Shown here piece by piece: positions 1 to 32,000 of a DNA stretch of 32,000 bases. The DNA comes from Haloquadratum walsbyi C23 (GTDB taxonomy: Archaea; Halobacteriota; Halobacteria; Halobacteriales; Haloferacaceae). The translations under genes and the position numbers were made by a program. The notes beneath the pieces are model-generated. The model was not told where the DNA came from. It did no database searches and was given only the letters and a program-made list of their open reading frames with translations. The stretch is taken from the NCBI RefSeq assembly GCF_000237865.1, contig NC_017457.1, forward strand, positions 68,259 through 100,258, in the 5' to 3' direction. Numbering within the stretch: the first letter of the stretch is position 1; the number at the start of each line of letters is the position of its first letter.

Positions 1-830
1 CTATCCCTGGTCTAAATCGTAATGATGCTTATAATTTAAATACGCTTATTCCACCGCTTTCAGAACAGCAGAAGATTGCTACCGTCCTCCGCACCGTTGA
101 CCAAGCGATTCAGAAGACTGAGGAGATCATAGAGCAAACTCGACGAGCAAAAACAGGTATACAGCAAGAGTTGTTTACGCAAGGATACTATGACCACAGG
201 TTTTTTGTGGAGACAAGAGTTGGCGAGTTACCAGAATCGTGGCGGTTAGAAAAAATAAAAAACCATACTGAACTTGTCTCTGGTGCTCACGTGAAATCGG
301 AGTTAGTCTCTGATGATAGTTCTCTCACGCCGTATCTTACTGGGCCTGAAGACTTCGATGAACTTGGGTTTACAATGACCAAGTATACCGATGAGCCAAC
401 AAAATTCTGTAAAGAAGGAGACACACTTGTCACTGTCAAGGGTTCTGGGTGTGGAAAATCTACGTTCGCAGACCGACGTGCCTGTATTAGCAGACAACTC
501 AAAGCACTACGACCGAATGGTAAACTGGAAGAACTCTACTTATTTTACTTTGTTGAGACCAAGCAGAAACTTTTGAAAAGCCTTGCAGAGGGTTCTGCGA
601 TTCCAGGGTTGTCCAACTCCCATCTAACGGCTTTGGATATTCCGATTCCAAGTATAGAGGAGCAACGCAAAGTGGGTGAGGTCTTGAAAAAATACGACGA
701 CAGGATTGTCTATGAAAAAAAGTATAAGTCTCAACTCCAGCGTCTCAAACACGGTTTGATGCAAGACCTCCTCTCAGGCGACGTCCGAACAGCCGACGTT
801 GATATAGAGATTCCACAGGAGGTCGCATAG
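1..830 (+). CDS. hsdS: Type I R-M specificity subunit HsdS, 5'-truncated by the window edge (frame open from nt 3)
   Basis: Frame 3 is open from the window start. The translation IPGLNRNDAYNLNTLIPPLSEQQKIATVLRTVDQAIQKTEEIIEQTRRAK is the central conserved HsdS helix. A second target-recognition domain follows, then the C-terminal conserved helix LQRLKHGLMQDLLSGDVRT. Both helices recur nearly verbatim in the hsdS at 1097..2452. Confidence 0.85.
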   Translation, partial: IPGLNRNDAYNLNTLIPPLSEQQKIATVLRTVDQAIQKTEEIIEQTRRAKTGIQQELFTQGYYDHRFFVETRVGELPESWRLEKIKNHTELVSGAHVKSELVSDDSSLTPYLTGPEDFDELGFTMTKYTDEPTKFCKEGDTLVTVKGSGCGKSTFADRRACISRQLKALRPNGKLEELYLFYFVETKQKLLKSLAEGSAIPGLSNSHLTALDIPIPSIEEQRKVGEVLKKYDDRIVYEKKYKSQLQRLKHGLMQDLLSGDVRTADVDIEIPQEVA

Positions 831-831
831 T

Positions 832-1104
832 ATGGGTAGTGTCATATCTAAAGGCTGGGTCAATCATCTCACTATGAAGTGTTGGGAATGGACTGTAGTA
901 GAGCGGGTAAGTCGGACAGTCAGGATGGAAGAGATCCGCGAAAACGACTACAATCTGAATATCGATTTATACGTCGATACGACCAAACCAGAGGAAGATA
1001 TTGACGTACAGGAGGAACTGGCGGAACTACGCGAGTTGCAGGCAGAACGAGACGAGATTGAAGCGAAGATGACCCAGCATATGGAGGCTCTGAATTATGA
1101 GTGA
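832..1104 (+). pseudogene. hsdM: 3' remnant of Type I methyltransferase subunit hsdM (only about the last 70 codons are HsdM-like)
   Basis: The ORF tail VERVSRTVRMEEIRENDYNLNIDLYVDTTKPEEDIDVQEELAELRELQAERDEIEAKM matches the canonical extreme C-terminus of HsdM (..EEI..NDYNLNI.RYV..). No AdoMet-binding or NPPF/Y motif is present. Its stop overlaps the next hsdS start (ATGAGTGA at 1097-1104), as at a genuine hsdM-hsdS junction. Confidence 0.7.
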
Positions 1105-2452
1105 GGACATTACGCTGGATAAGTTCACAGAGGCTACCGCCTCTCAAGAGCGACAGGAGACACCAATAGGTGAGCTCCCAGTTGACTGGGACGTAGAGTG
1201 GTTGAAAGACGCAGTTGGGATTAATCCTGATGGTTTCTCTGAGGATGACTGGTCATCAGAGACATTTGAGTATATCTCGCTCTCAGAGGCATCTAATGGC
1301 GAAATAGAAAACAGTAAGACAATTCCTATCACGGACGCTCCAAGTCGGGCACAAAGAACAGTTCAGCAGGGTGATGTACTTGTGGGGACTGTCCGTCCAA
1401 AACAGAAAAGCCACGGGTTTGTCAGTGAGGAACACGCTGGGAAAATCTGTTCTTCTGGCTTTGGTGTCTTGCGAACTGAAACCCATTTTAACTCCCGCTA
1501 TCTTCTTCAAGAAATCCTCTCAAACCGATTTTTTTCCCAGATGGAGGCATATGTTGCAGGTTCAGGCTACCCTGCTGTCAAAATCAGTGACCTGAAGAAG
1601 CATCGAATTTCCATCCCACCTCTTGTGGAACAGAGGAAAATCGCAACCGTCCTCCACACCATCGACCAAGCGATTCAGAAGACCGAGGAAATTATCCAGG
1701 GGCTCCAAACGGCTCGTAAAGGACTTACTCAACAGTTATTGCGTTCTGGTTTTGAGGACGAAGCCAATTTAGTAAGCACCCGTTCTGGTCCTATCTCATT
1801 TGAGATCCCTTCTCATTGGAATGTTGTGACGATTGATAATATTACTGACAATATATATCGGTATCCAACCTATCAAAATATTGATTACGTAGATGAAGGT
1901 GTTCCAGAGGTGAGAATTGGTATGTTAGACGGGGAGGGTTATATCGAACGAGGTGATGAAAAGTACATCTCTGAATCAACCTCAGAAGAATATCCCCGTA
2001 CACAACTTGAACACGGTGATACGGTGATGGCTGTAAGGGGCGCTACGTTAGGAAAGACCGCCTCTGTTCCAGAGTGGTTAGATGGGGGCAATATTAATCC
2101 GAACCTAATTCGTATTTGCTCAAATGATGAGGTCTTAGATAGGTATCTCACGGAACTTTTCCTGAGTGGTCTGGTTCAAAGGCAAATAGAAGCTTTCTCT
2201 CAGCAAACAACGGTGAAAACAATCAAATCTGGAGACATTCGTAGAATTGCCGCCCCTATTCCGCCTGTAACTGAGCAAGAAAGAATAATGGATATACTAT
2301 CTTCGTTTTCATCTCGTATTCAAAACGACGATTCGTATCTTTCCCGTCTCCAGCGTCTCAAGAGCGGTCTAATGCAAGACCTTCTCTCAGGTAAAGTCCG
2401 AACAACTAATACTAACATAGAAATTCCAGAAGAAGTCATCACATATGGTTAG
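1097..2452 (+). CDS. hsdS: Type I R-M specificity subunit HsdS (two TRDs plus two conserved helices)
   Basis: 451 aa. Central conserved region IPPLVEQRKIATVLHTIDQAIQKTEEIIQGLQ and C-terminal region PIPPVTEQERI...LQRLKSGLMQDLLSGKVRT. The ATG overlaps the upstream stop, and its own stop overlaps the hsdR ATG (2445). Confidence 0.92.
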   Translation: MSEDITLDKFTEATASQERQETPIGELPVDWDVEWLKDAVGINPDGFSEDDWSSETFEYISLSEASNGEIENSKTIPITDAPSRAQRTVQQGDVLVGTVRPKQKSHGFVSEEHAGKICSSGFGVLRTETHFNSRYLLQEILSNRFFSQMEAYVAGSGYPAVKISDLKKHRISIPPLVEQRKIATVLHTIDQAIQKTEEIIQGLQTARKGLTQQLLRSGFEDEANLVSTRSGPISFEIPSHWNVVTIDNITDNIYRYPTYQNIDYVDEGVPEVRIGMLDGEGYIERGDEKYISESTSEEYPRTQLEHGDTVMAVRGATLGKTASVPEWLDGGNINPNLIRICSNDEVLDRYLTELFLSGLVQRQIEAFSQQTTVKTIKSGDIRRIAAPIPPVTEQERIMDILSSFSSRIQNDDSYLSRLQRLKSGLMQDLLSGKVRTTNTNIEIPEEVITYG

Positions 2453-5417
2453 TATCCCATCCGAGCAGGGCGTTGAACGCTCGTATCTCTCGTGGCTTGA
2501 CGGGTTAGGATGGGAAGTCCACGGACAAGATGGAAGTCGAGGAGCGAATGTCCTTGATGTAGAGTACGAACGTCGAAGCAATGAGGTTATTTACTGGAAT
2601 TTACTGGCTGAACAGCTCATCGTGATCAATGACTCCCTCACAGAGGATAATGTCGAGAAGTTCGTTTCCTCGCTCAGACGTGATCTTGACGCTGAGAACT
2701 TGATGGACGGGAATGAAGCGTTCTATGAGTTACTGACCAAGGGAAAGACATTCTCAGTCAAGCAGAATGGGAGTGCCAGCAGGACGGTCTATATTGACCT
2801 GATTGACTACGAGAACCCAGAGAACAATCGCTTCCACGCTGTTAATCAGTTCTCTGTCTCCCGTGAAACGACGATCCGTCCCGACGTGAACCTCCTTGTC
2901 AACGGGATTCCGCTGGTGACGATGGAACTCAAGAGTGTCGCACAGGACAACGACTGGCACAACGCTGTGAGCGACCTCCAAGCGTACGAAGATGATGTAC
3001 CTCGACTGTTCGTCCCGACGCTATTCAACGTCGCCGCCGATACGATGGAGTTCCGATACGGGGCAGTCGGAGCGTCCAAGGAGTTCTATGAGCCGTGGAA
3101 TGATGCTCCCGAGCAGTACACAGATGACGGCGACGCAAAGCAGGCGATACAGGCACTCTGTAACCCGCAGACGATTCTCGATATTCTCAAGAACTTCGTG
3201 TTTTACGAGCGACGAGCAGGTGGGAATGCCAAAATTATTCCACGGCATATGCAGTACTACGCTGTCAATCGGATGCTGGAGCGGGTTGACCGAGACGAAC
3301 ACGACCGAGGGCTCATCTGGCACACCCAAGGATCGGGCAAGTCATTCACGATGCTGTATGCGGCAGAGAATCTACTAGAGCGGGCTGTTGCTCGTAACCC
3401 GCAGGTGTTCATCATCGTCGATACGGACAAGCTGAATAGTCAAATGCGAGACCAACTGGCGAATCTCTCGCTGGGAGCGTGGACGGAAGCAGAGAGCATC
3501 GACCATCTACAGGAACTTATCGAACAGGGTCAGAGCGAGCTCATTCTTACGACCATCCAGAAGTTCCAAGATGTTGACCCAGACAGTCAGGGGAACGACG
3601 AAGTCATCGTGATGTCCGATGAGGCTCACCGATTTATGGAAGCTGACCTTGGGAGTCGATTGGATGCCGCACTGCCAAGCTGCACTCACTTCGGCTTTAC
3701 TGGTACGCCTGTCCGTGAGGGTGAACAGCACAAAGACCGCAACACCTTCCGTGAGTTTTCACCAGAGGGCGAAGATTATATCCACCGCTATTCGGTCAAA
3801 CAGGGGATTGACGACGAGCTGATTCTCCCTGTGTACTTCACGCTCCGCCACGAGATGGAGTGGCAGATTGATGAGTCGGGGCTTGATGAAGAGTTTGAAC
3901 GGCAGTTCCGCGGACTGAGTTCGGATGAGAAGCGGGAACTCATCCGTGACAACGTAACTGCGAGGATGTTGGCGGAGATTGAGCCACGAGTACAGAAAGC
4001 GGTTGAAGAAATCGACCAGCATTATGAGGAGTCTGTTTCTCCGAACAACTGGAAGGGAATGGTTGTCACCCCAAGCCGTCGGTCGGCAGCGATGTACGGT
4101 GAACGGCTCGTAGAACGGCGAGGTAAAGACGAGGTCGAGGTTCTATACACCTCGAACAAGGACGACCCAGACCTCATCCAGCAGTTCCATACGGACTCTG
4201 AGGAACGTGATTCGATAGTTAACGAGTTCAAAGACGAGGACAATCCAAAACTATTGATTGTCCACAATATGCTTCTGACGGGATTTGACGCTCCGATTCT
4301 GAAGACGATCTATCTTGACCGTAACCTGAAGAATCATAATCTGATGCAGGCAATCGCTCGAACGAACCGCCCTGCAAGTGGGAAGGAAAATGGTGAGATT
4401 GTCGATTTCCAAGGCGTCTTTGAGAATATCGACGAGGCTCTCGATTACGATACGGAGACGCAGTCGTACGCCGCTCGTGACAAAGATGAGCTGTTTGACG
4501 ACCTCGTTGACCAGTTGGAAACGGTGATAGATATTTTCGAGGGGATTCCGAAAACAGACACGCAGGAAGCCACATCGGACGCAGTTGAGCAAGTGCTGAC
4601 ACACCCGACTCGCCGTGAGTTCAAGCAGGGATTCCGTCGGCTTCAAGATCTGTATGAGGCGGTCGCACCTGACAGTCGACTCGTCGAGAAGGACATCGAG
4701 AGGCGGTACAAGTGGCTGAGTCGGATTCACGTTGCGTTCAGGCGGACAACTAGCGGTGAAGATGACCCTGAAGAAGATATGCGAGAGAAGACCCGAGAGA
4801 TAGTCAGTGAAAACGTCGCAATTGACACTGTGAAACGAGACTTTCCAACGTACAAACTCGGTGAGGACGTCTTAGAAGAAGTGGATGAGATAGATAATCC
4901 GTCTGTGAAAGCCTCCCAAATCGCCCACGCAACCCAGGAGCATCTCAACCCACGAGAAAACCAGAATCCTCGATATAAGCGACTTAGCGAGCGGGTGACT
5001 GATGTTGTTGAGCGATGGCAAGGTGGCGATATAGCCGACCCTGACGCAGTTGAGGCGTTACAATCAGTCGAAGAGGAGATTCTGGAGGTTGAGGAAGAAG
5101 CTGAAGAGCAGGGAATGACCGATAGTGAGTTTGCTATCTACACGCACCTTACCGAGGAAACGCCAGAAGCAATTGAGTCAGACGAGCAGGCAGAAGCCGT
5201 CGCTAACGAGATTATTGAGCAGTTCTACGACCGTGTTGATCACGGGTTTGCTGGGTGGCAAACGAACCAGCAGACGATTGCTGAGATTGAACGCATCTTA
5301 CTGGACGTGCTTGTGGTGGAGTATGATCTTGGAGACCTGATCGATGATGAGTTTGTGGACACGGTTCGAGAGTATCTGATACAGAACCACGAAGCGACAG
5401 TTGACCACTATGAGTGA
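2445..5417 (+). CDS. hsdR: Type I restriction enzyme R subunit HsdR (SF2 helicase-nuclease)
   Basis: 990 aa. N-terminal PD-(D/E)xK-like segment (PDVNLLVNGIPLVTMELK). Walker A HTQGSGKSFTM (GSGKS at 3330-3344). DEAH at 3618-3629 (VMSDEAHR). FGFTGTP motif III. LLTGFDAP and QAIARTNR motifs V/VI. Confidence 0.95.
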   Translation: MVSIPSEQGVERSYLSWLDGLGWEVHGQDGSRGANVLDVEYERRSNEVIYWNLLAEQLIVINDSLTEDNVEKFVSSLRRDLDAENLMDGNEAFYELLTKGKTFSVKQNGSASRTVYIDLIDYENPENNRFHAVNQFSVSRETTIRPDVNLLVNGIPLVTMELKSVAQDNDWHNAVSDLQAYEDDVPRLFVPTLFNVAADTMEFRYGAVGASKEFYEPWNDAPEQYTDDGDAKQAIQALCNPQTILDILKNFVFYERRAGGNAKIIPRHMQYYAVNRMLERVDRDEHDRGLIWHTQGSGKSFTMLYAAENLLERAVARNPQVFIIVDTDKLNSQMRDQLANLSLGAWTEAESIDHLQELIEQGQSELILTTIQKFQDVDPDSQGNDEVIVMSDEAHRFMEADLGSRLDAALPSCTHFGFTGTPVREGEQHKDRNTFREFSPEGEDYIHRYSVKQGIDDELILPVYFTLRHEMEWQIDESGLDEEFERQFRGLSSDEKRELIRDNVTARMLAEIEPRVQKAVEEIDQHYEESVSPNNWKGMVVTPSRRSAAMYGERLVERRGKDEVEVLYTSNKDDPDLIQQFHTDSEERDSIVNEFKDEDNPKLLIVHNMLLTGFDAPILKTIYLDRNLKNHNLMQAIARTNRPASGKENGEIVDFQGVFENIDEALDYDTETQSYAARDKDELFDDLVDQLETVIDIFEGIPKTDTQEATSDAVEQVLTHPTRREFKQGFRRLQDLYEAVAPDSRLVEKDIERRYKWLSRIHVAFRRTTSGEDDPEEDMREKTREIVSENVAIDTVKRDFPTYKLGEDVLEEVDEIDNPSVKASQIAHATQEHLNPRENQNPRYKRLSERVTDVVERWQGGDIADPDAVEALQSVEEEILEVEEEAEEQGMTDSEFAIYTHLTEETPEAIESDEQAEAVANEIIEQFYDRVDHGFAGWQTNQQTIAEIERILLDVLVVEYDLGDLIDDEFVDTVREYLIQNHEATVDHYE

Positions 5418-6132
5418 GGTACGATTACACGAGCTAGAATTGCTGGGTGAGAGCGTCGAGTACGAACTACGGCGGAGTGCAGAGGCGTCAGAGCCACGGA
5501 TTGACGTCGATATTCACGGGGTGAGGGTAGTCGTCCCAGAGACTGCTGATTTTCAGCCAACAGAGCTACTGAAACAGAATGCATCGTGGGTGCTGGAGAA
5601 ACAGCGAGTGTATCAGAAGTATCGTGAGGAAGCCCCTGAGCGGACGTTTGAGGCTGGCGAGAGATTTCCGTTCCTCGGAGAAGAACACAAGTTGGTGGTT
5701 GAATCTCGGCAGTCTCACGCTGTGTCAGACCGGACGATTCATCTGCGAGAGAGCGCTGTCGCACAGTCGTCACTCAAACAAGCACTACGGAATTTCTACC
5801 GAAGTCGGGCACGCAAACACTTCGTTGATCGTGCCGACCAGTATGCTTCTCAGATGGGTGTTGAGTATAAGCAGATTGAGATTCGGAATCAGCGGACAAG
5901 GTGGGGGAGTTGTTCAACGTCAGGAACACTCGGACTCAACTGGCGGTTGATGATGGCTTCGCCTAACGTTATCGACTACATCCTTGTCCACGAGTTAGCA
6001 CATCTCCGTGAGCCGAATCACACGCAAGCGTTCTGGGATTTTGTCGCAGAGTACGATCCTGACTACGTGGAACACGCCGAATGGCTTGAGGAAAACAGTA
6101 CGCAACTCATCTTTTCTCAAGCCGACCTATGA
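5410..6132 (+). CDS. DUF45/YgjP-like (M48-type) zinc metallohydrolase, translationally coupled to hsdR
   Basis: HELAHLREPNH zinc motif (HELAH at 5989-6003) preceded by RWGSCS, which is typical of the YgjP/DUF45 family. The ATG at 5410 overlaps the hsdR stop (ATGAGTGA). The ORF-track start at 5401 is a TTG and less likely. Confidence 0.85.
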   Translation: MSEVRLHELELLGESVEYELRRSAEASEPRIDVDIHGVRVVVPETADFQPTELLKQNASWVLEKQRVYQKYREEAPERTFEAGERFPFLGEEHKLVVESRQSHAVSDRTIHLRESAVAQSSLKQALRNFYRSRARKHFVDRADQYASQMGVEYKQIEIRNQRTRWGSCSTSGTLGLNWRLMMASPNVIDYILVHELAHLREPNHTQAFWDFVAEYDPDYVEHAEWLEENSTQLIFSQADL

Positions 6133-6681
6133 AACTGCAAGTTGCTCTATTTCCGCCGTTATATCCTTGATAGACGACGAGATCTGGTTGAGGTCAGTAA
6201 GCCCAGTGCAGACAACCTTCCCGCTGGCGAAAATCAGGAGGACAGCATCTTGACCACGGTAAATTAGAGCAGGAAATTGCTCGGGTTCGTACTCGGCTTG
6301 CTCCAGTCCGAGTCCGATAGCAATTGCTTCTAACGACAGAGTCGAATCAACTTCTGCTGTTGCGACGATGTTCTTGATTTCGGCAGTAGGTTCGTATTCA
6401 AAGTTCAGTAACTCACGCATCAGCGTATTCACCCGCCTGACCACCTCCTCGAAATGTGCTGGTGATGTCGCTCCCACAATCGAGCATTTGCCACTTCGGT
6501 AAAACGGCACGTAGGTGTCATCGGGGGCAAAGCGAGCTTGCAACCAGTGGTTTTCAGATGGTTCGTAGGTGACAGAATTGACTTCGGATCGTTGTTCAAA
6601 GGTCTCAGCCAACGCCGATAACTCAAGCTCCTGCTGGTAGGTCAACATCCCAACGACGTTCGCAATCTCAAACTCTGCCAC
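6127..6681 (-). CDS. tbp: TATA-box-binding protein paralogue (divergent N-terminal repeat)
   Basis: 184 aa with two TBP repeats. The second is near-canonical (IKNIVATAEVDSTLSLEAIAIGLGLEQAEYEPEQFPALIYR...LLIFASGKVVCTG). The first is divergent (IANVVGMLTYQQELELSALAE...FYRSGKCSIVGA). Its 3' end overlaps the DUF45 gene convergently by 6 nt. Confidence 0.85.
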   Translation of the reverse strand: MAEFEIANVVGMLTYQQELELSALAETFEQRSEVNSVTYEPSENHWLQARFAPDDTYVPFYRSGKCSIVGATSPAHFEEVVRRVNTLMRELLNFEYEPTAEIKNIVATAEVDSTLSLEAIAIGLGLEQAEYEPEQFPALIYRGQDAVLLIFASGKVVCTGLTDLNQISSSIKDITAEIEQLAVS

Positions 6682-6864
6682 TATAGAGTATTTCCCAGGT
6701 GAGAGTAAAAAGCCACGAGTTCCGAGCGGACTACTCTGTGACTGATTGGAGTCTCACCAGTGCTGTTCTCTACGCTAAGTATTATATTGACTCTGCCAGA
6801 ATAACTACAAGATTACTCAAGCACAGATTATCTTGGATGCCGATCCGCACTCTGTTTTCCCTGC

Positions 6865-7941
6865 TCAAATATCATCATTTTCTCTGATAGAGATTTCGAC
6901 ACCACAGGCTTCTGCCATCCGCCCCAGTTCACGTTGTTTCTGATCCCAGCTTAAGTTGACTTCAAGATAGTATTCCTGTTCTAGTTCACGTGCTTGCTTC
7001 ATCTCCTTGTCGTTGTATGTTGGTTCGTCATTGACGATAGCACGATTCTTCGCAGGGATGTATGGGAGTGGCTCAATCGCAGAGATAAGGTCGTGATTTT
7101 GGATGAGGTAGTTCACTATCGACGCCATCAGGTCGCTCTGGACAGAATCTGTAAAGGTCTCAGCGACATCACCACTCTGAGAGATTTCGCCAGAATATGG
7201 CTGTGTTATCCTGTCCTCAGAGTCAGTTGATGAATCTTCATTATCCAATCGACGTGGAGTGTCCGTATCAATCTCGGACTCGATATCGTTGACGAGCCTG
7301 TCAATCATCTCTTTCGCTTGCGTTTGTGCTTCCGATTCGATAGCGTCAGAAACGGTGTCAGTGAGCAAATCCACAACCGCTGTGGCTAATTCTTCTTTGT
7401 CATCTGTCAGCGTATCCCGAGATTTTCGTAACTTCCTGATGTGTTCGATAATCGCTATTGATTCTTCATTGTGTATCGTGCTAACTTGATACGCCTCAAT
7501 GATACCCTTCTTGTCTGGAAGTTTCCGAAGTGTCGTCCGTTCAACCGCCTCGACTTTGAATTGTGAATCACTGTCACCGAGATATCGGTAGTAGAACTCA
7601 TACTCCTGTCCGTTGGTGAGAATACCCAATCTGACATTCTCACTCTGGAGATATGCACTCAGTTGCTCTCGATGCTTGGAGGTGAGCGTTTTACCCAGTC
7701 CCTTTGCTTCGAGAAATGCCACGGGTTGTCCGCCGAGTATAAGAGCATAATCGACTTTGAATGTTTTACTGAATGCCTTCACCGAGTACTCTAGTTCGGT
7801 GTTAGCTGGGATCTCCCAGCCAAGAAGTTCGATGAAATCGTTTAGTATAGACGCTTTCGTAGTTGCTTCCTGCATCTGCGGTGAATCCTCGATGATGGGT
7901 TGAGCAGACTCAACGTAGTCCCGAATCGATGCTGTGTCCAT
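6865..7941 (-). CDS. HsdR_N-like PD-(D/E)xK nuclease-fold domain protein with an acidic linker and an unknown C-terminal domain
   Basis: The N-terminal half carries the D...E-x-K...Q..Y...TNG signature (VDYALILGGQPVAFLEAKGLGK...REQLSAYL...LGILTNGQEYEFYY). ATG at 7941 (MDTASIRDY) is preferred over the longer track start at 8013. Confidence 0.7.
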   Translation of the reverse strand: MDTASIRDYVESAQPIIEDSPQMQEATTKASILNDFIELLGWEIPANTELEYSVKAFSKTFKVDYALILGGQPVAFLEAKGLGKTLTSKHREQLSAYLQSENVRLGILTNGQEYEFYYRYLGDSDSQFKVEAVERTTLRKLPDKKGIIEAYQVSTIHNEESIAIIEHIRKLRKSRDTLTDDKEELATAVVDLLTDTVSDAIESEAQTQAKEMIDRLVNDIESEIDTDTPRRLDNEDSSTDSEDRITQPYSGEISQSGDVAETFTDSVQSDLMASIVNYLIQNHDLISAIEPLPYIPAKNRAIVNDEPTYNDKEMKQARELEQEYYLEVNLSWDQKQRELGRMAEACGVEISIRENDDI

Positions 7942-8263
7942 TCTTACAAGTGATCTTCTCTCGTGTGATTCAAAGAAATGTGGGCAAAGACTCAGTAACC
8001 CTCCATTCGTCATTGGTCTCCTTGTCTGTAGTTACTCGTACTGACGCTCTTACTTCGTCTACGTGGGCGGTAGCTCACTCGCAGAACCTGTTTATTTCGC
8101 CCTGAGGTGATGTCAGTTCAGGGCGGAGGACTAGTTACCAATGGGCTTCCACGGTGGTGGTATCACTTCGGTGATTCTTAAAATGATGATAAATATCGTC
8201 GACTCTTCTTGTAGATGAAAAAATCCTAATACAGACAAGAATTATGTATTAAATTTTATTCTA

Positions 8264-8309
8264 CCTTATGTAACAATCTGATTCTGATATACTCTAATGT
8301 TACATAAGG
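8264..8309. repeat. Palindromic hairpin element, copy A (12-bp perfect stem ccttatgtaaca / tgttacataagg, 22-nt loop)
   Basis: Read directly from the sequence. It shares a 19-nt identical core (taccttatgtaacaatctg) and a similar 5' flank with copy C at 15179-15226. Confidence 0.8.
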
Positions 8310-8769
8310 CACAGCCGGTCGGTCTCGCAGAAACAGTGGTCTTCATAACGAGCGTGTTCCAACAAGACATCTATTCGACGGTTGCCAAGATTGTGATGCC
8401 ACAGTCACAAACCAGACAGTTGACCCAAAGGGATCGAATCTGAATCAAAGCTCCTTCTGTGAAATAATGCAAGCGATGCTGGACTGATTAGCAGGCTTCA
8501 AGGAGGAGATTATGCTTGGTATTGGGACAGGTGATGCTCGTGGTGCGTATGAGAGCTAAAAAACGAACCGTGATTCGGATGATTGAGACTGACGAACTGG
8601 GGGAAATCGACACAGATATATCAGCGCTCAGCAGATACTCATTCAGTCCTGTCTTGTTGAGGCTCCCAATTACAACAAAAGGGGCTGGTCCGAGGGTTTT
8701 CAGTATTCGCCCTCGAACAACTTCAATTCTCAATAGTGATAACCACATCAATTTTTTGTCATTGACAAT

Positions 8770-8970
8770 ATGGTGATGAATATGGACTTACCTGTCAAAT
8801 ACGGCACAGCCGCTATTATTAGGGTGCTTGCCATACTCGGCGTGGCGATGTTTGATGATGTCGGTATCCCTCTTGATCCTGAATTGCTTATTGTAACCAT
8901 CGGTGTCATTCCACTGTATATTTTATATCGGATCGGTCGCTGGGTAGTGGGTCTTATACAATCACCATGA
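8770..8970 (+). CDS. Small hypothetical two-TM membrane protein (66 aa)
   Basis: Two hydrophobic segments (AAIIRVLAILGVAMF; LLIVTIGVIPLYILY). The ATG overlaps the stop of a possible upstream ORF (8549..8776). There is no homology evidence. Confidence 0.3.
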   Translation: MVMNMDLPVKYGTAAIIRVLAILGVAMFDDVGIPLDPELLIVTIGVIPLYILYRIGRWVVGLIQSP

Positions 8971-9386
8971 GTGATAATCACATCTGCACAGGCGACGTCT
9001 CTGATTTTCTTATTCTTATTAACTGTCACGATCCCGGTTTACATCTCGAAAACGGGGTGTTCAATCTGATATGTCTATTATGGAAATAAAATAATAAACG
9101 CAGTCATGCGATTATTTATCAACTGAGTGACTACTGTCCTGACACAACTAACTCACTGTAACTGTGTGCGTACGATCTTTGCTATGTATCCAGCGTATGA
9201 TATTTTTTATCGAGATAGTATCAGTAAAGATGCCAATGTTCTCAGATCGGTATCTGCTGTTCTAATCAACTGCAGACAGACAGCGAAAGCGACAGCACTC
9301 GTAGTTTTTTATTCTCCCGACTAAATTTCAATTTGATACTTACAACCGCTAGAAATATTCTTGTCTCTGTGTCAGAACAGGAGCGT

Positions 9387-9617
9387 ATGGGATTATTGGA
9401 TAATTTCACTGGTGACGACACAGAGCTAATCGACGTGCAAAAATACGATGTGTCAACGACAATGAATTTGATGCGCATTATCGACTGGGAAGCTCAAGTT
9501 ATATTATATACAGATACAACACGGGAAGGTTATACGAGCGTCCCGTTTTCTGAGGCTAATATTAGTGCCGATGACGCTCCTGAGAATGTGAAACGAATTC
9601 TTGATTCACAGAAGTAA
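9387..9617 (+). CDS. Hypothetical acidic protein (76 aa)
   Basis: ATG at 9387 preceded by ggagcg. The composition is acidic and halophile-like (MGLLDNFTGDDTELIDVQKYD...). No recognisable domain. Confidence 0.4.
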   Translation: MGLLDNFTGDDTELIDVQKYDVSTTMNLMRIIDWEAQVILYTDTTREGYTSVPFSEANISADDAPENVKRILDSQK

Positions 9618-9726
9618 TATTCAAATTTACGTTTTAATTATCTGATCGTACACTTGCTCGGCGGTTTGAATCCAGCATGGTGAAGCGTCACTTTTCGATG
9701 AGAAACGTAACTGCCCCTCCAATAAC

Positions 9727-10200
9727 TTAATTGGGGATAATCATCAGAGTAGTGAGTTTAATAAATTTCCACAGTTCAATCGGGGCACTATCGGGACTGC
9801 CTGAGCTTGCACCACCACTTCCGTCGATTATAAGCGAGAATCCAATCAAAAGGATTACACTAACGACAATTCCAAACACTGCAAACCCAATAGCATTAGC
9901 GGTACTACTATTGATACACCGTTGTCCAATACCGTAAGAGCCCCTTCCTGCAGTTGCATATCTAACAAAGGCTGCAATTAGTGGACCACTGAGCACTGCA
10001 AATGAGAGGATTATAATCGAAATAACGCCAGTAATTATTCCACCGGATATGCCCTCCCCTCCGGCAAATTGTAATAGGAGGATGATGGCAAGAAGTCCAA
10101 ACCCGACACCGATAACGAAATAAAATTGAATAGTTCGGATAATCAGTGGAATGTCGATGCCAAGAGCATCGCCTCCTCTAAATTCGGTTTTAAAAGGCAT
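9727..10200 (-). CDS. Hypothetical integral membrane protein (about 4 TM, Gly-rich)
   Basis: ATG at 10200 (MPFKTEFRGGDALGIDIPL...) followed by four long hydrophobic segments. Hairpin copy B lies immediately upstream. Confidence 0.6.
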   Translation of the reverse strand: MPFKTEFRGGDALGIDIPLIIRTIQFYFVIGVGFGLLAIILLLQFAGGEGISGGIITGVISIIILSFAVLSGPLIAAFVRYATAGRGSYGIGQRCINSSTANAIGFAVFGIVVSVILLIGFSLIIDGSGGASSGSPDSAPIELWKFIKLTTLMIIPN

Positions 10201-10208
10201 ACCGAGTG

Positions 10209-10258
10209 ATCTTATGTAAAATATTGTCTTGTTGAACCCCGGCTTTGTTACATAAGAT
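10209..10258. repeat. Palindromic hairpin element, copy B (11-bp perfect stem atcttatgtaa / ttacataagat, 28-nt loop), inverted relative to A and C
   Basis: Read directly. On the minus strand it begins cttatgtaacaa, like copies A and C. It ends 8 nt upstream of the minus-strand ATG at 10200. Confidence 0.8.
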
Positions 10259-10308
10259 AACATCGCTGAGAGAACGCTGCTAGTGTTGTATTTGCGTTTC
10301 TGGCGGGG

Positions 10309-10821
10309 TTAACTCCATTTGGGGTCTTCTTCATAGTCGTCTAAGCTAAAATATGACTCTTTACTTTTCTTAGATATTGTGCCATCCGAAGCGGATTTGT
10401 AGTTACTTTTAGAATCACCATCATTATGATCCCCATCCATTCCATTTTGCTCGTCAGGTTCTGCATTTATTTTCTGCTCCACCTGATTCACAATATCAGG
10501 CTCTACATCGGTTGCATCTTCGAGATATTGCATTAGTGAATCAGCCTCAGTTTCAGAGAGTTCTGGAAGAGAATCTGGTGAGAGTTCTGGGGCAGATTGG
10601 TCCTGTGGCTTGACTCCAGTTCCGTGAGTGTAGACTTCTCCTGCTGTCTTCAGCGGATTAATTAGCCCCCACGGAAGATCCTCGCTGTCGGAGTATCCGA
10701 GATCAGCAATGAACTCTTCAGTTTGAGAGGTCACTTGATATGTAACATGTCCAAGATTAGAGAGGCGTGCCTGGATATAATATCCACTGTTGTCATTATA
10801 TCTATTGAGTGTTGGTGTCAT
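10309..10821 (-). CDS. Hypothetical, very acidic protein (170 aa)
   Basis: ATG at 10821 (MTPTLNRYNDNSGYY...). The track start at 10833 is a GTG. Long acidic low-complexity C-terminal half. No recognisable domain. Confidence 0.6.
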   Translation of the reverse strand: MTPTLNRYNDNSGYYIQARLSNLGHVTYQVTSQTEEFIADLGYSDSEDLPWGLINPLKTAGEVYTHGTGVKPQDQSAPELSPDSLPELSETEADSLMQYLEDATDVEPDIVNQVEQKINAEPDEQNGMDGDHNDGDSKSNYKSASDGTISKKSKESYFSLDDYEEDPKWS

Positions 10822-11002
10822 ATGATGAATCACTCACATGCCTTGTGAGAAATTACCAAGGTTAATAGTAATTTCGCCCACTCTCGCCTGTCGCAACTAT
10901 TCGGTAGCGTAATAATAACCGAAGTGCGTCAGTTTTTGCAGGACTATTCAGTTTCACTCCGCCCACAGAAACAGTTAGTATTTACATATCGTTGTCATTT
11001 TT

Positions 11003-11191
11003 ATGCCAGGCTCGGTGAATCTTGGTGATCTACCAAGTTGGATACTGGTGATACTGATAGGATTAGGTATTTCAGTGGCGATTTCTAACGGGATGCTCGT
11101 TGGATATGGTCGTATTGCTCGTTTGATGATTCTCGGTGGAGTCATCTTAGGTGCAGTTTATTTCGTTATAGACCTATCAAACAAGCTCTAA
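11003..11191 (+). CDS. Small hypothetical two-TM membrane protein (62 aa)
   Basis: Two hydrophobic helices (WILVILIGLGISVAI; LMILGGVILGAVYFVI). It is divergent from the 10821 gene across an AT-rich intergenic region. Confidence 0.4.
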   Translation: MPGSVNLGDLPSWILVILIGLGISVAISNGMLVGYGRIARLMILGGVILGAVYFVIDLSNKL

Positions 11192-11305
11192 ATTTCTGAG
11201 GCGTCAGACATCGACCCCTCATTTTATTTCCACGTTGACAGATATAGTGTACACTCGTTGTATCAACGGCGAAAGGGACAGTGTTGCAAGCACTGCCCTA
11301 ACTAC

Positions 11306-11980
11306 ATGAAAATGTCAGTAAACATTGACGGAGATTCAATATCTCCATCGTCAAGTTGTACCACCGACGTTATTAAACAATTGATTTCTAAGATTCATGA
11401 GCAACATCAAACCATAGACAGTCTTGAATCTGAAATATCTGATATTCGTGATCAGTTAGCAACTCGTGCCAAGTCAGATGCAATCGATAAAAAACAGATC
11501 TCTGAACAAGAAGAACGGATATCAGAACTCGAGGACAAAACAGACGACTCAGAGACGTCTAAGGACCAGTCTTCCACCTCTGACTCCGAGGGTGAGGACA
11601 CGAACACGCAATCAACGGCTCTCGAACAAGTCGTTGCTCTTCCAGACGACGTTGCTACTGAGAATCTTACTTCTAATCAGAAACGGGCGAGGTCAATCGC
11701 TCGTCGGATTGATGAGTATGGCAAGTCTGTGCCAGCAGGTATCGCAATCACGTCAACTCGGATCCGAGACATTCTCTCAGGGCTGGAGGATAAGAGAATT
11801 CACAGGCAGACAGTCCAACGAGTCGCAGACTTCTTGAAACGATTTGGAGACTGTGAGATTGACACGAAGGAGACACGTGGAGGCAAGGACGTGGTAGTGT
11901 TCTCTGAATCAGTTGTCGAAGATATCACGAGTGTTGTGACGGGCACCAAGGATCTCGGTGTGACTCCAGCAATCATATAG
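11306..11980 (+). CDS. Coiled-coil protein with an acidic S/T-rich linker and a C-terminal putative winged-helix DNA-binding domain
   Basis: MKMSVNIDGDSISPSS... begins a heptad-like N-terminus. The C-terminus NQKRARSIARRIDEYGKSVPAGIAITSTRIRDILSGLEDKRIHRQTVQRVADFLKRFG looks like an HTH/wHTH. The N-terminus is paralogous to the ORF at 14692..14871. The TTG start at 11258 is considered less likely. Confidence 0.6.
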   Translation: MKMSVNIDGDSISPSSSCTTDVIKQLISKIHEQHQTIDSLESEISDIRDQLATRAKSDAIDKKQISEQEERISELEDKTDDSETSKDQSSTSDSEGEDTNTQSTALEQVVALPDDVATENLTSNQKRARSIARRIDEYGKSVPAGIAITSTRIRDILSGLEDKRIHRQTVQRVADFLKRFGDCEIDTKETRGGKDVVVFSESVVEDITSVVTGTKDLGVTPAII

Positions 11981-12270
11981 TCATAGTCGCACTCACTGGC
12001 AAGGAATAGTATTACACAATCAACATGTCAGCCTTTGTCTATACTAGCAAGTGAAGGAAGAACCTCTTTTATTCAGTAGTGTTTTGACTGAATGAAACGA
12101 GTTTGCTGAACAGGTGGAAAATTCAGCCATCACAACGAGTGTGACGCTGTCTCGAGTATCGTGCTGCTTGATCTCGGTCATTGTGTGATGACGAGCTTTT
12201 ATGATGTCTTCTAGAGGATTCATTTCTGCTGTGGCTCCATTCGCCTCATTCAAGAAAGTATCACGGAGTA

Positions 12271-12308
12271 ATTGGCAATGAGATGCCAACTATATCATTT
12301 CCACGAGA
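12271..12308 (+). repeat. Direct repeat copy 1 (26-bp perfect core atgccaactatatcatttccacgaga at 12283-12308, plus an attggca extension)
   Basis: Read directly. The identical 26-mer recurs at 13358-13383. Copy 1 ends 54 nt upstream of the lipoprotein ATG. Confidence 0.85.
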
Positions 12309-12362
12309 CTGATACTCAGTGCATATGTTTATATAAATCAATTTATATTATGTGATTGTCAT

Positions 12363-13262
12363 ATGCCTTCACGTCGTAACCTGCTGAAGATTGGAGCATC
12401 AACGTGTACTGCAACAATTATTGCTGGATGTTTTGGTGGTGATAGTGACTCTGAAGACACCAGTACAAATGTCCCTGAAGAAACGCCATCAGAGGAGGAG
12501 ACACCAACAGAGACAGACACTCCTGAGGATGTTTCTTTATTTGCTGACTACGGGATCAATGAAACTGGCTTCACTGTGGAACTCACACAAAGTGCTTTGG
12601 GAGAGGTAGCACAGATTCAGCTTGAGACACCATCTGAGGAGAGAATAATTGAAATACAAGAAACTATCACAGAGTATACATTTGAAATAGTATCTGACAG
12701 AGCAGGTGTTTGGTCACTCACCGCTCTCACCAGCAATGATGATGCTGTTGAAACAGTAGAAGTAGAGATTACATTTGAAGCATCCGTAGAGGAGATTGGA
12801 ACCTTAGCTCAGCTTGGAATTACAGGAGAATCTCCCGAGTACGAGCAAGTGCACATGCAAATGACGATTATAAATGATGGCGATGTTCCTCTCGAACCAG
12901 ACCAAGACAAGATTGAGTTAGTCGTACCAGGTCTTAATATCGACGTACCCACTTTTGATGCAGATACCTCATTCAGCGCAGAGGATGAGGACGATATTAT
13001 CACATCTGGAAATGATGGTATATATACAACCGCCACTGACTCACTGATCAGAGCACCATTTACTTTAGAAACGTATAATCTTCCAGATGGGGTCGACCGG
13101 GATGACCCCGTAGGTGAGTCATTTCAGGGTCAAATTAAGATTGTTTATGAGGCAGAAAGAGAGGACACTACGGTTCCAATAGATGTTATTATGGGTGATA
13201 ATGTGATGGAATTTAATTCTACATCTGTATATTATGAAGGGACAGAGGTAAAGAAAAGATAA
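12363..13262 (+). CDS. Secreted Tat-dependent lipoprotein with an acidic T/E/P-rich linker, function unknown
   Basis: N-terminus MPSRRNLLKIGASTCTATIIAGCFGG has a twin-arginine motif (SRRNLLK), a hydrophobic region and a lipobox-like IAGC. It is followed by a DSDSEDTSTNVPEETPSEEETPTETDTPED linker. Confidence 0.8.
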   Translation: MPSRRNLLKIGASTCTATIIAGCFGGDSDSEDTSTNVPEETPSEEETPTETDTPEDVSLFADYGINETGFTVELTQSALGEVAQIQLETPSEERIIEIQETITEYTFEIVSDRAGVWSLTALTSNDDAVETVEVEITFEASVEEIGTLAQLGITGESPEYEQVHMQMTIINDGDVPLEPDQDKIELVVPGLNIDVPTFDADTSFSAEDEDDIITSGNDGIYTTATDSLIRAPFTLETYNLPDGVDRDDPVGESFQGQIKIVYEAEREDTTVPIDVIMGDNVMEFNSTSVYYEGTEVKKR

Positions 13263-13344
13263 GATGCGGAACTGAGCCGACCTGCCATTTAGATTCATGT
13301 TATACTGTCCATGGGCAAGAAGAGAGGCTCGTGGAATCGCTCAA

Positions 13345-13383
13345 ATTGGCAGATGAAATGCCAACTATATCATTTCCACGAGA
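13345..13383 (+). repeat. Direct repeat copy 2 (26-bp perfect core at 13358-13383, plus an attggca extension)
   Basis: Read directly. It lies about 85 nt downstream of the lipoprotein stop codon. Confidence 0.85.
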
Positions 13384-13685
13384 TAGATTAACGATCCATG
13401 TTAACGGTGATTCGACAGATTGGCGATATGTGAACAGTATGGAGTAACCCGCTGGAAGGGCGGTCTTAGCACAACTGCCGGGGATTGTGTGTAGAGAAAA
13501 TACAAAGCCTGTTTTCGCACATCGGACGGTTGTTTGAATATGCAATTTTCAGAGATTGCCCCGTCACATCTCGTCATATCCCATCACGTTGACCCTGTGT
13601 TTAGAAACGATATTGAATACTGAACCGTTGAGTTACCTCACAGATACGGTAATCTCGGCACCATGTGCAAAAATTGAGACCAAAT

Positions 13686-14222
13686 CTATTCGCAGGATTT
13701 GACGGCAGTATCGGAACGCTTGGCTTGCTCTTGCCTGACTGCCGAAGCCATTTCTGTTGCATTTCGAGAGCTGAGTCTCACTTCTGTGCCATCGGTTCTC
13801 TCTATGTGTACCGTCCCCTCTATGTCTCCCCCAACGTACCGATGTTTATCAACCAAGATATCATCCGATAAGTCGCTCAAAGTGAGTAGAAGCGGGATAG
13901 CGTATCGGTACATCGGGCTGACATACTCTTCCATCAAGTTCTGAGTAGGGTTCTCCTCCACAGACTCGATCTCGGCATAATCAACGAGCTTAGTTCTCAC
14001 AATCCCGATCGGCAGTTGAACGATGTCTTTGTACACACCATCATCTTCCACGGTAATTTGAAATGTGAGAGACTTCAGCATAATCACGCATAGGACACAG
14101 ACGAGTAGCAAGGAGATGCCTAATCTCAATGAGAATAGAAAAGTAACCACAGTCGGGGCTACGAATATGGCGAGGAGCTTGTACGCCGTTCGATTTTGCA
14201 TCCTGAACCGTTCAGAGTACAT
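13686..14222 (-). CDS. Hypothetical membrane protein: N-terminal TM hairpin plus a soluble C-terminal domain (possibly bPH/DUF304-like; not verifiable here)
   Basis: ATG at 14222 (MYSERFRMQNRTAYKLLAIFVAPTVVTFLFSLRLGISLLLVCVLCVIML...), followed by an acidic domain of about 120 aa. The GTG at 14246 and the ATG at 14201 are alternative starts. Confidence 0.6.
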   Translation of the reverse strand: MYSERFRMQNRTAYKLLAIFVAPTVVTFLFSLRLGISLLLVCVLCVIMLKSLTFQITVEDDGVYKDIVQLPIGIVRTKLVDYAEIESVEENPTQNLMEEYVSPMYRYAIPLLLTLSDLSDDILVDKHRYVGGDIEGTVHIERTDGTEVRLSSRNATEMASAVRQEQAKRSDTAVKSCE

Positions 14223-14326
14223 ATGTCCTGAGTAGCCTACTGACACAATAGTGACGAGTCGTGGGTTGTCTGTTTGTGGTTGTTTAACTTGTGGTCAGTG
14301 TTGGTTCGTTGTTTTATTATACTAAC

Positions 14327-14518
14327 TCAGTACGGATTCCAGAAGTACACTAACCCACCATACAAGACTGCATTCACGCCTGCCAGTGAGAGTGCTGAAA
14401 GGAGGCTTCTGTCGGTGAACAGATACCCGCATACGAAAATGATCACGAACCAGAGGAGACCCTGCACAATCGGACTCTGTCCGAGTGACTGAATATCTGT
14501 GTCGACGAAGGACATCAA
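14327..14518 (-). CDS. Small hypothetical two-TM membrane protein (63 aa)
   Basis: Hydrophobic helices LLWFVIIFVCGYLF and LSLAGVNAVLYGGLVYF. Preferred over the overlapping 104-aa ORF (14322..14636) in another frame, which looks non-protein-like. Confidence 0.4.
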   Translation of the reverse strand: MMSFVDTDIQSLGQSPIVQGLLWFVIIFVCGYLFTDRSLLSALSLAGVNAVLYGGLVYFWNPY

Positions 14519-14691
14519 TTGTCGAGTTGGATTCGTCGAATAAAACGTCCGTTGAGACTCTCTCAGTCAGTAATTCATTTGTTATCATAGACGCAGGAAT
14601 AACTTCAATTATGATGTTGAAAAGTAGTGTTGACACTCGCTGTTATCAAACGGCGATGGACAGTGTAAGCGCACTTTCCTCAAAAGATACC

Positions 14692-14871
14692 ATGATTGGA
14701 ATTGAAGAGGATTCAATCTCCCCGTCGTCAGGTAGCGTAGAGAAGATAATTAATCAATTAGTCGAGACTATTCACGAGCTGCAAGACAGTCTGTCGGAAG
14801 TTCGTATCGGCTTAAAGAATCTGTTGAAGTCAAATTTGTGCGTTCTTAACCGAGTTTGGCGTCTAATATGA
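14692..14871 (+). CDS. Short paralogue (N-terminal coiled-coil part only) of the 11306..11980 protein, possibly a truncated remnant
   Basis: MIGIEEDSISPSSGSVEKIINQLVETIHELQDSLSEV aligns with NIDGDSISPSSSCTTDVIKQLISKIHEQHQTIDSLESEI. It lacks the linker and the DNA-binding C-terminus. The ATG at 14656 is an alternative start. Confidence 0.4.
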   Translation: MIGIEEDSISPSSGSVEKIINQLVETIHELQDSLSEVRIGLKNLLKSNLCVLNRVWRLI

Positions 14872-15178
14872 AATACTCAAAATTTAATCAGTATTCCTCT
14901 TGATCAGAGTTATCCGAGTCAGTATTGATTCTTCTATCTGATTGATAACGCTCTGCCCTGCCTTTGTTGTGCTCGTCGATATTAATTAGATAGTCCGGAA
15001 ATCAGTGTTCTCACAGCTGTATATCAGGTGAGGTATCGTCTGAGTGACCAATATTAATTCACCGGGGACAGGTGCTCCTGATCAACGAGACAATAATCAC
15101 TCATATCGTCTTGTTTGCGGGCTGTCTGGACAGTCGTTTTTGAAGCCCACCCGATTATCTGGATGTAATTTTGTTTTT

Positions 15179-15226
15179 ACCTTATGTAACAATCTGCTTT
15201 CACCCCGTTCAATTATTACATAAGGT
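15179..15226. repeat. Palindromic hairpin element, copy C (11-bp stem accttatgtaa / ttacataaggt, 26-nt loop)
   Basis: Read directly. It has the same 19-nt core and orientation as copy A, about 6.9 kb away. Confidence 0.8.
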
Positions 15227-15582
15227 TCAGATCAATTAGTTTTTTGAAATTGTGATTTTTGCATTCAGTACACCGTCCGTATTTAATCGTCGAGGACAAA
15301 CTCCGTGCTGTTTTCTTCACTCCTCGCTCACTACTTTTTCGTGATAACATACGCTTGACAGACGGGAGGTGTGGAGAACAGGATAATTAAAAAATTTCAC
15401 ATACTGACGTTTGAATAACAGTGAGACCACGATAGTCTTTAAGAGGTTTTATTCAACATATCATATGTCTTATGAGAGTAGAAAAATCATATAATAAATG
15501 ACTCACATACGGAGCACACTACGATTCGAATTGAGTCTGATACCACAGCCACAACCGATGATACAGTCATATCAATACTGTC

Positions 15583-16115
15583 ATGATCAAGAAAGAATCC
15601 TCAACTCCAAACGGCAAATTATCGCCAGCTGATATCCAACCCAGCACTAACCTCCCCGATGTCGACCTCTCCGGCATTGATCTTGTCAGCACTGACTTCA
15701 CGGATATTAATTTCTACGGTGCTGATCTCTCTGATACCAGTCTCGTGGATGCTAACCTCTCTGCGACCGACCTTTCAAACGCCAGCTTCGATGGTGCCGA
15801 CCTCTCAGACGTTGACCTTTCAGGTGCCGAACTCTCCGGCGTGAATCTCACGAGTGCAGATCTTACCGAGGCTGACCTCACTGACGCCAACCTTAGAGAA
15901 GCCGAACTCACCGCCGCTGACCTCACGCATATCACTCTTACACGTGCCAATCTCTCCTATGCCAAACTCGATAGAGCCAATCTCCGATACGCCTCTCATG
16001 GGCTCAGGTAAATAGTGCTGATATCACGGACGCCTGTCTCATTGAAGCCGATTTCTGCCACGCTGACCTCTCTTACACCGATCTTGGAAGAACCGATGTT
16101 CGGAGCACAAAATGA
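15583..16115 (+). pseudogene. Pentapeptide-repeat protein, interrupted by a frameshift near 15990-16008
   Basis: The 142-aa ORF is almost entirely A(D/N)LXX repeats (ADLSDTSLVDANLSATDLSNASFDGADLSDVDLSGAELSGVNL...) and stops at 16011. The repeat pattern continues in the -1 frame (..LSWAQVNSADITDACLIEADFCHADLSYTDLGRTDV) to the TGA at 16113-16115. Confidence 0.7.
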
Positions 16116-16633
16116 GTACAGTACGATTGTATCAAGTAAAGATGGACGAGTGCGAAGAAGGGTATGTCACTGAATCGTATCTCTCTCTACTCGGTGCGTG
16201 TGTCCATAGTGACGGTCAGTGGTGAACGGATGACCTCTATGGAATATTGTCCGTTAGAGTGTATATATAATCTCTCGATGGTTATTGATGCATTCACAAG
16301 GAATACCGTGGTTTGATACTAATACTCAATGTTGGCAACAGATGTTGATATGAATATCAGTACCTCAGACTTTCTGGAAGAGAGGCAGTGATTTCATCGA
16401 TTGGCTCTGGTGTGACAGCACGACCTTACGTAACAATTCGTCTCTCATTTTATCCGATAATAGACAAGATGGTGACATACCAACCTCTCAGAATCTTGAG
16501 CCGTCACCTCTCTTTGTCACGTGGAAGAGTATTTACTGATTGTAGTTTTATTTGTTACTCGACAGGTGCTAGTGGGAAAGCGCTCTCCATCCATGTCGTA
16601 CGAGATGCTGATAGAACGTAGTCTCAGATAATG

Positions 16634-17839
16634 TTAGTCTGCGTGTTGACCGATTATTTGTCCCACTCGACTTTCGGATTCAAGCACGTCGGCGATGATA
16701 TCCTCATCAGCATTGAATTCGTATTTATAATAGCTCCCACCGTTCGATCCTTTATTCACCTCCATCAGATTGATGAATCCCTTCAGCGATAGCTGATTCA
16801 GACGCCGGTGTAATGTCCGTGTCGATACGGTATCACGTCCGATCTGCTGTGCGATTGTCTTGTACTGGTCGTGGATCACTTTTCGTCTGACTGGTGTTCG
16901 TCCTTGTCGTGCCAGCGACAGTACTGTGTAGAGCACGACGTGACTTTGTGTTGGTAACGCTTCGAGTTCGTCTTTAACGACGCCACTCTGGACTTGGTGG
17001 TATGCCTTTGTGACATGAGAGTCTGTAATCGTCGAATCATTGTTGTCTCGTGCGATGAAACCCGCATTCGAGAGGATATTGATCGCTTCACGAGCGCTTC
17101 CGGTGCGCTGTGCGACTTTTGCAGCTGTCAATGGGATTACTTCTTCGGACAGTGCGCCGTCCAAGAACGCTTCATCAGCACGTTGTGAGAGGATTTCCTG
17201 TAACTGATCAGCATCATACGGCTTGAAGTGGATCTCGTGTTCACACAGCGTTGATTGGACACGGGCTGACAGTTCATCACGGAACTTGAAATTATTCGAA
17301 ATGCCGATCAGTCCGATTTTTGTCTCGGTAATGTTCCCGTTCGTATGTGCACGTGGGATTTGATACAACAGTTCATCATCAGATCTGAAACTATCAATTT
17401 CATCAAGCACGAACAGGACATGTGTGGCGTCGGTATCCTCAATATGTTCCCACAGTTTTCGATGTACTGTGGAACGGGGATAGCCTGTCGTGTGAATCTC
17501 CTGATTTCGGTCACGAAAATGATTCACGAGGTGACACGCAACTTGATAACTCGTTGCATCTTTACAGTTCTGCCAGACAACCTCGACGGAGACGTTGTCG
17601 AATTCAACCTGGTCCTCGAGCAACTCATCAAGTATCATTTCTGTTGCGAGTGTTTTCCCAACGCCGGTATCACCGTAGACGAAGATGTTTCGGGGACTGG
17701 CTCCATTAGCCACGCTCTGAAGCACTTCCACGTATGTAGACATCTCATCTTCTCGAGCAATGAGTGTGTCAGGCGTATATCCATCAGTAAGGACCTCCTC
17801 GTTATCGAACACGGCGTCAGTCTGTGTGAACCGTCCCAT
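16634..17839 (-). CDS. orc1: Orc1/Cdc6 replication initiator (AAA+ plus C-terminal winged helix)
   Basis: 401 aa. Walker A VYGDTGVGKT (17651-17674). Walker B FVLDEID. Sensor region GLIGISNN. C-terminal wHTH (LSLARQGRTPVRRKVIHDQYKTIAQQIGRDTVSTRTLHRRLNQLSLKGFI). Confidence 0.95.
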   Translation of the reverse strand: MGRFTQTDAVFDNEEVLTDGYTPDTLIAREDEMSTYVEVLQSVANGASPRNIFVYGDTGVGKTLATEMILDELLEDQVEFDNVSVEVVWQNCKDATSYQVACHLVNHFRDRNQEIHTTGYPRSTVHRKLWEHIEDTDATHVLFVLDEIDSFRSDDELLYQIPRAHTNGNITETKIGLIGISNNFKFRDELSARVQSTLCEHEIHFKPYDADQLQEILSQRADEAFLDGALSEEVIPLTAAKVAQRTGSAREAINILSNAGFIARDNNDSTITDSHVTKAYHQVQSGVVKDELEALPTQSHVVLYTVLSLARQGRTPVRRKVIHDQYKTIAQQIGRDTVSTRTLHRRLNQLSLKGFINLMEVNKGSNGGSYYKYEFNADEDIIADVLESESRVGQIIGQHAD

Positions 17840-17860
17840 ACTAGCCGTCTCTGACCCTAC

Positions 17861-17870
17861 CTATAAATAA
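17861..17870 (-). promoter_or_regulatory. Putative TATA box for orc1 (minus strand ttatttatag), consistent with a leaderless transcript
   Basis: An AT-rich TATA-like element is centred about 26 nt upstream of the orc1 ATG (17839). Its position fits archaeal TATA spacing. There is no experimental support. Confidence 0.4.
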
Positions 17871-17895
17871 CCACTGTGTGAACTGTGTCAAGTGA

Positions 17896-17953
17896 GTCAA
17901 GTGTGTCAAGTGAGTCGTTGATTTATATAACACACACACACCGTTTTTCACGG
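17896..17953. repeat. Left arm of a 58-nt origin-type inverted repeat (gtcaagtg units, tttatata, (ca)n, ccgtttttcacgg)
   Basis: By hand alignment, 52 of 58 positions match the reverse complement of 18241-18298. An additional gtcaagtga unit lies at 17887-17895. Confidence 0.85.
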
Positions 17954-18107
17954 ACGTATGTCTTGAGAGAGTGGGTGGCTGTTGGGACGCCGTGATCGGA
18001 GCCGTATCCGTGCATGTGTGGGAGGCAGTGGTTGTAGGGGTTGGCGGGAAGGAGGCGTGTTCACGACACGCCTCATGTTGTTTGTTCGCTCAATTTACTC
18101 AGTACGG

Positions 18108-18190
18108 TTATTATTGTATTTATTATTATATAAAGTTTTTGTCATATATATTTTACATAATTATATCAATATGTTATTGAGATGATAATA
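18108..18190. other. Extremely AT-rich block, candidate duplex-unwinding element of a replication origin
   Basis: Line 18121-18180 contains only 7 G+C out of 60 by hand count. The block sits between the two inverted-repeat arms next to orc1. Confidence 0.6.
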
Positions 18191-18240
18191 CCACCACTGA
18201 CAGCGACTAACATCTGACCCCACTGTTTCAGCGAGAGTCT

Positions 18241-18298
18241 CACTGAGAAACGGTGTGTGTGTGGTATATAAATGAACCACTCACTTGACACACTTGAC
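18241..18298. repeat. Right arm of the 58-nt origin-type inverted repeat (cactgagaaacgg-(tg)n-tatataaa-...cacttgac)
   Basis: It is the reverse complement of 17896-17953 with 6 mismatches. The cactgagaaacgg segment loosely resembles the archaeal ORB core (..CAGTGGAAAC..). Confidence 0.85.
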
Positions 18299-18404
18299 AG
18301 AATAAGATACGAATGACACACGTGACAAAATGTGTCTATAGCTAGTCATGATGTAACGTGATTTTCTCCGTATGCAACTTGATACCACCGTGTAAATCGG
18401 ACAC

Positions 18405-18608
18405 TCAGTGAAGTTGAGCAGTCATCTGTTGAATTCCGTAATACAAAACTGGACCCAATACAGCACTGAGAATAACTGTTCCAACGAGAGGGAGAATTCC
18501 TGTCGGATCGGGACTGAGTGCAATCAAGATGCTGAATCCACTAACCACGGCAATAAAAATAGATATGCCTACAAGCGCAGTCTGTGCCATATCGGAGCGT
18601 ACACTCAT
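18405..18608 (-). CDS. Small hypothetical two-TM membrane protein (67 aa)
   Basis: ATG at 18608 (MSVRSDMAQTALVGISIFIAVVSGFSILIAL..LPLVGTVILSAVLGPVLYY). No homology evidence. Confidence 0.4.
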   Translation of the reverse strand: MSVRSDMAQTALVGISIFIAVVSGFSILIALSPDPTGILPLVGTVILSAVLGPVLYYGIQQMTAQLH

Positions 18609-18986
18609 ATCCCTAATAAAACGGCATTTTCTATTTTCCCGCTGAGAAACTAATACCAATCGAACAATATCGTGTTTGTCACAGATGTCCCACAGTCTCA
18701 GAGTCGCTCAGAACACATTTCAGTATAGTAATACACATCATATTGCAAGAAATATTAGCATGCATACGCATCAGTATAGTTCGGGGAAAATGTAATTTAG
18801 ACTATTTAATACGGTGCTGTTTTTACTTCACTTTAGAAATAAAATCGCTCAGAGCTGTAATATGTATATATCTCATCACTACAGAAGCCTGGGCTGAGTA
18901 GCCCGTCAGTAAGTGGGATCAGGAGACTCCTGTGCAAGGCACAAGTATCTACAGATTCCATACAATGATATCATAGCCTCCAACGA

Positions 18987-21860
18987 ATGAGTTCACAAAC
19001 ATCTCCAAGTATCCAGCCAGGTGCCGTAGTCAAGAATCGAAACCGACTATGGAGAGTTGATTCCGTTGATGGAGACGTTGTCACAGCGACTCCCATAGAC
19101 GGGAGCACTGCCGACAAGCATCGGTTTTATATTCCGGTCGAGGATATCAGAGAGGGCAGTCTGAATCCGCCAGATTCTGAGAAACTCGGGAATCCTGAGT
19201 TTCAGCGGCTACTAAATCGGTCATATCGGCTTTCGATGCTACACGGGACAGCTCCACTCGTAAGCCTCCAACGGTCACGGGTTATCCCAACCGAGTACCA
19301 GCTTACTCCAGTTGTAATGTCTTTGGATATGCCCCGTGTCCGAATGCTGCTGGCTGACGACGTCGGTCTAGGGAAAACCATTGAAGCAGGCCTCATCACC
19401 AGCGAACTGATGGCCCGCAACAAAGCGGATCGTATTCTCATAATTACGCCTGCGAATCTCCGAGACCAGTGGCGTGAAGCGTTTACCTACTTCTTCCACA
19501 TTGATGCGGATATTATCAGCCGCCGCCATCGAAAGGCGATGGAAAAGGAAATCCCACCAGGAACTAGTCCGTGGGAGCATTTTTCGAAACTCATTGTCAG
19601 TATCGACTACGCCAAACAAAATAGCGTTCGACACGAGATTCTGGATCAAGAGTGGGATCTCGTCATTATTGATGAGGCACACCAAGCGGCGAAACCGCAT
19701 GAATCCGGGGCAAACGAAACCGTCGATATGCAACGCTGGGACTTTGCGACCGATATCACCGACCACGCTGAACACTGTCTCCTCCTGACGGCTACGCCCC
19801 ACAACGGCTACACGGATTCGTTTGCGAGCTTGATTCGGATGCTTGACGTCGACGCAGTATCTGGTCCTCGACATGACCCTACCGTTCACCGAGATATCGC
19901 CCGAAAGCATGTTGTCCAACGACGGCGGGACGATGTCAAGCGATGGTTCTCTGACAGCGACGGTCAAAGTCCCTTCCCAAAGCGAGATCAAGACGAAGTA
20001 CGGGTTACGCCGACAGCATACGAGGAAGAGACATACGATGCCGTCCGAGAGTATGGAGAGCTGTTGATGTCCTCCGCACAACGGTCAAGCTCCAAGAGCC
20101 AGACGCTGGCTCGTTGGTCAGTCATCCACTTCCTGAAGCGAGCATTAAGTAGCCCCGAAGCGCTCCGCCGATCGATAAAAAACCGTCAGGAAAAGCTCGA
20201 AGGTCGGCTGGATGAACTTGACGAGGAGGATACCCAGACTGTAATCGAAGAGACAGCAGGAGTCTCCGAGTCGATGGCTCAGGCGAATGCACTTGACGAC
20301 GATCCTGGTGAAGAGTACAGTGAAGAGGAGGTCGGAGAACGGGTCGAGCGGGTCGTCACGGGTGATAAAGCCGCTATCGAACAGGAACTGGAGGTTCTCG
20401 AAGATGTTGCAGAAAAGGCGGAGCGGGTCACCAAAACCCGTGATGCAAAGTTACAGCGGCTTCTCGACGAAACTCTACCCCAGCGGTTCCAATACCCTCG
20501 TGTCATCATATTTACAAAGTACGTGGATACGCTGGAGTATCTCGAAGAGCAGATCAAGGATTCGCAGGGTGATGAGACCGAAGTCTTCACTCTCCACGGG
20601 TCTCTAAATGAGGCACAACGGAAGGAGCGGTTCAAAGAGTTTGAAGAATCTACACGGGGCGTTCTCATCGCCACTGACGTCATCAGCGAAGGGATGAACC
20701 TCCAACACGCCGCAAACCAAATTATTCACTACGAGCTGCCGTGGAACCCGAACAGATTGGAACAGCGGAACGGTCGAATCGACCGATATGGGCAGGAGAA
20801 CGACGAGGTCGTCATCCGGACGATGGTCGTCGAGGATCAGATGGACGTGGCTATTCTCGAAAAACTCGTCCAGAAAGCGAACAACATCAGGCAGGAGTAC
20901 GGGTTCTCACCACCGTACTTCGGCGACGACGAAGGGATCCTCGAACTGCTCAAAGACGAGGGAATCGACGCTGGCGTTCCACAGGCAACACTAGAAGAGT
21001 TCGGCGGCTCCGCACCAGCGGAGCGTGAGAGTGCGAGTGTCTTTGACGACCAGACACTTGACCGAATTAAATCCGAATCGTTCTACGGGCATACTGAAGT
21101 CGGCCTACAGGAGGTTCAAAAGCGTCAAGAAGAGACCCACCAGCGAATCGGCGGGCAGGGCACGTTAGAGCAGTTCGTCAAGAGTGGTCTGAACCTGTTC
21201 AATTGCTCGTACGAGATGAACGTCCAAGGGCACCTCAACATCGAGGTTACTGCTGATCGACTTCAATCACCGGACATCAAACGTGAGTACGAGGACGTGA
21301 CGTTCGATCCCAACGAGGCGTCCCAGTCATCGGATGCGGAGATGCTTGACATCGCCCATCCGCTCGTACAACGGCTCATCGAAGCCGTCAAAGAGACAGC
21401 GTTGACCGATGAGAACCGCTACGGGCGGACAGCAATACGGGGAACCGATGAGGTGAGGGAGCCGACAGCAGTGTATACAGCACTGGTTCGATACGTGGCA
21501 GACACCCAGCCCGATCCGACGATTATGGAGGAGTTGGTACAGGTCGGGTTGCCAATCTACGGGGACAAGCCACTTGAGCAAGATACCGTTGAGGCTTTAG
21601 AGGAGAGTGAAGCCAAACCGGTTCAGCGCACATCGATGGAGAAGGAAGACGAACTCAGAGCGGCACTCGGACACGGAGCGTTCGAACAGACGCTACAACG
21701 GCGAGCAGAACAGCGGCGGGACAAGATTGTCGAACAGCGGACCGAGATGCGAGCGGAGCTTGAGAAATCCGGAAGTGGAAGCTGGCTGTCCGGGATTGAT
21801 GACGTCGAGATTGCGAGCAAAGATCTGCTGACTGTCACCATCTATTATGGGAGCAACTAA
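18987..21860 (+). CDS. SNF2/RapA-family helicase (DrmD-like)
   Basis: 957 aa. Motif I LADDVGLGKT (19356-19379). Motif II IIDEAHQ (DEAH at 19671-19682). Motif III LLLTATPHNG. C-terminal lobe FTLHGSL..., ATDVISEGMNLQ, and motif VI WNPNRLEQRNGRIDRYGQ. Small N-terminal beta-rich domain (GAVVKNRNRLWRVDSVDGDVVTATPIDG). Confidence 0.92.
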   Translation: MSSQTSPSIQPGAVVKNRNRLWRVDSVDGDVVTATPIDGSTADKHRFYIPVEDIREGSLNPPDSEKLGNPEFQRLLNRSYRLSMLHGTAPLVSLQRSRVIPTEYQLTPVVMSLDMPRVRMLLADDVGLGKTIEAGLITSELMARNKADRILIITPANLRDQWREAFTYFFHIDADIISRRHRKAMEKEIPPGTSPWEHFSKLIVSIDYAKQNSVRHEILDQEWDLVIIDEAHQAAKPHESGANETVDMQRWDFATDITDHAEHCLLLTATPHNGYTDSFASLIRMLDVDAVSGPRHDPTVHRDIARKHVVQRRRDDVKRWFSDSDGQSPFPKRDQDEVRVTPTAYEEETYDAVREYGELLMSSAQRSSSKSQTLARWSVIHFLKRALSSPEALRRSIKNRQEKLEGRLDELDEEDTQTVIEETAGVSESMAQANALDDDPGEEYSEEEVGERVERVVTGDKAAIEQELEVLEDVAEKAERVTKTRDAKLQRLLDETLPQRFQYPRVIIFTKYVDTLEYLEEQIKDSQGDETEVFTLHGSLNEAQRKERFKEFEESTRGVLIATDVISEGMNLQHAANQIIHYELPWNPNRLEQRNGRIDRYGQENDEVVIRTMVVEDQMDVAILEKLVQKANNIRQEYGFSPPYFGDDEGILELLKDEGIDAGVPQATLEEFGGSAPAERESASVFDDQTLDRIKSESFYGHTEVGLQEVQKRQEETHQRIGGQGTLEQFVKSGLNLFNCSYEMNVQGHLNIEVTADRLQSPDIKREYEDVTFDPNEASQSSDAEMLDIAHPLVQRLIEAVKETALTDENRYGRTAIRGTDEVREPTAVYTALVRYVADTQPDPTIMEELVQVGLPIYGDKPLEQDTVEALEESEAKPVQRTSMEKEDELRAALGHGAFEQTLQRRAEQRRDKIVEQRTEMRAELEKSGSGSWLSGIDDVEIASKDLLTVTIYYGSN

Positions 21861-21862
21861 CG

Positions 21863-24800
21863 ATGAGTATCGATACACCCTCTACCGACGCTGAAATCGA
21901 ATCGAGTTCCGATACGCCACGAACCGGATCAACGACATTCATTAATACGAGCGGCGGTCTCCTCACCGAGGAACTGGTTGGCAAAGTCCGTCAACGTCAG
22001 TGCGGAGAGTCTGCCGTCCGACCGGAGACCTTTGCGTTACCGAACACGGAGCCGCCCGAAGAGGCGGACATCGAAGCAGAGATCGGGAATACGTGGAACA
22101 CGCTTCGGGAGCGATGGGACGAGCTGACTATGGACGAGACACTATTCCATATGGACGTCTCGGACGCTCGCAACAAGTGGATTCTCAAGCTATTCCGAAA
22201 CCTTGGCTTCGAGCCGGTCTTCCAGCGTGAGAATCTCGAAGCGGGCGGCATCGAGGCGAACCTCTCTCATAAGGGATGGCCGGACGGCGAGATCGAAAAC
22301 TATGGTGAACTGGAGGGGCGGACGGCTCCAATCATTCATACCGTTAAGCCGGAACAGAAGCTGGATCAAAAACCCGAAAATGCTCCTCGTGGAAGAAAAA
22401 GTCCACATGACACGCTCCAGGAGTTCCTAAATGCCAGCGACGAACATGACTGGGCTGTCGTAACAAACGGGCTGACGCTCCGAGTTCTTCGGGATTTCTA
22501 TCACACGTACACCCGTGGATACGTGGAGTTCGATCTGGAGAATATATTTACGACCCGGAATTACGGGGACTTCCGGGGACTCTACCGGCTCTGCCACGCT
22601 ACACGGTTCATCGATCCGATCGTAGCCGATGAAGAGGAGGATGATATTGAGACTCCTCTGGAGCAGCTCTACCAGGTCGCTCTGTCTACTGGGGTCAAGG
22701 TTGGTCAAGATCTCCAATCCAACGTCGTAAGCGCCATCGAGACGCTGGGGACCGGGCTACTCAACCAGGAGATTCGGGAGTTCCTCAAAGAAGGTGGAGA
22801 AGAGGAAGCCAAAGAGTACTATCAGGAGGTCCTTCTCTTGGTATATCGCCTGCTTTTCCTGATGTATGCAGAGCAGCGGGGGATGATGGCGTCACGTGAT
22901 AGCCTGTACACCAACGAGTATAGCATCACGAACCTCCGTAGAAAAGCCGAAAACCGTCGAAGCGGGAGTGACCGAAATACTGATCTTTGGCACGGCTTAC
23001 AGTCCACGTTCCGTCTCGTCGAGAAGGGTGACGACGAACTCGGCGTCCCTTGTTACAATGGAATGCTCTTCGACTCGAACCGGTTTGAATGGGTGTCCGA
23101 AGCCGAGTGTTTCAACGATGATCTCTTGGATGCAATTGAGGATCTCACCCTCATTGAGCACGAGGGCACTCGCCAACGAATCTCGTACGCCGACCTCGGT
23201 GTTGAGGAGATTGGGTCTGTCTACGAGAGTCTGCTCGAGTTTACACCGAGGCTTGCATCTGAAGTAATTGAATTGGAAGACAGAACGATTACTCGTGGTA
23301 AGTTCTATCTCGACGACCGGGGGACCGAGCGAAAAGAGACCGGGAGCTACTATACTGATCCGGGATTAGTTCAAGAACTTATTCAGAGCTCGCTGGAACC
23401 CGTCGTTGAAGATCGTATGGAAAACGCTGTCACGACTCCGGAACAGGAAGAAGCCCTCCTCGACATCTCTGTCTGCGATCCAGCAAGCGGAAGTGGTGCG
23501 TTCCTGATCGCCGCCAACAATTTCTTAGCACAGCGACTCGCTCGCATTCGATCTGACAGTGACTATCCGCCTGGAGACAAGATTCGTGAGGCACGCAGAG
23601 ATGTCCTCCAGCACTGTATCTATGCAGTCGACCTCAATCCAATGGCCGTCGAATTGGCAAAGGTCAGTCTCTGGATAAACTCTGCTGTAGAAGACAAGCC
23701 GCTAAACTTTCTTGATCACCGTATCAAACAAGGAAATTCGCTTGTTGGGACAAATAGAGATCTAATTAATCGAGGCGTTCCTGCTGATGCCTATGAGACA
23801 TCGAAGGGTCGTGACTGGCACATTGGCAATGAAATAAGGAAACGTGTCCGTCAAGAAAATAGCGAACTGAATGATAATAACCAACAGATTCGGCTTGATA
23901 CTCAGTGGGATGACCGTCAGGAAGATTATGTAAGTCTTGCAGAACAGTTGGATCAATTAGAGGAATCTGAGGTCAAGAATATAAATAAGAAACAAAAAAT
24001 CTACAATGATCTCCGTGAGAGTGAAAATTTCCAGCGGGAGAAACTTGCCCATGACGTATGGACGGCAGCATTTTATTGGCCGCTCGATGGTTCTGCAGAA
24101 GAATATCCAACGCCGAATATAATCGAACAGATTCGTCGAAATCCGCCGACACCATCCAACAGTTCTCTTTCTGAACTAACTGGGTTACAGGCTGTGCGTG
24201 AACGTGCAACTCAACTCGCAGAGAAGGAGTCGTTCTTCCATTGGAAGCTCGAATTTCCAGAGGTATATGCAGCTGGTGGATTTGATTGTATCATCGGCAA
24301 CCCTCCCTGGGAGATCGTAGAATTTGAAGAAAGAGAATTCTTTGCCGTCCAGGCACCTCATATCGCAGATGCAAGCACTCAGAGCGAGAGGAGAGAACTC
24401 ATTTCAGAATTGGAAAAAACGGATCCGGAGCTCTATTCTGAGTACCAGTCTGCAGTGAACCGTATGGAAAGTCGTGTCCGGTTCCTGAAAGAGAGTGGGC
24501 GATACGAACTTACAGGGACTGGCCATGTCAATACATACTCAACTTTTACTGAACACGCTTTATCGAACATCAACAACTATGGACGGTGTGGAATCATCGT
24601 CCCACAGGGTATTGCAACAGATTCAAACACTCAAGAATTCTTCCAGCATATCGTAGAAAAGCGTCGGCTTATCTCCCTCTTAGGCTTCGAAAACCGAAGT
24701 CAATTATTCCCAGATGTAGACGGCCGGTTTAATTTTTGTCTACTGACTCTGAGCGGTCGAAAAGAGACGCAAGAAAAGTTTGAGCTTGCATTTTATTTGA

Positions 24801-25915
24801 CCGAAATTGATCAATTACAAGACGAACAACGTCGGTTCAATTTGTCCAAACGAGACATCAAAACGATTAATCCTAACACAAAGACTTGCCCAACATTCCA
24901 AAACAGAGAAGATGCCAATCTTACCCTCAATATCCACAGAAGAACAGATATATTAAAAAAAGAAGCGGATGGATCCGGAAATCAGTGGGATATTTCGTTA
25001 GAGAGGATGTTCCACATGTCAAATGACTCTGGACTTTTTGAAACCTCCTCTACTCTTCAACAAGACGGTTTTGAATTGTCTGGGAATATTTTCGTTAAAG
25101 ATGATTTGAAGTATTTGCCGGTGTATGAGGCAAAATATATTCATCAGCATGATCACAGATTTGCCACTTATGAGGGGATAGAAAACGCTCCAGATGAAAA
25201 ACCACGAAAGCTATCGCCGGAAAAAAAAGATGTGGAAAATAAGCGAGTTATCCCTCGTTATTGGATAAAAGAAGACGAATACAAATCTCAAGAATACGAA
25301 GATTGGCATCTCTTGCTGAGAGCTATTACAAACGCCACAAATGAACGAACAGTAATTGCTTCACTTGCCCCTTCAACACCAACTGTCAACAGCGTCAACC
25401 ATGTCTTGGGAGTTTCCGCACCGGATGGACTAATTCTATCTTCATGCTTGAATTCTTATGTTCTGGACTTTGTTGCCCGTCAGAAAGTTGGAGGTACTAA
25501 CCTGAGCCAGTTCATAATAAAGCAACTACCAGTACCTACACCAGAGAAAGCCAATCAAATACAACTAGATAATAACCCAATACGGAAGGCAATCTTAGAA
25601 CGTGCGGAAAAGCTAATATACACAGGATCTGATCTTTCTTCTATCGGATCTGAGCTAAATAACGACTCTGATCCTTACCAATTTACTGAGCCAGATGGGA
25701 AGAAGCGAGAAGAGGTCAGGTATGAATTAGAAGCGTTAATTTGCCATCTCTATGGGATTCATTCGGAGGAATTCAAACCTCTATTTGACTCTTTTAAGCA
25801 GATCAAACAACGTGATCAGCAAAAGTATGGCTACTATCGCACCCGTGATGAAATTAAACGCAGATTTGATGACTTAGCACCCAGAATCACGTATGAATCA
25901 AAGTCGGAACAATAG
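21863..25915 (+). CDS. Large gamma-class N6-adenine DNA methyltransferase (Eco57I/Type IIG-like, DrmMI/PglX-like architecture)
   Basis: 1350 aa. The ATG is 2 nt after the SNF2 stop. AdoMet motif I VCDPASGSGAFL (23477-23506). Catalytic motif IV IIGNPPWE (NPPW at 24299-24310). N-terminal HsdR_N-like fold (..APIIHTVKPEQ..HDWAVVTNGLTLRVLRD). The long C-terminal half is presumably a target-recognition region. Confidence 0.92.
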   Translation: MSIDTPSTDAEIESSSDTPRTGSTTFINTSGGLLTEELVGKVRQRQCGESAVRPETFALPNTEPPEEADIEAEIGNTWNTLRERWDELTMDETLFHMDVSDARNKWILKLFRNLGFEPVFQRENLEAGGIEANLSHKGWPDGEIENYGELEGRTAPIIHTVKPEQKLDQKPENAPRGRKSPHDTLQEFLNASDEHDWAVVTNGLTLRVLRDFYHTYTRGYVEFDLENIFTTRNYGDFRGLYRLCHATRFIDPIVADEEEDDIETPLEQLYQVALSTGVKVGQDLQSNVVSAIETLGTGLLNQEIREFLKEGGEEEAKEYYQEVLLLVYRLLFLMYAEQRGMMASRDSLYTNEYSITNLRRKAENRRSGSDRNTDLWHGLQSTFRLVEKGDDELGVPCYNGMLFDSNRFEWVSEAECFNDDLLDAIEDLTLIEHEGTRQRISYADLGVEEIGSVYESLLEFTPRLASEVIELEDRTITRGKFYLDDRGTERKETGSYYTDPGLVQELIQSSLEPVVEDRMENAVTTPEQEEALLDISVCDPASGSGAFLIAANNFLAQRLARIRSDSDYPPGDKIREARRDVLQHCIYAVDLNPMAVELAKVSLWINSAVEDKPLNFLDHRIKQGNSLVGTNRDLINRGVPADAYETSKGRDWHIGNEIRKRVRQENSELNDNNQQIRLDTQWDDRQEDYVSLAEQLDQLEESEVKNINKKQKIYNDLRESENFQREKLAHDVWTAAFYWPLDGSAEEYPTPNIIEQIRRNPPTPSNSSLSELTGLQAVRERATQLAEKESFFHWKLEFPEVYAAGGFDCIIGNPPWEIVEFEEREFFAVQAPHIADASTQSERRELISELEKTDPELYSEYQSAVNRMESRVRFLKESGRYELTGTGHVNTYSTFTEHALSNINNYGRCGIIVPQGIATDSNTQEFFQHIVEKRRLISLLGFENRSQLFPDVDGRFNFCLLTLSGRKETQEKFELAFYLTEIDQLQDEQRRFNLSKRDIKTINPNTKTCPTFQNREDANLTLNIHRRTDILKKEADGSGNQWDISLERMFHMSNDSGLFETSSTLQQDGFELSGNIFVKDDLKYLPVYEAKYIHQHDHRFATYEGIENAPDEKPRKLSPEKKDVENKRVIPRYWIKEDEYKSQEYEDWHLLLRAITNATNERTVIASLAPSTPTVNSVNHVLGVSAPDGLILSSCLNSYVLDFVARQKVGGTNLSQFIIKQLPVPTPEKANQIQLDNNPIRKAILERAEKLIYTGSDLSSIGSELNNDSDPYQFTEPDGKKREEVRYELEALICHLYGIHSEEFKPLFDSFKQIKQRDQQKYGYYRTRDEIKRRFDDLAPRITYESKSEQ

Positions 25916-25947
25916 GTTCATGTCTGAATTAATTTATTATGCTCGTC

Positions 25948-25954
25948 TTTTTTT
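25948..25954 (+). terminator. T7 tract, a candidate archaeal intrinsic terminator after the methylase gene
   Basis: The ctcgtctttttttcg run of 7 T lies about 33 nt downstream of the stop at 25915. Archaeal termination commonly uses oligo-T tracts. Not tested. Confidence 0.3.
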
Positions 25955-26233
25955 CGTGAACAGAATATGTCAAAATAAATGAGTCAGACTGGTTGGATAA
26001 AAATCCAAATCTGACTGAATACCGGATTAGGTAGGAAAATCACCCCTGGAATAGGGACTCAATTTCGTTGAAAAATTCTGTAAATACGGTTTTGATTATA
26101 TTTGAATCATTTAATCCAGTATGTAGTATTTTTCCGAAGAAAATATAGTAAACGTTCAGAATCAGGGTTCGGAGAGTAATAGAGACAAGGCATAACCTTC
26201 GGATCATAACTGGCTTTCTGGTCATCGAAATAA

Positions 26234-26578
26234 TTATTCAATTGATATACAGTCCCTATCGAACTTATCTAAGTACACCAGACTTCTGAATTCAAATTCA
26301 AAATCGGCAACATTGTCAATAGTAATGAAACTATTTATGCTCTTGATTAACTCGTCATGGGTTAACCAGAGTTCTTGTTCACCGCTCGCTCCAGCGATGT
26401 CGGACTTTCCTGATCCGAAAAGTAACACTGTCGGACTATCTGGAGTGAATTCTAATTTGAACGTATGATGGTATTCTGGTTGATATTGTTGCTCGTGAGC
26501 GTCTAGATCTCCATGTAGTACAGCTAAATCTAACTCCTAATTAATATCGCCCCTACCAACCGGACTAACGAGCTCCAT
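26234..26578 (-). pseudogene. Antisense ORF with an in-frame TAG (codon 14), divergent from the helicase gene; decayed gene of unknown function
   Basis: The ATG at 26578 gives MELVSPVGRGDIN, then a TAG at 26537-26539. The same frame continues ELDLAVLHGDLDAHEQQYQPEYHHTFKLEFTPDSPTVLLFGSGKSD...CISIE, reaching the track ORF 26234..26428. The product is acidic and protein-like, but no domain is recognised. Confidence 0.3.
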
Positions 26579-26644
26579 GTCCTACCTATCATACTCAGTT
26601 CTCTTATGAAAAAACGTTTACAGCTTCCCATTAATAAGCAGAAT

Positions 26645-29600
26645 ATGTCATCTCGTCTCAATCCCTTTGACGCCCTCGATAACGTCCAATCCTCCTATCG
26701 ATCCTACGTCGAGACGTTTCAAAACGTCGACGATGAGACGATCAACGCTTGGATTGAGAACCGCATCGAGACGGGAAAGGTACTGTGGAAAGAACCGTTT
26801 GTTCAATTGAATCAACGCTTCAAGTACGGCGACACCCTGGAAGAGTTCGTTACGGACAATAAGCTCCACGAGAGTATTCTGGATGTATTCACCGGTGTCG
26901 GCGGCGATCCCATTGAGCCGTACAAACATCAGACCGAGGCAATTCAGTCTATCCAAGCAGGAAACAATACCATCGTTTCCACAGGGACAGGATCGGGGAA
27001 GAGCTTCGCCTTTGGGATTCCGATCGTCAGTCACTGTCTCGAAGCTAAAGAGCGAGGCGAGGACGGGATCAAAGCGGTCATTATCTACCCGATGAACGCT
27101 TTGGCGAACTCCCAGTACGAGGACTTCGCAGAGCGACTTGACGGGACAGGTCTCCGGCTGGGACTTTACACGGGTGACACACCGCACAACCCTGACGAGG
27201 CACCAGAGTTCCTCCGGCAGTTCGGTCGTGAAGAGGCGTTTGACTCCGAGATCGTCTCTCGGGAAGAGATGCAGAACGACCCGCCGGACATCCTGATGAC
27301 GAACTACGTCATGCTTGACCTCATCCTTACCCGACATGAAGACAAGAAGCTCTTCCCAGAGATGCACGAGGGAGCCTTACAGCATCTGGTACTAGACGAG
27401 ATCCACACCTACACCGGTCATCAGGGAGCCGACGTCGCCGCACTGGTCCGCCGGCTGAAGCAGCACACCGACGCTGGAAAGGAACTCGTCTGCGTCGGTA
27501 CTTCTGCGACGGTTCAGAGCGATGAGGGGATCAACGCCAACGACGAGATAGCCGAATTCACTGGGAAGATCTTTGGTGAGGAGGTCGACGTCAACAACGT
27601 CGTTCGGGAGTTCCATTACCCATTACCCCTCTCTGACGACGAACCGCTTCCTGACGACATCGAAGTCACCGAAGAGGACATCGCAACCTTCGACGGGAGT
27701 CTCGAAGCCGCACAAGACCTCACCGAGAAACTCCTCGACCGGGATCTGATGCCAGCTGAGACAACCGATGCGTCAGCACTCGGGAATGCGCTGGAGAATC
27801 ACCCAACGATCAAGTTCCTTGATGAAGAGCTTAGCTCCCAGAGCCAGCAGATCTTCGCCGGTGAGGATGACAAAAGCGATGACGGGAAGGATCTCGTCAG
27901 TAGCTATCAGGAACAGTACCGACCCGATGCATCTCGGTACGACATCGAGCAGGAACTACAGGCAGCCCTGCTAATGGGGACGGTTGGGACGACCGAGATA
28001 CAGGGCGAGGAACAGCCGATCTTCATCCCGAAACTCCACACCTTCTTCAGTCAGGGAAGTGGTCTCGTCTCCTGTCTCACCGAGGAGTCCCTCGATGACG
28101 ACGAACCACACCTGAGTGACGCCGGCGACATCGAGTGTCGCACGTGCGCACAAGAACACGACCGTTCTCGGACTGCCTACCCGCTCTCGTTCTGTCGGGG
28201 ATGCGGTCAGGAGTACTACACCACGGTTGTCGATCAAGAGAACACCGTCACACAAGGTGCGTTGAGTACCTTCGTAGACACGGAAGAGGACGAAGAGGAG
28301 GCGTACCTAATGCGGGGCGATTGGGATCGAGAAACGGCTCCACTCCCCGATGAGTGGCTAAATGAGAATGGGCAGCTTCGAGATACCTACATCGAGGCTG
28401 AACCCCGACCGGCTATTTACTGCCCCGATTGCGACCAACTCACTCCTGGACGAGTAGAACAGGGGCAGCTCGAATGTGGATGCTTCGCTGCGCAGGGGCT
28501 TGAGGTGATGCGGGTCAACCAGCCGTTCCTGTTCTGTCCGAACTGTGGCGTCCACTACACTCGCCGGGTCAAGAACGAGTTCAACAAGCTGTTTACCTTC
28601 GGGACTGTCGGCCGCTCGACAGCGACGGACATTCTCATCGGAAACACGATGCGGAACCTCCCCGATGACCAGCAGAAGACCATCGCCTTCTCTGACAACC
28701 GACAGGATACTGCATTGCAGGCGGCTCACCTCAATAACCTCTACCAGCGGATTCGATTCCGACGCTCGCTGTACCATACCCTTGTAGAGGGCGACGATGT
28801 AAGTCTCACGACGCTCGGAAACGATATCTTCGACCTCCTTGATGACAAGGAAGCCCTTCCGCCAGCCATAGATACAGGGATGTTCGGACCGTCGGCTGAG
28901 GATCGTCAGAACTACAGCGACTATCTGCTGTTCAACGTCATTCTCGAACTCGGTCGTGAACAGCAACGCACCCAGCAGAGTCTCAAAGACGTCGGACTGG
29001 TCAATGTCGAGTACGAGAACCTCGATAAGCTGGCGGATGTAGACGATGTTTGGGACTCGATCCCCGTACTTTCGAATGCAGATCCGACGGTGCGAGAGGA
29101 GTATGTTCACGGCTTCTTGGACATCTTCCGCCGGAGCATTGCAATAGACCACGATAGCACCACGAACTTCGCCGACTTCAAGCGAAACGTCATCAACCAG
29201 CTCGACGAAGAGGTTCATTTCCACGGGCAGGAGTTCTTCAATTTCCCAGTCGGGTACAGTGATACGGCAAGCACTAACGGAAGGCACCGGGTTCGCCGAC
29301 TTACACATCCTCGCTCTCGACACGTCCGTTGGACATCCCGTGCGTTAGACGTCGACACCGATACTGCGAAGTCAATTATTAACAGCGTCGTTGAGCTCAT
29401 CAGCGACGACGAAATACTCAAGCTGCTGACGCAGGAGTCGCTGAAGTACACTGGGAAAGTATATATGTTGAATCACAGTGCTGTTCGAGTCACGCATGCC
29501 AATCCCGAGGACGTACGGGTCTGTCCAAAATGTGGAACACCGACGACTCGGAATGAACTTGATGTCTGTCTGAATTACAGCTGTGATTCGATTATACCCG

Positions 29601-31951
29601 AGGAAACAAATCTTGAGTCGTCCTACTTCTATGACCTCTATACCGAGTCGCTTGATGACGCCGTTGATATCATCGCCGGCGAACACAGCGGTCAGGTTGA
29701 GAACGAAAGACGGAAACAGTTAGAGTCAGATTTCAGGGAGGGCGAAAAGGTGAATACTATTGTCTCAACGCCGACGATGGAACTCGGAATCGACATTGGT
29801 GATCTCTCGAATGTCTATATGCGGAACGTCCCACCAGACCCGAGTAACTACGCTCAGCGTTCCGGGCGGGCTGGACGGCAAAATCAGCCGTCGCTGGTCA
29901 CGACATTCTGTGGTCGTGGGTTCGGGCGTGGTTCTCACGACCAGTACTTCTACCAACATCCAGAACGGATCATCGCAGGAGAAATCAGCCCACCTACGTT
30001 CCTACTCAACAACCAGGATCTGATTGAGTCGCATATCAACGCCCTCGTTCTCGAACAGATTGAGCTCAAGTTCCAGAGCAAGCCCCGACAGATGCTGGTC
30101 ATCGAGGAAGGAAGCGACTACGAGATTATGCCCGATTATCGGGTAGACCTGGAGAATGCCGTCAAGAACAACCGACAGAAGATCATTCAGGCGGTGAGAC
30201 AAGCGTTTGTCCGTGAGCGTGAACAGGATACCGTCGGGGAGTGGTTCACCGATGGCTTCATCGAGCGCCAAGTGGACGACTTTGTCGAGAATCTCGATGA
30301 AGCCTTCGACCCGTGGCGTCGTGAGTACACCCGCTTGAGCCGTGAATTGCGGCGATTGAATCAACTCCTCGCCACCGAAGGAGGGTCATATCAAGATAGG
30401 ATCGAGCGCAACGCCATCGAAGACCGGCTTGAGGATATGCGTTCAGGGAACAAACGCTTCTATACTTATCAGTACCTCCGCTCACAAGGGTTTCTGCCGA
30501 ATTACGGATTCCCAAGACAGAGCACGACGCTAACATTCACTTCCCGAGAGGACGATATTCAGCGAGATCAGACACGGGCTATCAGCGAATTCGCTCCTGG
30601 AAATCACGTTTACTACGCCGGAGAGCGGTTTGCTGTGCGGTATGCCCGTCCTCGGACGAAAGACTCAGAGCCAGTTACCCGACATCTCCGTGTCTGCCCG
30701 GAGTGCGAGACCATCCTGATGGGAGAAGATGCTCAGGAGTCCGCAGCATGCCCCTCGTGTGAAACCTCGTTCGATGGAACTCATCCAAATCCGAATGCGA
30801 TGGAGCTCCCGAACCAACACGCTCAGCCAGAGGAGAATATCACCAGCGATGAGGAGGAGCGTCGTCGGCGGGGATACGAGATTAATAGCTATTACGAACG
30901 ATCTGATCCTCGACAATTTAAATTAGAGGGTAACGGGATCGAGGCTAGAGTAACATATGAAGCGAGTGCGAATATCGTTTTGATTAATAGTGGGCTCCGA
31001 GATTCTGATGAAGATGATCTCGACGGGTTTGCACTTTGTATGGAGTGTAACAAATGGCTGAACAGCAGGGATCAGATCGAGAGTCACGTTGACGAGGACG
31101 ATCCGGATTGCTATGCTAATGCATCAGAAGAAGCAGTCAAACATGAAATCGAGCTGTTCTCTGAAGGGCAACACGACACAGTGACGCTGACCACACCACT
31201 CCCCGAGGGGCTTGAACCTGAGCAAGCTGATGAATTTTATCGGACTCTTAAAGAAACCATCTATCAGGGTATTCTAGTTGCGTTTGACCTGGATGAGGAG
31301 GAAATTGACACCTTTGTCAAACCAGCAATGGGAGAGTATGGACAGGTCAGTATTGTGATCTACGAAACTAGTGAGGGAGGAGCAGGCGTGCTTCGCTCAC
31401 TAATGGATGAGGCACGGTTTAAAAAAGCAGTTCGGGAAGCACAGACTGTTGTTCACAAGGATACTGATGATGATGGTTGCGAGCGTGTGTGCTATGATTG
31501 TCTTTTGTCTTTCTACAACCAGCCAGAGCATGAGTTCCTCGATAGAACACTTGTTGACTCATGGTTAGATAATCTCGAAAATGCGACTCTGACTGAACTA
31601 AGCGAAACAAACAGGACTGAGATGACTGAAGAGAGATTTAATGAGCTTCTCAAAGCCTGTGAATCCAGTTTTGAGCGTGAGGTCCTTCACACTATTCGAG
31701 ATCAAGAGTTTGAATTTCCAGACCAGGCTCAAAAAACCGTCTACGACGGCGGTGAGCCAGTAGCAAAGCCCGACTTCTTTTACAAACGAACTGGGCGCTC
31801 TGTGGCTGTATTCGTCGACGGTCCTGCTCATCAGAAGGATTACGTCATACAGGATGACGAGCATAAACGAAGACGGCTGAAGAAGATGGGATATCGAGTT
31901 GTGGCAGTTACTGATATTGGGCAAGTCGAGGAGATGTGGGAAAACATCTAA
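26645..31951 (+). CDS. Giant SF2 DEAD/DEAH helicase with multiple Zn-ribbon insertions, a DUF1998-type C-terminal module and a terminal Vsr/DUF559-like nuclease fold (DrmA-DrmB-like fusion, COG1205-like)
   Basis: Motif I VSTGTGSGKSFAF (26978-27004). Motif II LVLDEIHTY (DEIH at 27395-27406). Motif III GTSAT. IAFSDNRQDTA. Motif V STPTMELGIDIGDL. Motif VI QRSGRAGR. CxxC pairs are present (CRTC..CRGC; CPDC; CPNC; CPKC). The ATG at 26645 (MSSRLNPFD) is preferred over 26606. Confidence 0.92.
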   Translation: MSSRLNPFDALDNVQSSYRSYVETFQNVDDETINAWIENRIETGKVLWKEPFVQLNQRFKYGDTLEEFVTDNKLHESILDVFTGVGGDPIEPYKHQTEAIQSIQAGNNTIVSTGTGSGKSFAFGIPIVSHCLEAKERGEDGIKAVIIYPMNALANSQYEDFAERLDGTGLRLGLYTGDTPHNPDEAPEFLRQFGREEAFDSEIVSREEMQNDPPDILMTNYVMLDLILTRHEDKKLFPEMHEGALQHLVLDEIHTYTGHQGADVAALVRRLKQHTDAGKELVCVGTSATVQSDEGINANDEIAEFTGKIFGEEVDVNNVVREFHYPLPLSDDEPLPDDIEVTEEDIATFDGSLEAAQDLTEKLLDRDLMPAETTDASALGNALENHPTIKFLDEELSSQSQQIFAGEDDKSDDGKDLVSSYQEQYRPDASRYDIEQELQAALLMGTVGTTEIQGEEQPIFIPKLHTFFSQGSGLVSCLTEESLDDDEPHLSDAGDIECRTCAQEHDRSRTAYPLSFCRGCGQEYYTTVVDQENTVTQGALSTFVDTEEDEEEAYLMRGDWDRETAPLPDEWLNENGQLRDTYIEAEPRPAIYCPDCDQLTPGRVEQGQLECGCFAAQGLEVMRVNQPFLFCPNCGVHYTRRVKNEFNKLFTFGTVGRSTATDILIGNTMRNLPDDQQKTIAFSDNRQDTALQAAHLNNLYQRIRFRRSLYHTLVEGDDVSLTTLGNDIFDLLDDKEALPPAIDTGMFGPSAEDRQNYSDYLLFNVILELGREQQRTQQSLKDVGLVNVEYENLDKLADVDDVWDSIPVLSNADPTVREEYVHGFLDIFRRSIAIDHDSTTNFADFKRNVINQLDEEVHFHGQEFFNFPVGYSDTASTNGRHRVRRLTHPRSRHVRWTSRALDVDTDTAKSIINSVVELISDDEILKLLTQESLKYTGKVYMLNHSAVRVTHANPEDVRVCPKCGTPTTRNELDVCLNYSCDSIIPEETNLESSYFYDLYTESLDDAVDIIAGEHSGQVENERRKQLESDFREGEKVNTIVSTPTMELGIDIGDLSNVYMRNVPPDPSNYAQRSGRAGRQNQPSLVTTFCGRGFGRGSHDQYFYQHPERIIAGEISPPTFLLNNQDLIESHINALVLEQIELKFQSKPRQMLVIEEGSDYEIMPDYRVDLENAVKNNRQKIIQAVRQAFVREREQDTVGEWFTDGFIERQVDDFVENLDEAFDPWRREYTRLSRELRRLNQLLATEGGSYQDRIERNAIEDRLEDMRSGNKRFYTYQYLRSQGFLPNYGFPRQSTTLTFTSREDDIQRDQTRAISEFAPGNHVYYAGERFAVRYARPRTKDSEPVTRHLRVCPECETILMGEDAQESAACPSCETSFDGTHPNPNAMELPNQHAQPEENITSDEEERRRRGYEINSYYERSDPRQFKLEGNGIEARVTYEASANIVLINSGLRDSDEDDLDGFALCMECNKWLNSRDQIESHVDEDDPDCYANASEEAVKHEIELFSEGQHDTVTLTTPLPEGLEPEQADEFYRTLKETIYQGILVAFDLDEEEIDTFVKPAMGEYGQVSIVIYETSEGGAGVLRSLMDEARFKKAVREAQTVVHKDTDDDGCERVCYDCLLSFYNQPEHEFLDRTLVDSWLDNLENATLTELSETNRTEMTEERFNELLKACESSFEREVLHTIRDQEFEFPDQAQKTVYDGGEPVAKPDFFYKRTGRSVAVFVDGPAHQKDYVIQDDEHKRRRLKKMGYRVVAVTDIGQVEEMWENI
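30477..31531 (+). other. DUF1998-like (MrfA/DrmB-type Zn-binding) region within the helicase ORF
   Basis: YQYLRSQGFLPNYGFP, then CPECETIL...CPSCE (from 30695), CMECNKW, and the terminal cluster CERVCYDCLLSFYNQPEH (31478-31531). This matches the C..C..CL..Y.N...H signature I associate with DUF1998. Confidence 0.65.
31673..31948 (+). other. C-terminal Vsr/DUF559-like PD-(D/E)xK-fold domain of the helicase ORF
   Basis: EREVLHTIRDQEFEFPDQ...AKPDFFYKRTGRSVAVFVDGPAHQKDYVIQDDEHKRRRLKKMGYRVVAV follows the E..l...f..Q...PDF....l.vE.DG..H....D..R...L...G..V pattern. The Glu before DG is replaced (VFVDG). Confidence 0.5.
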
Positions 31952-32000
31952 ATGACGAGGCTTTCTGAAGCCGTCTTTAATTATACATTATATAACCGAA

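Follow-up and report, generated by a model that had tools for sequence, protein, structure and literature searches.

A split palindrome that accompanies DUF6788 genes across Archaea and Bacteria, and its orphan copies in Haloquadratum walsbyi C23: a putative promoter-embracing operator

The intergenic repeats of halovirus HF2 carry promoters; factors encoded by the element itself have been proposed to bind their conserved flanks, and the 3' conserved block contains the transcription start site (TSS) (Russ, Pfeiffer & Dyall-Smith 2021, PMC8707807). The split palindrome addressed here is likewise a short repeated intergenic element of haloarchaeal mobile DNA, with a BRE/TATA promoter between conserved flanking motifs. 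However, the HF2 repeats are not split palindromes, differ in sequence, occur in one virus genus only and are tied to no specific protein family, whereas the motif of this study occurs in both Archaea and Bacteria and accompanies DUF6788, an uncharacterised Pfam family of small zinc-ribbon proteins of 95-116 aa. RepR of the phiH L region and the PhiCh1 ORF48/ORF49 region, which has an operator, is alike in concept, as a small virus- or plasmid-encoded protein acting on promoter-overlapping operators, and its gene is close by, 2 kb from the DUF6788 gene PhiH1_250 and less than 100 bp from PhiCh1_230. Yet RepR is a different protein from DUF6788, which is annotated "uncharacterized" in both viruses, and the palindrome, rather than occupying the T4/T6 switch, is found at the promoter of T8 and upstream of that of T7 (parA).

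Metal repressors of the Zur/Fur or DtxR/TroR type with znuABC-type operons are a further comparison. In Methanothrix, DUF6788 and its palindrome stand first in a ZnuA-ZnuC-ZnuB operon, and DUF6788 has a conserved Cys3-His zinc site. However, DUF6788 resembles neither Fur nor DtxR in sequence or fold, its 45-bp split palindrome contrasts with their compact 15-19-bp box, and most of its members are found on plasmids and viruses rather than at metal genes. The archaeal repressors MDR1, LrpA and Phr bind around BRE/TATA or between TATA and TSS, which resembles the present system in the position of the operator relative to the core promoter and in the implied steric mechanism. They are of HTH, DtxR or Lrp type with contiguous sites, whereas the arms linked to DUF6788 are distant, bracket the whole BRE/TATA and keep this architecture in bacterial hosts as well. 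Integron attC sites (R''-L''...L'-R', RYYYAAC...GTTRRRY) share an imperfect palindrome with AAC/GTT inner cores and a variable centre, located directly before ORF starts in ORFan-rich DNA. The palindrome differs from attC in several properties: ATGTAAC and GTTACAT each depart from the consensus at one position, the element measures 45 bp against about 57-141 bp for attC, its orientation is not uniform (one window copy is inverted), and its outer arms are conserved across phyla in fixed linkage to one gene family.

Copies of the palindrome in the Haloquadratum window

The window, a 32-kb stretch of the Haloquadratum walsbyi C23 genome, is haloarchaeal and Haloquadratum-like, and contains TBP, Orc1/Cdc6 with an origin-like repeat, and defence genes. 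The replication initiator gene orc1/cdc6 (16634..17839, minus strand, by Pfam) has directly upstream of it an origin-like structure (17896..18298) consisting of two 55-nt inverted repeats, 93% complementary, around a 293-nt AT-rich spacer (I1, D12). The exact pattern CTTATGTAA-N{20,34}-TTACATAAG occurs three times, at 8265-8308, 10211-10256 and 15181-15224, with spacers of N26-28, against zero expected from 100 dinucleotide-preserving shuffles. This bears out the three palindromes described in an earlier note on this DNA, together with their perfect stems of 11-12 bp and the common orientation of the two outer copies.

Copy A (8264..8309, plus strand) is an intact split palindrome, CCTTATGTAACA-N22-TGTTACATAAGG, with a perfect 12-bp stem (8264-8275 / 8298-8309) and a TATA-like ATATAC in its loop; its orientation was set from asymmetric loop features common to DUF6788-proximal copies. 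Copy C (15179..15226), also intact and oriented as A, has an 11-bp stem (15179-15189 / 15216-15226), and its left arm and the start of its loop are identical to those of A. The two have the 19-mer TACCTTATGTAACAATCTG in common, the identical core noticed earlier, and share a 34-nt stretch of 85% identity (repeat family D13). Both are orphans. The downstream ORF listing gives no DUF6788 gene and no convincing ORF directly 3' of A, and the next real gene after C, encoding a pentapeptide protein (15583-16011), begins 357 nt downstream; the lack of a credible ORF directly behind either copy counts against an operator function.

Copy B (10209..10258, minus strand) is intact and inverted, with an 11-bp stem (10209-10219 / 10248-10258), and reads on the minus strand ATCTTATGTAAC-...CAAGACAATATTT-TACATAAGAT, followed by 9 nt and an ATG. 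The inverted orientation was correctly noted before, while the distance of its near arm from the ATG at 10200 is 9 nt and not 8; this distance is of the same order as at DUF6788 loci. The gene behind it (9727..10200, minus strand) encodes a predicted multi-pass membrane protein of 157 aa with no detectable family; no other copy in the window has a clear coding target immediately behind it. The loop block CAAGACAAT(A)TTT of copy B is also present in copies of Haloquadratum J07HQW2. Copy D (16423..16481, plus strand), about 150-210 nt past the orc1/cdc6 stop, had been taken for a degenerate half-copy at 16423-16440; degenerate it is, but comparison with the copy at locus L001 identifies a decayed full copy, with left arm CTTACGTAAC, right arm GTGACATACC, 1+3 arm mismatches and an insertion of about 12 nt in the loop. 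With up to 5 mismatches allowed, no more copies above chance level were found in the window.

Linkage to DUF6788 and the promoter within the palindrome

In its general form the motif is CCTTAnnnAAC-N24-26-GTTnnnTAAGG, about 45 bp long, and its 3' end lies 0-18 nt before DUF6788 start codons. When fetched genome and viral loci were searched with the motif, a DUF6788 ORF was present within about 480 nt downstream in 64 of 222 exact instances, from Methanothrix, Halobacteria, cyanobacteria, other bacteria and phage contigs. The opposite direction provides an unbiased test of the linkage, with 80 metagenome loci picked by DUF6788 protein patterns alone. Among the 75 with sufficient upstream DNA, 69 contain the palindrome at two mismatches or fewer, mostly ending 2-3 nt before the ATG, and four of the six "negatives" have the symmetric variant CTTACC(T/A)AAC...GTT(A/T)GGTAAG. 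Additionally, PhiCh1 and seven more plasmid homologues have a 44-47-bp inverted repeat with lineage-specific arms 0-9 nt before the DUF6788 start codon; one divergent homologue on a Haladaptatus plasmid has no such repeat. The palindrome is thus strongly conserved in related sequences and holds a strict position relative to genes. The literature searched mentions neither DUF6788 nor the motif, and this widespread split palindrome has apparently not been described.

The motif occurs on plasmids of Halobacteria, adjoining Orc1/Cdc6 and a TRAM gene, in the haloviruses phiH and PhiCh1, on cyanobacterial plasmids adjoining parAB, and in Methanothrix, where DUF6788 is gene 1 of an operon continuing with ZnuA, an ABC ATPase and an ABC-3 permease. 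Metal-uptake repressors are often first in such operons, so this context fits a regulator. Orc1/Cdc6 is the commonest neighbour family of the module in Halobacteria (neighbour clustering, plasmid annotations), and tblastn places its relatives beside the motif or a DUF6788 gene at about 27 of the fetched loci. Orphan copies are found in genomes whose DUF6788 genes lie at other locations: Halorubrum laminariae has an orphan on scaffold 8 (locus L019) and two palindrome-preceded DUF6788 genes on scaffold 14, and Halovenus salina has orphans on plasmid CP112973 and DUF6788 on CP112974 and CP112975. The 32-kb window itself contains no DUF6788 gene or remnant detectable by tblastn or by HMM on the six-frame translation, and none was seen in five 8-kb Haloquadratum loci; a cognate DUF6788 in Haloquadratum walsbyi C23 is putative.

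Positions 1-8 of the arms show no variation across lineages from cyanobacteria to Halobacteria, whereas position 9 is non-complementary in 28 of 38 distinct haloarchaeal arm pairs, and positions 10-11 pair again; it is therefore the sequence that is conserved and not the pairing. Arm sequence co-varies with the C-terminal beta-hairpin of DUF6788, TGT-type arms accompanying HGPYxYxY[YWR]R...[KS]xY and C-centred arms (TCA, CCT, CCA) accompanying HGPYxYxVxR...WxY, a correspondence drawn from few independent lineages that co-inheritance alone could produce. The AlphaFold model of DUF6788 (pLDDT 75) has no significant fold match in the PDB and so gives no independent sign of a DNA-binding fold. Additionally, about 35 bp separate the centres of the two half-sites, a spacing unusual for a simple dimer, which speaks against an operator.

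The proposal that the loops could contain TATA boxes fits related loci. Halorubrum-type copies have CGAAC at -31..-35 and TAAyrT at -23..-28 from the ATG, a spacing that agrees with the haloarchaeal BRE/TATA geometry in PMC8707807. Methanothrix loops carry TTATAAAT, with a TTG or ATG start 7-9 nt past the right arm. In phiH the T8 operon, which includes PhiH1_250, begins with PhiH1_245, and the repeat ends immediately ahead of this gene; the annotated T8 TSS (record position 31672) falls within the right arm, 24-25 nt after the loop element TTTAATAG and 8 nt before the ATG. The T8 transcript is annotated as constitutive, by itself no sign of regulation and a point against an operator. Haloquadratum-type loops have no clear TATA at canonical distance, so that orphan copies may be binding sites without promoter activity.

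Competing readings and the proposed mechanism

We consider it probable that the palindrome is a promoter-embracing operator bound by DUF6788, and that copies A-D are orphan sites of it with nnn = TGT/ACA. An unlikely alternative, which overlaps with this operator and does not exclude it, is that the palindromes belong to a plasmid or virus maintenance module, as its centromere-like (parS-type) or replication-control sites. DUF6788 would then be the site-binding adaptor of partition or copy control, with promoter overlap secondary, as in autoregulating centromere-binding proteins, and the window copies would be maintenance sites of a replicon run by the adjacent orc1/cdc6 origin. The four copies do lie within 8 kb of that origin, and the association with Orc1/Cdc6 in the loci counted above recurs on several plasmids. 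A second copy stands 50-95 nt upstream of the parA operon in phiH and PhiCh1, convergent with the DUF6788 operon, ParA and ParB come right after DUF6788 on a Leptolyngbya plasmid and at locus L044, and DUF6788 genes are often near coordinate 1 of plasmid records. However, the Methanothrix module heads a chromosomal operon without partition or replication genes, most protein-selected loci have one copy exactly on the gene's own promoter and no cluster of sites, and the window is without ParA.

The remaining readings, which for the most part the earlier note had also raised, fared worse. That the motif acts as a nucleic-acid hairpin, as an RNA terminator, stabiliser or mask of translation starts or as a DNA cruciform, without a dedicated protein, is very unlikely. 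Stems are perfect in the window, single strands fold better than shuffles (z = -3.1 to -5.9), arm variants shift symmetrically (TGT/ACA, TCA/TGA, CCT/AGG) and some copies lie 4-6 nt after a DUF6788 stop codon; but the phiH T8 start leaves the left arm outside the transcript, BRE/TATA elements stand in the loops at promoter distance from leaderless starts, and arm sequence is invariant across domains beyond mere complementarity. In the commonest haloarchaeal form a T·T or G·T mismatch interrupts the stem midway, the folds are weak (-5 to -9.4 kcal/mol, loops of 22-28 nt), no T-run follows copies A or B, and Rfam gives no match. We give hardly any credence to A and C as att-like or MITE-like borders of an inserted ORFan module of about 7 kb. 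They are direct repeats, no family was detected for the genes they enclose, and the region is within a variable defence island. Yet no tRNA was found, nor an integrase or transposase domain among the ORFs searched against Pfam; A, B and C are not flanked by target-site duplications, and a mobile border would not be expected to keep one promoter-proximal position across hundreds of unrelated loci in two domains, as this motif does. Nor do the copies simply bracket a sharply AT-rich block: B is inverted inside it, D lies beyond C, and neither A nor C marks a step in GC, which is 0.41-0.46 across about 7 kb to about 19 kb of the window (0.408 at 18-19 kb). A regulator encoded within the block, the 11306..11980 protein or its partial paralogue 14485..14871, is just as improbable. 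Both ORFs lie among the copies and share an N-terminal segment containing DSISPSS, and the C-terminus of the 11258-11980 ORF could, on the earlier note's inference, be a small DNA-binding domain; but Pfam gives that no support, with sub-threshold, coiled-coil-type matches only, no relatives occur in any of about 290 fetched motif-bearing loci, and the motif is tied to DUF6788 from both search directions. The earlier interpretation is thus partly supported overall: a shared operator of a dedicated regulator is retained, the likeliest regulator being a DUF6788 encoded outside the window.

In related loci the left arm lies just upstream of the BRE, the loop holds the TATA together with the BRE (a -35-like element in bacterial loci), and the right arm falls between TATA and TSS, the mRNA being leaderless or short-leader with its start codon only 0-18 nt further on. 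The gene behind such a palindrome is almost always that of the small zinc-ribbon protein. In the mechanism that we propose, the C-terminal Zn-knuckle/beta-hairpin of this protein would read both arms sequence-specifically. With both flanks of the core promoter occupied, access of TBP, TFB and RNA polymerase would be controlled, and we infer repression as the regulatory sign. The outcome would be autoregulation at the DUF6788 gene itself and trans-regulation at extra copies, including any promoter activity that the orphans may have. Through the four window copies, three of them intact, a TGT-type DUF6788 whose gene lies elsewhere in the cell (chromosomal, plasmid or viral) would thereby act on a plasmid-like region beside an orc1/cdc6 origin. 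This responsive region would comprise at least the membrane-protein gene behind copy B and whatever transcripts run rightwards from A and C.

Copies of the palindrome and their surroundings

The motif is a split inverted repeat, in which a left and a right arm enclose an AT-rich loop. The earlier note had described a hairpin occurring three times, and the form CTTATGTAA-N20-34-TTACATAAG is indeed found exactly at 8265-8308, 10211-10256 and 15181-15224, that is, three times in the window against none expected from 100 dinucleotide-preserving shuffles. These matches lie in copies A (8264-8309), B (10209-10258) and C (15179-15226), with stems, as read off the sequence, of 12, 11 and 11 bp, respectively. 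Copies A and C are co-oriented direct repeats with a common 19-mer (TACCTTATGTAACAATCTG), and B is inverted relative to both, as first described; A and C are also 85% identical over 34 nt. The supposed degenerate half-copy is degenerate, but it is not a half; it is a decayed full copy, D (16423-16481), with one and three mismatches in its arms and a loop about 12 nt longer. No further copy in the window rises above chance level. The AT-rich block said to be bracketed by A and C turned out not to be sharply bounded by them; the GC content stays within 0.41-0.46 between about 7 and about 19 kb.

When compared with arms of the form CTTAnnnAAC / GTTnnnTAAG, where nnn is a symmetric variable triplet, A is exact and B and C carry one mismatch each, in the inner AAC/GTT. 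The triplet is TGT/ACA in A, B and C, and the length from CTTA to TAAG is 44, 46 and 44 bp, respectively, against 43-47 bp at archaeal and cyanobacterial loci of DUF6788, a small zinc-ribbon protein family (Pfam PF20586). By arms and length, A, B and C thus belong to the DUF6788-associated palindrome family, as this family is defined in the present analysis. No DUF6788 gene or remnant was found in the window, so none of the copies has a DUF6788 start 0-18 nt behind it, and all four are orphans. Judged by loop asymmetry, A and C point rightward and B leftward. In the loop of B, the AT-rich AATATTTT adjoins the right arm, which is followed at 9 nt by the ATG at 10200 of a 157-aa membrane protein gene (9727-10200). 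The loop of A contains ATATAC, 17 nt ahead of the arm end, and that of C has a weak AATTATTA as its sole TATA-like stretch. No credible ORF lies directly behind A or C, so that the activity of the orphan copies as promoters is something we only infer.

The window is archaeal, with a GC content of about 47%, and has short DNA modules in common with Haloquadratum walsbyi J07HQW2; GC content and modules alike suggest an organism close to Haloquadratum. Through 171-6132 and 18987-31951, it is a defence island. The first stretch holds a type I restriction-modification system (171-5417), and includes two HsdS genes, HsdR and a YgjP-like peptidase; repeats common to both HsdS genes (48-130/1613-1695 and 722-848/2335-2461) are 71-81% identical. 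The second holds a DrmD-like SNF2 helicase, an Eco57I-type methylase and a DruE-like helicase (1781 aa, MZB domain). Just upstream of copy A lie a TBP paralogue gene (6127-6681) and the gene of a 382-aa protein with an HSDR_N/MmeI_N-like nuclease N-terminal domain (6865-8013), and just past copy C that of a pentapeptide-repeat protein (15583-16011). An Orc1/Cdc6 gene occupies 16634-17839 of the minus strand. With TBP and Orc1/Cdc6 around the ORFan block, the region resembles a plasmid-derived or accessory replicon. Directly upstream of orc1/cdc6, two 55-nt inverted repeats (17896-17950 and 18244-18298, 93% complementary) surround a 293-nt AT-rich spacer, and tandem 9-nt units like TGTGTCAAG occur at 17875-17910; this layout makes 17875-18298 a probable replication origin.

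For the ORFs from 8.7 to 15 kb, Pfam, PHROG and PADLOC gave no matching family. Those at 11258-11980 and 14485-14871 look like partial paralogues, with a common N-terminal segment (…DSISPSS…I.QL…IHE…) and no family for either. A 40-nt direct repeat, 95% identical (12270-12308 and 13344-13383), lies on either side of a Tat-lipoprotein-like gene (12363-13262) and holds a small palindrome, TTGGCA-N6-TGCCAA, followed by the TATA-like CTATATCATT; it may be a second operator-promoter type of the island. Three short Logan contigs with the same gene fall within 12127-13591, just outside the 40-nt repeats. Exact matching of five proteins of the window gave either no match or Logan contigs of 1.2-1.4 kb only, and megablast of 8000-18500 against PLSDB gave no match. 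Additionally, a non-coding module of about 110 nt (...GCAGTCATGCGATTATTTATCAAC...ACACAACTAACTCAC) is present at 9049-9166 and in three palindrome-bearing J07HQW2 loci (L056, 1090-1208; L001, 5246-5341; L058, 3850-3907), in L001 ahead of a pentapeptide-repeat gene. It may be a further promoter or a small RNA.

Linkage to DUF6788 genes in other genomes

An exact motif scan of one genome per species (596 Gb) matched at least 120 loci, where our own estimate of the chance expectation is about 100 matches (18 specified bases, 15 gap lengths), so scattered bacterial matches are expected. Among those listed, the matches concentrate in Halobacteria (Haloquadratum, Halosimplex, Halococcus, Halovenus, Halorubrum, Halocatena and Halalkalirubrum), in Methanothrix and other Methanotrichaceae, and in filamentous cyanobacteria. 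In these three groups the arms extend to CTTATGTAAC/GTTACATAAG, with a total of 43-47 bp. Directly behind the motif, an ORF of 95-116 aa recurs, with the core ...CGKxxCxC...HGPYWYxYxR...Y(I/V)G, which Pfam assigns to DUF6788; such an ORF was found within about 480 nt of the motif in 64 of 222 instances from the fetched genome and viral loci.

The linkage also holds in the reverse, protein-first direction. Among 80 metagenome loci fetched by haloarchaeal DUF6788 peptide patterns alone, 75 had enough upstream DNA, and 69 of these carry the palindrome with at most two mismatches, mostly ending 2-3 nt before the ATG, a proportion that is valid for Halobacteria-type proteins only, as the patterns came from a Halobacteria-only alignment. 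Four of the six exceptions bear CTTACC(T/A)AAC...GTT(A/T)GGTAAG in its place. The viral-contig scan by protein gave three loci only. Homologues are found on 58 PLSDB plasmids (Halobacteria, Leptolyngbya) and in the haloviruses phiH and PhiCh1. An inverted repeat of 44-47 bp ends 0-9 nt before the DUF6788 start at seven of eight inspected plasmid loci, and none was seen at the eighth, a divergent homologue of Haladaptatus halobius (L291). In PhiCh1 the repeat ends right at the ATG of the DUF6788 gene, and in phiH it ends immediately ahead of PhiH1_245, the leading gene of the operon that includes the DUF6788 gene PhiH1_250. The general form of the palindrome is CCTTAnnnAAC-N24-26-GTTnnnTAAGG, with triplets that vary by lineage: TCA/TGA in phiH and PhiCh1, and CCT/AGG or CCA/TGG in Halorhabdus, Halopenitus and Haladaptatus. 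The arm reads CTTGTACAAC in Halalkalicoccus and CTTATGTACA in Leptolyngbya.

The haloarchaeal and cyanobacterial proteins behind the motif score 34-38 bits against PF20586 (gathering threshold 27.2 bits), and database homologues carry this annotation. The Methanothrix protein (15 bits) and a phage protein (26.9 bits) fall below the threshold, and both align over the invariant C..C..C...HGPYxYxY core. With a haloarchaeal profile, the family extends to about 940 clusters at 50% identity. The AlphaFold2 model of a Halorubrum member (mean pLDDT 74.9) consists of an N-terminal helix and a three-stranded sheet, and no PDB fold matched it better than E = 1.9. DUF6788 has no match in NCBIfam or PADLOC, and in PHROGs only phrog_22659, of unknown function. 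In the searched literature, no paper contains the term DUF6788, and TTACATAAG occurs in none that is relevant; in the phiH1 genome paper, PhiH1_245 and PhiH1_250 are listed as uncharacterised and the palindrome goes unmentioned. The motif/protein pair appears to be undescribed so far.

The genes usually found beside DUF6788 in Halobacteria are Orc1/Cdc6, a small zinc-finger gene and a TRAM-domain gene that runs convergently. Both phiH and PhiCh1 have the module in their L/immunity region, where it is convergent to a parA operon with a second palindrome 50-95 nt ahead of the operon's start; in a plasmid of Leptolyngbya, DUF6788 is followed by ParA and ParB. In Methanothrix, DUF6788 leads an operon of ZnuA, an ABC ATPase and an ABC-3 permease at at least nine loci, and the first gene of an operon is the typical place of its own repressor. 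Among the matches listed from the motif scan, DUF6788 stands behind about 6 of about 35 Halobacteria copies, and the rest are alone and often clustered. Orphans are found in Halosimplex, Halococcus, Halovenus (in unannotated stretches), Halorubrum laminariae and Haloquadratum J07HQW2. The last has at least four copies within 92 kb, inside a conserved block of about 115 nt, with loops (CTTATGTAAC-ATCTGCC...CAAGACAATTTG-TTACATAAG) like those of the window copies. Two genomes, those of Halorubrum laminariae and Halovenus salina, each combine orphans with palindrome-preceded DUF6788 genes on separate replicons or scaffolds, which makes action in trans plausible.

Several variants of the arrangement were also observed. 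At six Halobacteria loci (L207, L208, L228, L247, L064 and L117), a second palindrome lies 4-6 nt past the DUF6788 stop and is followed by no ORF. The loop of this palindrome begins with AACATCTG, much as the loops of copies A and C do; a terminator, an antisense promoter and an insulator are conceivable roles for it. IMG/VR contigs of Methanothrix-like tailed viruses (L162, L163, L141, L136 and others) carry an extended form, TTTCTTATGTAAC...GTTACATAAGAAA, without a DUF6788 gene, at junctions of structural and regulatory (CopG-like) gene modules; these viruses may exploit or mimic the DUF6788/znu operator of the host. Synergistetes-like phage contigs (L134, L154, L157, L174 and others) have a gene for a 190-aa protein whose N-terminal part is a DUF6788-like zinc ribbon and whose C-terminal part shows an HTH-like match that is weak and below threshold. 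A shorter palindrome, CTTATGTAAGG-N17-CCTTACATAAG with TATATATAC in its loop, precedes this gene, and the contigs have extra direct, iteron-like copies of CTTATGTAAG and a second site about 280 bp off.

Arms, loops and the competing readings

The explanation that we consider probable is that the motif is a split operator around a core promoter, read by DUF6788 zinc-ribbon proteins. Bound at the palindrome of its own gene, such a protein would regulate itself, and at orphan copies it would act in trans. The shared operator suggested in the earlier note is therefore the best supported of the readings, but the dedicated regulator placed within the window is not, being contradicted by the tested features; a regulator encoded there is very unlikely, and the window sites probably depend on a protein encoded elsewhere.

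The loops hold the promoter part of the argument. Common Halorubrum-type loops read CC-CGAAC-GC-TAAyrT-GGCTCCAATT, with CGAAC at -31..-35 and TAAyrT at -23..-28 from the ATG. Experimental haloarchaeal promoters have the same BRE/TATA geometry (PMC8707807), which implies a leaderless mRNA. Methanothrix loops carry TTATAAAT, with a TTG or ATG start 7-9 nt past the right arm. In cyanobacterial copies a possible -10 element is TAAGAY, at the end of the right arm, and GTCTTKC, common to the loops, could be -35-like. In phiH the arms occupy 3686-3697 and 3724-3735 of the locus, with TTTAATAG in the loop and the PhiH1_245 ATG at 3736. The annotated start of T8, the transcript of this operon, is at 3728, within the right arm, so the left arm is absent from the transcript.

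An RNA or DNA hairpin function would ask for pairing of the arms, which the perfect window stems offer, yet the tested features contradict it and it is highly improbable. Across the range from cyanobacteria to Halobacteria, the loops differ but positions 1-8 of the arms are the same, and position 9 is non-complementary (T or G opposite T) in 28 of 38 distinct haloarchaeal arm pairs, with 10-11 paired again. The single-strand folding energy of the window copies is -5 to -9.4 kcal/mol, with loops of 22-28 nt. An intrinsic terminator or structured RNA was rejected on this weak folding, the lack of a T-run behind A or B, and an Rfam search of 7500-19000 at a permissive threshold, which gave nothing at the copies and only a sub-threshold snoRNA match elsewhere. 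Recognition of the arms by a protein agrees with the finding that arm changes are symmetric and joint with protein changes: TGT-type arms pair with HGPYxYxY[YWR]R...[KS]xY, and C-centred arms with HGPYxYxVxR...WxY. Such joint change is consistent with one protein that recognises both arms and evolves together with them, the co-variation being support short of proof as the independent lineages are few.

That A and C are att or MITE borders of an inserted block has the direct repetition of A and C on its side, yet it is contradicted by the tested features, and we give it hardly any weight. The window has no tRNA gene, no recombinase domain was detected between A and C, B falls within the block and D beyond it as additional copies, and no boundary shows in the base composition. 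A MITE is at odds with the missing target-site duplications at A, B and C and with the fixed position relative to the start codon in the 69 of 75 protein-selected loci. Integron attC sites (RYYYAAC ... GTTRRRY) were likewise rejected: ATGTAAC and GTTACAT are each off the consensus at one base, B is inverted, no integrase domain occurs among the window ORFs searched, and the length and linkage also disagree. A coding origin of the arms (SYVT...YIR in some frames) was ruled out because the spacing differs by 1-3 nt among homologous copies and the motif lies upstream of conserved starts. A role of the same DUF6788/palindrome pair in partition or replication control, with the Orc1/Cdc6 and ParA neighbours in mind, is unlikely, if less so than a hairpin function, att/MITE borders or a regulator encoded in the window, and overlaps partly with the operator reading.

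Meaning for haloarchaeal replicons and the DUF6788 family

The theme is a familiar one of repressor and operator, with an uncharacterised family, an unusual promoter-embracing layout and a cross-domain spread. Taken together, and with a confidence that falls a little short of even, DUF6788 proteins may be unrecognised cross-domain zinc-ribbon DNA-binding regulators of a 45-bp promoter-embracing site. They would work in the same mode on archaeal TBP/TFB and bacterial sigma-factor promoters, as a Zur-like candidate regulator of zinc uptake in Methanothrix, and as a core regulator of the Orc1/Cdc6-type plasmid and virus replicons of Halobacteria, among them the classic L segment of phiH. Through orphan sites like the four here, the genes of a chromosomal island would then be coupled to whether a plasmid or virus supplies a DUF6788 protein, and the element in the window is recast as a set of regulatory sites instead of an island border.

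If DUF6788 binds the palindrome, an unknown family gains a function and a ready recognition code, in which the arm triplets TGT, TCA, CCT and CCA are matched to identifiable beta-hairpin residues. One operator layout placed before archaeal and bacterial promoters would be an unusually clean case of one design serving two transcription machineries. A conserved, unannotated gene of phiH and PhiCh1 beside the immunity region would become a candidate regulator of the T8 and parA operons, and the palindrome a recognisable regulatory marker for haloarchaeal Orc1/Cdc6 plasmid replicons.

Follow-up and report, generated by a model that had tools for sequence, protein, structure and literature searches.

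We predict with good confidence that positions 17861-18340 of the window (the whole 32-kb stretch of DNA analysed) constitute an Orc1/Cdc6-dependent, ORB-type replication origin of the Haloquadratum walsbyi C23 plasmid PL100. The identity of the replicon follows from its proteins. The Orc1, TBP, HsdR and SNF2 helicase encoded in the window are 100% identical to CCC41954.1, CCC41945.1, CCC41943.1 and CCC41956.1, respectively, all of which derive from one 100,258-bp record, that of PL100. The replicon is therefore a free plasmid and no integrated element, as the first-pass annotation had thought possible. A Pfam scan that took in all ORFs of 100 aa or more, nested ones apart, detected no integrase or recombinase, and no tRNA genes were found. 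A blastn search of the PLSDB plasmids, a collection that does not include PL100, matched only coding parts of orc1 from other genera.

That an origin lies here is already known as a prediction. PL100 is a published plasmid, and origins named OriP1 and OriP2 were predicted upstream of both of its cdc6 genes (Dyall-Smith et al. 2011, PLoS One 6:e20968, Figure S1). Its authors reported no RepH homologue and only small inflections in a skew analysis; they placed the start of replication most likely near the two cdc6 genes, which lie on roughly opposite sides of the plasmid and each have ORB-like repeats upstream. Judging from the order of protein accessions, our locus is most likely OriP1, upstream of Hqrw_5030; neither name was found in the text supplements of that paper. 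In its main text and text supplements we found no mention of a clade-wide comparison, of a swap between G-string and (GT)6, of an inversion polymorphism or of a conserved hairpin, which are the subjects of the analysis below.

Anatomy of the region upstream of orc1

The orc1/cdc6 gene (16634-17839, minus strand) encodes a protein of 401 aa identical to CCC41954.1/WP_014554940.1 of PL100 and to P0142 at 401 of 401 residues. Its ORF is complete, with the Pfam domains AAA_16/22 (AAA+), Cdc6_lid and Cdc6_C (the C-terminal winged helix), and the Walker A (GDTGVGKT) and Walker B (VLDEID) motifs are visible in the alignment. Among solved structures the protein best matched Sulfolobus solfataricus Orc1-1 (2qby_A, E = 6e-55), followed by Aeropyrum pernix ORC1 (2V1U, E = 5e-46), while tblastn against phages gave at most 25.5% identity (BJ1, ChaoS9). 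This intact gene adjoins the predicted origin; the start of its ORF is 22 nt away from a TATA box, and 57 nt separate it from the left repeat arm. The box (17862-17872, minus strand; TATAAATAACC on the plus strand, TTTATA on the coding strand) lies about 23 nt before the ATG, a spacing that fits a leaderless mRNA, and from general knowledge of haloarchaeal promoters we take it to be the orc1 promoter element. It occurs once in the window and is invariant among the window, the orthologous locus of H. walsbyi J07HQW2 and the related locus L003; an equivalent T(A/T)TAAA(T/A)AACC was found in all relatives.

Upstream of this box, our recount bore out two 58-nt arms (17896-17953 and 18241-18298) that the first-pass annotation had described as reverse complements at 52 of 58 positions, 287 nt apart; a repeat search recovered 55 nt that are 93% complementary. 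Without gaps, the inverted repeat scored at best 43, compared with 11.4 +/- 1.8 (maximum 20) in 200 dinucleotide-preserving shuffles, and the features described in that annotation are far beyond chance. Each arm indeed holds GTCAAGTG(A/T) 9-mers, TTTATATA, a (CA)6/(TG)6 tract and CCGTTT(T/C)TCA. The arm motif AAACGGTGTGTGTGTGKTATATAAAT occurs in the window only twice, as the two arms, and (GT)n tracts of at least four units are found nowhere else in its 32 kb; five of the seven window copies of GTCAAGTG fall at the origin.

Within the left arm, the proximal ORB (17919-17958, minus strand) reads as the core CGTCCGTGAAAAAC, a GG(TG)5T tract and then TATATAAA, with the core facing the predicted duplex-unwinding element (DUE) and the tract facing orc1. 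Its distance from the orc1 ATG is 104 nt, compared with 85-122 nt in 15 of 16 related orc1 loci, the exception being Haloferax lucentense with its direct repeats only; the distant pHV1 site lies at 432 nt. The distal ORB (18236-18275, plus strand, in the right arm) is inverted relative to the proximal one and consists of the core GTCTCACTGAGAAAC, a GG(TG)5G tract and again TATATAAA. It is situated 408 nt from the ATG; the first inverted distal ORB of the relatives lies at 274-416 nt, and a second copy, present in some of them, may be as far away as 436 nt.

Between the orc1 TATA box and the proximal ORB, a family of directly repeated 9-mers, GTCAAGTG(A/T), occupies 17875-17915 on the plus strand at 9-nt spacing, with three exact copies and one degenerate (copies at 17887, 17896 and 17905). 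Outer 9-mers are also present on the distal side (18279-18331, minus strand), with GTCAAGTG at 18282 and 18291 and the degenerate GTCACGTG at 18319. Every relative has two to six tandem 9-mers at the corresponding place, in numbers that vary among the environmental variants. At seven related loci (L010-L011, L015-L018 and L021) these match the outer half of the ORB core of their own locus, for example TTCACGAGC, the match being weaker in PL100 itself. The 9-mers resemble mini-ORB half sites and probably serve as extra Orc1 sites or in orc1 autoregulation.

The inverted ORB arms flank the least stable and most AT-rich DNA of the window. An AT block at 18121-18180 had been noted, and its 7/60 G+C (12% GC) was confirmed; the predicted DUE as we delimit it spans 18092-18191, with 17% GC over 100 nt and a core at 18112-18171 of 10% GC. 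No other 60-mer of the window is as AT-rich as this core (6/60 G+C), the next having 12/60, and the least stable 50-mer (18117-18166) has a dG of -45.2, the mean over the window being -67.6 +/- 4.7. In the upstream regions of the relatives, the 50-mer of lowest stability likewise falls between inverted ORBs in 10 of 13 cases.

The remainder of the space between the arms is rich in G. Our base count of the block reported at 17970-18075 gave G 47, C 20, A 16 and T 23 in 106 nt, or 44% G. The G-rich spacer (17959-18051, plus strand), recognized by its composition, is conserved in sequence only in close relatives and not in J07HQW2. It contains an inner G-box, AGTGGGTGG (17970-17978, plus strand), read directly from the sequence 30 nt inside the proximal ORB; its inverted partner, the C-box CCCACT (18219-18224, plus strand), lies 30 nt inside the distal ORB, each box thus being offset by 30 from the CCGTTT of its arm. 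Comparable G-rich boxes occur just inside the proximal ORB at four related loci (L022, L009, L010 and L016). By analogy only, the G-box may be likened to the G-rich inverted repeat that enhances oriC1 of Haloarcula hispanica.

A perfect 9-bp hairpin at 18052-18074, GAGGCGTGT-TCACG-ACACGCCTC with a 5-nt loop, was present as described, and together with a T-rich tail, ATGTTGTTTGTTCG, it extends over 18052-18088 on the plus strand. Its folding energy is -10.8 to -12.2 kcal/mol (z -2.2 to -4.0), and it scores as terminator-like on the plus strand. Among the window, J07HQW2 and L003 it is invariant except for one compensated pair, the top pair, which is T-A in PL100 and C-G elsewhere, while its flanks diverge. 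It was found only in this Haloquadratum subclade. A scan of metagenomes with the hairpin motif returned only the orthologous J07HQW2 locus, as Lake Tyrrell contig L002. To judge from its conservation, the hairpin with its T-rich tail is under selection. A permissive Rfam scan of 16.0-19.5 kb found nothing in the origin and one chance miRNA match inside the helicase gene. Small ORFs inside the origin (17971-18180, and one from the ATG after the hairpin) were rejected as coding; they are not conserved in J07HQW2, and their frames, compared by eye, differ among the window, L003 and J07HQW2.

Conservation in the Orc1 clade and the GT tract

The same layout of TATA box, tandem 9-mers, proximal ORB, AT-rich element and inverted distal ORB precedes about 15 related orc1 genes. 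This blueprint is shared upstream of homologues with 42-99% identity in J07HQW2, in metagenomes and on haloarchaeal plasmids of Haloarcula, Natronococcus, Halomicrobium, Haladaptatus, Halalkalicoccus, Halarchaeum and Natrinema, and the Orc1 and origin recur together in at least 22 environmental contigs. We compared the ORBs of 16 related orc1 loci, or 41 ORB instances in 17 loci when the distant pHV1 comparator is included. A consensus core with its tract is common to the 16, and its position and polarity, with the core toward the DUE and the tract outward, are the same in all but H. lucentense (L012), whose six ORB copies are direct repeats. The environmental variants and J07HQW2 alike retain the tract, TATA-like box, DUE and hairpin. 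The reading of the first-pass annotation, an orc1-linked origin of the ORB type, thus finds its match in the related loci and in a proven precedent with GT-tract ORBs, Haloferax volcanii ori-pHV1/4, and as a prediction it is well supported.

The PL100 cores themselves are less regular. They fit the clade-specific consensus, [AG]C[AT]C..G[CA]AA.. followed by GG, in degenerate form, with TCACGG and TCAGTG where relatives have the less degenerate GCAAGTG or TCACGAG; it is exactly at the ORB cores that the two PL100 arms differ from each other. With the mini-ORB consensus (..CCAGTGGAAAC..) the PL100 core has only ..TGA(G/A)AAAC in common; set by eye against the euryarchaeal consensus GTTCCAGTGGAAAC-AAA----GGGGG, it agrees only loosely, at about 7 of 14 positions.

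The GT tract had been said to sit where haloarchaeal ORBs usually have a G-string, and indeed the J07HQW2 orthologue carries GGGGGGAGGGGGG at that place in both arms, with G-strings at the corresponding position also in the relatives L017 and L018. The first-pass annotation went astray in calling the repeat atypical, since no form of tract is commoner behind the ORB core in this Orc1 clade than the GT-rich one, which ori-pHV1/4 has as well. The strict criterion for haloarchaeal origins asks for a G-string (Wu et al. 2012), and in both PL100 arms GG(TG)5 replaces the G run. What this contradicts is the wording of that criterion rather than an origin mechanism. Replacement of the G-string by runs of A or T abolished ARS activity in Har. 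hispanica oriC1 (Wu et al. 2014, NAR 42:2282).

In the Orc1 tree the two types, G-string and GT-tract, are intermixed. Tract type showed no correlation with Orc1 residues, either in the winged-helix region or in the region aligned at residues 80-140 of the window protein, which we take to be the initiator-specific motif. The loop at this presumed motif is nearly identical in PL100 and J07HQW2 (TTGYPRS versus TSGYPRG). Within one Orc1 clade, then, the G-string is naturally interchangeable with (GT)n, with no evident change in the presumed DNA-contacting loop. It is possible, and we put this forward only tentatively, that Orc1 may read the tract as a G/T-rich element (GGKGKG...) or as a structural feature rather than as a G run. 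Such a reading is compatible with the occurrence of G6AG6 or (TG)6 in both arms at 77% initiator identity, with the interspersed tract types in the tree, and with the presence of both core orientations in different lineages. If it is true, PL100 and J07HQW2 offer a natural swap pair for the role of the 'essential' halophile G-string; candidates for that role would be DNA shape or, for example, a non-B conformation that alternating purine-pyrimidine DNA adopts depending on salt. The conserved hairpin would then count as one more cis element of the origin, hitherto undescribed. Origin finders that demand a G-string will miss the GT-tract class.

Inversion of the core and alternative readings

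In all eight environmental relatives with enough sequence, the core of about 300 bp between the ORBs is inverted with respect to PL100. These eight contigs all have the one orientation, PL100 and J07HQW2 the other. Both this inversion and the concerted evolution of the two arms are accounted for by occasional homologous recombination between the 55-nt arms. The two arms evolve in concert, the unwinding core exists in both orientations in different lineages, and these natural variants are ready-made for archaeal replication research by ARS assays and footprinting.

An inverted segment bounded by repeats might suggest that the arms are recombination sites and that flipping of the 300 bp between them switches a promoter or terminator for neighbouring genes, the more so as the segment holds an oriented terminator-like hairpin and TATA-like boxes. 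The orientation, however, is fixed in each lineage rather than mixed, the orc1 promoter lies outside the invertible segment, and no recombinase or integrase was identified by Pfam in the window ORFs scanned. Distant relatives, moreover, keep the order ORB-DUE-ORB with short arms, flipping not being evident there, and homologous recombination between the arms already accounts for the inversion. We consider such a switch very improbable. The arms, which measure about 55 nt and enclose a short core rich in AT, also recall the terminal inverted repeats of a foldback or MITE-like element, that is, a 400-bp non-autonomous transposon inserted by chance beside orc1, and Haloquadratum genomes are rich in MITEs (Dyall-Smith et al. 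2011). Yet the unit is present in a single copy (two arms) in the window, scans of viral contigs with the ORB arm and with the hairpin gave zero matches each, and the hairpin motif search of metagenomes led to the orthologous locus only. No target-site duplication or duplicated flanks are visible, the position relative to orc1 corresponds in relatives whose arms have diverged, and the tandem 9-mers track the ORB core of their own locus in plasmid and metagenome relatives. A chance insertion is hardly credible on these grounds.

A dormant or vestigial origin deserves more attention. Here the locus would be a real relic combined with a promoter and autoregulation region for orc1, acting as a regulator or back-up, while PL100 fires from its other cdc6-linked origin. 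Redundancy is possible, given that PL100 has a second cdc6-linked candidate origin with ORB-like repeats; two of seven structurally typical predicted origins of Har. hispanica were inactive in ARS assays, the PL100 ORB cores are degenerate relative to the clade consensus, and the GC skew profile of the window has no inflection at the locus. Against this reading stand the 93% identity maintained between the arms, the conservation of the tract, TATA-like box, DUE and hairpin in the environmental variants and J07HQW2, and an Orc1 gene that is intact and widespread. The identity of the arms together with these conserved elements speaks for continuing selection that goes beyond a promoter, and we regard dormancy as rather unlikely.

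Proposed mechanism and comparison with known origins

If the predicted PL100 origin is active in vivo, the adjacent Orc1 would bind both inverted ORBs. On the model of the Orc1-ORB crystal structures, the winged-helix domain of the protein would contact the core (..GTGAAAAAC / ..CTGAGAAAC), and the initiator-specific motif of its AAA+ domain would contact the flanking GG(TG)5 tract, which stands in place of the haloarchaeal G-string. Two oppositely oriented Orc1 complexes would then bracket the 100-nt unwinding element of 17% GC, where MCM would be loaded for bidirectional replication. The tandem 9-mers, with the proximal ORB on one side and the orc1 TATA box on the other, would probably act as auxiliary Orc1 half sites and probably also couple occupancy of the origin to autoregulation of a leaderless orc1 transcript.

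In the Orc1-ORB structures as cited in Wu et al. 2014, the winged-helix domain sits on the core, and the G-rich flank is occupied by the AAA+ domain. The structures at hand, S. solfataricus Orc1-1 with its oriC1 ORB (2QBY) and A. pernix ORC1 with its ORB (2V1U), are crenarchaeal and come without a halophile-type extended tract. Har. hispanica oriC1 (Wu et al. 2014) has an inverted repeat, rich in G, directly inside its ORBs and depends on a co-located cdc6; its ORBs, however, end in true essential G-strings, and it belongs to the conserved chromosomal oriC1/Cdc6A family rather than to the plasmid-associated clade of PL100. Structure-based predictions of origins in Har. hispanica proved ARS-active in five of seven cases, with two of seven dormant.

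The J07HQW2 cassette (NZ_KE356561.1, about 3.415 Mb), whose Orc1 is 77% identical to that of PL100, has in common with it the TATA box, the 9-mers, the hairpin and tail, TATATAAA in the DUE and the orientation. ORB spacing is 286 nt there and 287-293 nt in PL100. In both arms, G-strings (GGGGGGAGGGGGG / GGGGGGAGGGGG) take the place of the (TG)6 of PL100, and the locus lies on a 3.59-Mb scaffold in another gene context, with an IS605-type TnpB and HNH/HhH proteins.

Ori-pHV1/4 of Hfx. volcanii is the proven precedent: it has ARS activity, is in use in shuttle vectors, and was described as having 'long GT-stretches' after the ORBs that surround its DUE (Norais et al. 2007, PLoS Genet 3:e77). As in PL100, two inverted ORBs carry a (GT)6 tract right after ...CGG (CCACTCGACATAC followed by GG(TG)5T, and CCACTCGACACGC followed by GG(TG)5T) and flank an AT-rich region, with the core toward the DUE and the tract outward; an array of mini-ORBs likewise separates the origin from an adjacent orc gene on a plasmid. 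The two systems nevertheless differ in several respects. The Orc of ori-pHV1/4 is only 29% identical to PL100 Orc1, its core reads CACTCGACA as opposed to C(A/G)(C/T)TGA(G/A)AAAC, and it has about 13 mini-ORBs compared with four in PL100. It is devoid of the hairpin and of the TATA-like box beside the tract, both of which PL100 possesses. Finally, whereas the activity of ori-pHV1/4 has been proven experimentally, the PL100 origin is predicted from its sequence.

Replicon identity and anatomy of the locus

The complete Orc1/Cdc6 protein that Pfam recognizes at 16634-17839(-) is identical to CCC41954.1 at 401/401 residues, and among solved structures it comes nearest to S. solfataricus Orc1-1 (2qby_A, E = 6e-55). 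By exact look-up, the TBP, HsdR and SNF2 helicase encoded in the window are CCC41945.1, CCC41943.1 and CCC41956.1 of strain C23. All four proteins sit on a single record of 100,258 bp, which is the published size of PL100 (Dyall-Smith et al. 2011, PLoS One 6:e20968). The window is thus part of PL100, a free, low-copy and dispensable plasmid, and the first-pass annotation erred in proposing an integrated replicon. No tRNA gene was found, nor any integrase by Pfam among the ORFs scanned. Because PL100 is without RepH, the genome paper placed its replication start most likely near the two cdc6 genes, upstream of which it described ORB-like repeats, and an origin at this locus is already known as a prediction of that paper. 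Since protein accessions increase with the window coordinate and more genes follow this Orc1, the locus is probably the one named OriP1, and its Orc1 is probably Hqrw_5030.

All elements initially described upstream of orc1 were recovered in place. The arms at 17896-17953 and 18241-18298 are reverse complements at 52/58 positions with a spacing of 287 nt; a repeat search delimits the inverted repeat to 55 nt at 93%. The best ungapped inverted-repeat score between 17.5 and 18.7 kb is 43, as compared with 11.4 +/- 1.8 (maximum 20) in 200 dinucleotide-preserving shuffles. Within the 32-kb window, (GT)n tracts of at least four units are confined to the locus, which also holds 5/7 copies of GTCAAGTG, and the 26-nt arm motif has an expected number of chance matches of 0. 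The G-rich block at 17970-18075 contains 47 G vs 20 C, and the hairpin at 18052-18074 has a perfect stem of 9 bp and a loop of 5 nt. The AT block (G+C 7/60 at 18121-18180) supplies both the most AT-rich 60-mer of the window (G+C 6/60; runner-up 12/60) and its least stable 50-mer (dG -45.2 vs a mean of -67.6 +/- 4.7).

The core of the distal origin recognition box (ORB; 18236-18275(+)), CTGAGAAAC, recurs exactly and in unchanged orientation at 18642-18650 and 19177-19185 (+), 399 and 934 nt farther right and without a GT tract, making three copies in all of the 32 kb vs ~0.24 expected. The copy at 18642-18650 is kept in L003, a metagenome-assembled relative. These extra copies may be vestigial distal ORBs, mini-ORBs, or chance occurrences.

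ORBs in related orc1 loci

Metagenomes, together with plasmids of Haloarcula, Natronococcus, Halomicrobium, Haloferax, Haladaptatus, Halalkalicoccus, Halarchaeum and Natrinema, supplied upstream regions of orc1 homologues at 42-99% identity, and 41 ORB instances from 17 loci were anchored for comparison. They share the core [AG]C[AT]C..G[CA]AA.., and the tract after it always begins GG(T/G)G(T/G). Beyond this start most loci run on in (GT)n; three, J07HQW2, Halarchaeum and Natrinema, have a G-string instead, and the remainder read GGGGTC.... Counted from the orc1 ATG, the proximal ORB is at 85-122 nt and the first inverted distal ORB at 274-416 nt, a second distal copy being common. Cores face the centre and tracts point outward; Hfx. 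lucentense is the exception, with six copies all in direct orientation. The least stable upstream 50-mer falls between the ORBs in 10/13 relatives, and the G-string types are scattered among the GT types when the initiators are placed in a neighbour-joining tree; both results fit the origin reading.

J07HQW2, with an Orc1 77% identical, was the sole relative among GTDB species representatives. The region upstream of its orc1 has the architecture and spacing of PL100. A TATAAATAACC box beside the ATG is followed by tandem 9-mers and an ORB arm; next come the tailed hairpin, which reads GGAGGCGTG(C)TCACG(G)CACGCCTCATGTTGTTTGTT, and an AT block including TATATAAA, and 286 nt separate the first arm from its inverted partner. 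The single striking difference is that its arms carry GGGGGGAGGGGGG and GGGGGGAGGGGG in place of the (TG)6 of PL100, so the earlier remark that a GT tract occupies the G-string position holds literally. An Orc1 loop that we take to be the initiator-specific motif, its alignment position being assumed, reads TTGYP in PL100 and in 2/3 of the G-string relatives and TSGYP in J07HQW2; with a loop this nearly identical across tract types, tract type shows no visible coupling to the protein. The J07HQW2 cassette lies in another gene context within a 3.59-Mb scaffold, where its downstream neighbour encodes an IS605-type TnpB and the genes upstream encode HNH-repeat and helix-hairpin-helix proteins (L001 5867-7159; L001 1550-2711), and thus appears mobile between replicons.

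The tandem 9-mers correspond to the outer half of the ORB core of their own locus in the plasmid and metagenome relatives L010-L011, L015-L018 and L021 (for example TTCACGAGC); the match is close in J07HQW2 (TCAAGTGT vs GCAAGTGT) and weaker in PL100. They sit between the proximal ORB (17919-17958(-) in PL100) and the TATA box, which is about 26 nt from the ATG. Likeness and placement together suggest that the 9-mers are additional predicted Orc1 half sites and that a leaderless orc1 mRNA would be autoregulated. While the (CA)6 length is constant, the 9-mer number varies. Near-identical environmental variants (L023-L032) differ in it at 17875-17915, which places the end of the proximal ORB at 110 or 128 nt from the ATG; the unit number is higher still in L029. 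That contigs L005, L007, L008 and L027-L030 stop within the 9-mers or the arm suggests assembly breakage at these repeats.

Inverted core, conserved hairpin and neighbouring genes

The ~300-bp core at 17947-18247, comprising the G-rich block, the hairpin and the unwinding element, is flipped relative to PL100 in 8/8 informative environmental contigs, namely those that encode a 99% identical Orc1 and extend far enough upstream (L003, L004, L023-L026, L031, L032). The core of L003 matches PL100 at 252/319 positions when reverse-complemented vs 174/376 in the same orientation; outside the arms, all eight are collinear with PL100. J07HQW2 has the PL100 orientation. Orientation is uniform within each lineage, which speaks for rare homologous recombination of one arm with the other and against a switch. 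Such recombination would also explain why the arms evolve in concert, both being (TG)6 in PL100 and both G-string in J07HQW2.

A single stem pair excepted, PL100 (18052-18088), L003 (1003-1040) and J07HQW2 (L001 3760-3800) agree throughout the hairpin and its T-rich tail, while the inter-ORB sequence around them diverges. The sole stem change is compensated (T-A in PL100 only, C-G elsewhere), and five other environmental contigs share one T-to-C change in the tail. The hairpin looks terminator-like on one strand, whose reading direction leads away from the nearer TATA-like arm. It was found in this Haloquadratum subclade only, and more distant relatives lack it.

Directly beside the predicted origin lies a large defence-type cluster (18987-31951 (+)) that resembles class 1 DISARM. 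It begins with a DrmD-like SNF2 helicase (18987-21860 (+), E = 1.5e-133) whose 90%-identity cluster has 67 members, proteins of several other haloarchaeal genera among them. The other two proteins are a DrmMI-like or type IIG N6-adenine methyltransferase (21863-25915 (+)) and a helicase of 1781 aa (26606-31951 (+)) that is similar to DruE and DrmA and contains a DUF1998/MZB domain. At 171-6132 (+) is a segment of type I restriction-modification character, in which HsdR (2445-5417) is preceded by two genes for HsdS-like specificity proteins (171-830 and 1097-2452) and followed by a YgjP-like metallopeptidase (5401-6132); the window showed no HsdM gene. A protein with an HSDR_N/MmeI_N domain is encoded at 6865-8013(-), and the plasmid-borne TATA-binding protein gene (CCC41945.1) at 6127-6681(-), about 10 kb from the origin; in the Halarchaeum relative, a TFB gene adjoins orc1. 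A small ORF pointing toward the origin (18405-18590(-); 61 aa from ATG, two predicted hydrophobic helices) is kept in L003, L023 and L024, with substitutions favouring the third codon position (11/8/19), and is probably CCC41955 by accession order. The pentapeptide-repeat gene downstream of orc1 (15583-16011 (+)) recurs there in L003 (3031-3504), the sole synteny kept on that side.

Predicted origin function and known systems

Judging from the protein families, Orc1 would bind each ORB with its winged-helix domain on the core and its AAA+ domain on the flanking tract. The AAA+ contact is the role given to G-strings in structural work cited for Har. hispanica oriC1 in Wu et al. (2014, NAR 42:2282). 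Two inverted Orc1 complexes would then bracket the 17% GC unwinding element at 18092-18191, where MCM would be loaded. In Har. hispanica, 5/7 predicted origins of such type are active. Our comparison backs the proposal of an orc1-linked origin, and we consider the locus quite likely, on sequence grounds, to be a functional Orc1-dependent origin. That it is instead dormant or redundant seems improbable, even with a second candidate origin on PL100 and with ORB cores that are somewhat degenerate within the 17-locus comparison. Somewhat speculatively, how haloarchaeal ORB flanks are read might be learnt from the natural exchange of G-string and (GT)n, from the flipped core and from the hairpin.

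In PL100, a G-box AGTGGG (17970) is mirrored by a C-box CCCACT (18219), each exactly 30 nt inside its ORB, a pair that recalls the G-rich inverted repeat enhancing Har. hispanica oriC1. The Haloferax volcanii plasmid origin ori-pHV1/4, proven by ARS assay (Norais et al. 2007, PLoS Genet 3:e77) although its Orc has just 29% identity to that of PL100, carries the ORBs CCACTCGACATAC|GGTGTGTGTGTGT and CCACTCGACACGC|GGTGTGTGTGTGT (from NC_013968) on either side of an AT-rich region, and an array of CACTCGACAC mini-ORBs extends toward the orc gene. Norais et al. had remarked on long GT-stretches that follow the ORBs on both sides of its unwinding element. Given this precedent, calling the PL100 repeat atypical was an overstatement: it is an ordinary member of a known ORB variety.

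Follow-up and report, generated by a model that had tools for sequence, protein, structure and literature searches.

The DNA analysed here, one stretch of 32,000 nucleotides that we refer to as the window, carries what is very probably an intact ARMADA type I system in the archaeal-type order armA-armB-armC, whose three genes reached a haloarchaeon together by horizontal transfer. ARMADA, an anti-virus relative of DISARM and Druantia, takes its name from Bell et al. (bioRxiv 2025; PMC12458937), and it is defined by three proteins: a helicase resembling BrxHII, a methyltransferase resembling PglX, and a YprA-like helicase that ends in a Vsr nuclease (PMC12458937). Type I is found in archaea, many of them with the order BrxHII-PglX-YprA that corresponds to armA-armB-armC, and Table S1 of the same paper lists ARMADA Type I helicases from Haloquadratum walsbyi, Natronomonas pharaonis, Halorhabdus utahensis, and Halorientalis regularis (PMC12458937). 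An earlier note on this DNA knew of no characterised fused archaeal variant of this kind; both the architecture and haloarchaeal members are already in Bell et al. 2025 (PMC12458937). The locus adds one more example of type I to a system that was named in 2025 with haloarchaeal cases included. Two features go beyond the Bell et al. text, namely the divergence of the 3' half of armB between operons that are otherwise about 90% identical, and the TBP-like gene found in the armB-armC slot of haloarchaeal loci. The three genes with their domains and motifs, the gene order, membership of the ARMADA type I helicase clade, and the transfer of the unit were all seen in this analysis.

Layout of the locus, its relatives, and its surroundings

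An ORF scan places armA at 18987-21860 (957 aa), armB at 21863-25915 (1350 aa), and armC at 26645-31951 (1768 aa), all on the plus strand, with a gap of 2 nt between armA and armB and a spacer of 730 nt between armB and armC. The first gene encodes a Snf2/RapA-like helicase of BrxHII-like type, the second a PglX/DrmMI-like N6-adenine DNA methyltransferase with an NPPW motif, and the third a YprA-family SF2 helicase with a DUF1998 module and a likely C-terminal PD-(D/E)xK domain. The scan reproduces the three large co-directional genes, the 2-nt gap, and the 1350-aa NPPW methylase described in the earlier note, and the SNF2 helicase, N6-adenine methylase, and DUF1998 helicase domains that it named are matched in a Pfam profile search. 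All three ORFs are full length with every catalytic motif intact, and their products have a pI of 4.5-4.8 and an Asp+Glu content of 18-19%. The armC frame is open from 26606 (1781 aa); the start was taken as 26645, the homologues beginning with MATRLNPFDAL and the ATG at 26606 being ACG in an orthologous locus (L038). The resulting product agrees with the previous estimate of roughly 1770 aa, and the DUF1998-bearing helicase is indeed one polypeptide, encoded by a single 1768-aa ORF. The window ends 49 nt beyond armC, and the locus's own genes 3' of armC lie outside it.

The order armA-armB-armC is kept in 22/22 relatives that have enough upstream sequence, which answers the question of three-gene co-occurrence in the affirmative. 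The nearest relatives are all Halobacteria, and the copies in Halorussus, Halobacterium, Natronoarchaeum, and Halorientalis share 92-93% identity in ArmA and 87-92% in ArmC. Shared DNA similarity spans ~18.97 kb to ~31.95 kb, with flanks that differ. These comparisons indicate that the three-gene unit moved horizontally as a whole, and the ~90% identity across genera points to recent transfer of a unit that has been maintained.

Some relatives show decay: armB of S. marinum (L004) is broken by an IS, and the called armA product of L003 is just 529 aa. Additionally, the armC-like genes of S. ruber L034, which is listed in Table S1, and Methanothrix L033, a close relative of a listed member, stand with neither an armA nor a complete armB within 9 kb, so that membership of the helicase clade alone is no guarantee of a three-gene system. 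Such cases, along with a pseudogene in the armB-armC spacer (described below), would fit a decaying or inactive relic, or an armC that is an autonomous repair-type helicase beside an orphan or type IIG-like methyltransferase. Given the full-length ORFs and intact motifs, the gene order conserved in 22/22 relatives, the ~90% identity across genera, and the surroundings, we find this highly unlikely.

The neighborhood looks like a defence island or an integrated element. We scanned 15 upstream ORFs of the window against Pfam, 5 of which have no match. At 171-6132 on the plus strand lies a Type I R-M remnant or partial system (Methylase_S, HSDR_N, SWI2_SNF2, T1RH-like_C, and YgjP-like by Pfam), made up of hsdS pieces at 171-830 and 1097-2452, hsdR at 2445-5417, and a YgjP-like metallopeptidase at 5401-6132, with no hsdM within the window. 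Its distance of 13.6 kb upstream of armA is close to the 13 kb first noted. A TBP gene is located at 6130-6681. On the minus strand, 16634-18298 holds an orc1/cdc6 gene (16634-17839; Cdc6_lid, Cdc6_C, and AAA by Pfam) and an AT-rich spacer with a GC of 0.41 and a 55-nt inverted repeat (17896-17950 / 18244-18298, 93% complementary), which together probably form the replication origin of an integrated element. The TBP and orc1/cdc6 genes, the acidic proteins, and the Halobacteria relatives identify the host as a halophilic archaeon, in agreement with the haloarchaeal origin proposed in the earlier note.

The ArmC helicase and its probable nuclease domain

ArmC consists of RecA1, a long Cys-rich insertion (~700 aa), RecA2, a DUF1998 module, and the C-terminal PD-(D/E)xK domain, in that order, with the motifs GSGKS116, DEIH251, and QRSGRAGR1071 and Pfam matches to DEAD (2e-24) and Helicase_C (2.6e-13). 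The DUF1998/MZB match (PF09369; 31253-31504, plus strand; E 6.9e-8, 33.5 bits vs a cut-off of 24.2) covers residues 1550-1633 of the 1781-aa ORF, or 1537-1620 from the 26645 start, and candidate MZB ligands are Cys 1465, 1468, 1489, 1612, 1616, and 1619. The insertion between RecA1 and RecA2 contains Cys clusters that are predicted from their positions to bind zinc (28136-29587, plus strand; Cys 498/501/517/520, 593/596/611/613/631/634, and 960/963/975/980), and zinc-ribbon Pfam matches to them are weak. BrxA-like, beta-barrel zinc-module, and MarR-like insertions at this location are regarded as derived and common to the ARMADA/Druantia lineage, and the Cys pattern appears to fit the beta-barrel and MarR-associated zinc modules of these helicases (PMC12458937). 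A single CxxC...CxxC cluster (30695-30763, plus strand; Cys 1351/1354/1369/1372) sits between RecA2 and DUF1998. The number of inserted zinc modules in the OB region is one in type I but two in both type II and Druantia (PMC12458937), and the one OB-region cluster of ArmC would fit type I in its Cys pattern alone.

Over 100% of its length, ArmC is 62% identical to N. texcoconense SDR05900.1 (P0016), and it is 42-46% identical to MCS3612547.1 and MCS3830719.1 of S. ruber and to a Methanosaeta PtaU1.Bin060 protein, all of which Table S1 designates 'ARMADA Type I helicase' (PMC12458937). Identity to these members places ArmC in the ARMADA type I clade of helicases. It stands apart from the MrfA/Lhr grouping, to which a housekeeping helicase, raised previously as a counter-reading, would have belonged.

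Searches against PADLOC models gave DruE as the best match to ArmC (4.5e-124), with all seven best matches being DruE models; DpdJ scored 3.9e-34, and DrmA scored 4e-14 in a match confined to the Helicase_C region. The C-terminal 669 aa match DruE models only, and DrmB models find no match there. Among PDB sequence matches, the nearest are the ~2000-aa helicases 9tu7 and 9wae, which we take to be DruE, followed by MrfA/YprA, and no DrmA chain is present among them.

These results bear directly on the reading given in the earlier note, in which the locus is a variant of DISARM class 1 (DrmD, DrmMI, DrmA, DrmB, DrmC) with DrmA and DrmB fused and the PLD protein DrmC swapped for a Vsr-like domain. 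The likeness is real, as both have a Snf2 helicase alongside an N6-adenine methyltransferase, together with a YprA-family helicase module that bears DUF1998; the best PADLOC matches of ArmA and ArmB are DrmD (1.5e-133) and DrmMI (9.4e-97), and the two partner proteins and the YprA-like helicase are described as common to ARMADA and DISARM. In DISARM, however, the helicase and DUF1998 are separate proteins accompanied by a PLD nuclease, whereas here they are fused and joined to a likely PD-(D/E)xK domain, in a helicase of the Druantia/ARMADA lineage. ArmC prefers DruE over DrmA by a wide span of E-values, the profile check returned DUF1998 and DrmD but not DrmB, and ArmA reaches 470 bits against NCBIfam DISARM_DrmD, under the model cut-off of 610 bits. 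The window ORFs scanned include no PLD gene, as previously reported, and neither a PLD nor a UvrD-like gene lies 3' of armC in the relatives examined. None of the outcomes that the earlier note named as refuting its reading was obtained in full. Relatedness to DISARM is therefore retained, but class 1 membership is contradicted on its defining features, with no separate DrmA or DrmB and no PLD gene, and we consider it very improbable.

The DruE matches raise another possibility, a Druantia-type system in which a DruE-centred defence has unusual partners. Like ArmC, DruE is a large helicase of the YprA family that carries DUF1998 and zinc modules, and it supplies both the seven top profile matches and, presumably, the nearest solved structures by sequence. 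The partner genes differ, though: DruA-D, DruM/F/G, and DruH are all absent, and the partners here are of BREX/DISARM type. The C-terminus is a PLD pair in Druantia III and an inactive Vsr in Druantia I/II (PMC12458937), while the Vsr-like C-terminus of ArmC is apparently active, and its full-length homologues are classed as ARMADA type I in Table S1 (PMC12458937). A Druantia assignment is thus extremely unlikely.

The C-terminal domain of ArmC (31628-31948, plus strand) was analyzed by alignment, Pfam, AF2, Foldseek, and hhalign. Residues E1677, D1710, D1725, H1729, D1738, and R1742 are invariant across 24 homologues, and ArmC stops about 25 residues past R1742, the last conserved residue of the domain. 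Pfam matches to MTES_1575 (E=9e-4) and DUF559 (E=0.086) are both under their cut-offs, and a profile search of PDB sequences gives I-Bth0305I (3r3p) as the best match (E=0.15). The AF2 model (pLDDT 85) has weak Foldseek matches among the 50 listed from the PDB (E 0.025-0.17, TM 0.24-0.49); the recognised ones (cap-snatching endonucleases, R2 retrotransposon proteins, Hjc, TnsA, and Bax1) are PD-(D/E)xK nucleases or contain that domain. In hhalign against one MTES_1575 domain, the motifs line up with E=0.007 and a probability of only 5%. A PD-(D/E)xK fold is likely from these data, support for a Vsr/DUF559-like domain is only moderate, and the Vsr type, with its weak scores, is putative; of the earlier Vsr/DUF559 proposal, the fold is the firmer part. 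The equivalent domain of type I ArmC is labelled 'active? Vsr' (PMC12458937).

ArmC has one predicted nuclease domain, and neither an EEP domain nor a second Vsr domain accompanies it, which fits type I and not type II. ARMADA type I as published has the same three proteins, the archaeal gene order, and the same helicase architecture (YprA core, Cys-rich insertions, DUF1998), with a single C-terminal Vsr-like nuclease to which the likely PD-(D/E)xK domain of ArmC would correspond (PMC12458937); the locus departs from it in the TBP-like pseudogene of its armB-armC spacer and in the divergent C-terminal half of its ArmB. ARMADA type II (E. coli armABCD) shares homologous ArmA, ArmB, and ArmC in the same order, but its ArmC bears extra EEP and Vsr domains, and it has an essential fourth gene, armD, whose product joins a GajB-like helicase to a RelE-like domain. 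No armD-like gene is present 3' of armC in the relatives L001, L003, L004, L032, or L047, and the locus presumably lacks one as well. Type II is reported to be absent from archaea (PMC12458937).

Fusion of the nuclease also bears on BRIGADE, a Dpd/ARMADA hybrid reported only from halophilic archaea, of which the locus could be a part if the rest lay beyond the window. The host is haloarchaeal, BRIGADE helicases are ARMADA-like (PMC12458937), and ArmC and ArmA match DpdJ (3.9e-34) and DpdE (3.3e-82), respectively. Nevertheless, the BRIGADE nuclease is usually encoded by a separate neighboring gene, whereas that of ArmC is fused in ARMADA fashion (PMC12458937). No second YprA helicase, 7-deazaguanine biosynthesis gene, PLD gene, or separate PD-(D/E)xK nuclease appears among the 15 upstream ORFs scanned (5 of them without a Pfam match) or in the Pfam-annotated flanks of the relatives. 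We regard BRIGADE as barely conceivable here.

Partner proteins and proposed working of ARMADA type I

ArmA has a Walker A motif (GLGKT) at residue 127 and DEAH at 229, with Pfam matches to SNF2-rel_dom (7e-14), Helicase_C (7e-23), and, weakly, RapA_C. BrxHII (4.5e-93) is also among its PADLOC matches, and among solved structures RapA is the closest to it in sequence (3e-34). ArmB contains the SAM motif DPASGSG at residue 539 and the catalytic NPPW at 813, and it matches Eco57I (1.6e-22), N6_Mtase (3e-10), and MmeI_Mtase in Pfam as well as type IIG models in PADLOC. The PglX-like ArmB and BrxHII-like ArmA resemble BREX components, and a methyltransferase that is probably required for defence itself is a further likeness; NCBIfam BREX PglX models match ArmB only weakly, far under their cut-offs, and no PglZ, BrxC, BrxA, BrxB, or BrxL was seen among the ORFs scanned.

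The literature searched contains experiments on E. coli type II, and none was found on type I or archaeal ARMADA. Type II protects E. coli against 13/80 phages, with every gene required; protection is lost on mutation of the ArmA or ArmC Walker motifs, the ArmD Walker A, or the ArmB NPPW, while ArmD Walker B and ArmB SAM-motif mutations cause only partial loss, and infected cells remain viable. Of the three systems carried by O-island 172, a defence island in enterohaemorrhagic E. coli (EHEC), ARMADA II is the strongest. DruE is reported to act as a helicase-nuclease on intermediates that contain ssDNA.

By analogy with this work on Druantia and on E. coli type II, which depends on an armD that the locus presumably lacks, and with that on MrfA, we infer a defence function against viruses and plasmids, a role for methylation, a substrate, and a non-abortive outcome for the locus. 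ArmB would act as an N6-adenine methyltransferase whose variable C-terminal half sets the recognised DNA motif, marking host DNA and probably also being required for restriction, like PglX in BREX. ArmA, as a Snf2 ATPase of the RapA/BrxHII kind, may remodel DNA or translocate along it. ArmC would be the effector, loading on single-stranded parts of unmodified invader DNA (replication intermediates, ends), translocating, and then cutting via its Vsr-like PD-(D/E)xK nuclease, such that the invader is cleared and the host cell survives.

The variable half of armB and the TBP-like gene

The 3' half of armB (23800-25915, plus strand; residues ~650-1350), which includes NPPW and the presumed target-recognition region, has a low GC of 0.36-0.48 and is variable. 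Against four near-identical operons (L003, L005, L006, and L011), identity is mostly 80-98% over residues 1-600, drops to 74-78% at residues 601-650, and is 16-60% past 650. Over the C-terminal 600 aa, identity to each of 24 relatives sampled is no more than 50%, and DNA similarity to relatives within armB ends at ~23.7-24.3 kb. In type II, armB is likewise the variable gene among E. coli islands.

The armB-armC spacer contains a TBP-like pseudogene on the minus strand (26050-26578), found by tblastn and by alignment to L038 and missed in the earlier note. It shares 47% identity over 109 aa (E 5e-26) with the TBP in the same slot of L004, with an in-frame stop, and 89% nucleotide identity with its intact L038 orthologue, relative to which it has a nonsense codon (TAG), a 3-nt deletion that keeps the frame, and frameshifting deletions of 5, 1, and 1 nt. 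Because the 730-nt spacer holds this dead gene on the opposite strand, co-transcription of armB and armC is uncertain and armC would need its own promoter.

A TBP-like gene lies between armB and armC in 14/28 haloarchaeal loci, the slot being filled by an intact TBP gene in half of the haloarchaeal relatives, and the Bell et al. text makes no mention of TBP genes for ARMADA (PMC12458937). Tentatively, haloarchaeal ARMADA type I may carry a hypervariable cassette made up of the ArmB specificity half and an optional TBP gene, with the TBP-fold protein a true accessory component, a reading that we think possible but would not favor. In such a cassette the TBP-fold protein could work as a partner that bends or senses DNA, or as a regulator devoted to armC. 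If this reading is true, ARMADA would be mechanistically tied to TALON and TOTE, conflict systems that contain TBP and pair an ARMADA-like YprA helicase with TBP-fold proteins (PMC12458937), much as haloarchaeal ARMADA often has a TBP beside armC. TALON differs in being without ArmA and ArmB, in having a TPR-CSD protein along with a NERD nuclease, and in a helicase that ends in an inactive RNase H, and it is reported mainly from Chloroflexota. The decayed TBP gene in the window offers a natural 'minus-TBP' variant for comparison.

Gene content and family assignment

The ORF scan shows three large genes in one direction on the plus strand: armA (18987–21860, 957 aa), armB (21863–25915, 1350 aa) and armC, whose open reading frame spans 26606–31951. 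We take the ATG at 26645 as the start of armC (1768 aa), because ArmC homologues begin MATRLNPFDAL and the upstream ATG at 26606 is ACG in the orthologous locus L038. Pfam assigns SNF2-rel_dom and Helicase_C domains to ArmA, Eco57I, N6_Mtase and MmeI_Mtase domains to ArmB, and DEAD, Helicase_C and MZB domains (the last PF09369, formerly DUF1998; 33.5 bits, cut-off 24.2) to ArmC. The catalytic motifs are intact in ArmA (GLGKT127, DEAH229), ArmB (DPASGSG539, NPPW813) and ArmC (GSGKS116, DEIH251, QRSGRAGR1071). The three large co-directional genes described in the earlier note are borne out. The haloarchaeal host that it proposed is likewise well supported, as the three proteins are acidic (pI 4.5–4.8, Asp+Glu 18–19%), the window codes for TBP and Orc1/Cdc6, and the close relatives all belong to the Halobacteria. 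Its low GC content hints at a Haloquadratum-like host; look-ups of ArmC (from either start), ArmB and HsdR as exact proteins gave no match.

The same note had read the locus as an archaeal DISARM class 1-like variant with fused components. In PADLOC, ArmA matches DrmD (1.5e-133) and BrxHII (4.5e-93), and ArmB matches DrmMI (9.4e-97). The top seven matches of ArmC, however, are all DruE models (best 4.5e-124), against only 4e-14 for DrmA, confined to the Helicase_C region, and its C-terminal 669 aa match DruE models only, with no match to DrmB. The solved structures nearest ArmC by sequence are 9tu7 (5e-53) and 9wae (9e-34), both helicases of ~2000 aa that we take to be DruE from their size and names, followed by MrfA/YprA (6znp, 1e-22); no DrmA chain appears among its PDB sequence matches. 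For ArmA the closest solved structure by sequence is RapA. None of the three proteins scores above the cut-off of any NCBIfam model, and ArmA reaches 470 bits against DISARM_DrmD, whose cut-off is 610. With a DruE-type helicase, no DrmB match and no PLD gene among the window ORFs scanned or downstream in relatives, a DISARM class 1 variant is very unlikely.

The family that fits is ARMADA, defined by Bell et al. (bioRxiv, September 2025, PMC12458937) in a study that divides the YprA family into clades. In their definition a BrxHII/RapA-like helicase (ArmA) and a PglX-like methyltransferase (ArmB) go with a YprA-like helicase (ArmC) that has a Vsr-type nuclease at its C-terminus, and the nearest kin of the ARMADA helicases are those of Druantia. 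Archaea have type I, with the order BrxHII-PglX-YprA in many archaea and cyanobacteria; type II has an additional armD gene and is not found in archaea. Table S1 of that paper marks a number of proteins as 'ARMADA Type I helicase'. These include SDR05900.1 of Natronobacterium texcoconense (P0016), which is 62% identical to ArmC over its full length, the Salinibacter ruber homologues MCS3612547.1 (P0040) and MCS3830719.1 (P0033), and proteins of Haloquadratum walsbyi, Natronomonas pharaonis, Halorhabdus utahensis and Halorientalis regularis. A Methanosaeta PtaU1.Bin060 protein, also tabulated as type I, was equated with the homologue P0109 via its source name. Because its homologues carry this label, we assign the window locus, on sequence grounds, to ARMADA type I. 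The single CxxC...CxxC cluster between RecA2 and DUF1998 of ArmC (Cys 1351–1372) agrees with the pattern given for type I (PMC12458937). The earlier note had found the right relatives but named the wrong family, and what seemed an uncharacterised fused archaeal variant of DISARM is a system already described for haloarchaea.

The ArmC C-terminus and the genes beyond it

The final ~110 residues of ArmC are well conserved in an alignment of 24 homologues, in all of which E1677, D1710, D1725, H1729, D1738 and R1742 are invariant, and the protein ends ~25 residues past the last conserved residue of this single nuclease-like domain. Its Pfam matches are weak (MTES_1575, 9e-4; DUF559, 0.086), the best match of a profile search of PDB sequences was 3r3p at only E=0.15, and hhalign against one MTES_1575 domain placed the motifs in register (E 0.007; reported probability only 5%). 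An AF2 model of the domain has a pLDDT of 85. Among the 50 Foldseek matches listed for the domain, those we recognised (cap-snatching endonucleases, R2 retrotransposon proteins, Hjc, TnsA and Bax1), all PD-(D/E)xK nucleases or carriers of that domain, have E values of 0.025–0.17, and none falls below 0.001. For the Vsr/DUF559-like C-terminus proposed earlier, a PD-(D/E)xK fold is likely; given the PDB profile value and the lack of a Foldseek match below 0.001, we do not independently claim the Vsr subtype.

Since only 49 nt of the window lie beyond armC, genes downstream were examined in five related loci. These carry DUF192 and ribosomal protein genes (L001), an RNase H-like gene and a Prim-Pol gene (L003), a DUF7845 gene (L004), a DUF2254 gene and then apparently another system (L032), and genes for a HEAT-repeat protein and for one with weak similarity to NucS_C (L047). 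The last locus is 92% identical and also contains the final 49 nt of the window. No PLD, UvrD/GajB-like or Que/Dpd gene was seen downstream of armC in these five. We read the locus as type I; type II, BRIGADE, DISARM and Druantia are all unlikely.

Transfer of the operon and its two variable parts

The three genes co-occur: the order armA-armB-armC is found in 22/22 related loci with enough upstream sequence, drawn from genomes and metagenomes. Identity to the copies in Halorussus, Halobacterium, Natronoarchaeum and Halorientalis is 92–93% for ArmA and 87–92% for ArmC. The stretch of DNA shared with the relatives runs from the armA start, to within ~20 nt, as far as the armC stop and is set in unrelated flanks, which on sequence evidence indicates that the operon is transferred between genera as one unit. 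The window contains no tRNA gene and hence no identified tRNA integration site, and megablast of 18–32 kb against plasmids gave a single 287-nt match at 77% identity. Close upstream of armA lie an orc1/cdc6 gene (minus strand) and an AT-rich spacer (together 16634–18298). Within the spacer are an inverted repeat of 55 nt, whose arms (17896–17950 and 18244–18298) are 93% complementary, and short tandem TGTGTCAAG-like repeats; the region is probably a haloarchaeal replication origin.

The helicase clade is not always accompanied by the partner genes, as ArmC-like genes in S. ruber (L034, 9001–14193) and Methanothrix (L033, 7972–14298) have neither armA nor a complete armB within 9 kb. The former encodes a tabulated ARMADA type I helicase (PMC12458937) and has as neighbours GmrSD, SbcCD and a pair of large SF1 helicases bearing DUF559/MTES_1575 domains. 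The latter encodes a relative of the tabulated Methanosaeta protein; ahead of the helicase is a 342-aa ORF like the ArmB C-terminus only, and farther upstream a 979-aa PDDEXK_1 protein. Other related copies show decay: in Salinigranum marinum (L004, 2159–8662) armB is interrupted by an IS (DDE_Tnp_1), and in L003 the called armA product (4296–5885) is just 529 aa, yet tblastn matches full-length ArmA.

The first variable part is the C-terminal half of ArmB. Compared with L003, L005, L006 and L011, residues 1–600 are mostly 80–98% identical, falling to 74–78% at 601–650 and 16–60% beyond, and none of 24 relatives exceeds 50% identity over the C-terminal 600 aa. The divergent part (residues ~650–1350; 23800–25915, plus strand) sits in an operon that is otherwise ~90% identical. 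GC content drops from ~0.55 to ~0.40 across 23.6–26.6 kb, and is 0.36–0.48 in 23800–25915. This mosaicism looks like a specificity module exchanged between operons and goes beyond the published ARMADA description; in type II of E. coli islands armB is likewise the variable gene (mBio 2026).

The second is the slot between armB and armC, which in the window holds a TBP-like pseudogene (26050–26578, minus strand; tblastn) with 89% DNA identity to an intact gene at the equivalent position in L038. Alignment to that gene shows a TAG codon and frame-shifting deletions of 5, 1 and 1 nt. A TBP-like gene fills the slot in 14/28 haloarchaeal ARMADA I loci, among them L032 (8446–8991), L006 (9394–9957), L004 (8659–9798), L011 (8575–9561), L036–L038, L046, L048, L054 and L055. 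Copies occur in both orientations and are of several sequence types, and each one scanned scores above the PF00352 cut-off in Pfam. The N. texcoconense gene fits tightly within the operon, overlapping the armB stop and ending 9 nt ahead of armC. Just two other TBP matches occur elsewhere in the flanks of these loci. In the non-halophile relatives L057 and L013 the slot holds no TBP gene: L057 has there a 249-aa ORF for a hydrophobic protein, possibly of the membrane, and L013 an unrelated ORF. No PADLOC model matches the TBP-like proteins. The text of PMC12458937 names TBP for TALON and TOTE only; these genes too lie beyond the published description of ARMADA. An intact TBP paralogue of 184 aa (6130–6681, minus strand) directly follows the hsdR and YgjP-like genes of the window. 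By eye, its N-terminal sequence resembles that of the TBP inside the Halobacterium yunchengense operon (L006), and the two may represent a TBP family tied to defence islands. In one genome of that species the operon, TBP gene included, is matched on two scaffolds (L006 and L008) with the same coordinates and identities, reflecting either duplication of the element or a repeat in the assembly.

Proposed working and the surrounding island

What we observe directly is the parts and their conservation, and the literature searched holds no experiments on type I or archaeal ARMADA. ArmB would methylate a motif dictated by its variable half and would itself be required for defence, since an NPPW mutant of the E. 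coli type II system loses protection. ArmA may supply Snf2-type ATP-driven remodelling. DruE is reported to act on ssDNA-containing intermediates; from this and from type II viability assays, ArmC could engage single-stranded stretches of invader DNA that lacks the modification, move along it and cleave it via its likely PD-(D/E)xK domain, clearing infection without cell death. Extrapolation from type II is considerably uncertain because that type needs armD, absent here. The value of the locus is as an intact, compact copy of type I/archaeal ARMADA with no fourth gene seen. Near-identical operons in several genera, set apart chiefly by the specificity half of ArmB and by the presence or absence of the TBP-like gene, form a ready comparative panel for asking how ARMADA reads its DNA motif and whether TBP-fold proteins have a part in archaeal defence.

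Upstream of armA, the Type I R-M genes noted earlier are present at 171–6132: hsdR, a gene for a YgjP-like metallopeptidase and two hsdS ORFs, of which the 219-aa one is probably a fragment (Pfam). The window contains no hsdM. An ORF of 382 aa (6865–8013, minus strand) combines HSDR_N and MmeI_N-like nuclease N-terminal domains. The low-GC stretch at 8000–15500 (0.41–0.46) has several ORFs of 100–300 aa that lack a Pfam match (9727–10263, 10309–10833, 12363–13262, 13686–14246 and 14322–14636). Beyond it is a 142-aa pentapeptide-repeat protein (15583–16011, plus strand; Pfam 1.5e-46), a kind of protein able to mimic DNA.

Follow-up and report, generated by a model that had tools for sequence, protein, structure and literature searches.

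The closest described counterpart of the locus analysed here is the ARMADA type I system, whose ArmC helicases were described by Bell et al. (2025; bioRxiv 10.1101/2025.09.15.676423; PMC12458937) with WP_108720193.1 as representative, and whose reported gene order in archaea is armA-armB-armC. ARMADA type II, which is experimentally validated in E. coli (ArmABCD) and absent from archaea, encodes ArmA, ArmB and ArmC proteins homologous to the trio found here; its defence is non-abortive and depends on ATPase motifs in both ArmA and ArmC as well as on the NPPW motif of ArmB. Type II differs in encoding ArmD, a RelE-GajB-like helicase, and in an ArmC that often carries extra inactive EEP and Vsr domains. 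In the literature that we searched, we found no report of an experiment on any type I system and none of a Vsr-domain mutant of any ArmC, type II included. The shared architecture is standard for the defence branch of YprA helicases and has been described for both ARMADA and Druantia. Cryo-EM structures of Druantia DruE show an MrfA-like core with three additions around it: a five-helix domain, a Cap domain and a large zinc module that contains two zinc motifs. The cryo-EM study reports that the enzyme unwinds DNA from single-stranded regions. By contrast with ArmC, type III DruE ends in a PLD-like rather than a Vsr-type domain, is partnered by DruH and comes without a methyltransferase or SNF2 partner. 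MrfA/YprA of B. subtilis (6znp/6zns) has the same RecA1, RecA2, OB, connector and DUF1998 zinc domains as ArmC and lacks the peripheral domains, the nuclease tail and the methyltransferase context.

We analysed a window of 32,000 nucleotides from the haloarchaeon Haloquadratum walsbyi C23 (NC_017457.1, positions 68,259 to 100,258), whose last base lies 49 bp past the stop codon of a gene for a giant helicase (Table 1). The open reading frame is real, and every motif that an initial annotation had listed for it lies where that annotation placed it. Residues are counted here from the ATG at 26606 (numbers based on M14 are lower by 13); because the homologue consensus starts MNPF, the true start is likely M14, the ATG also chosen by the initial annotation. 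Across its full length, the protein is 62% identical to SDR05900.1 of Natronobacterium texcoconense (99% of length) and 46% identical to MCS3612547.1 of Salinibacter ruber, both entered as 'ARMADA Type I helicase' in Table S1 of Bell et al. (PMC12458937); placement in the type I clade rests on identity to these two catalogued members, as a proxy for a tree. Directly 5′ of the helicase gene, on the same strand, lie genes for an SNF2-type helicase with the motifs GLGKT (127), DEAH (229) and QRNGRIDR (593) and for a methyltransferase with the motifs DPASGSG (539) and NPPW (813). These neighbours, ArmA and ArmB, identify the system as ARMADA, and in 40 related genome loci whose flanks suffice for the comparison ArmB is upstream in 35 and both proteins in 26. 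The initial annotation omitted this operon context.

Table 1 Features of the armA-armB-armC locus (window coordinates; residue numbers from the ATG at 26606)
Feature	Coordinates	Strand	Description and basis
armA	18987..21860	+	SNF2/RapA-like (BrxHII/DrmD-like) helicase, 957 aa
armB	21863..25915	+	PglX/DrmMI-like N6-adenine methyltransferase, 1350 aa
armB-armC spacer	25916..26644	.	729 bp, AT-rich, GC 0.37, without convincing gene
armC	26606..31951	+	YprA-family helicase with predicted nuclease tail; 1781 aa from ATG 26606, 1768 aa from ATG 26645
RecA1 core	26924..27517	+	aa 107-304; Pfam DEAD 2e-24; Walker A, DEIH, motif III SAT
Helical domain after RecA1	27671..27979	+	aa 356-458; AF2 model
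Beta-rich, probably zinc-binding module	27989..28555	+	aa 462-650; 11 strands in AF2, ligand conservation
IAFSDNRQDTA	28682..28714	+	aa 693-703; first conserved RecA2 element, common to DruE
Alpha/beta insertion in RecA2	28715..29497	+	aa 704-964; AF2, pLDDT mostly >85
Putative C4 zinc ribbon CPKC...CLNYSC	29522..29584	+	aa 973-993; Zn_Ribbon_1 and DZR sub-threshold
RecA2 remainder	29666..29995	+	aa 1021-1130; Pfam Helicase_C 2.6e-13; aligns to 9tu7_Y and 9wae_A
Region from RecA2 to OB fold	29996..30475	+	aa 1131-1290; literature description
Putative C4 zinc module CPEC...CPSC in OB/CON canopy	30695..30760	+	aa 1364-1385; ribbon/RING matches sub-threshold
Cys/His cluster	31037..31111	+	C1478, C1481, H1494, C1502; conservation
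MZB/DUF1998 domain, zinc-binding by family	31253..31504	+	aa 1550-1633; C1625, C1629, C1632; Pfam MZB
Predicted Vsr/DUF559-like PD-(D/E)xK nuclease domain	31631..31951	+	aa 1676-1781

Together these data make it very probable that the giant helicase is ArmC of an ARMADA type I system, with the architecture described for that family and a mechanism to be read from its relatives. The trio and its order are those of archaeal type I loci, the domains follow one another as in type I ArmC (including the OB-CON-DUF1998 unit with an extra zinc module and the C-terminal Vsr-type domain), and nothing essential differs; the local oddities are the 729-bp spacer, the divergent last ~180 residues of ArmC and a swapped C-terminal half of ArmB. 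The density of inserted domains and Cys clusters had been put forward as unusual for a helicase of this kind, but it is the rule in the defence branch, and since Bell et al. (2025, PMC12458937) had already set it out for the family, this gene is an ordinary new member. Correctly assigned, the genes add one more complete ARMADA type I locus, in a haloarchaeal defence island adjoining a type I restriction-modification system, and leave knowledge of the family itself unchanged.

Standard pipelines call this protein a 'DEAD/DEAH box helicase' or assign it wrongly to Druantia or DISARM, and neither the NCBIfam 20.0 nor the PADLOC 2.0 scan returned an ArmC model. PADLOC v2 would name the helicase DruE of a Druantia system, since its top matches are DruE3 (4.5e-124) and DruE1 (1.2e-121). 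The top PDB sequence matches, 9tu7_Y (4.9e-53) and 9wae_A (7.6e-34), share the domain layout and belong to structures that we take to be DruE. We nevertheless regard a Druantia assignment as highly improbable: the best-scoring stretches span only the C-terminal 40–45% of the protein, no DruA-D, DruH, DruM, DruF or DruG was found among the six open reading frames scanned with PADLOC, where the neighbours are ArmA and ArmB instead, and the full-length orthologues in the catalogue are entered under ARMADA type I. PADLOC-DB 2.0.0 (2023) is also older than ARMADA, which Bell et al. (PMC12458937) detected with a custom database and ARMADA models. In the same study no protein is closer to DruE than ArmC, and this explains the cross-matches.

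The upstream genes likewise evoke DISARM. ArmA matches the PADLOC models DrmD (1.5e-133) and BrxHII (4.5e-93), ArmB matches DrmMI (9.4e-97) and type IIG models with weak NCBIfam PglX matches, and a helicase joined to DUF1998 recalls the combination of DrmA and DrmB, so that the locus could be read as class 1 DISARM with a DrmA-DrmB fusion. This too has very little probability. The DrmA models cover only ~100 RecA2 residues (E ~1e-14), helicase and DUF1998 reside in one protein where DrmA and DrmB would be separate genes, ArmA scores 470 bits against a cut-off of 610 for the NCBIfam DISARM_DrmD equivalog, and no PLD gene (DrmC) was seen either in the window or in the sequence that follows close homologues. 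Moreover, the DISARM helicases sit on another branch and carry an N-terminal EVE domain and a trigger loop (Bell et al., PMC12458937). Least credible of all is a housekeeping DNA-repair helicase of the MrfA/YprA type, a plain COG1205 protein, to which a sequence match to 6znp (1e-22) and the Pfam MZB match might point. ArmC exceeds MrfA by ~1000 aa, is encoded in a defence island in one operon with a methyltransferase and an SNF2 helicase, and has near-identical copies in other haloarchaeal genera (91–92% identity in Halobacterium, Halorussus and Natronoarchaeum, 87% in Halorientalis), a pattern that indicates horizontal transfer.

The helicase core of ArmC is that of a YprA-family SF2 enzyme with a DUF1998/MZB domain, the Pfam DEAD, Helicase_C and MZB (6.9e-08) matches all passing their cut-offs. 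RecA1 carries GTGSGKS (127), DEIH (264) and GTSAT (298), and RecA2 carries motif V as TMELGID (1057) and motif VI as QRSGRAGR (1084). Two large insertions said to split this core are borne out: 390 aa separate motif III from IAFSDNRQDTA, an element that is nearly invariant in the homologue alignment and aligns with residues 780–865 of 9wae_A, and a further 317 aa lead to the start of the Helicase_C match at 1021. In an AF2 model of aa 300–1020 (pLDDT 84), the parts follow in the order helical, beta-rich, alpha/beta and ribbon, which in the model matches the published architecture of ArmC and DruE. What had been described as an acidic linker is modelled as a confident helical domain of about seven helices (block pLDDT ~90 save for the loop 419–429), with a single acidic loop at ~419–429. 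Its counterpart is 'BrxA-like' in Bell et al. (PMC12458937), or the five-helix domain of the literature; it gave no Pfam or Foldseek match. Within the following beta-rich stretch (aa 462–639 in the model) Cys or His is conserved at 11 positions and there are four CxxC pairs, in keeping with the two or more conserved CxxC motifs expected of the beta-barrel zinc module that type I ArmC has where RecA2 starts; its Pfam zinc-ribbon matches are sub-threshold only. The insertion in RecA2 consists of long helices and then a winged-helix-like (helix-helix-strand-strand) unit; it was named 'MarR-like' by Bell et al. (PMC12458937) and 'Cap' in the DruE cryo-EM study, whose authors dispute the MarR-like label. 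A Foldseek search of the aa 300–1020 model against the PDB returned nothing significant (best E = 0.56), and neither 9tu7 nor 9wae, both found by sequence search, so the BrxA-like and MarR-like labels are not reproduced here. Between RecA2 and the OB fold, where Bell et al. (PMC12458937) place an HTH with a coiled-coil finger, there is no informative Pfam match. Searched segment by segment, ArmC gave sub-threshold zinc-ribbon matches and MZB (1.8e-09 on its segment alone, aligning to the DruE chain 9tu7_Y), and no other Pfam match.

The Cys clusters that had been noted along this architecture are real and conserved. ArmC contains nine CxxC pairs, whereas 20,000 shuffles gave 0.46 on average and at most 5 (Poisson P = 1.5e-9). 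The clusters comprise C511/C514/C530/C533, C606/C609/C624/C626, C644/C647 plus C490, C973/C976/C988/C993, C1364/C1367/C1382/C1385, C1478/C1481/C1502 and C1625/C1629/C1632. In 119 full-length homologues of median 45% identity, and again in 51 species-level genomes, the clustered cysteines are invariant or nearly so, and the objection that the Cys pairs might not be conserved therefore falls away. Each ribbon cysteine from C973 to C993 is present in 119 of 119 homologues and in 47–51 of the 51 genomes, those of the C1364–C1385 module in 115–119 and 50–51, and C1478, C1481 and C1502 in all 119, these three and H1494 being kept in 51 of 51. The only common replacement of a cysteine is histidine (C609 in 20 and C626 in 44 of the 119). 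These clusters probably bind metal. From spacing and conservation, we infer the residue groups that would share a zinc: in the beta-rich module, candidate sites would be formed by C511/C514/C530/C533, by C606/C609/C624/C626 and by C490/H502/C644/C647, and C1478/C1481/H1494/C1502 may pair with the C1625–C1632 cluster. Strong purifying selection acts on all candidate metal ligands and, as shown below, on all candidate catalytic residues.

The C-terminal tail, previously related to Vsr, DUF559 and PD-(D/E)xK folds, falls within the Vsr/DUF559 branch of PD-(D/E)xK nucleases. Pfam MTES_1575 matches 25 of 28 tails, DUF559 21 and Vsr one, all below cut-off; the tail of this protein scores 14.2 bits for DUF559 (cut-off 20.6) and 21.2 for MTES_1575 (cut-off 38.2). 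A tail profile searched against the PDB matched the Vsr-like homing endonuclease I-Bth0305I (3r3p, E = 0.0027). The AF2 model (pLDDT 87) has an alpha-beta-beta-beta-alpha-beta core, and although its Foldseek matches are weak (best E = 0.026), every match listed is a PD-(D/E)xK nuclease; Vsr, 3hrl and 3r3p are absent from the best 50. As in E. coli Vsr (1cw0/1vsr), I-Bth0305I, DUF559 and MTES_1575, the PDF motif lies on a strand of the fold, and the tail shares with its Vsr-type relatives a downstream His and Asp and a closing L...G(Y/W)RV strand. Unlike Vsr, the tail has no zinc site (C66, H71, C73, C117) and no insert of ~20 residues ahead of D97, and Vsr H64 is replaced by Asp, as in DUF559. 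The tail appears to work like the Vsr/DUF559 clade, yet it is not a formal member of the Pfam PF03852 and PF04480 models. With the tail profile as query, 1028 representatives were matched at E up to 0.001. Of the 150 proteins listed, almost all carry the match at or near the C terminus; ~20 of the 150 are roughly 1700 aa long, and the many short ones are probably gene fragments.

The tail had been called possibly inactive for want of the canonical Glu. Its signature comprises PDF (1722–1724), VFVDG (1735–1739), H1742, D1751, K1754, R1755 and L1758, with F1736 at the DUF559 Glu position. This Phe is found family-wide, in 116 of 119 homologues and 46 of 51 species-level genomes, and a hydrophobic residue occupies the same position in the active E. 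coli Vsr (F62 in IFTHG). An hhalign alignment with E. coli Vsr (E = 0.0016, probability 16%) pairs PDF with PD51F, VFVDG with IFTHG and D1751 with D97, and sets H1742 opposite H70, across a gap and one position off H69; our own motif mapping, in a region that hhalign leaves unaligned, suggests that E1690 corresponds to Vsr E25. Candidate catalytic residues are thus, by alignment and motif mapping, E1690, D1723, D1738, H1742 and D1751. E1690, D1723, G1739, H1742 and D1751 are present in 119 of 119 homologues and 51 of 51 species-level genomes, and D1738 is invariant or nearly so in both sets; the residues lining up with Vsr D51, H64, H69 and D97, and a Glu on the N-terminal helix of the tail, are all invariant or nearly so. 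Together with the zinc ligands, these candidates are ready targets for mutagenesis.

A tail that is catalytically dead and acts in DNA binding or sensing, as the initial annotation proposed, or in interaction is unlikely, though it has points in its favour. Besides the Phe at the Glu position and the sub-threshold family matches, it could draw on the model, where the active-site loop 1738–1750 around DG..H is the lowest-confidence part of the tail, and on divergence, as haloarchaeal loci are 92–94% identical in the helicase core and 65–75% in the last ~180 residues, the fastest-diverging part of ArmC in close relatives. Bell et al. (PMC12458937), whose prediction for the ArmC Vsr domain is 'active', themselves put 'active?' in Table S2 and predict dead Vsr-like tails for DruE of Druantia I and II. 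However, the retention of precisely the five acidic and His residues at Vsr-equivalent positions, across 119 and 51 sequences ~45% identical overall, is not what one would expect of a dead domain. Every candidate catalytic residue is kept in the divergent last ~180 residues, and mean column identity is higher in the tail (55%) than in the whole-protein alignment (46%). Because the Phe is family-wide and as in Vsr, and because the candidate catalytic residues are kept, an active nuclease appears more likely than a dead domain.

By analogy with MrfA, DruE and ARMADA type II, ArmB would mark host DNA, and ArmA and ArmC would act on invader DNA lacking the mark. ArmC may translocate on single-stranded DNA while the DUF1998 canopy clamps the strand, and the zinc modules would tie the peripheral domains to one another and contribute to the binding of DNA or partner proteins. 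The Vsr-type domain would then cut DNA, giving direct, non-abortive protection, with metal binding completed by a backbone carbonyl and not by a Glu side chain, as in a Vsr-like site.

The C-terminal half of ArmB is hypervariable, with low GC and mosaic identity among loci. Co-variation of the ArmC tail with this half, which could have pointed to a shared specificity, was ruled out by comparing loci L004, L005 and L006: between L004 and L006 the ArmB half is 36–45% identical and the ArmC tail 94%, and between L004 and L005 the values are 66–72% and 100%. The tail may be a variant that joins a Vsr-like Phe at the Glu position to a DUF559-like Asp in place of Vsr H64, and phage inhibitors could drive its exchange. 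The armB-armC junction is an insertion hotspot across related loci and holds TATA-binding-protein paralogues in four haloarchaeal species, such as Halobacterium yunchengense; recalling the TBP component of the TOTE and TALON conflict systems, these could be working parts of archaeal ARMADA and not passengers. That the tail is a distinct catalytic variant or exchangeable cassette and that the junction is an accessory docking site with functional TBP paralogues is a doubtful proposition at present. Downstream of armC, the closest loci encode DUF192 and ribosomal proteins (L001) or HNH and Mrr-like proteins (L004), and no ArmD-like or UvrD-like gene was found there.

In the closest relatives armB and armC overlap, whereas here the spacer separates them, so that their co-expression is not assured. 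The spacer sequence matched nothing within the 82 loci compared. It is flanked by a 12-nt direct repeat, the second copy of which covers the armC ATG; by a rough estimate of ours chance would give ~0.04 such repeats per 1.1 kb, and the repeat could be a target-site duplication.

The giant helicase is encoded by a single long forward-strand ORF (26606..31951, 1,781 aa, residues counted from 26606); the host is a haloarchaeon, and Asp and Glu make up 19% of the protein. The homologue consensus (MNPF...) starts at the equivalent of M14, which makes the ATG at 26645 the probable true start, as initially annotated. From its sequence we assign this protein as ArmC, another member of ARMADA, an architecture already published in 2025. 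Bell et al. (bioRxiv, September 2025; PMC12458937) defined ARMADA by ArmA (a BrxHII-like helicase), ArmB (a PglX-like methyltransferase) and ArmC (a YprA-like helicase closest to DruE), with type I present in archaea in the order armA-armB-armC. ArmC is 62% identical over 99% coverage to SDR05900.1 of Natronobacterium texcoconense and 46% identical, at full length, to MCS3612547.1 of Salinibacter ruber, both listed as 'ARMADA Type I helicase' in Table S1 of the same study (PMC12458937), and its nearest copies (87–92% identity) occur in Halobacterium, Halorussus, Natronoarchaeum and Halorientalis. With the 2023 release of the PADLOC library, the upstream ArmA matches DrmD (1.5e-133) and BrxHII (4.5e-93), and ArmB matches DrmMI (9.4e-97) and, weakly, PglX. 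Among 40 related loci with enough upstream flank, ArmB lies upstream on the same strand in 35 and ArmA and ArmB together in 26. No ArmD-like gene was found downstream of armC in the closest loci; the window ends 49 bp past the armC stop codon. To the published architecture, residue-level conservation data and local peculiarities are modest additions.

PADLOC labels ArmC as DruE (4.5e-124). We rejected a Druantia identity because no Dru partner genes lie beside ArmC, the leading DruE models have their highest-scoring matches in only its C-terminal 40–45%, and its orthologues have been listed under ARMADA. DISARM class 1 was rejected on the fusion of helicase and DUF1998 in ArmC, DrmA models that cover only ~100 aa of it, an NCBIfam DrmD equivalog score for ArmA that falls short of its cut-off (470 versus 610 bits), and the lack of any visible PLD gene. 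A housekeeping MrfA role was rejected on size, island context and horizontal spread.

Features of the window and of ArmC (nucleotide positions in the window; aa, ArmC residues)
Feature	Position	Strand	Description
HsdS fragment	171-830		type I restriction-modification module
HsdS	1097-2452		type I restriction-modification module
HsdR	2445-5417		type I restriction-modification module
YgjP-like metallopeptidase	5401-6132		in type I restriction-modification module
TBP paralogue	6127-6681	-	
382-aa protein	6865-8013	-	HSDR_N/MmeI_N-like N-terminal domains
Orc1/Cdc6 paralogue	16634-17839	-	
ArmA	18987..21860	+	SNF2/RapA-like helicase, 957 aa; GLGKT, DEAH, QRNGRIDR
ArmB	21863..25915	+	N6-adenine methyltransferase, 1350 aa; DPASGSG, NPPW
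GTGSGKS	aa 127		helicase motif
DEIH	aa 264		helicase motif
GTSAT	aa 298		motif III
Helical domain	aa 356-458		AF2, block pLDDT ~90; one disordered acidic loop near 419-429
Beta-rich module	aa 462-639		AF2; contains CRTC/CRGC, CPDC/CGC and C490/CPNC clusters
IAFSDNRQDTA	aa 693		first RecA2 element, 693-703
Long helices, then alpha/beta unit	aa 699-964		AF2; winged-helix-like helix-helix-strand-strand pattern
C4 ribbon	aa 973-993		AF2; rest of RecA2 after it
TMELGID	aa 1057		helicase motif
QRSGRAGR	aa 1084		helicase motif
Cys clusters	aa 1364-1385, 1478-1502		in OB/connector canopy
MZB (DUF1998)	aa 1550-1633		Pfam match

All motifs named in the initial annotation are found in the ORF, the gap between motif III and IAFSDNRQDTA is 390 aa as described, and another 317 aa separate this element from the Pfam Helicase_C match. 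An AlphaFold2 (AF2) model of aa 300–1020 (42-sequence alignment, mean pLDDT 84) confirmed the layout of the insertions, with the BrxA and MarR labels resting on published descriptions. What had been called an acidic linker is modelled as the folded helical domain, with the acidic part reduced to its single loop; this domain is probably the counterpart of the 'BrxA-like' domain (Bell et al.; PMC12458937) and of the 'five-helix domain' in the DruE cryo-EM structure. The beta-rich module corresponds to the 'beta-barrel ZBM' (ZBM_L in DruE), and the unit at 699–964 probably to the 'MarR-like' domain (Bell et al.; PMC12458937) or the 'Cap' of the DruE cryo-EM study, in which no known structure proved homologous to the Cap. 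Foldseek with the 300–1020 model gave no significant match in the PDB, and Pfam detected nothing in the insertions but sub-threshold zinc ribbons. An inserted zinc module is reported in the canopy of type I ArmC (Bell et al.; PMC12458937), and the same study assigns an HTH and a coiled coil to the segment matching aa 1131–1290. The density of zinc modules that made the architecture seem unusual is indeed atypical for MrfA/YprA, but is the published hallmark of the family's defence branch.

Nine CxxC pairs occur in ArmC, whereas 20,000 shuffled sequences average 0.46 and never exceed 5 (P ~1.5e-9), and seven clusters take 25 of its 29 Cys. A search over 5.8 billion proteins (E up to 1e-20) returned >7,900 relatives; of the best 120 listed, 118 are near-full-length proteins (1650–1950 aa) with 41–89% identity. 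In a 119-sequence alignment with 45% median identity, the clustered Cys show little or no variation; the sole frequent replacements, C609 to His (20/119) and C626 to His (44/119), keep a metal ligand. Another 51 armC genes, taken independently from species-representative genomes (35–92% identity), show the same conservation, and in this set H502 and H1494 are also invariant. H502 probably completes a C490/C644/C647 site and H1494 probably a C1478/C1481/C1502 site, the residues being assigned to one ion from their spacing. The Cys pairs are conserved in both sets, and the predicted zinc-binding role of the clusters therefore stands.

The C-terminal tail carries the expected signature (PDF, VFVDG, H1742, D1751, K1754, R1755 and L1758), and its suspected relationship to Vsr/DUF559/PD-(D/E)xK folds is borne out by sub-threshold profile hits and weak structural matches. 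Pfam gave no model above threshold on the tail; single scans of 28 diverse tails recovered MTES_1575 in 25, DUF559 in 21 and Vsr in one. A tail profile matched one solved structure, I-Bth0305I (3r3p, E = 0.0027), a homing endonuclease of Vsr-like type. In the AF2 model (pLDDT 87), aa 1676–1781 follow the order alpha-beta-beta-beta-alpha-beta, as in PD-(D/E)xK nucleases, and the model's Foldseek matches, all weak (E at least 0.026), are all nucleases of this superfamily: R2 endonuclease domain, Bax1, XisH, TnsA, Hjc, VRR-NUC and cap-snatching endonucleases.

The tail had been suspected of inactivity for want of the canonical Glu. Phe occupies this DUF559 position in ArmC (F1736; 116/119 and 46/51 sequences) and likewise in E. 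coli Vsr (F62). A profile-to-sequence alignment with Vsr (sequence verified against 1cw0; E = 0.0016, probability only 16%) pairs PDF with P50-D51-F52, VFVDG with I61-F62-T63-H64-G65, D1751 with D97 and L..G-Y-R-V with L104..G108-W-R-V; H1742 falls opposite H70, one residue off H69, across a gap, and E1690 is outside the span, which begins at tail residue 45. The Vsr centre is formed by D51, H64, H69 and D97 with E25, and metal binding is completed there by a backbone carbonyl (T63). D1723, D1738, H1742, D1751 and E1690 of ArmC were mapped as candidate counterparts; D1738 is kept in 117/119 and 49/51 sequences and the other four in 119/119 and 51/51. Conservation of the tail is no lower than that of ArmC as a whole (mean column identity 55% versus 46%). 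With Phe also in Vsr and the candidate residues conserved, we take the missing Glu to be what is usual at a Vsr-type site rather than a sign of decay. We consider the tail much likelier to be an active nuclease than a dead module, catalytic death being a live minority option of rather low probability. Bell et al. (PMC12458937) predict the same for the ArmC Vsr domain, which they mark 'active?'; the ARMADA literature we found reports no mutant of this domain and no experimental test of type I.

Over the last ~180 aa of ArmC (window ~31400–31951), comprising a linker and the Vsr-like tail, GC falls to 0.46. Identity across linker and tail is 65–75% in relatives with 92–94% helicase-core identity, every candidate catalytic residue is kept in the divergent alleles, and no co-variation links the tail to the ArmB C-terminal half. 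This pattern suggests allele exchange by recombination.

A mechanism for the H. walsbyi locus may be drawn by analogy from MrfA, DruE cryo-EM work and ARMADA type II genetics. ArmB would methylate host DNA, with its variable C-terminal half determining the motif, and unmodified invader DNA would be engaged by ArmA and ArmC. ArmC would translocate on single-stranded DNA beneath its OB-CON-DUF1998 canopy, the peripheral zinc modules might steady its large shell and touch DNA or partner proteins, and the Vsr-type tail would nick or cut DNA. In the DruE work, unwinding starts from single-stranded regions; in ARMADA type II no gene is dispensable, nor are the Walker motifs of ArmA and ArmC or the NPPW motif of ArmB, and protection is non-abortive.

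Across phyla, the junction between armB and armC is a hotspot for insertions. Of the 26 loci that have armA as well as armB upstream, 14 show a gap of <120 bp and 12 a gap of 0.4–2.7 kb; in L001 and L002, the closest metagenomic loci, armB and armC overlap. In four haloarchaeal species (Salinigranum marinum, L003; Halobacterium yunchengense, L004/L007; Halorussus marinus, L005; and that of locus L014), the junction spans 1.0–1.4 kb and holds one or two TATA-binding-protein (TBP) paralogues, in either orientation; Bell et al. (PMC12458937) mention TBP for TALON/TOTE systems only. The L004 spacer TBP shares 46% identity with the TBP paralogue encoded in the window, which, however, lies ~12 kb upstream of armA. 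Inserts were also seen in loci L006, L009, L010, L019, L034, L041, L042, L044 and L049, among them PLD-like (L010), Fic (L042), NB-ARC-TPR (L041) and RecQ-HEAT helicase (L049) genes and several unknowns.

In the window, the spacer (25916–26644, 729 bp, GC 0.37) contains no convincing gene. An exact 12-nt direct repeat, CAGAATATGTCA, occurs at 25961–25972 and 26639–26650, 678 bp apart, its second copy covering what is probably the start codon of armC. An inserted segment could have left this repeat as a target-site duplication, or it may be fortuitous (rough expectation ~0.04 such repeats in 1.1 kb). A start-less reverse-strand frame of ~100 codons (26234–26536) with a Walker-A-like string, TVLLFGSGKSDIAG, may be the remnant of an ATPase gene.

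ArmB looks like a mosaic in which the target-recognition part is swapped between otherwise near-identical systems: its first 300 aa are 89–91% identical to close loci and its last ~650 aa only 32–55%, and GC falls along the gene from 0.54 to 0.40 (variable part about 23900–25915). Given the type I restriction-modification module at its left end (171–6132), the window is a defence island. The 6127–17839 stretch has the content typical of haloarchaeal integrated elements or regions derived from plasmids, and several ORFs at 9727–14246, where GC is low (0.41–0.46), have no Pfam match. H. yunchengense (L004) and H. marinus (L005) have armABC in common, followed by the same downstream ORF layout (14.4–22.1 kb), which in L004, the locus scanned, includes wHTH-HNH and Mrr-like endonucleases; H. 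yunchengense carries two identical locus copies on different scaffolds (L004, L007). The island thus appears mobile between genera. In S. marinum (L003, CP100461.1), the armB region is split into several ORFs around a DDE transposase, with two TBP genes ahead of an intact armC, and this ARMADA locus looks decayed.
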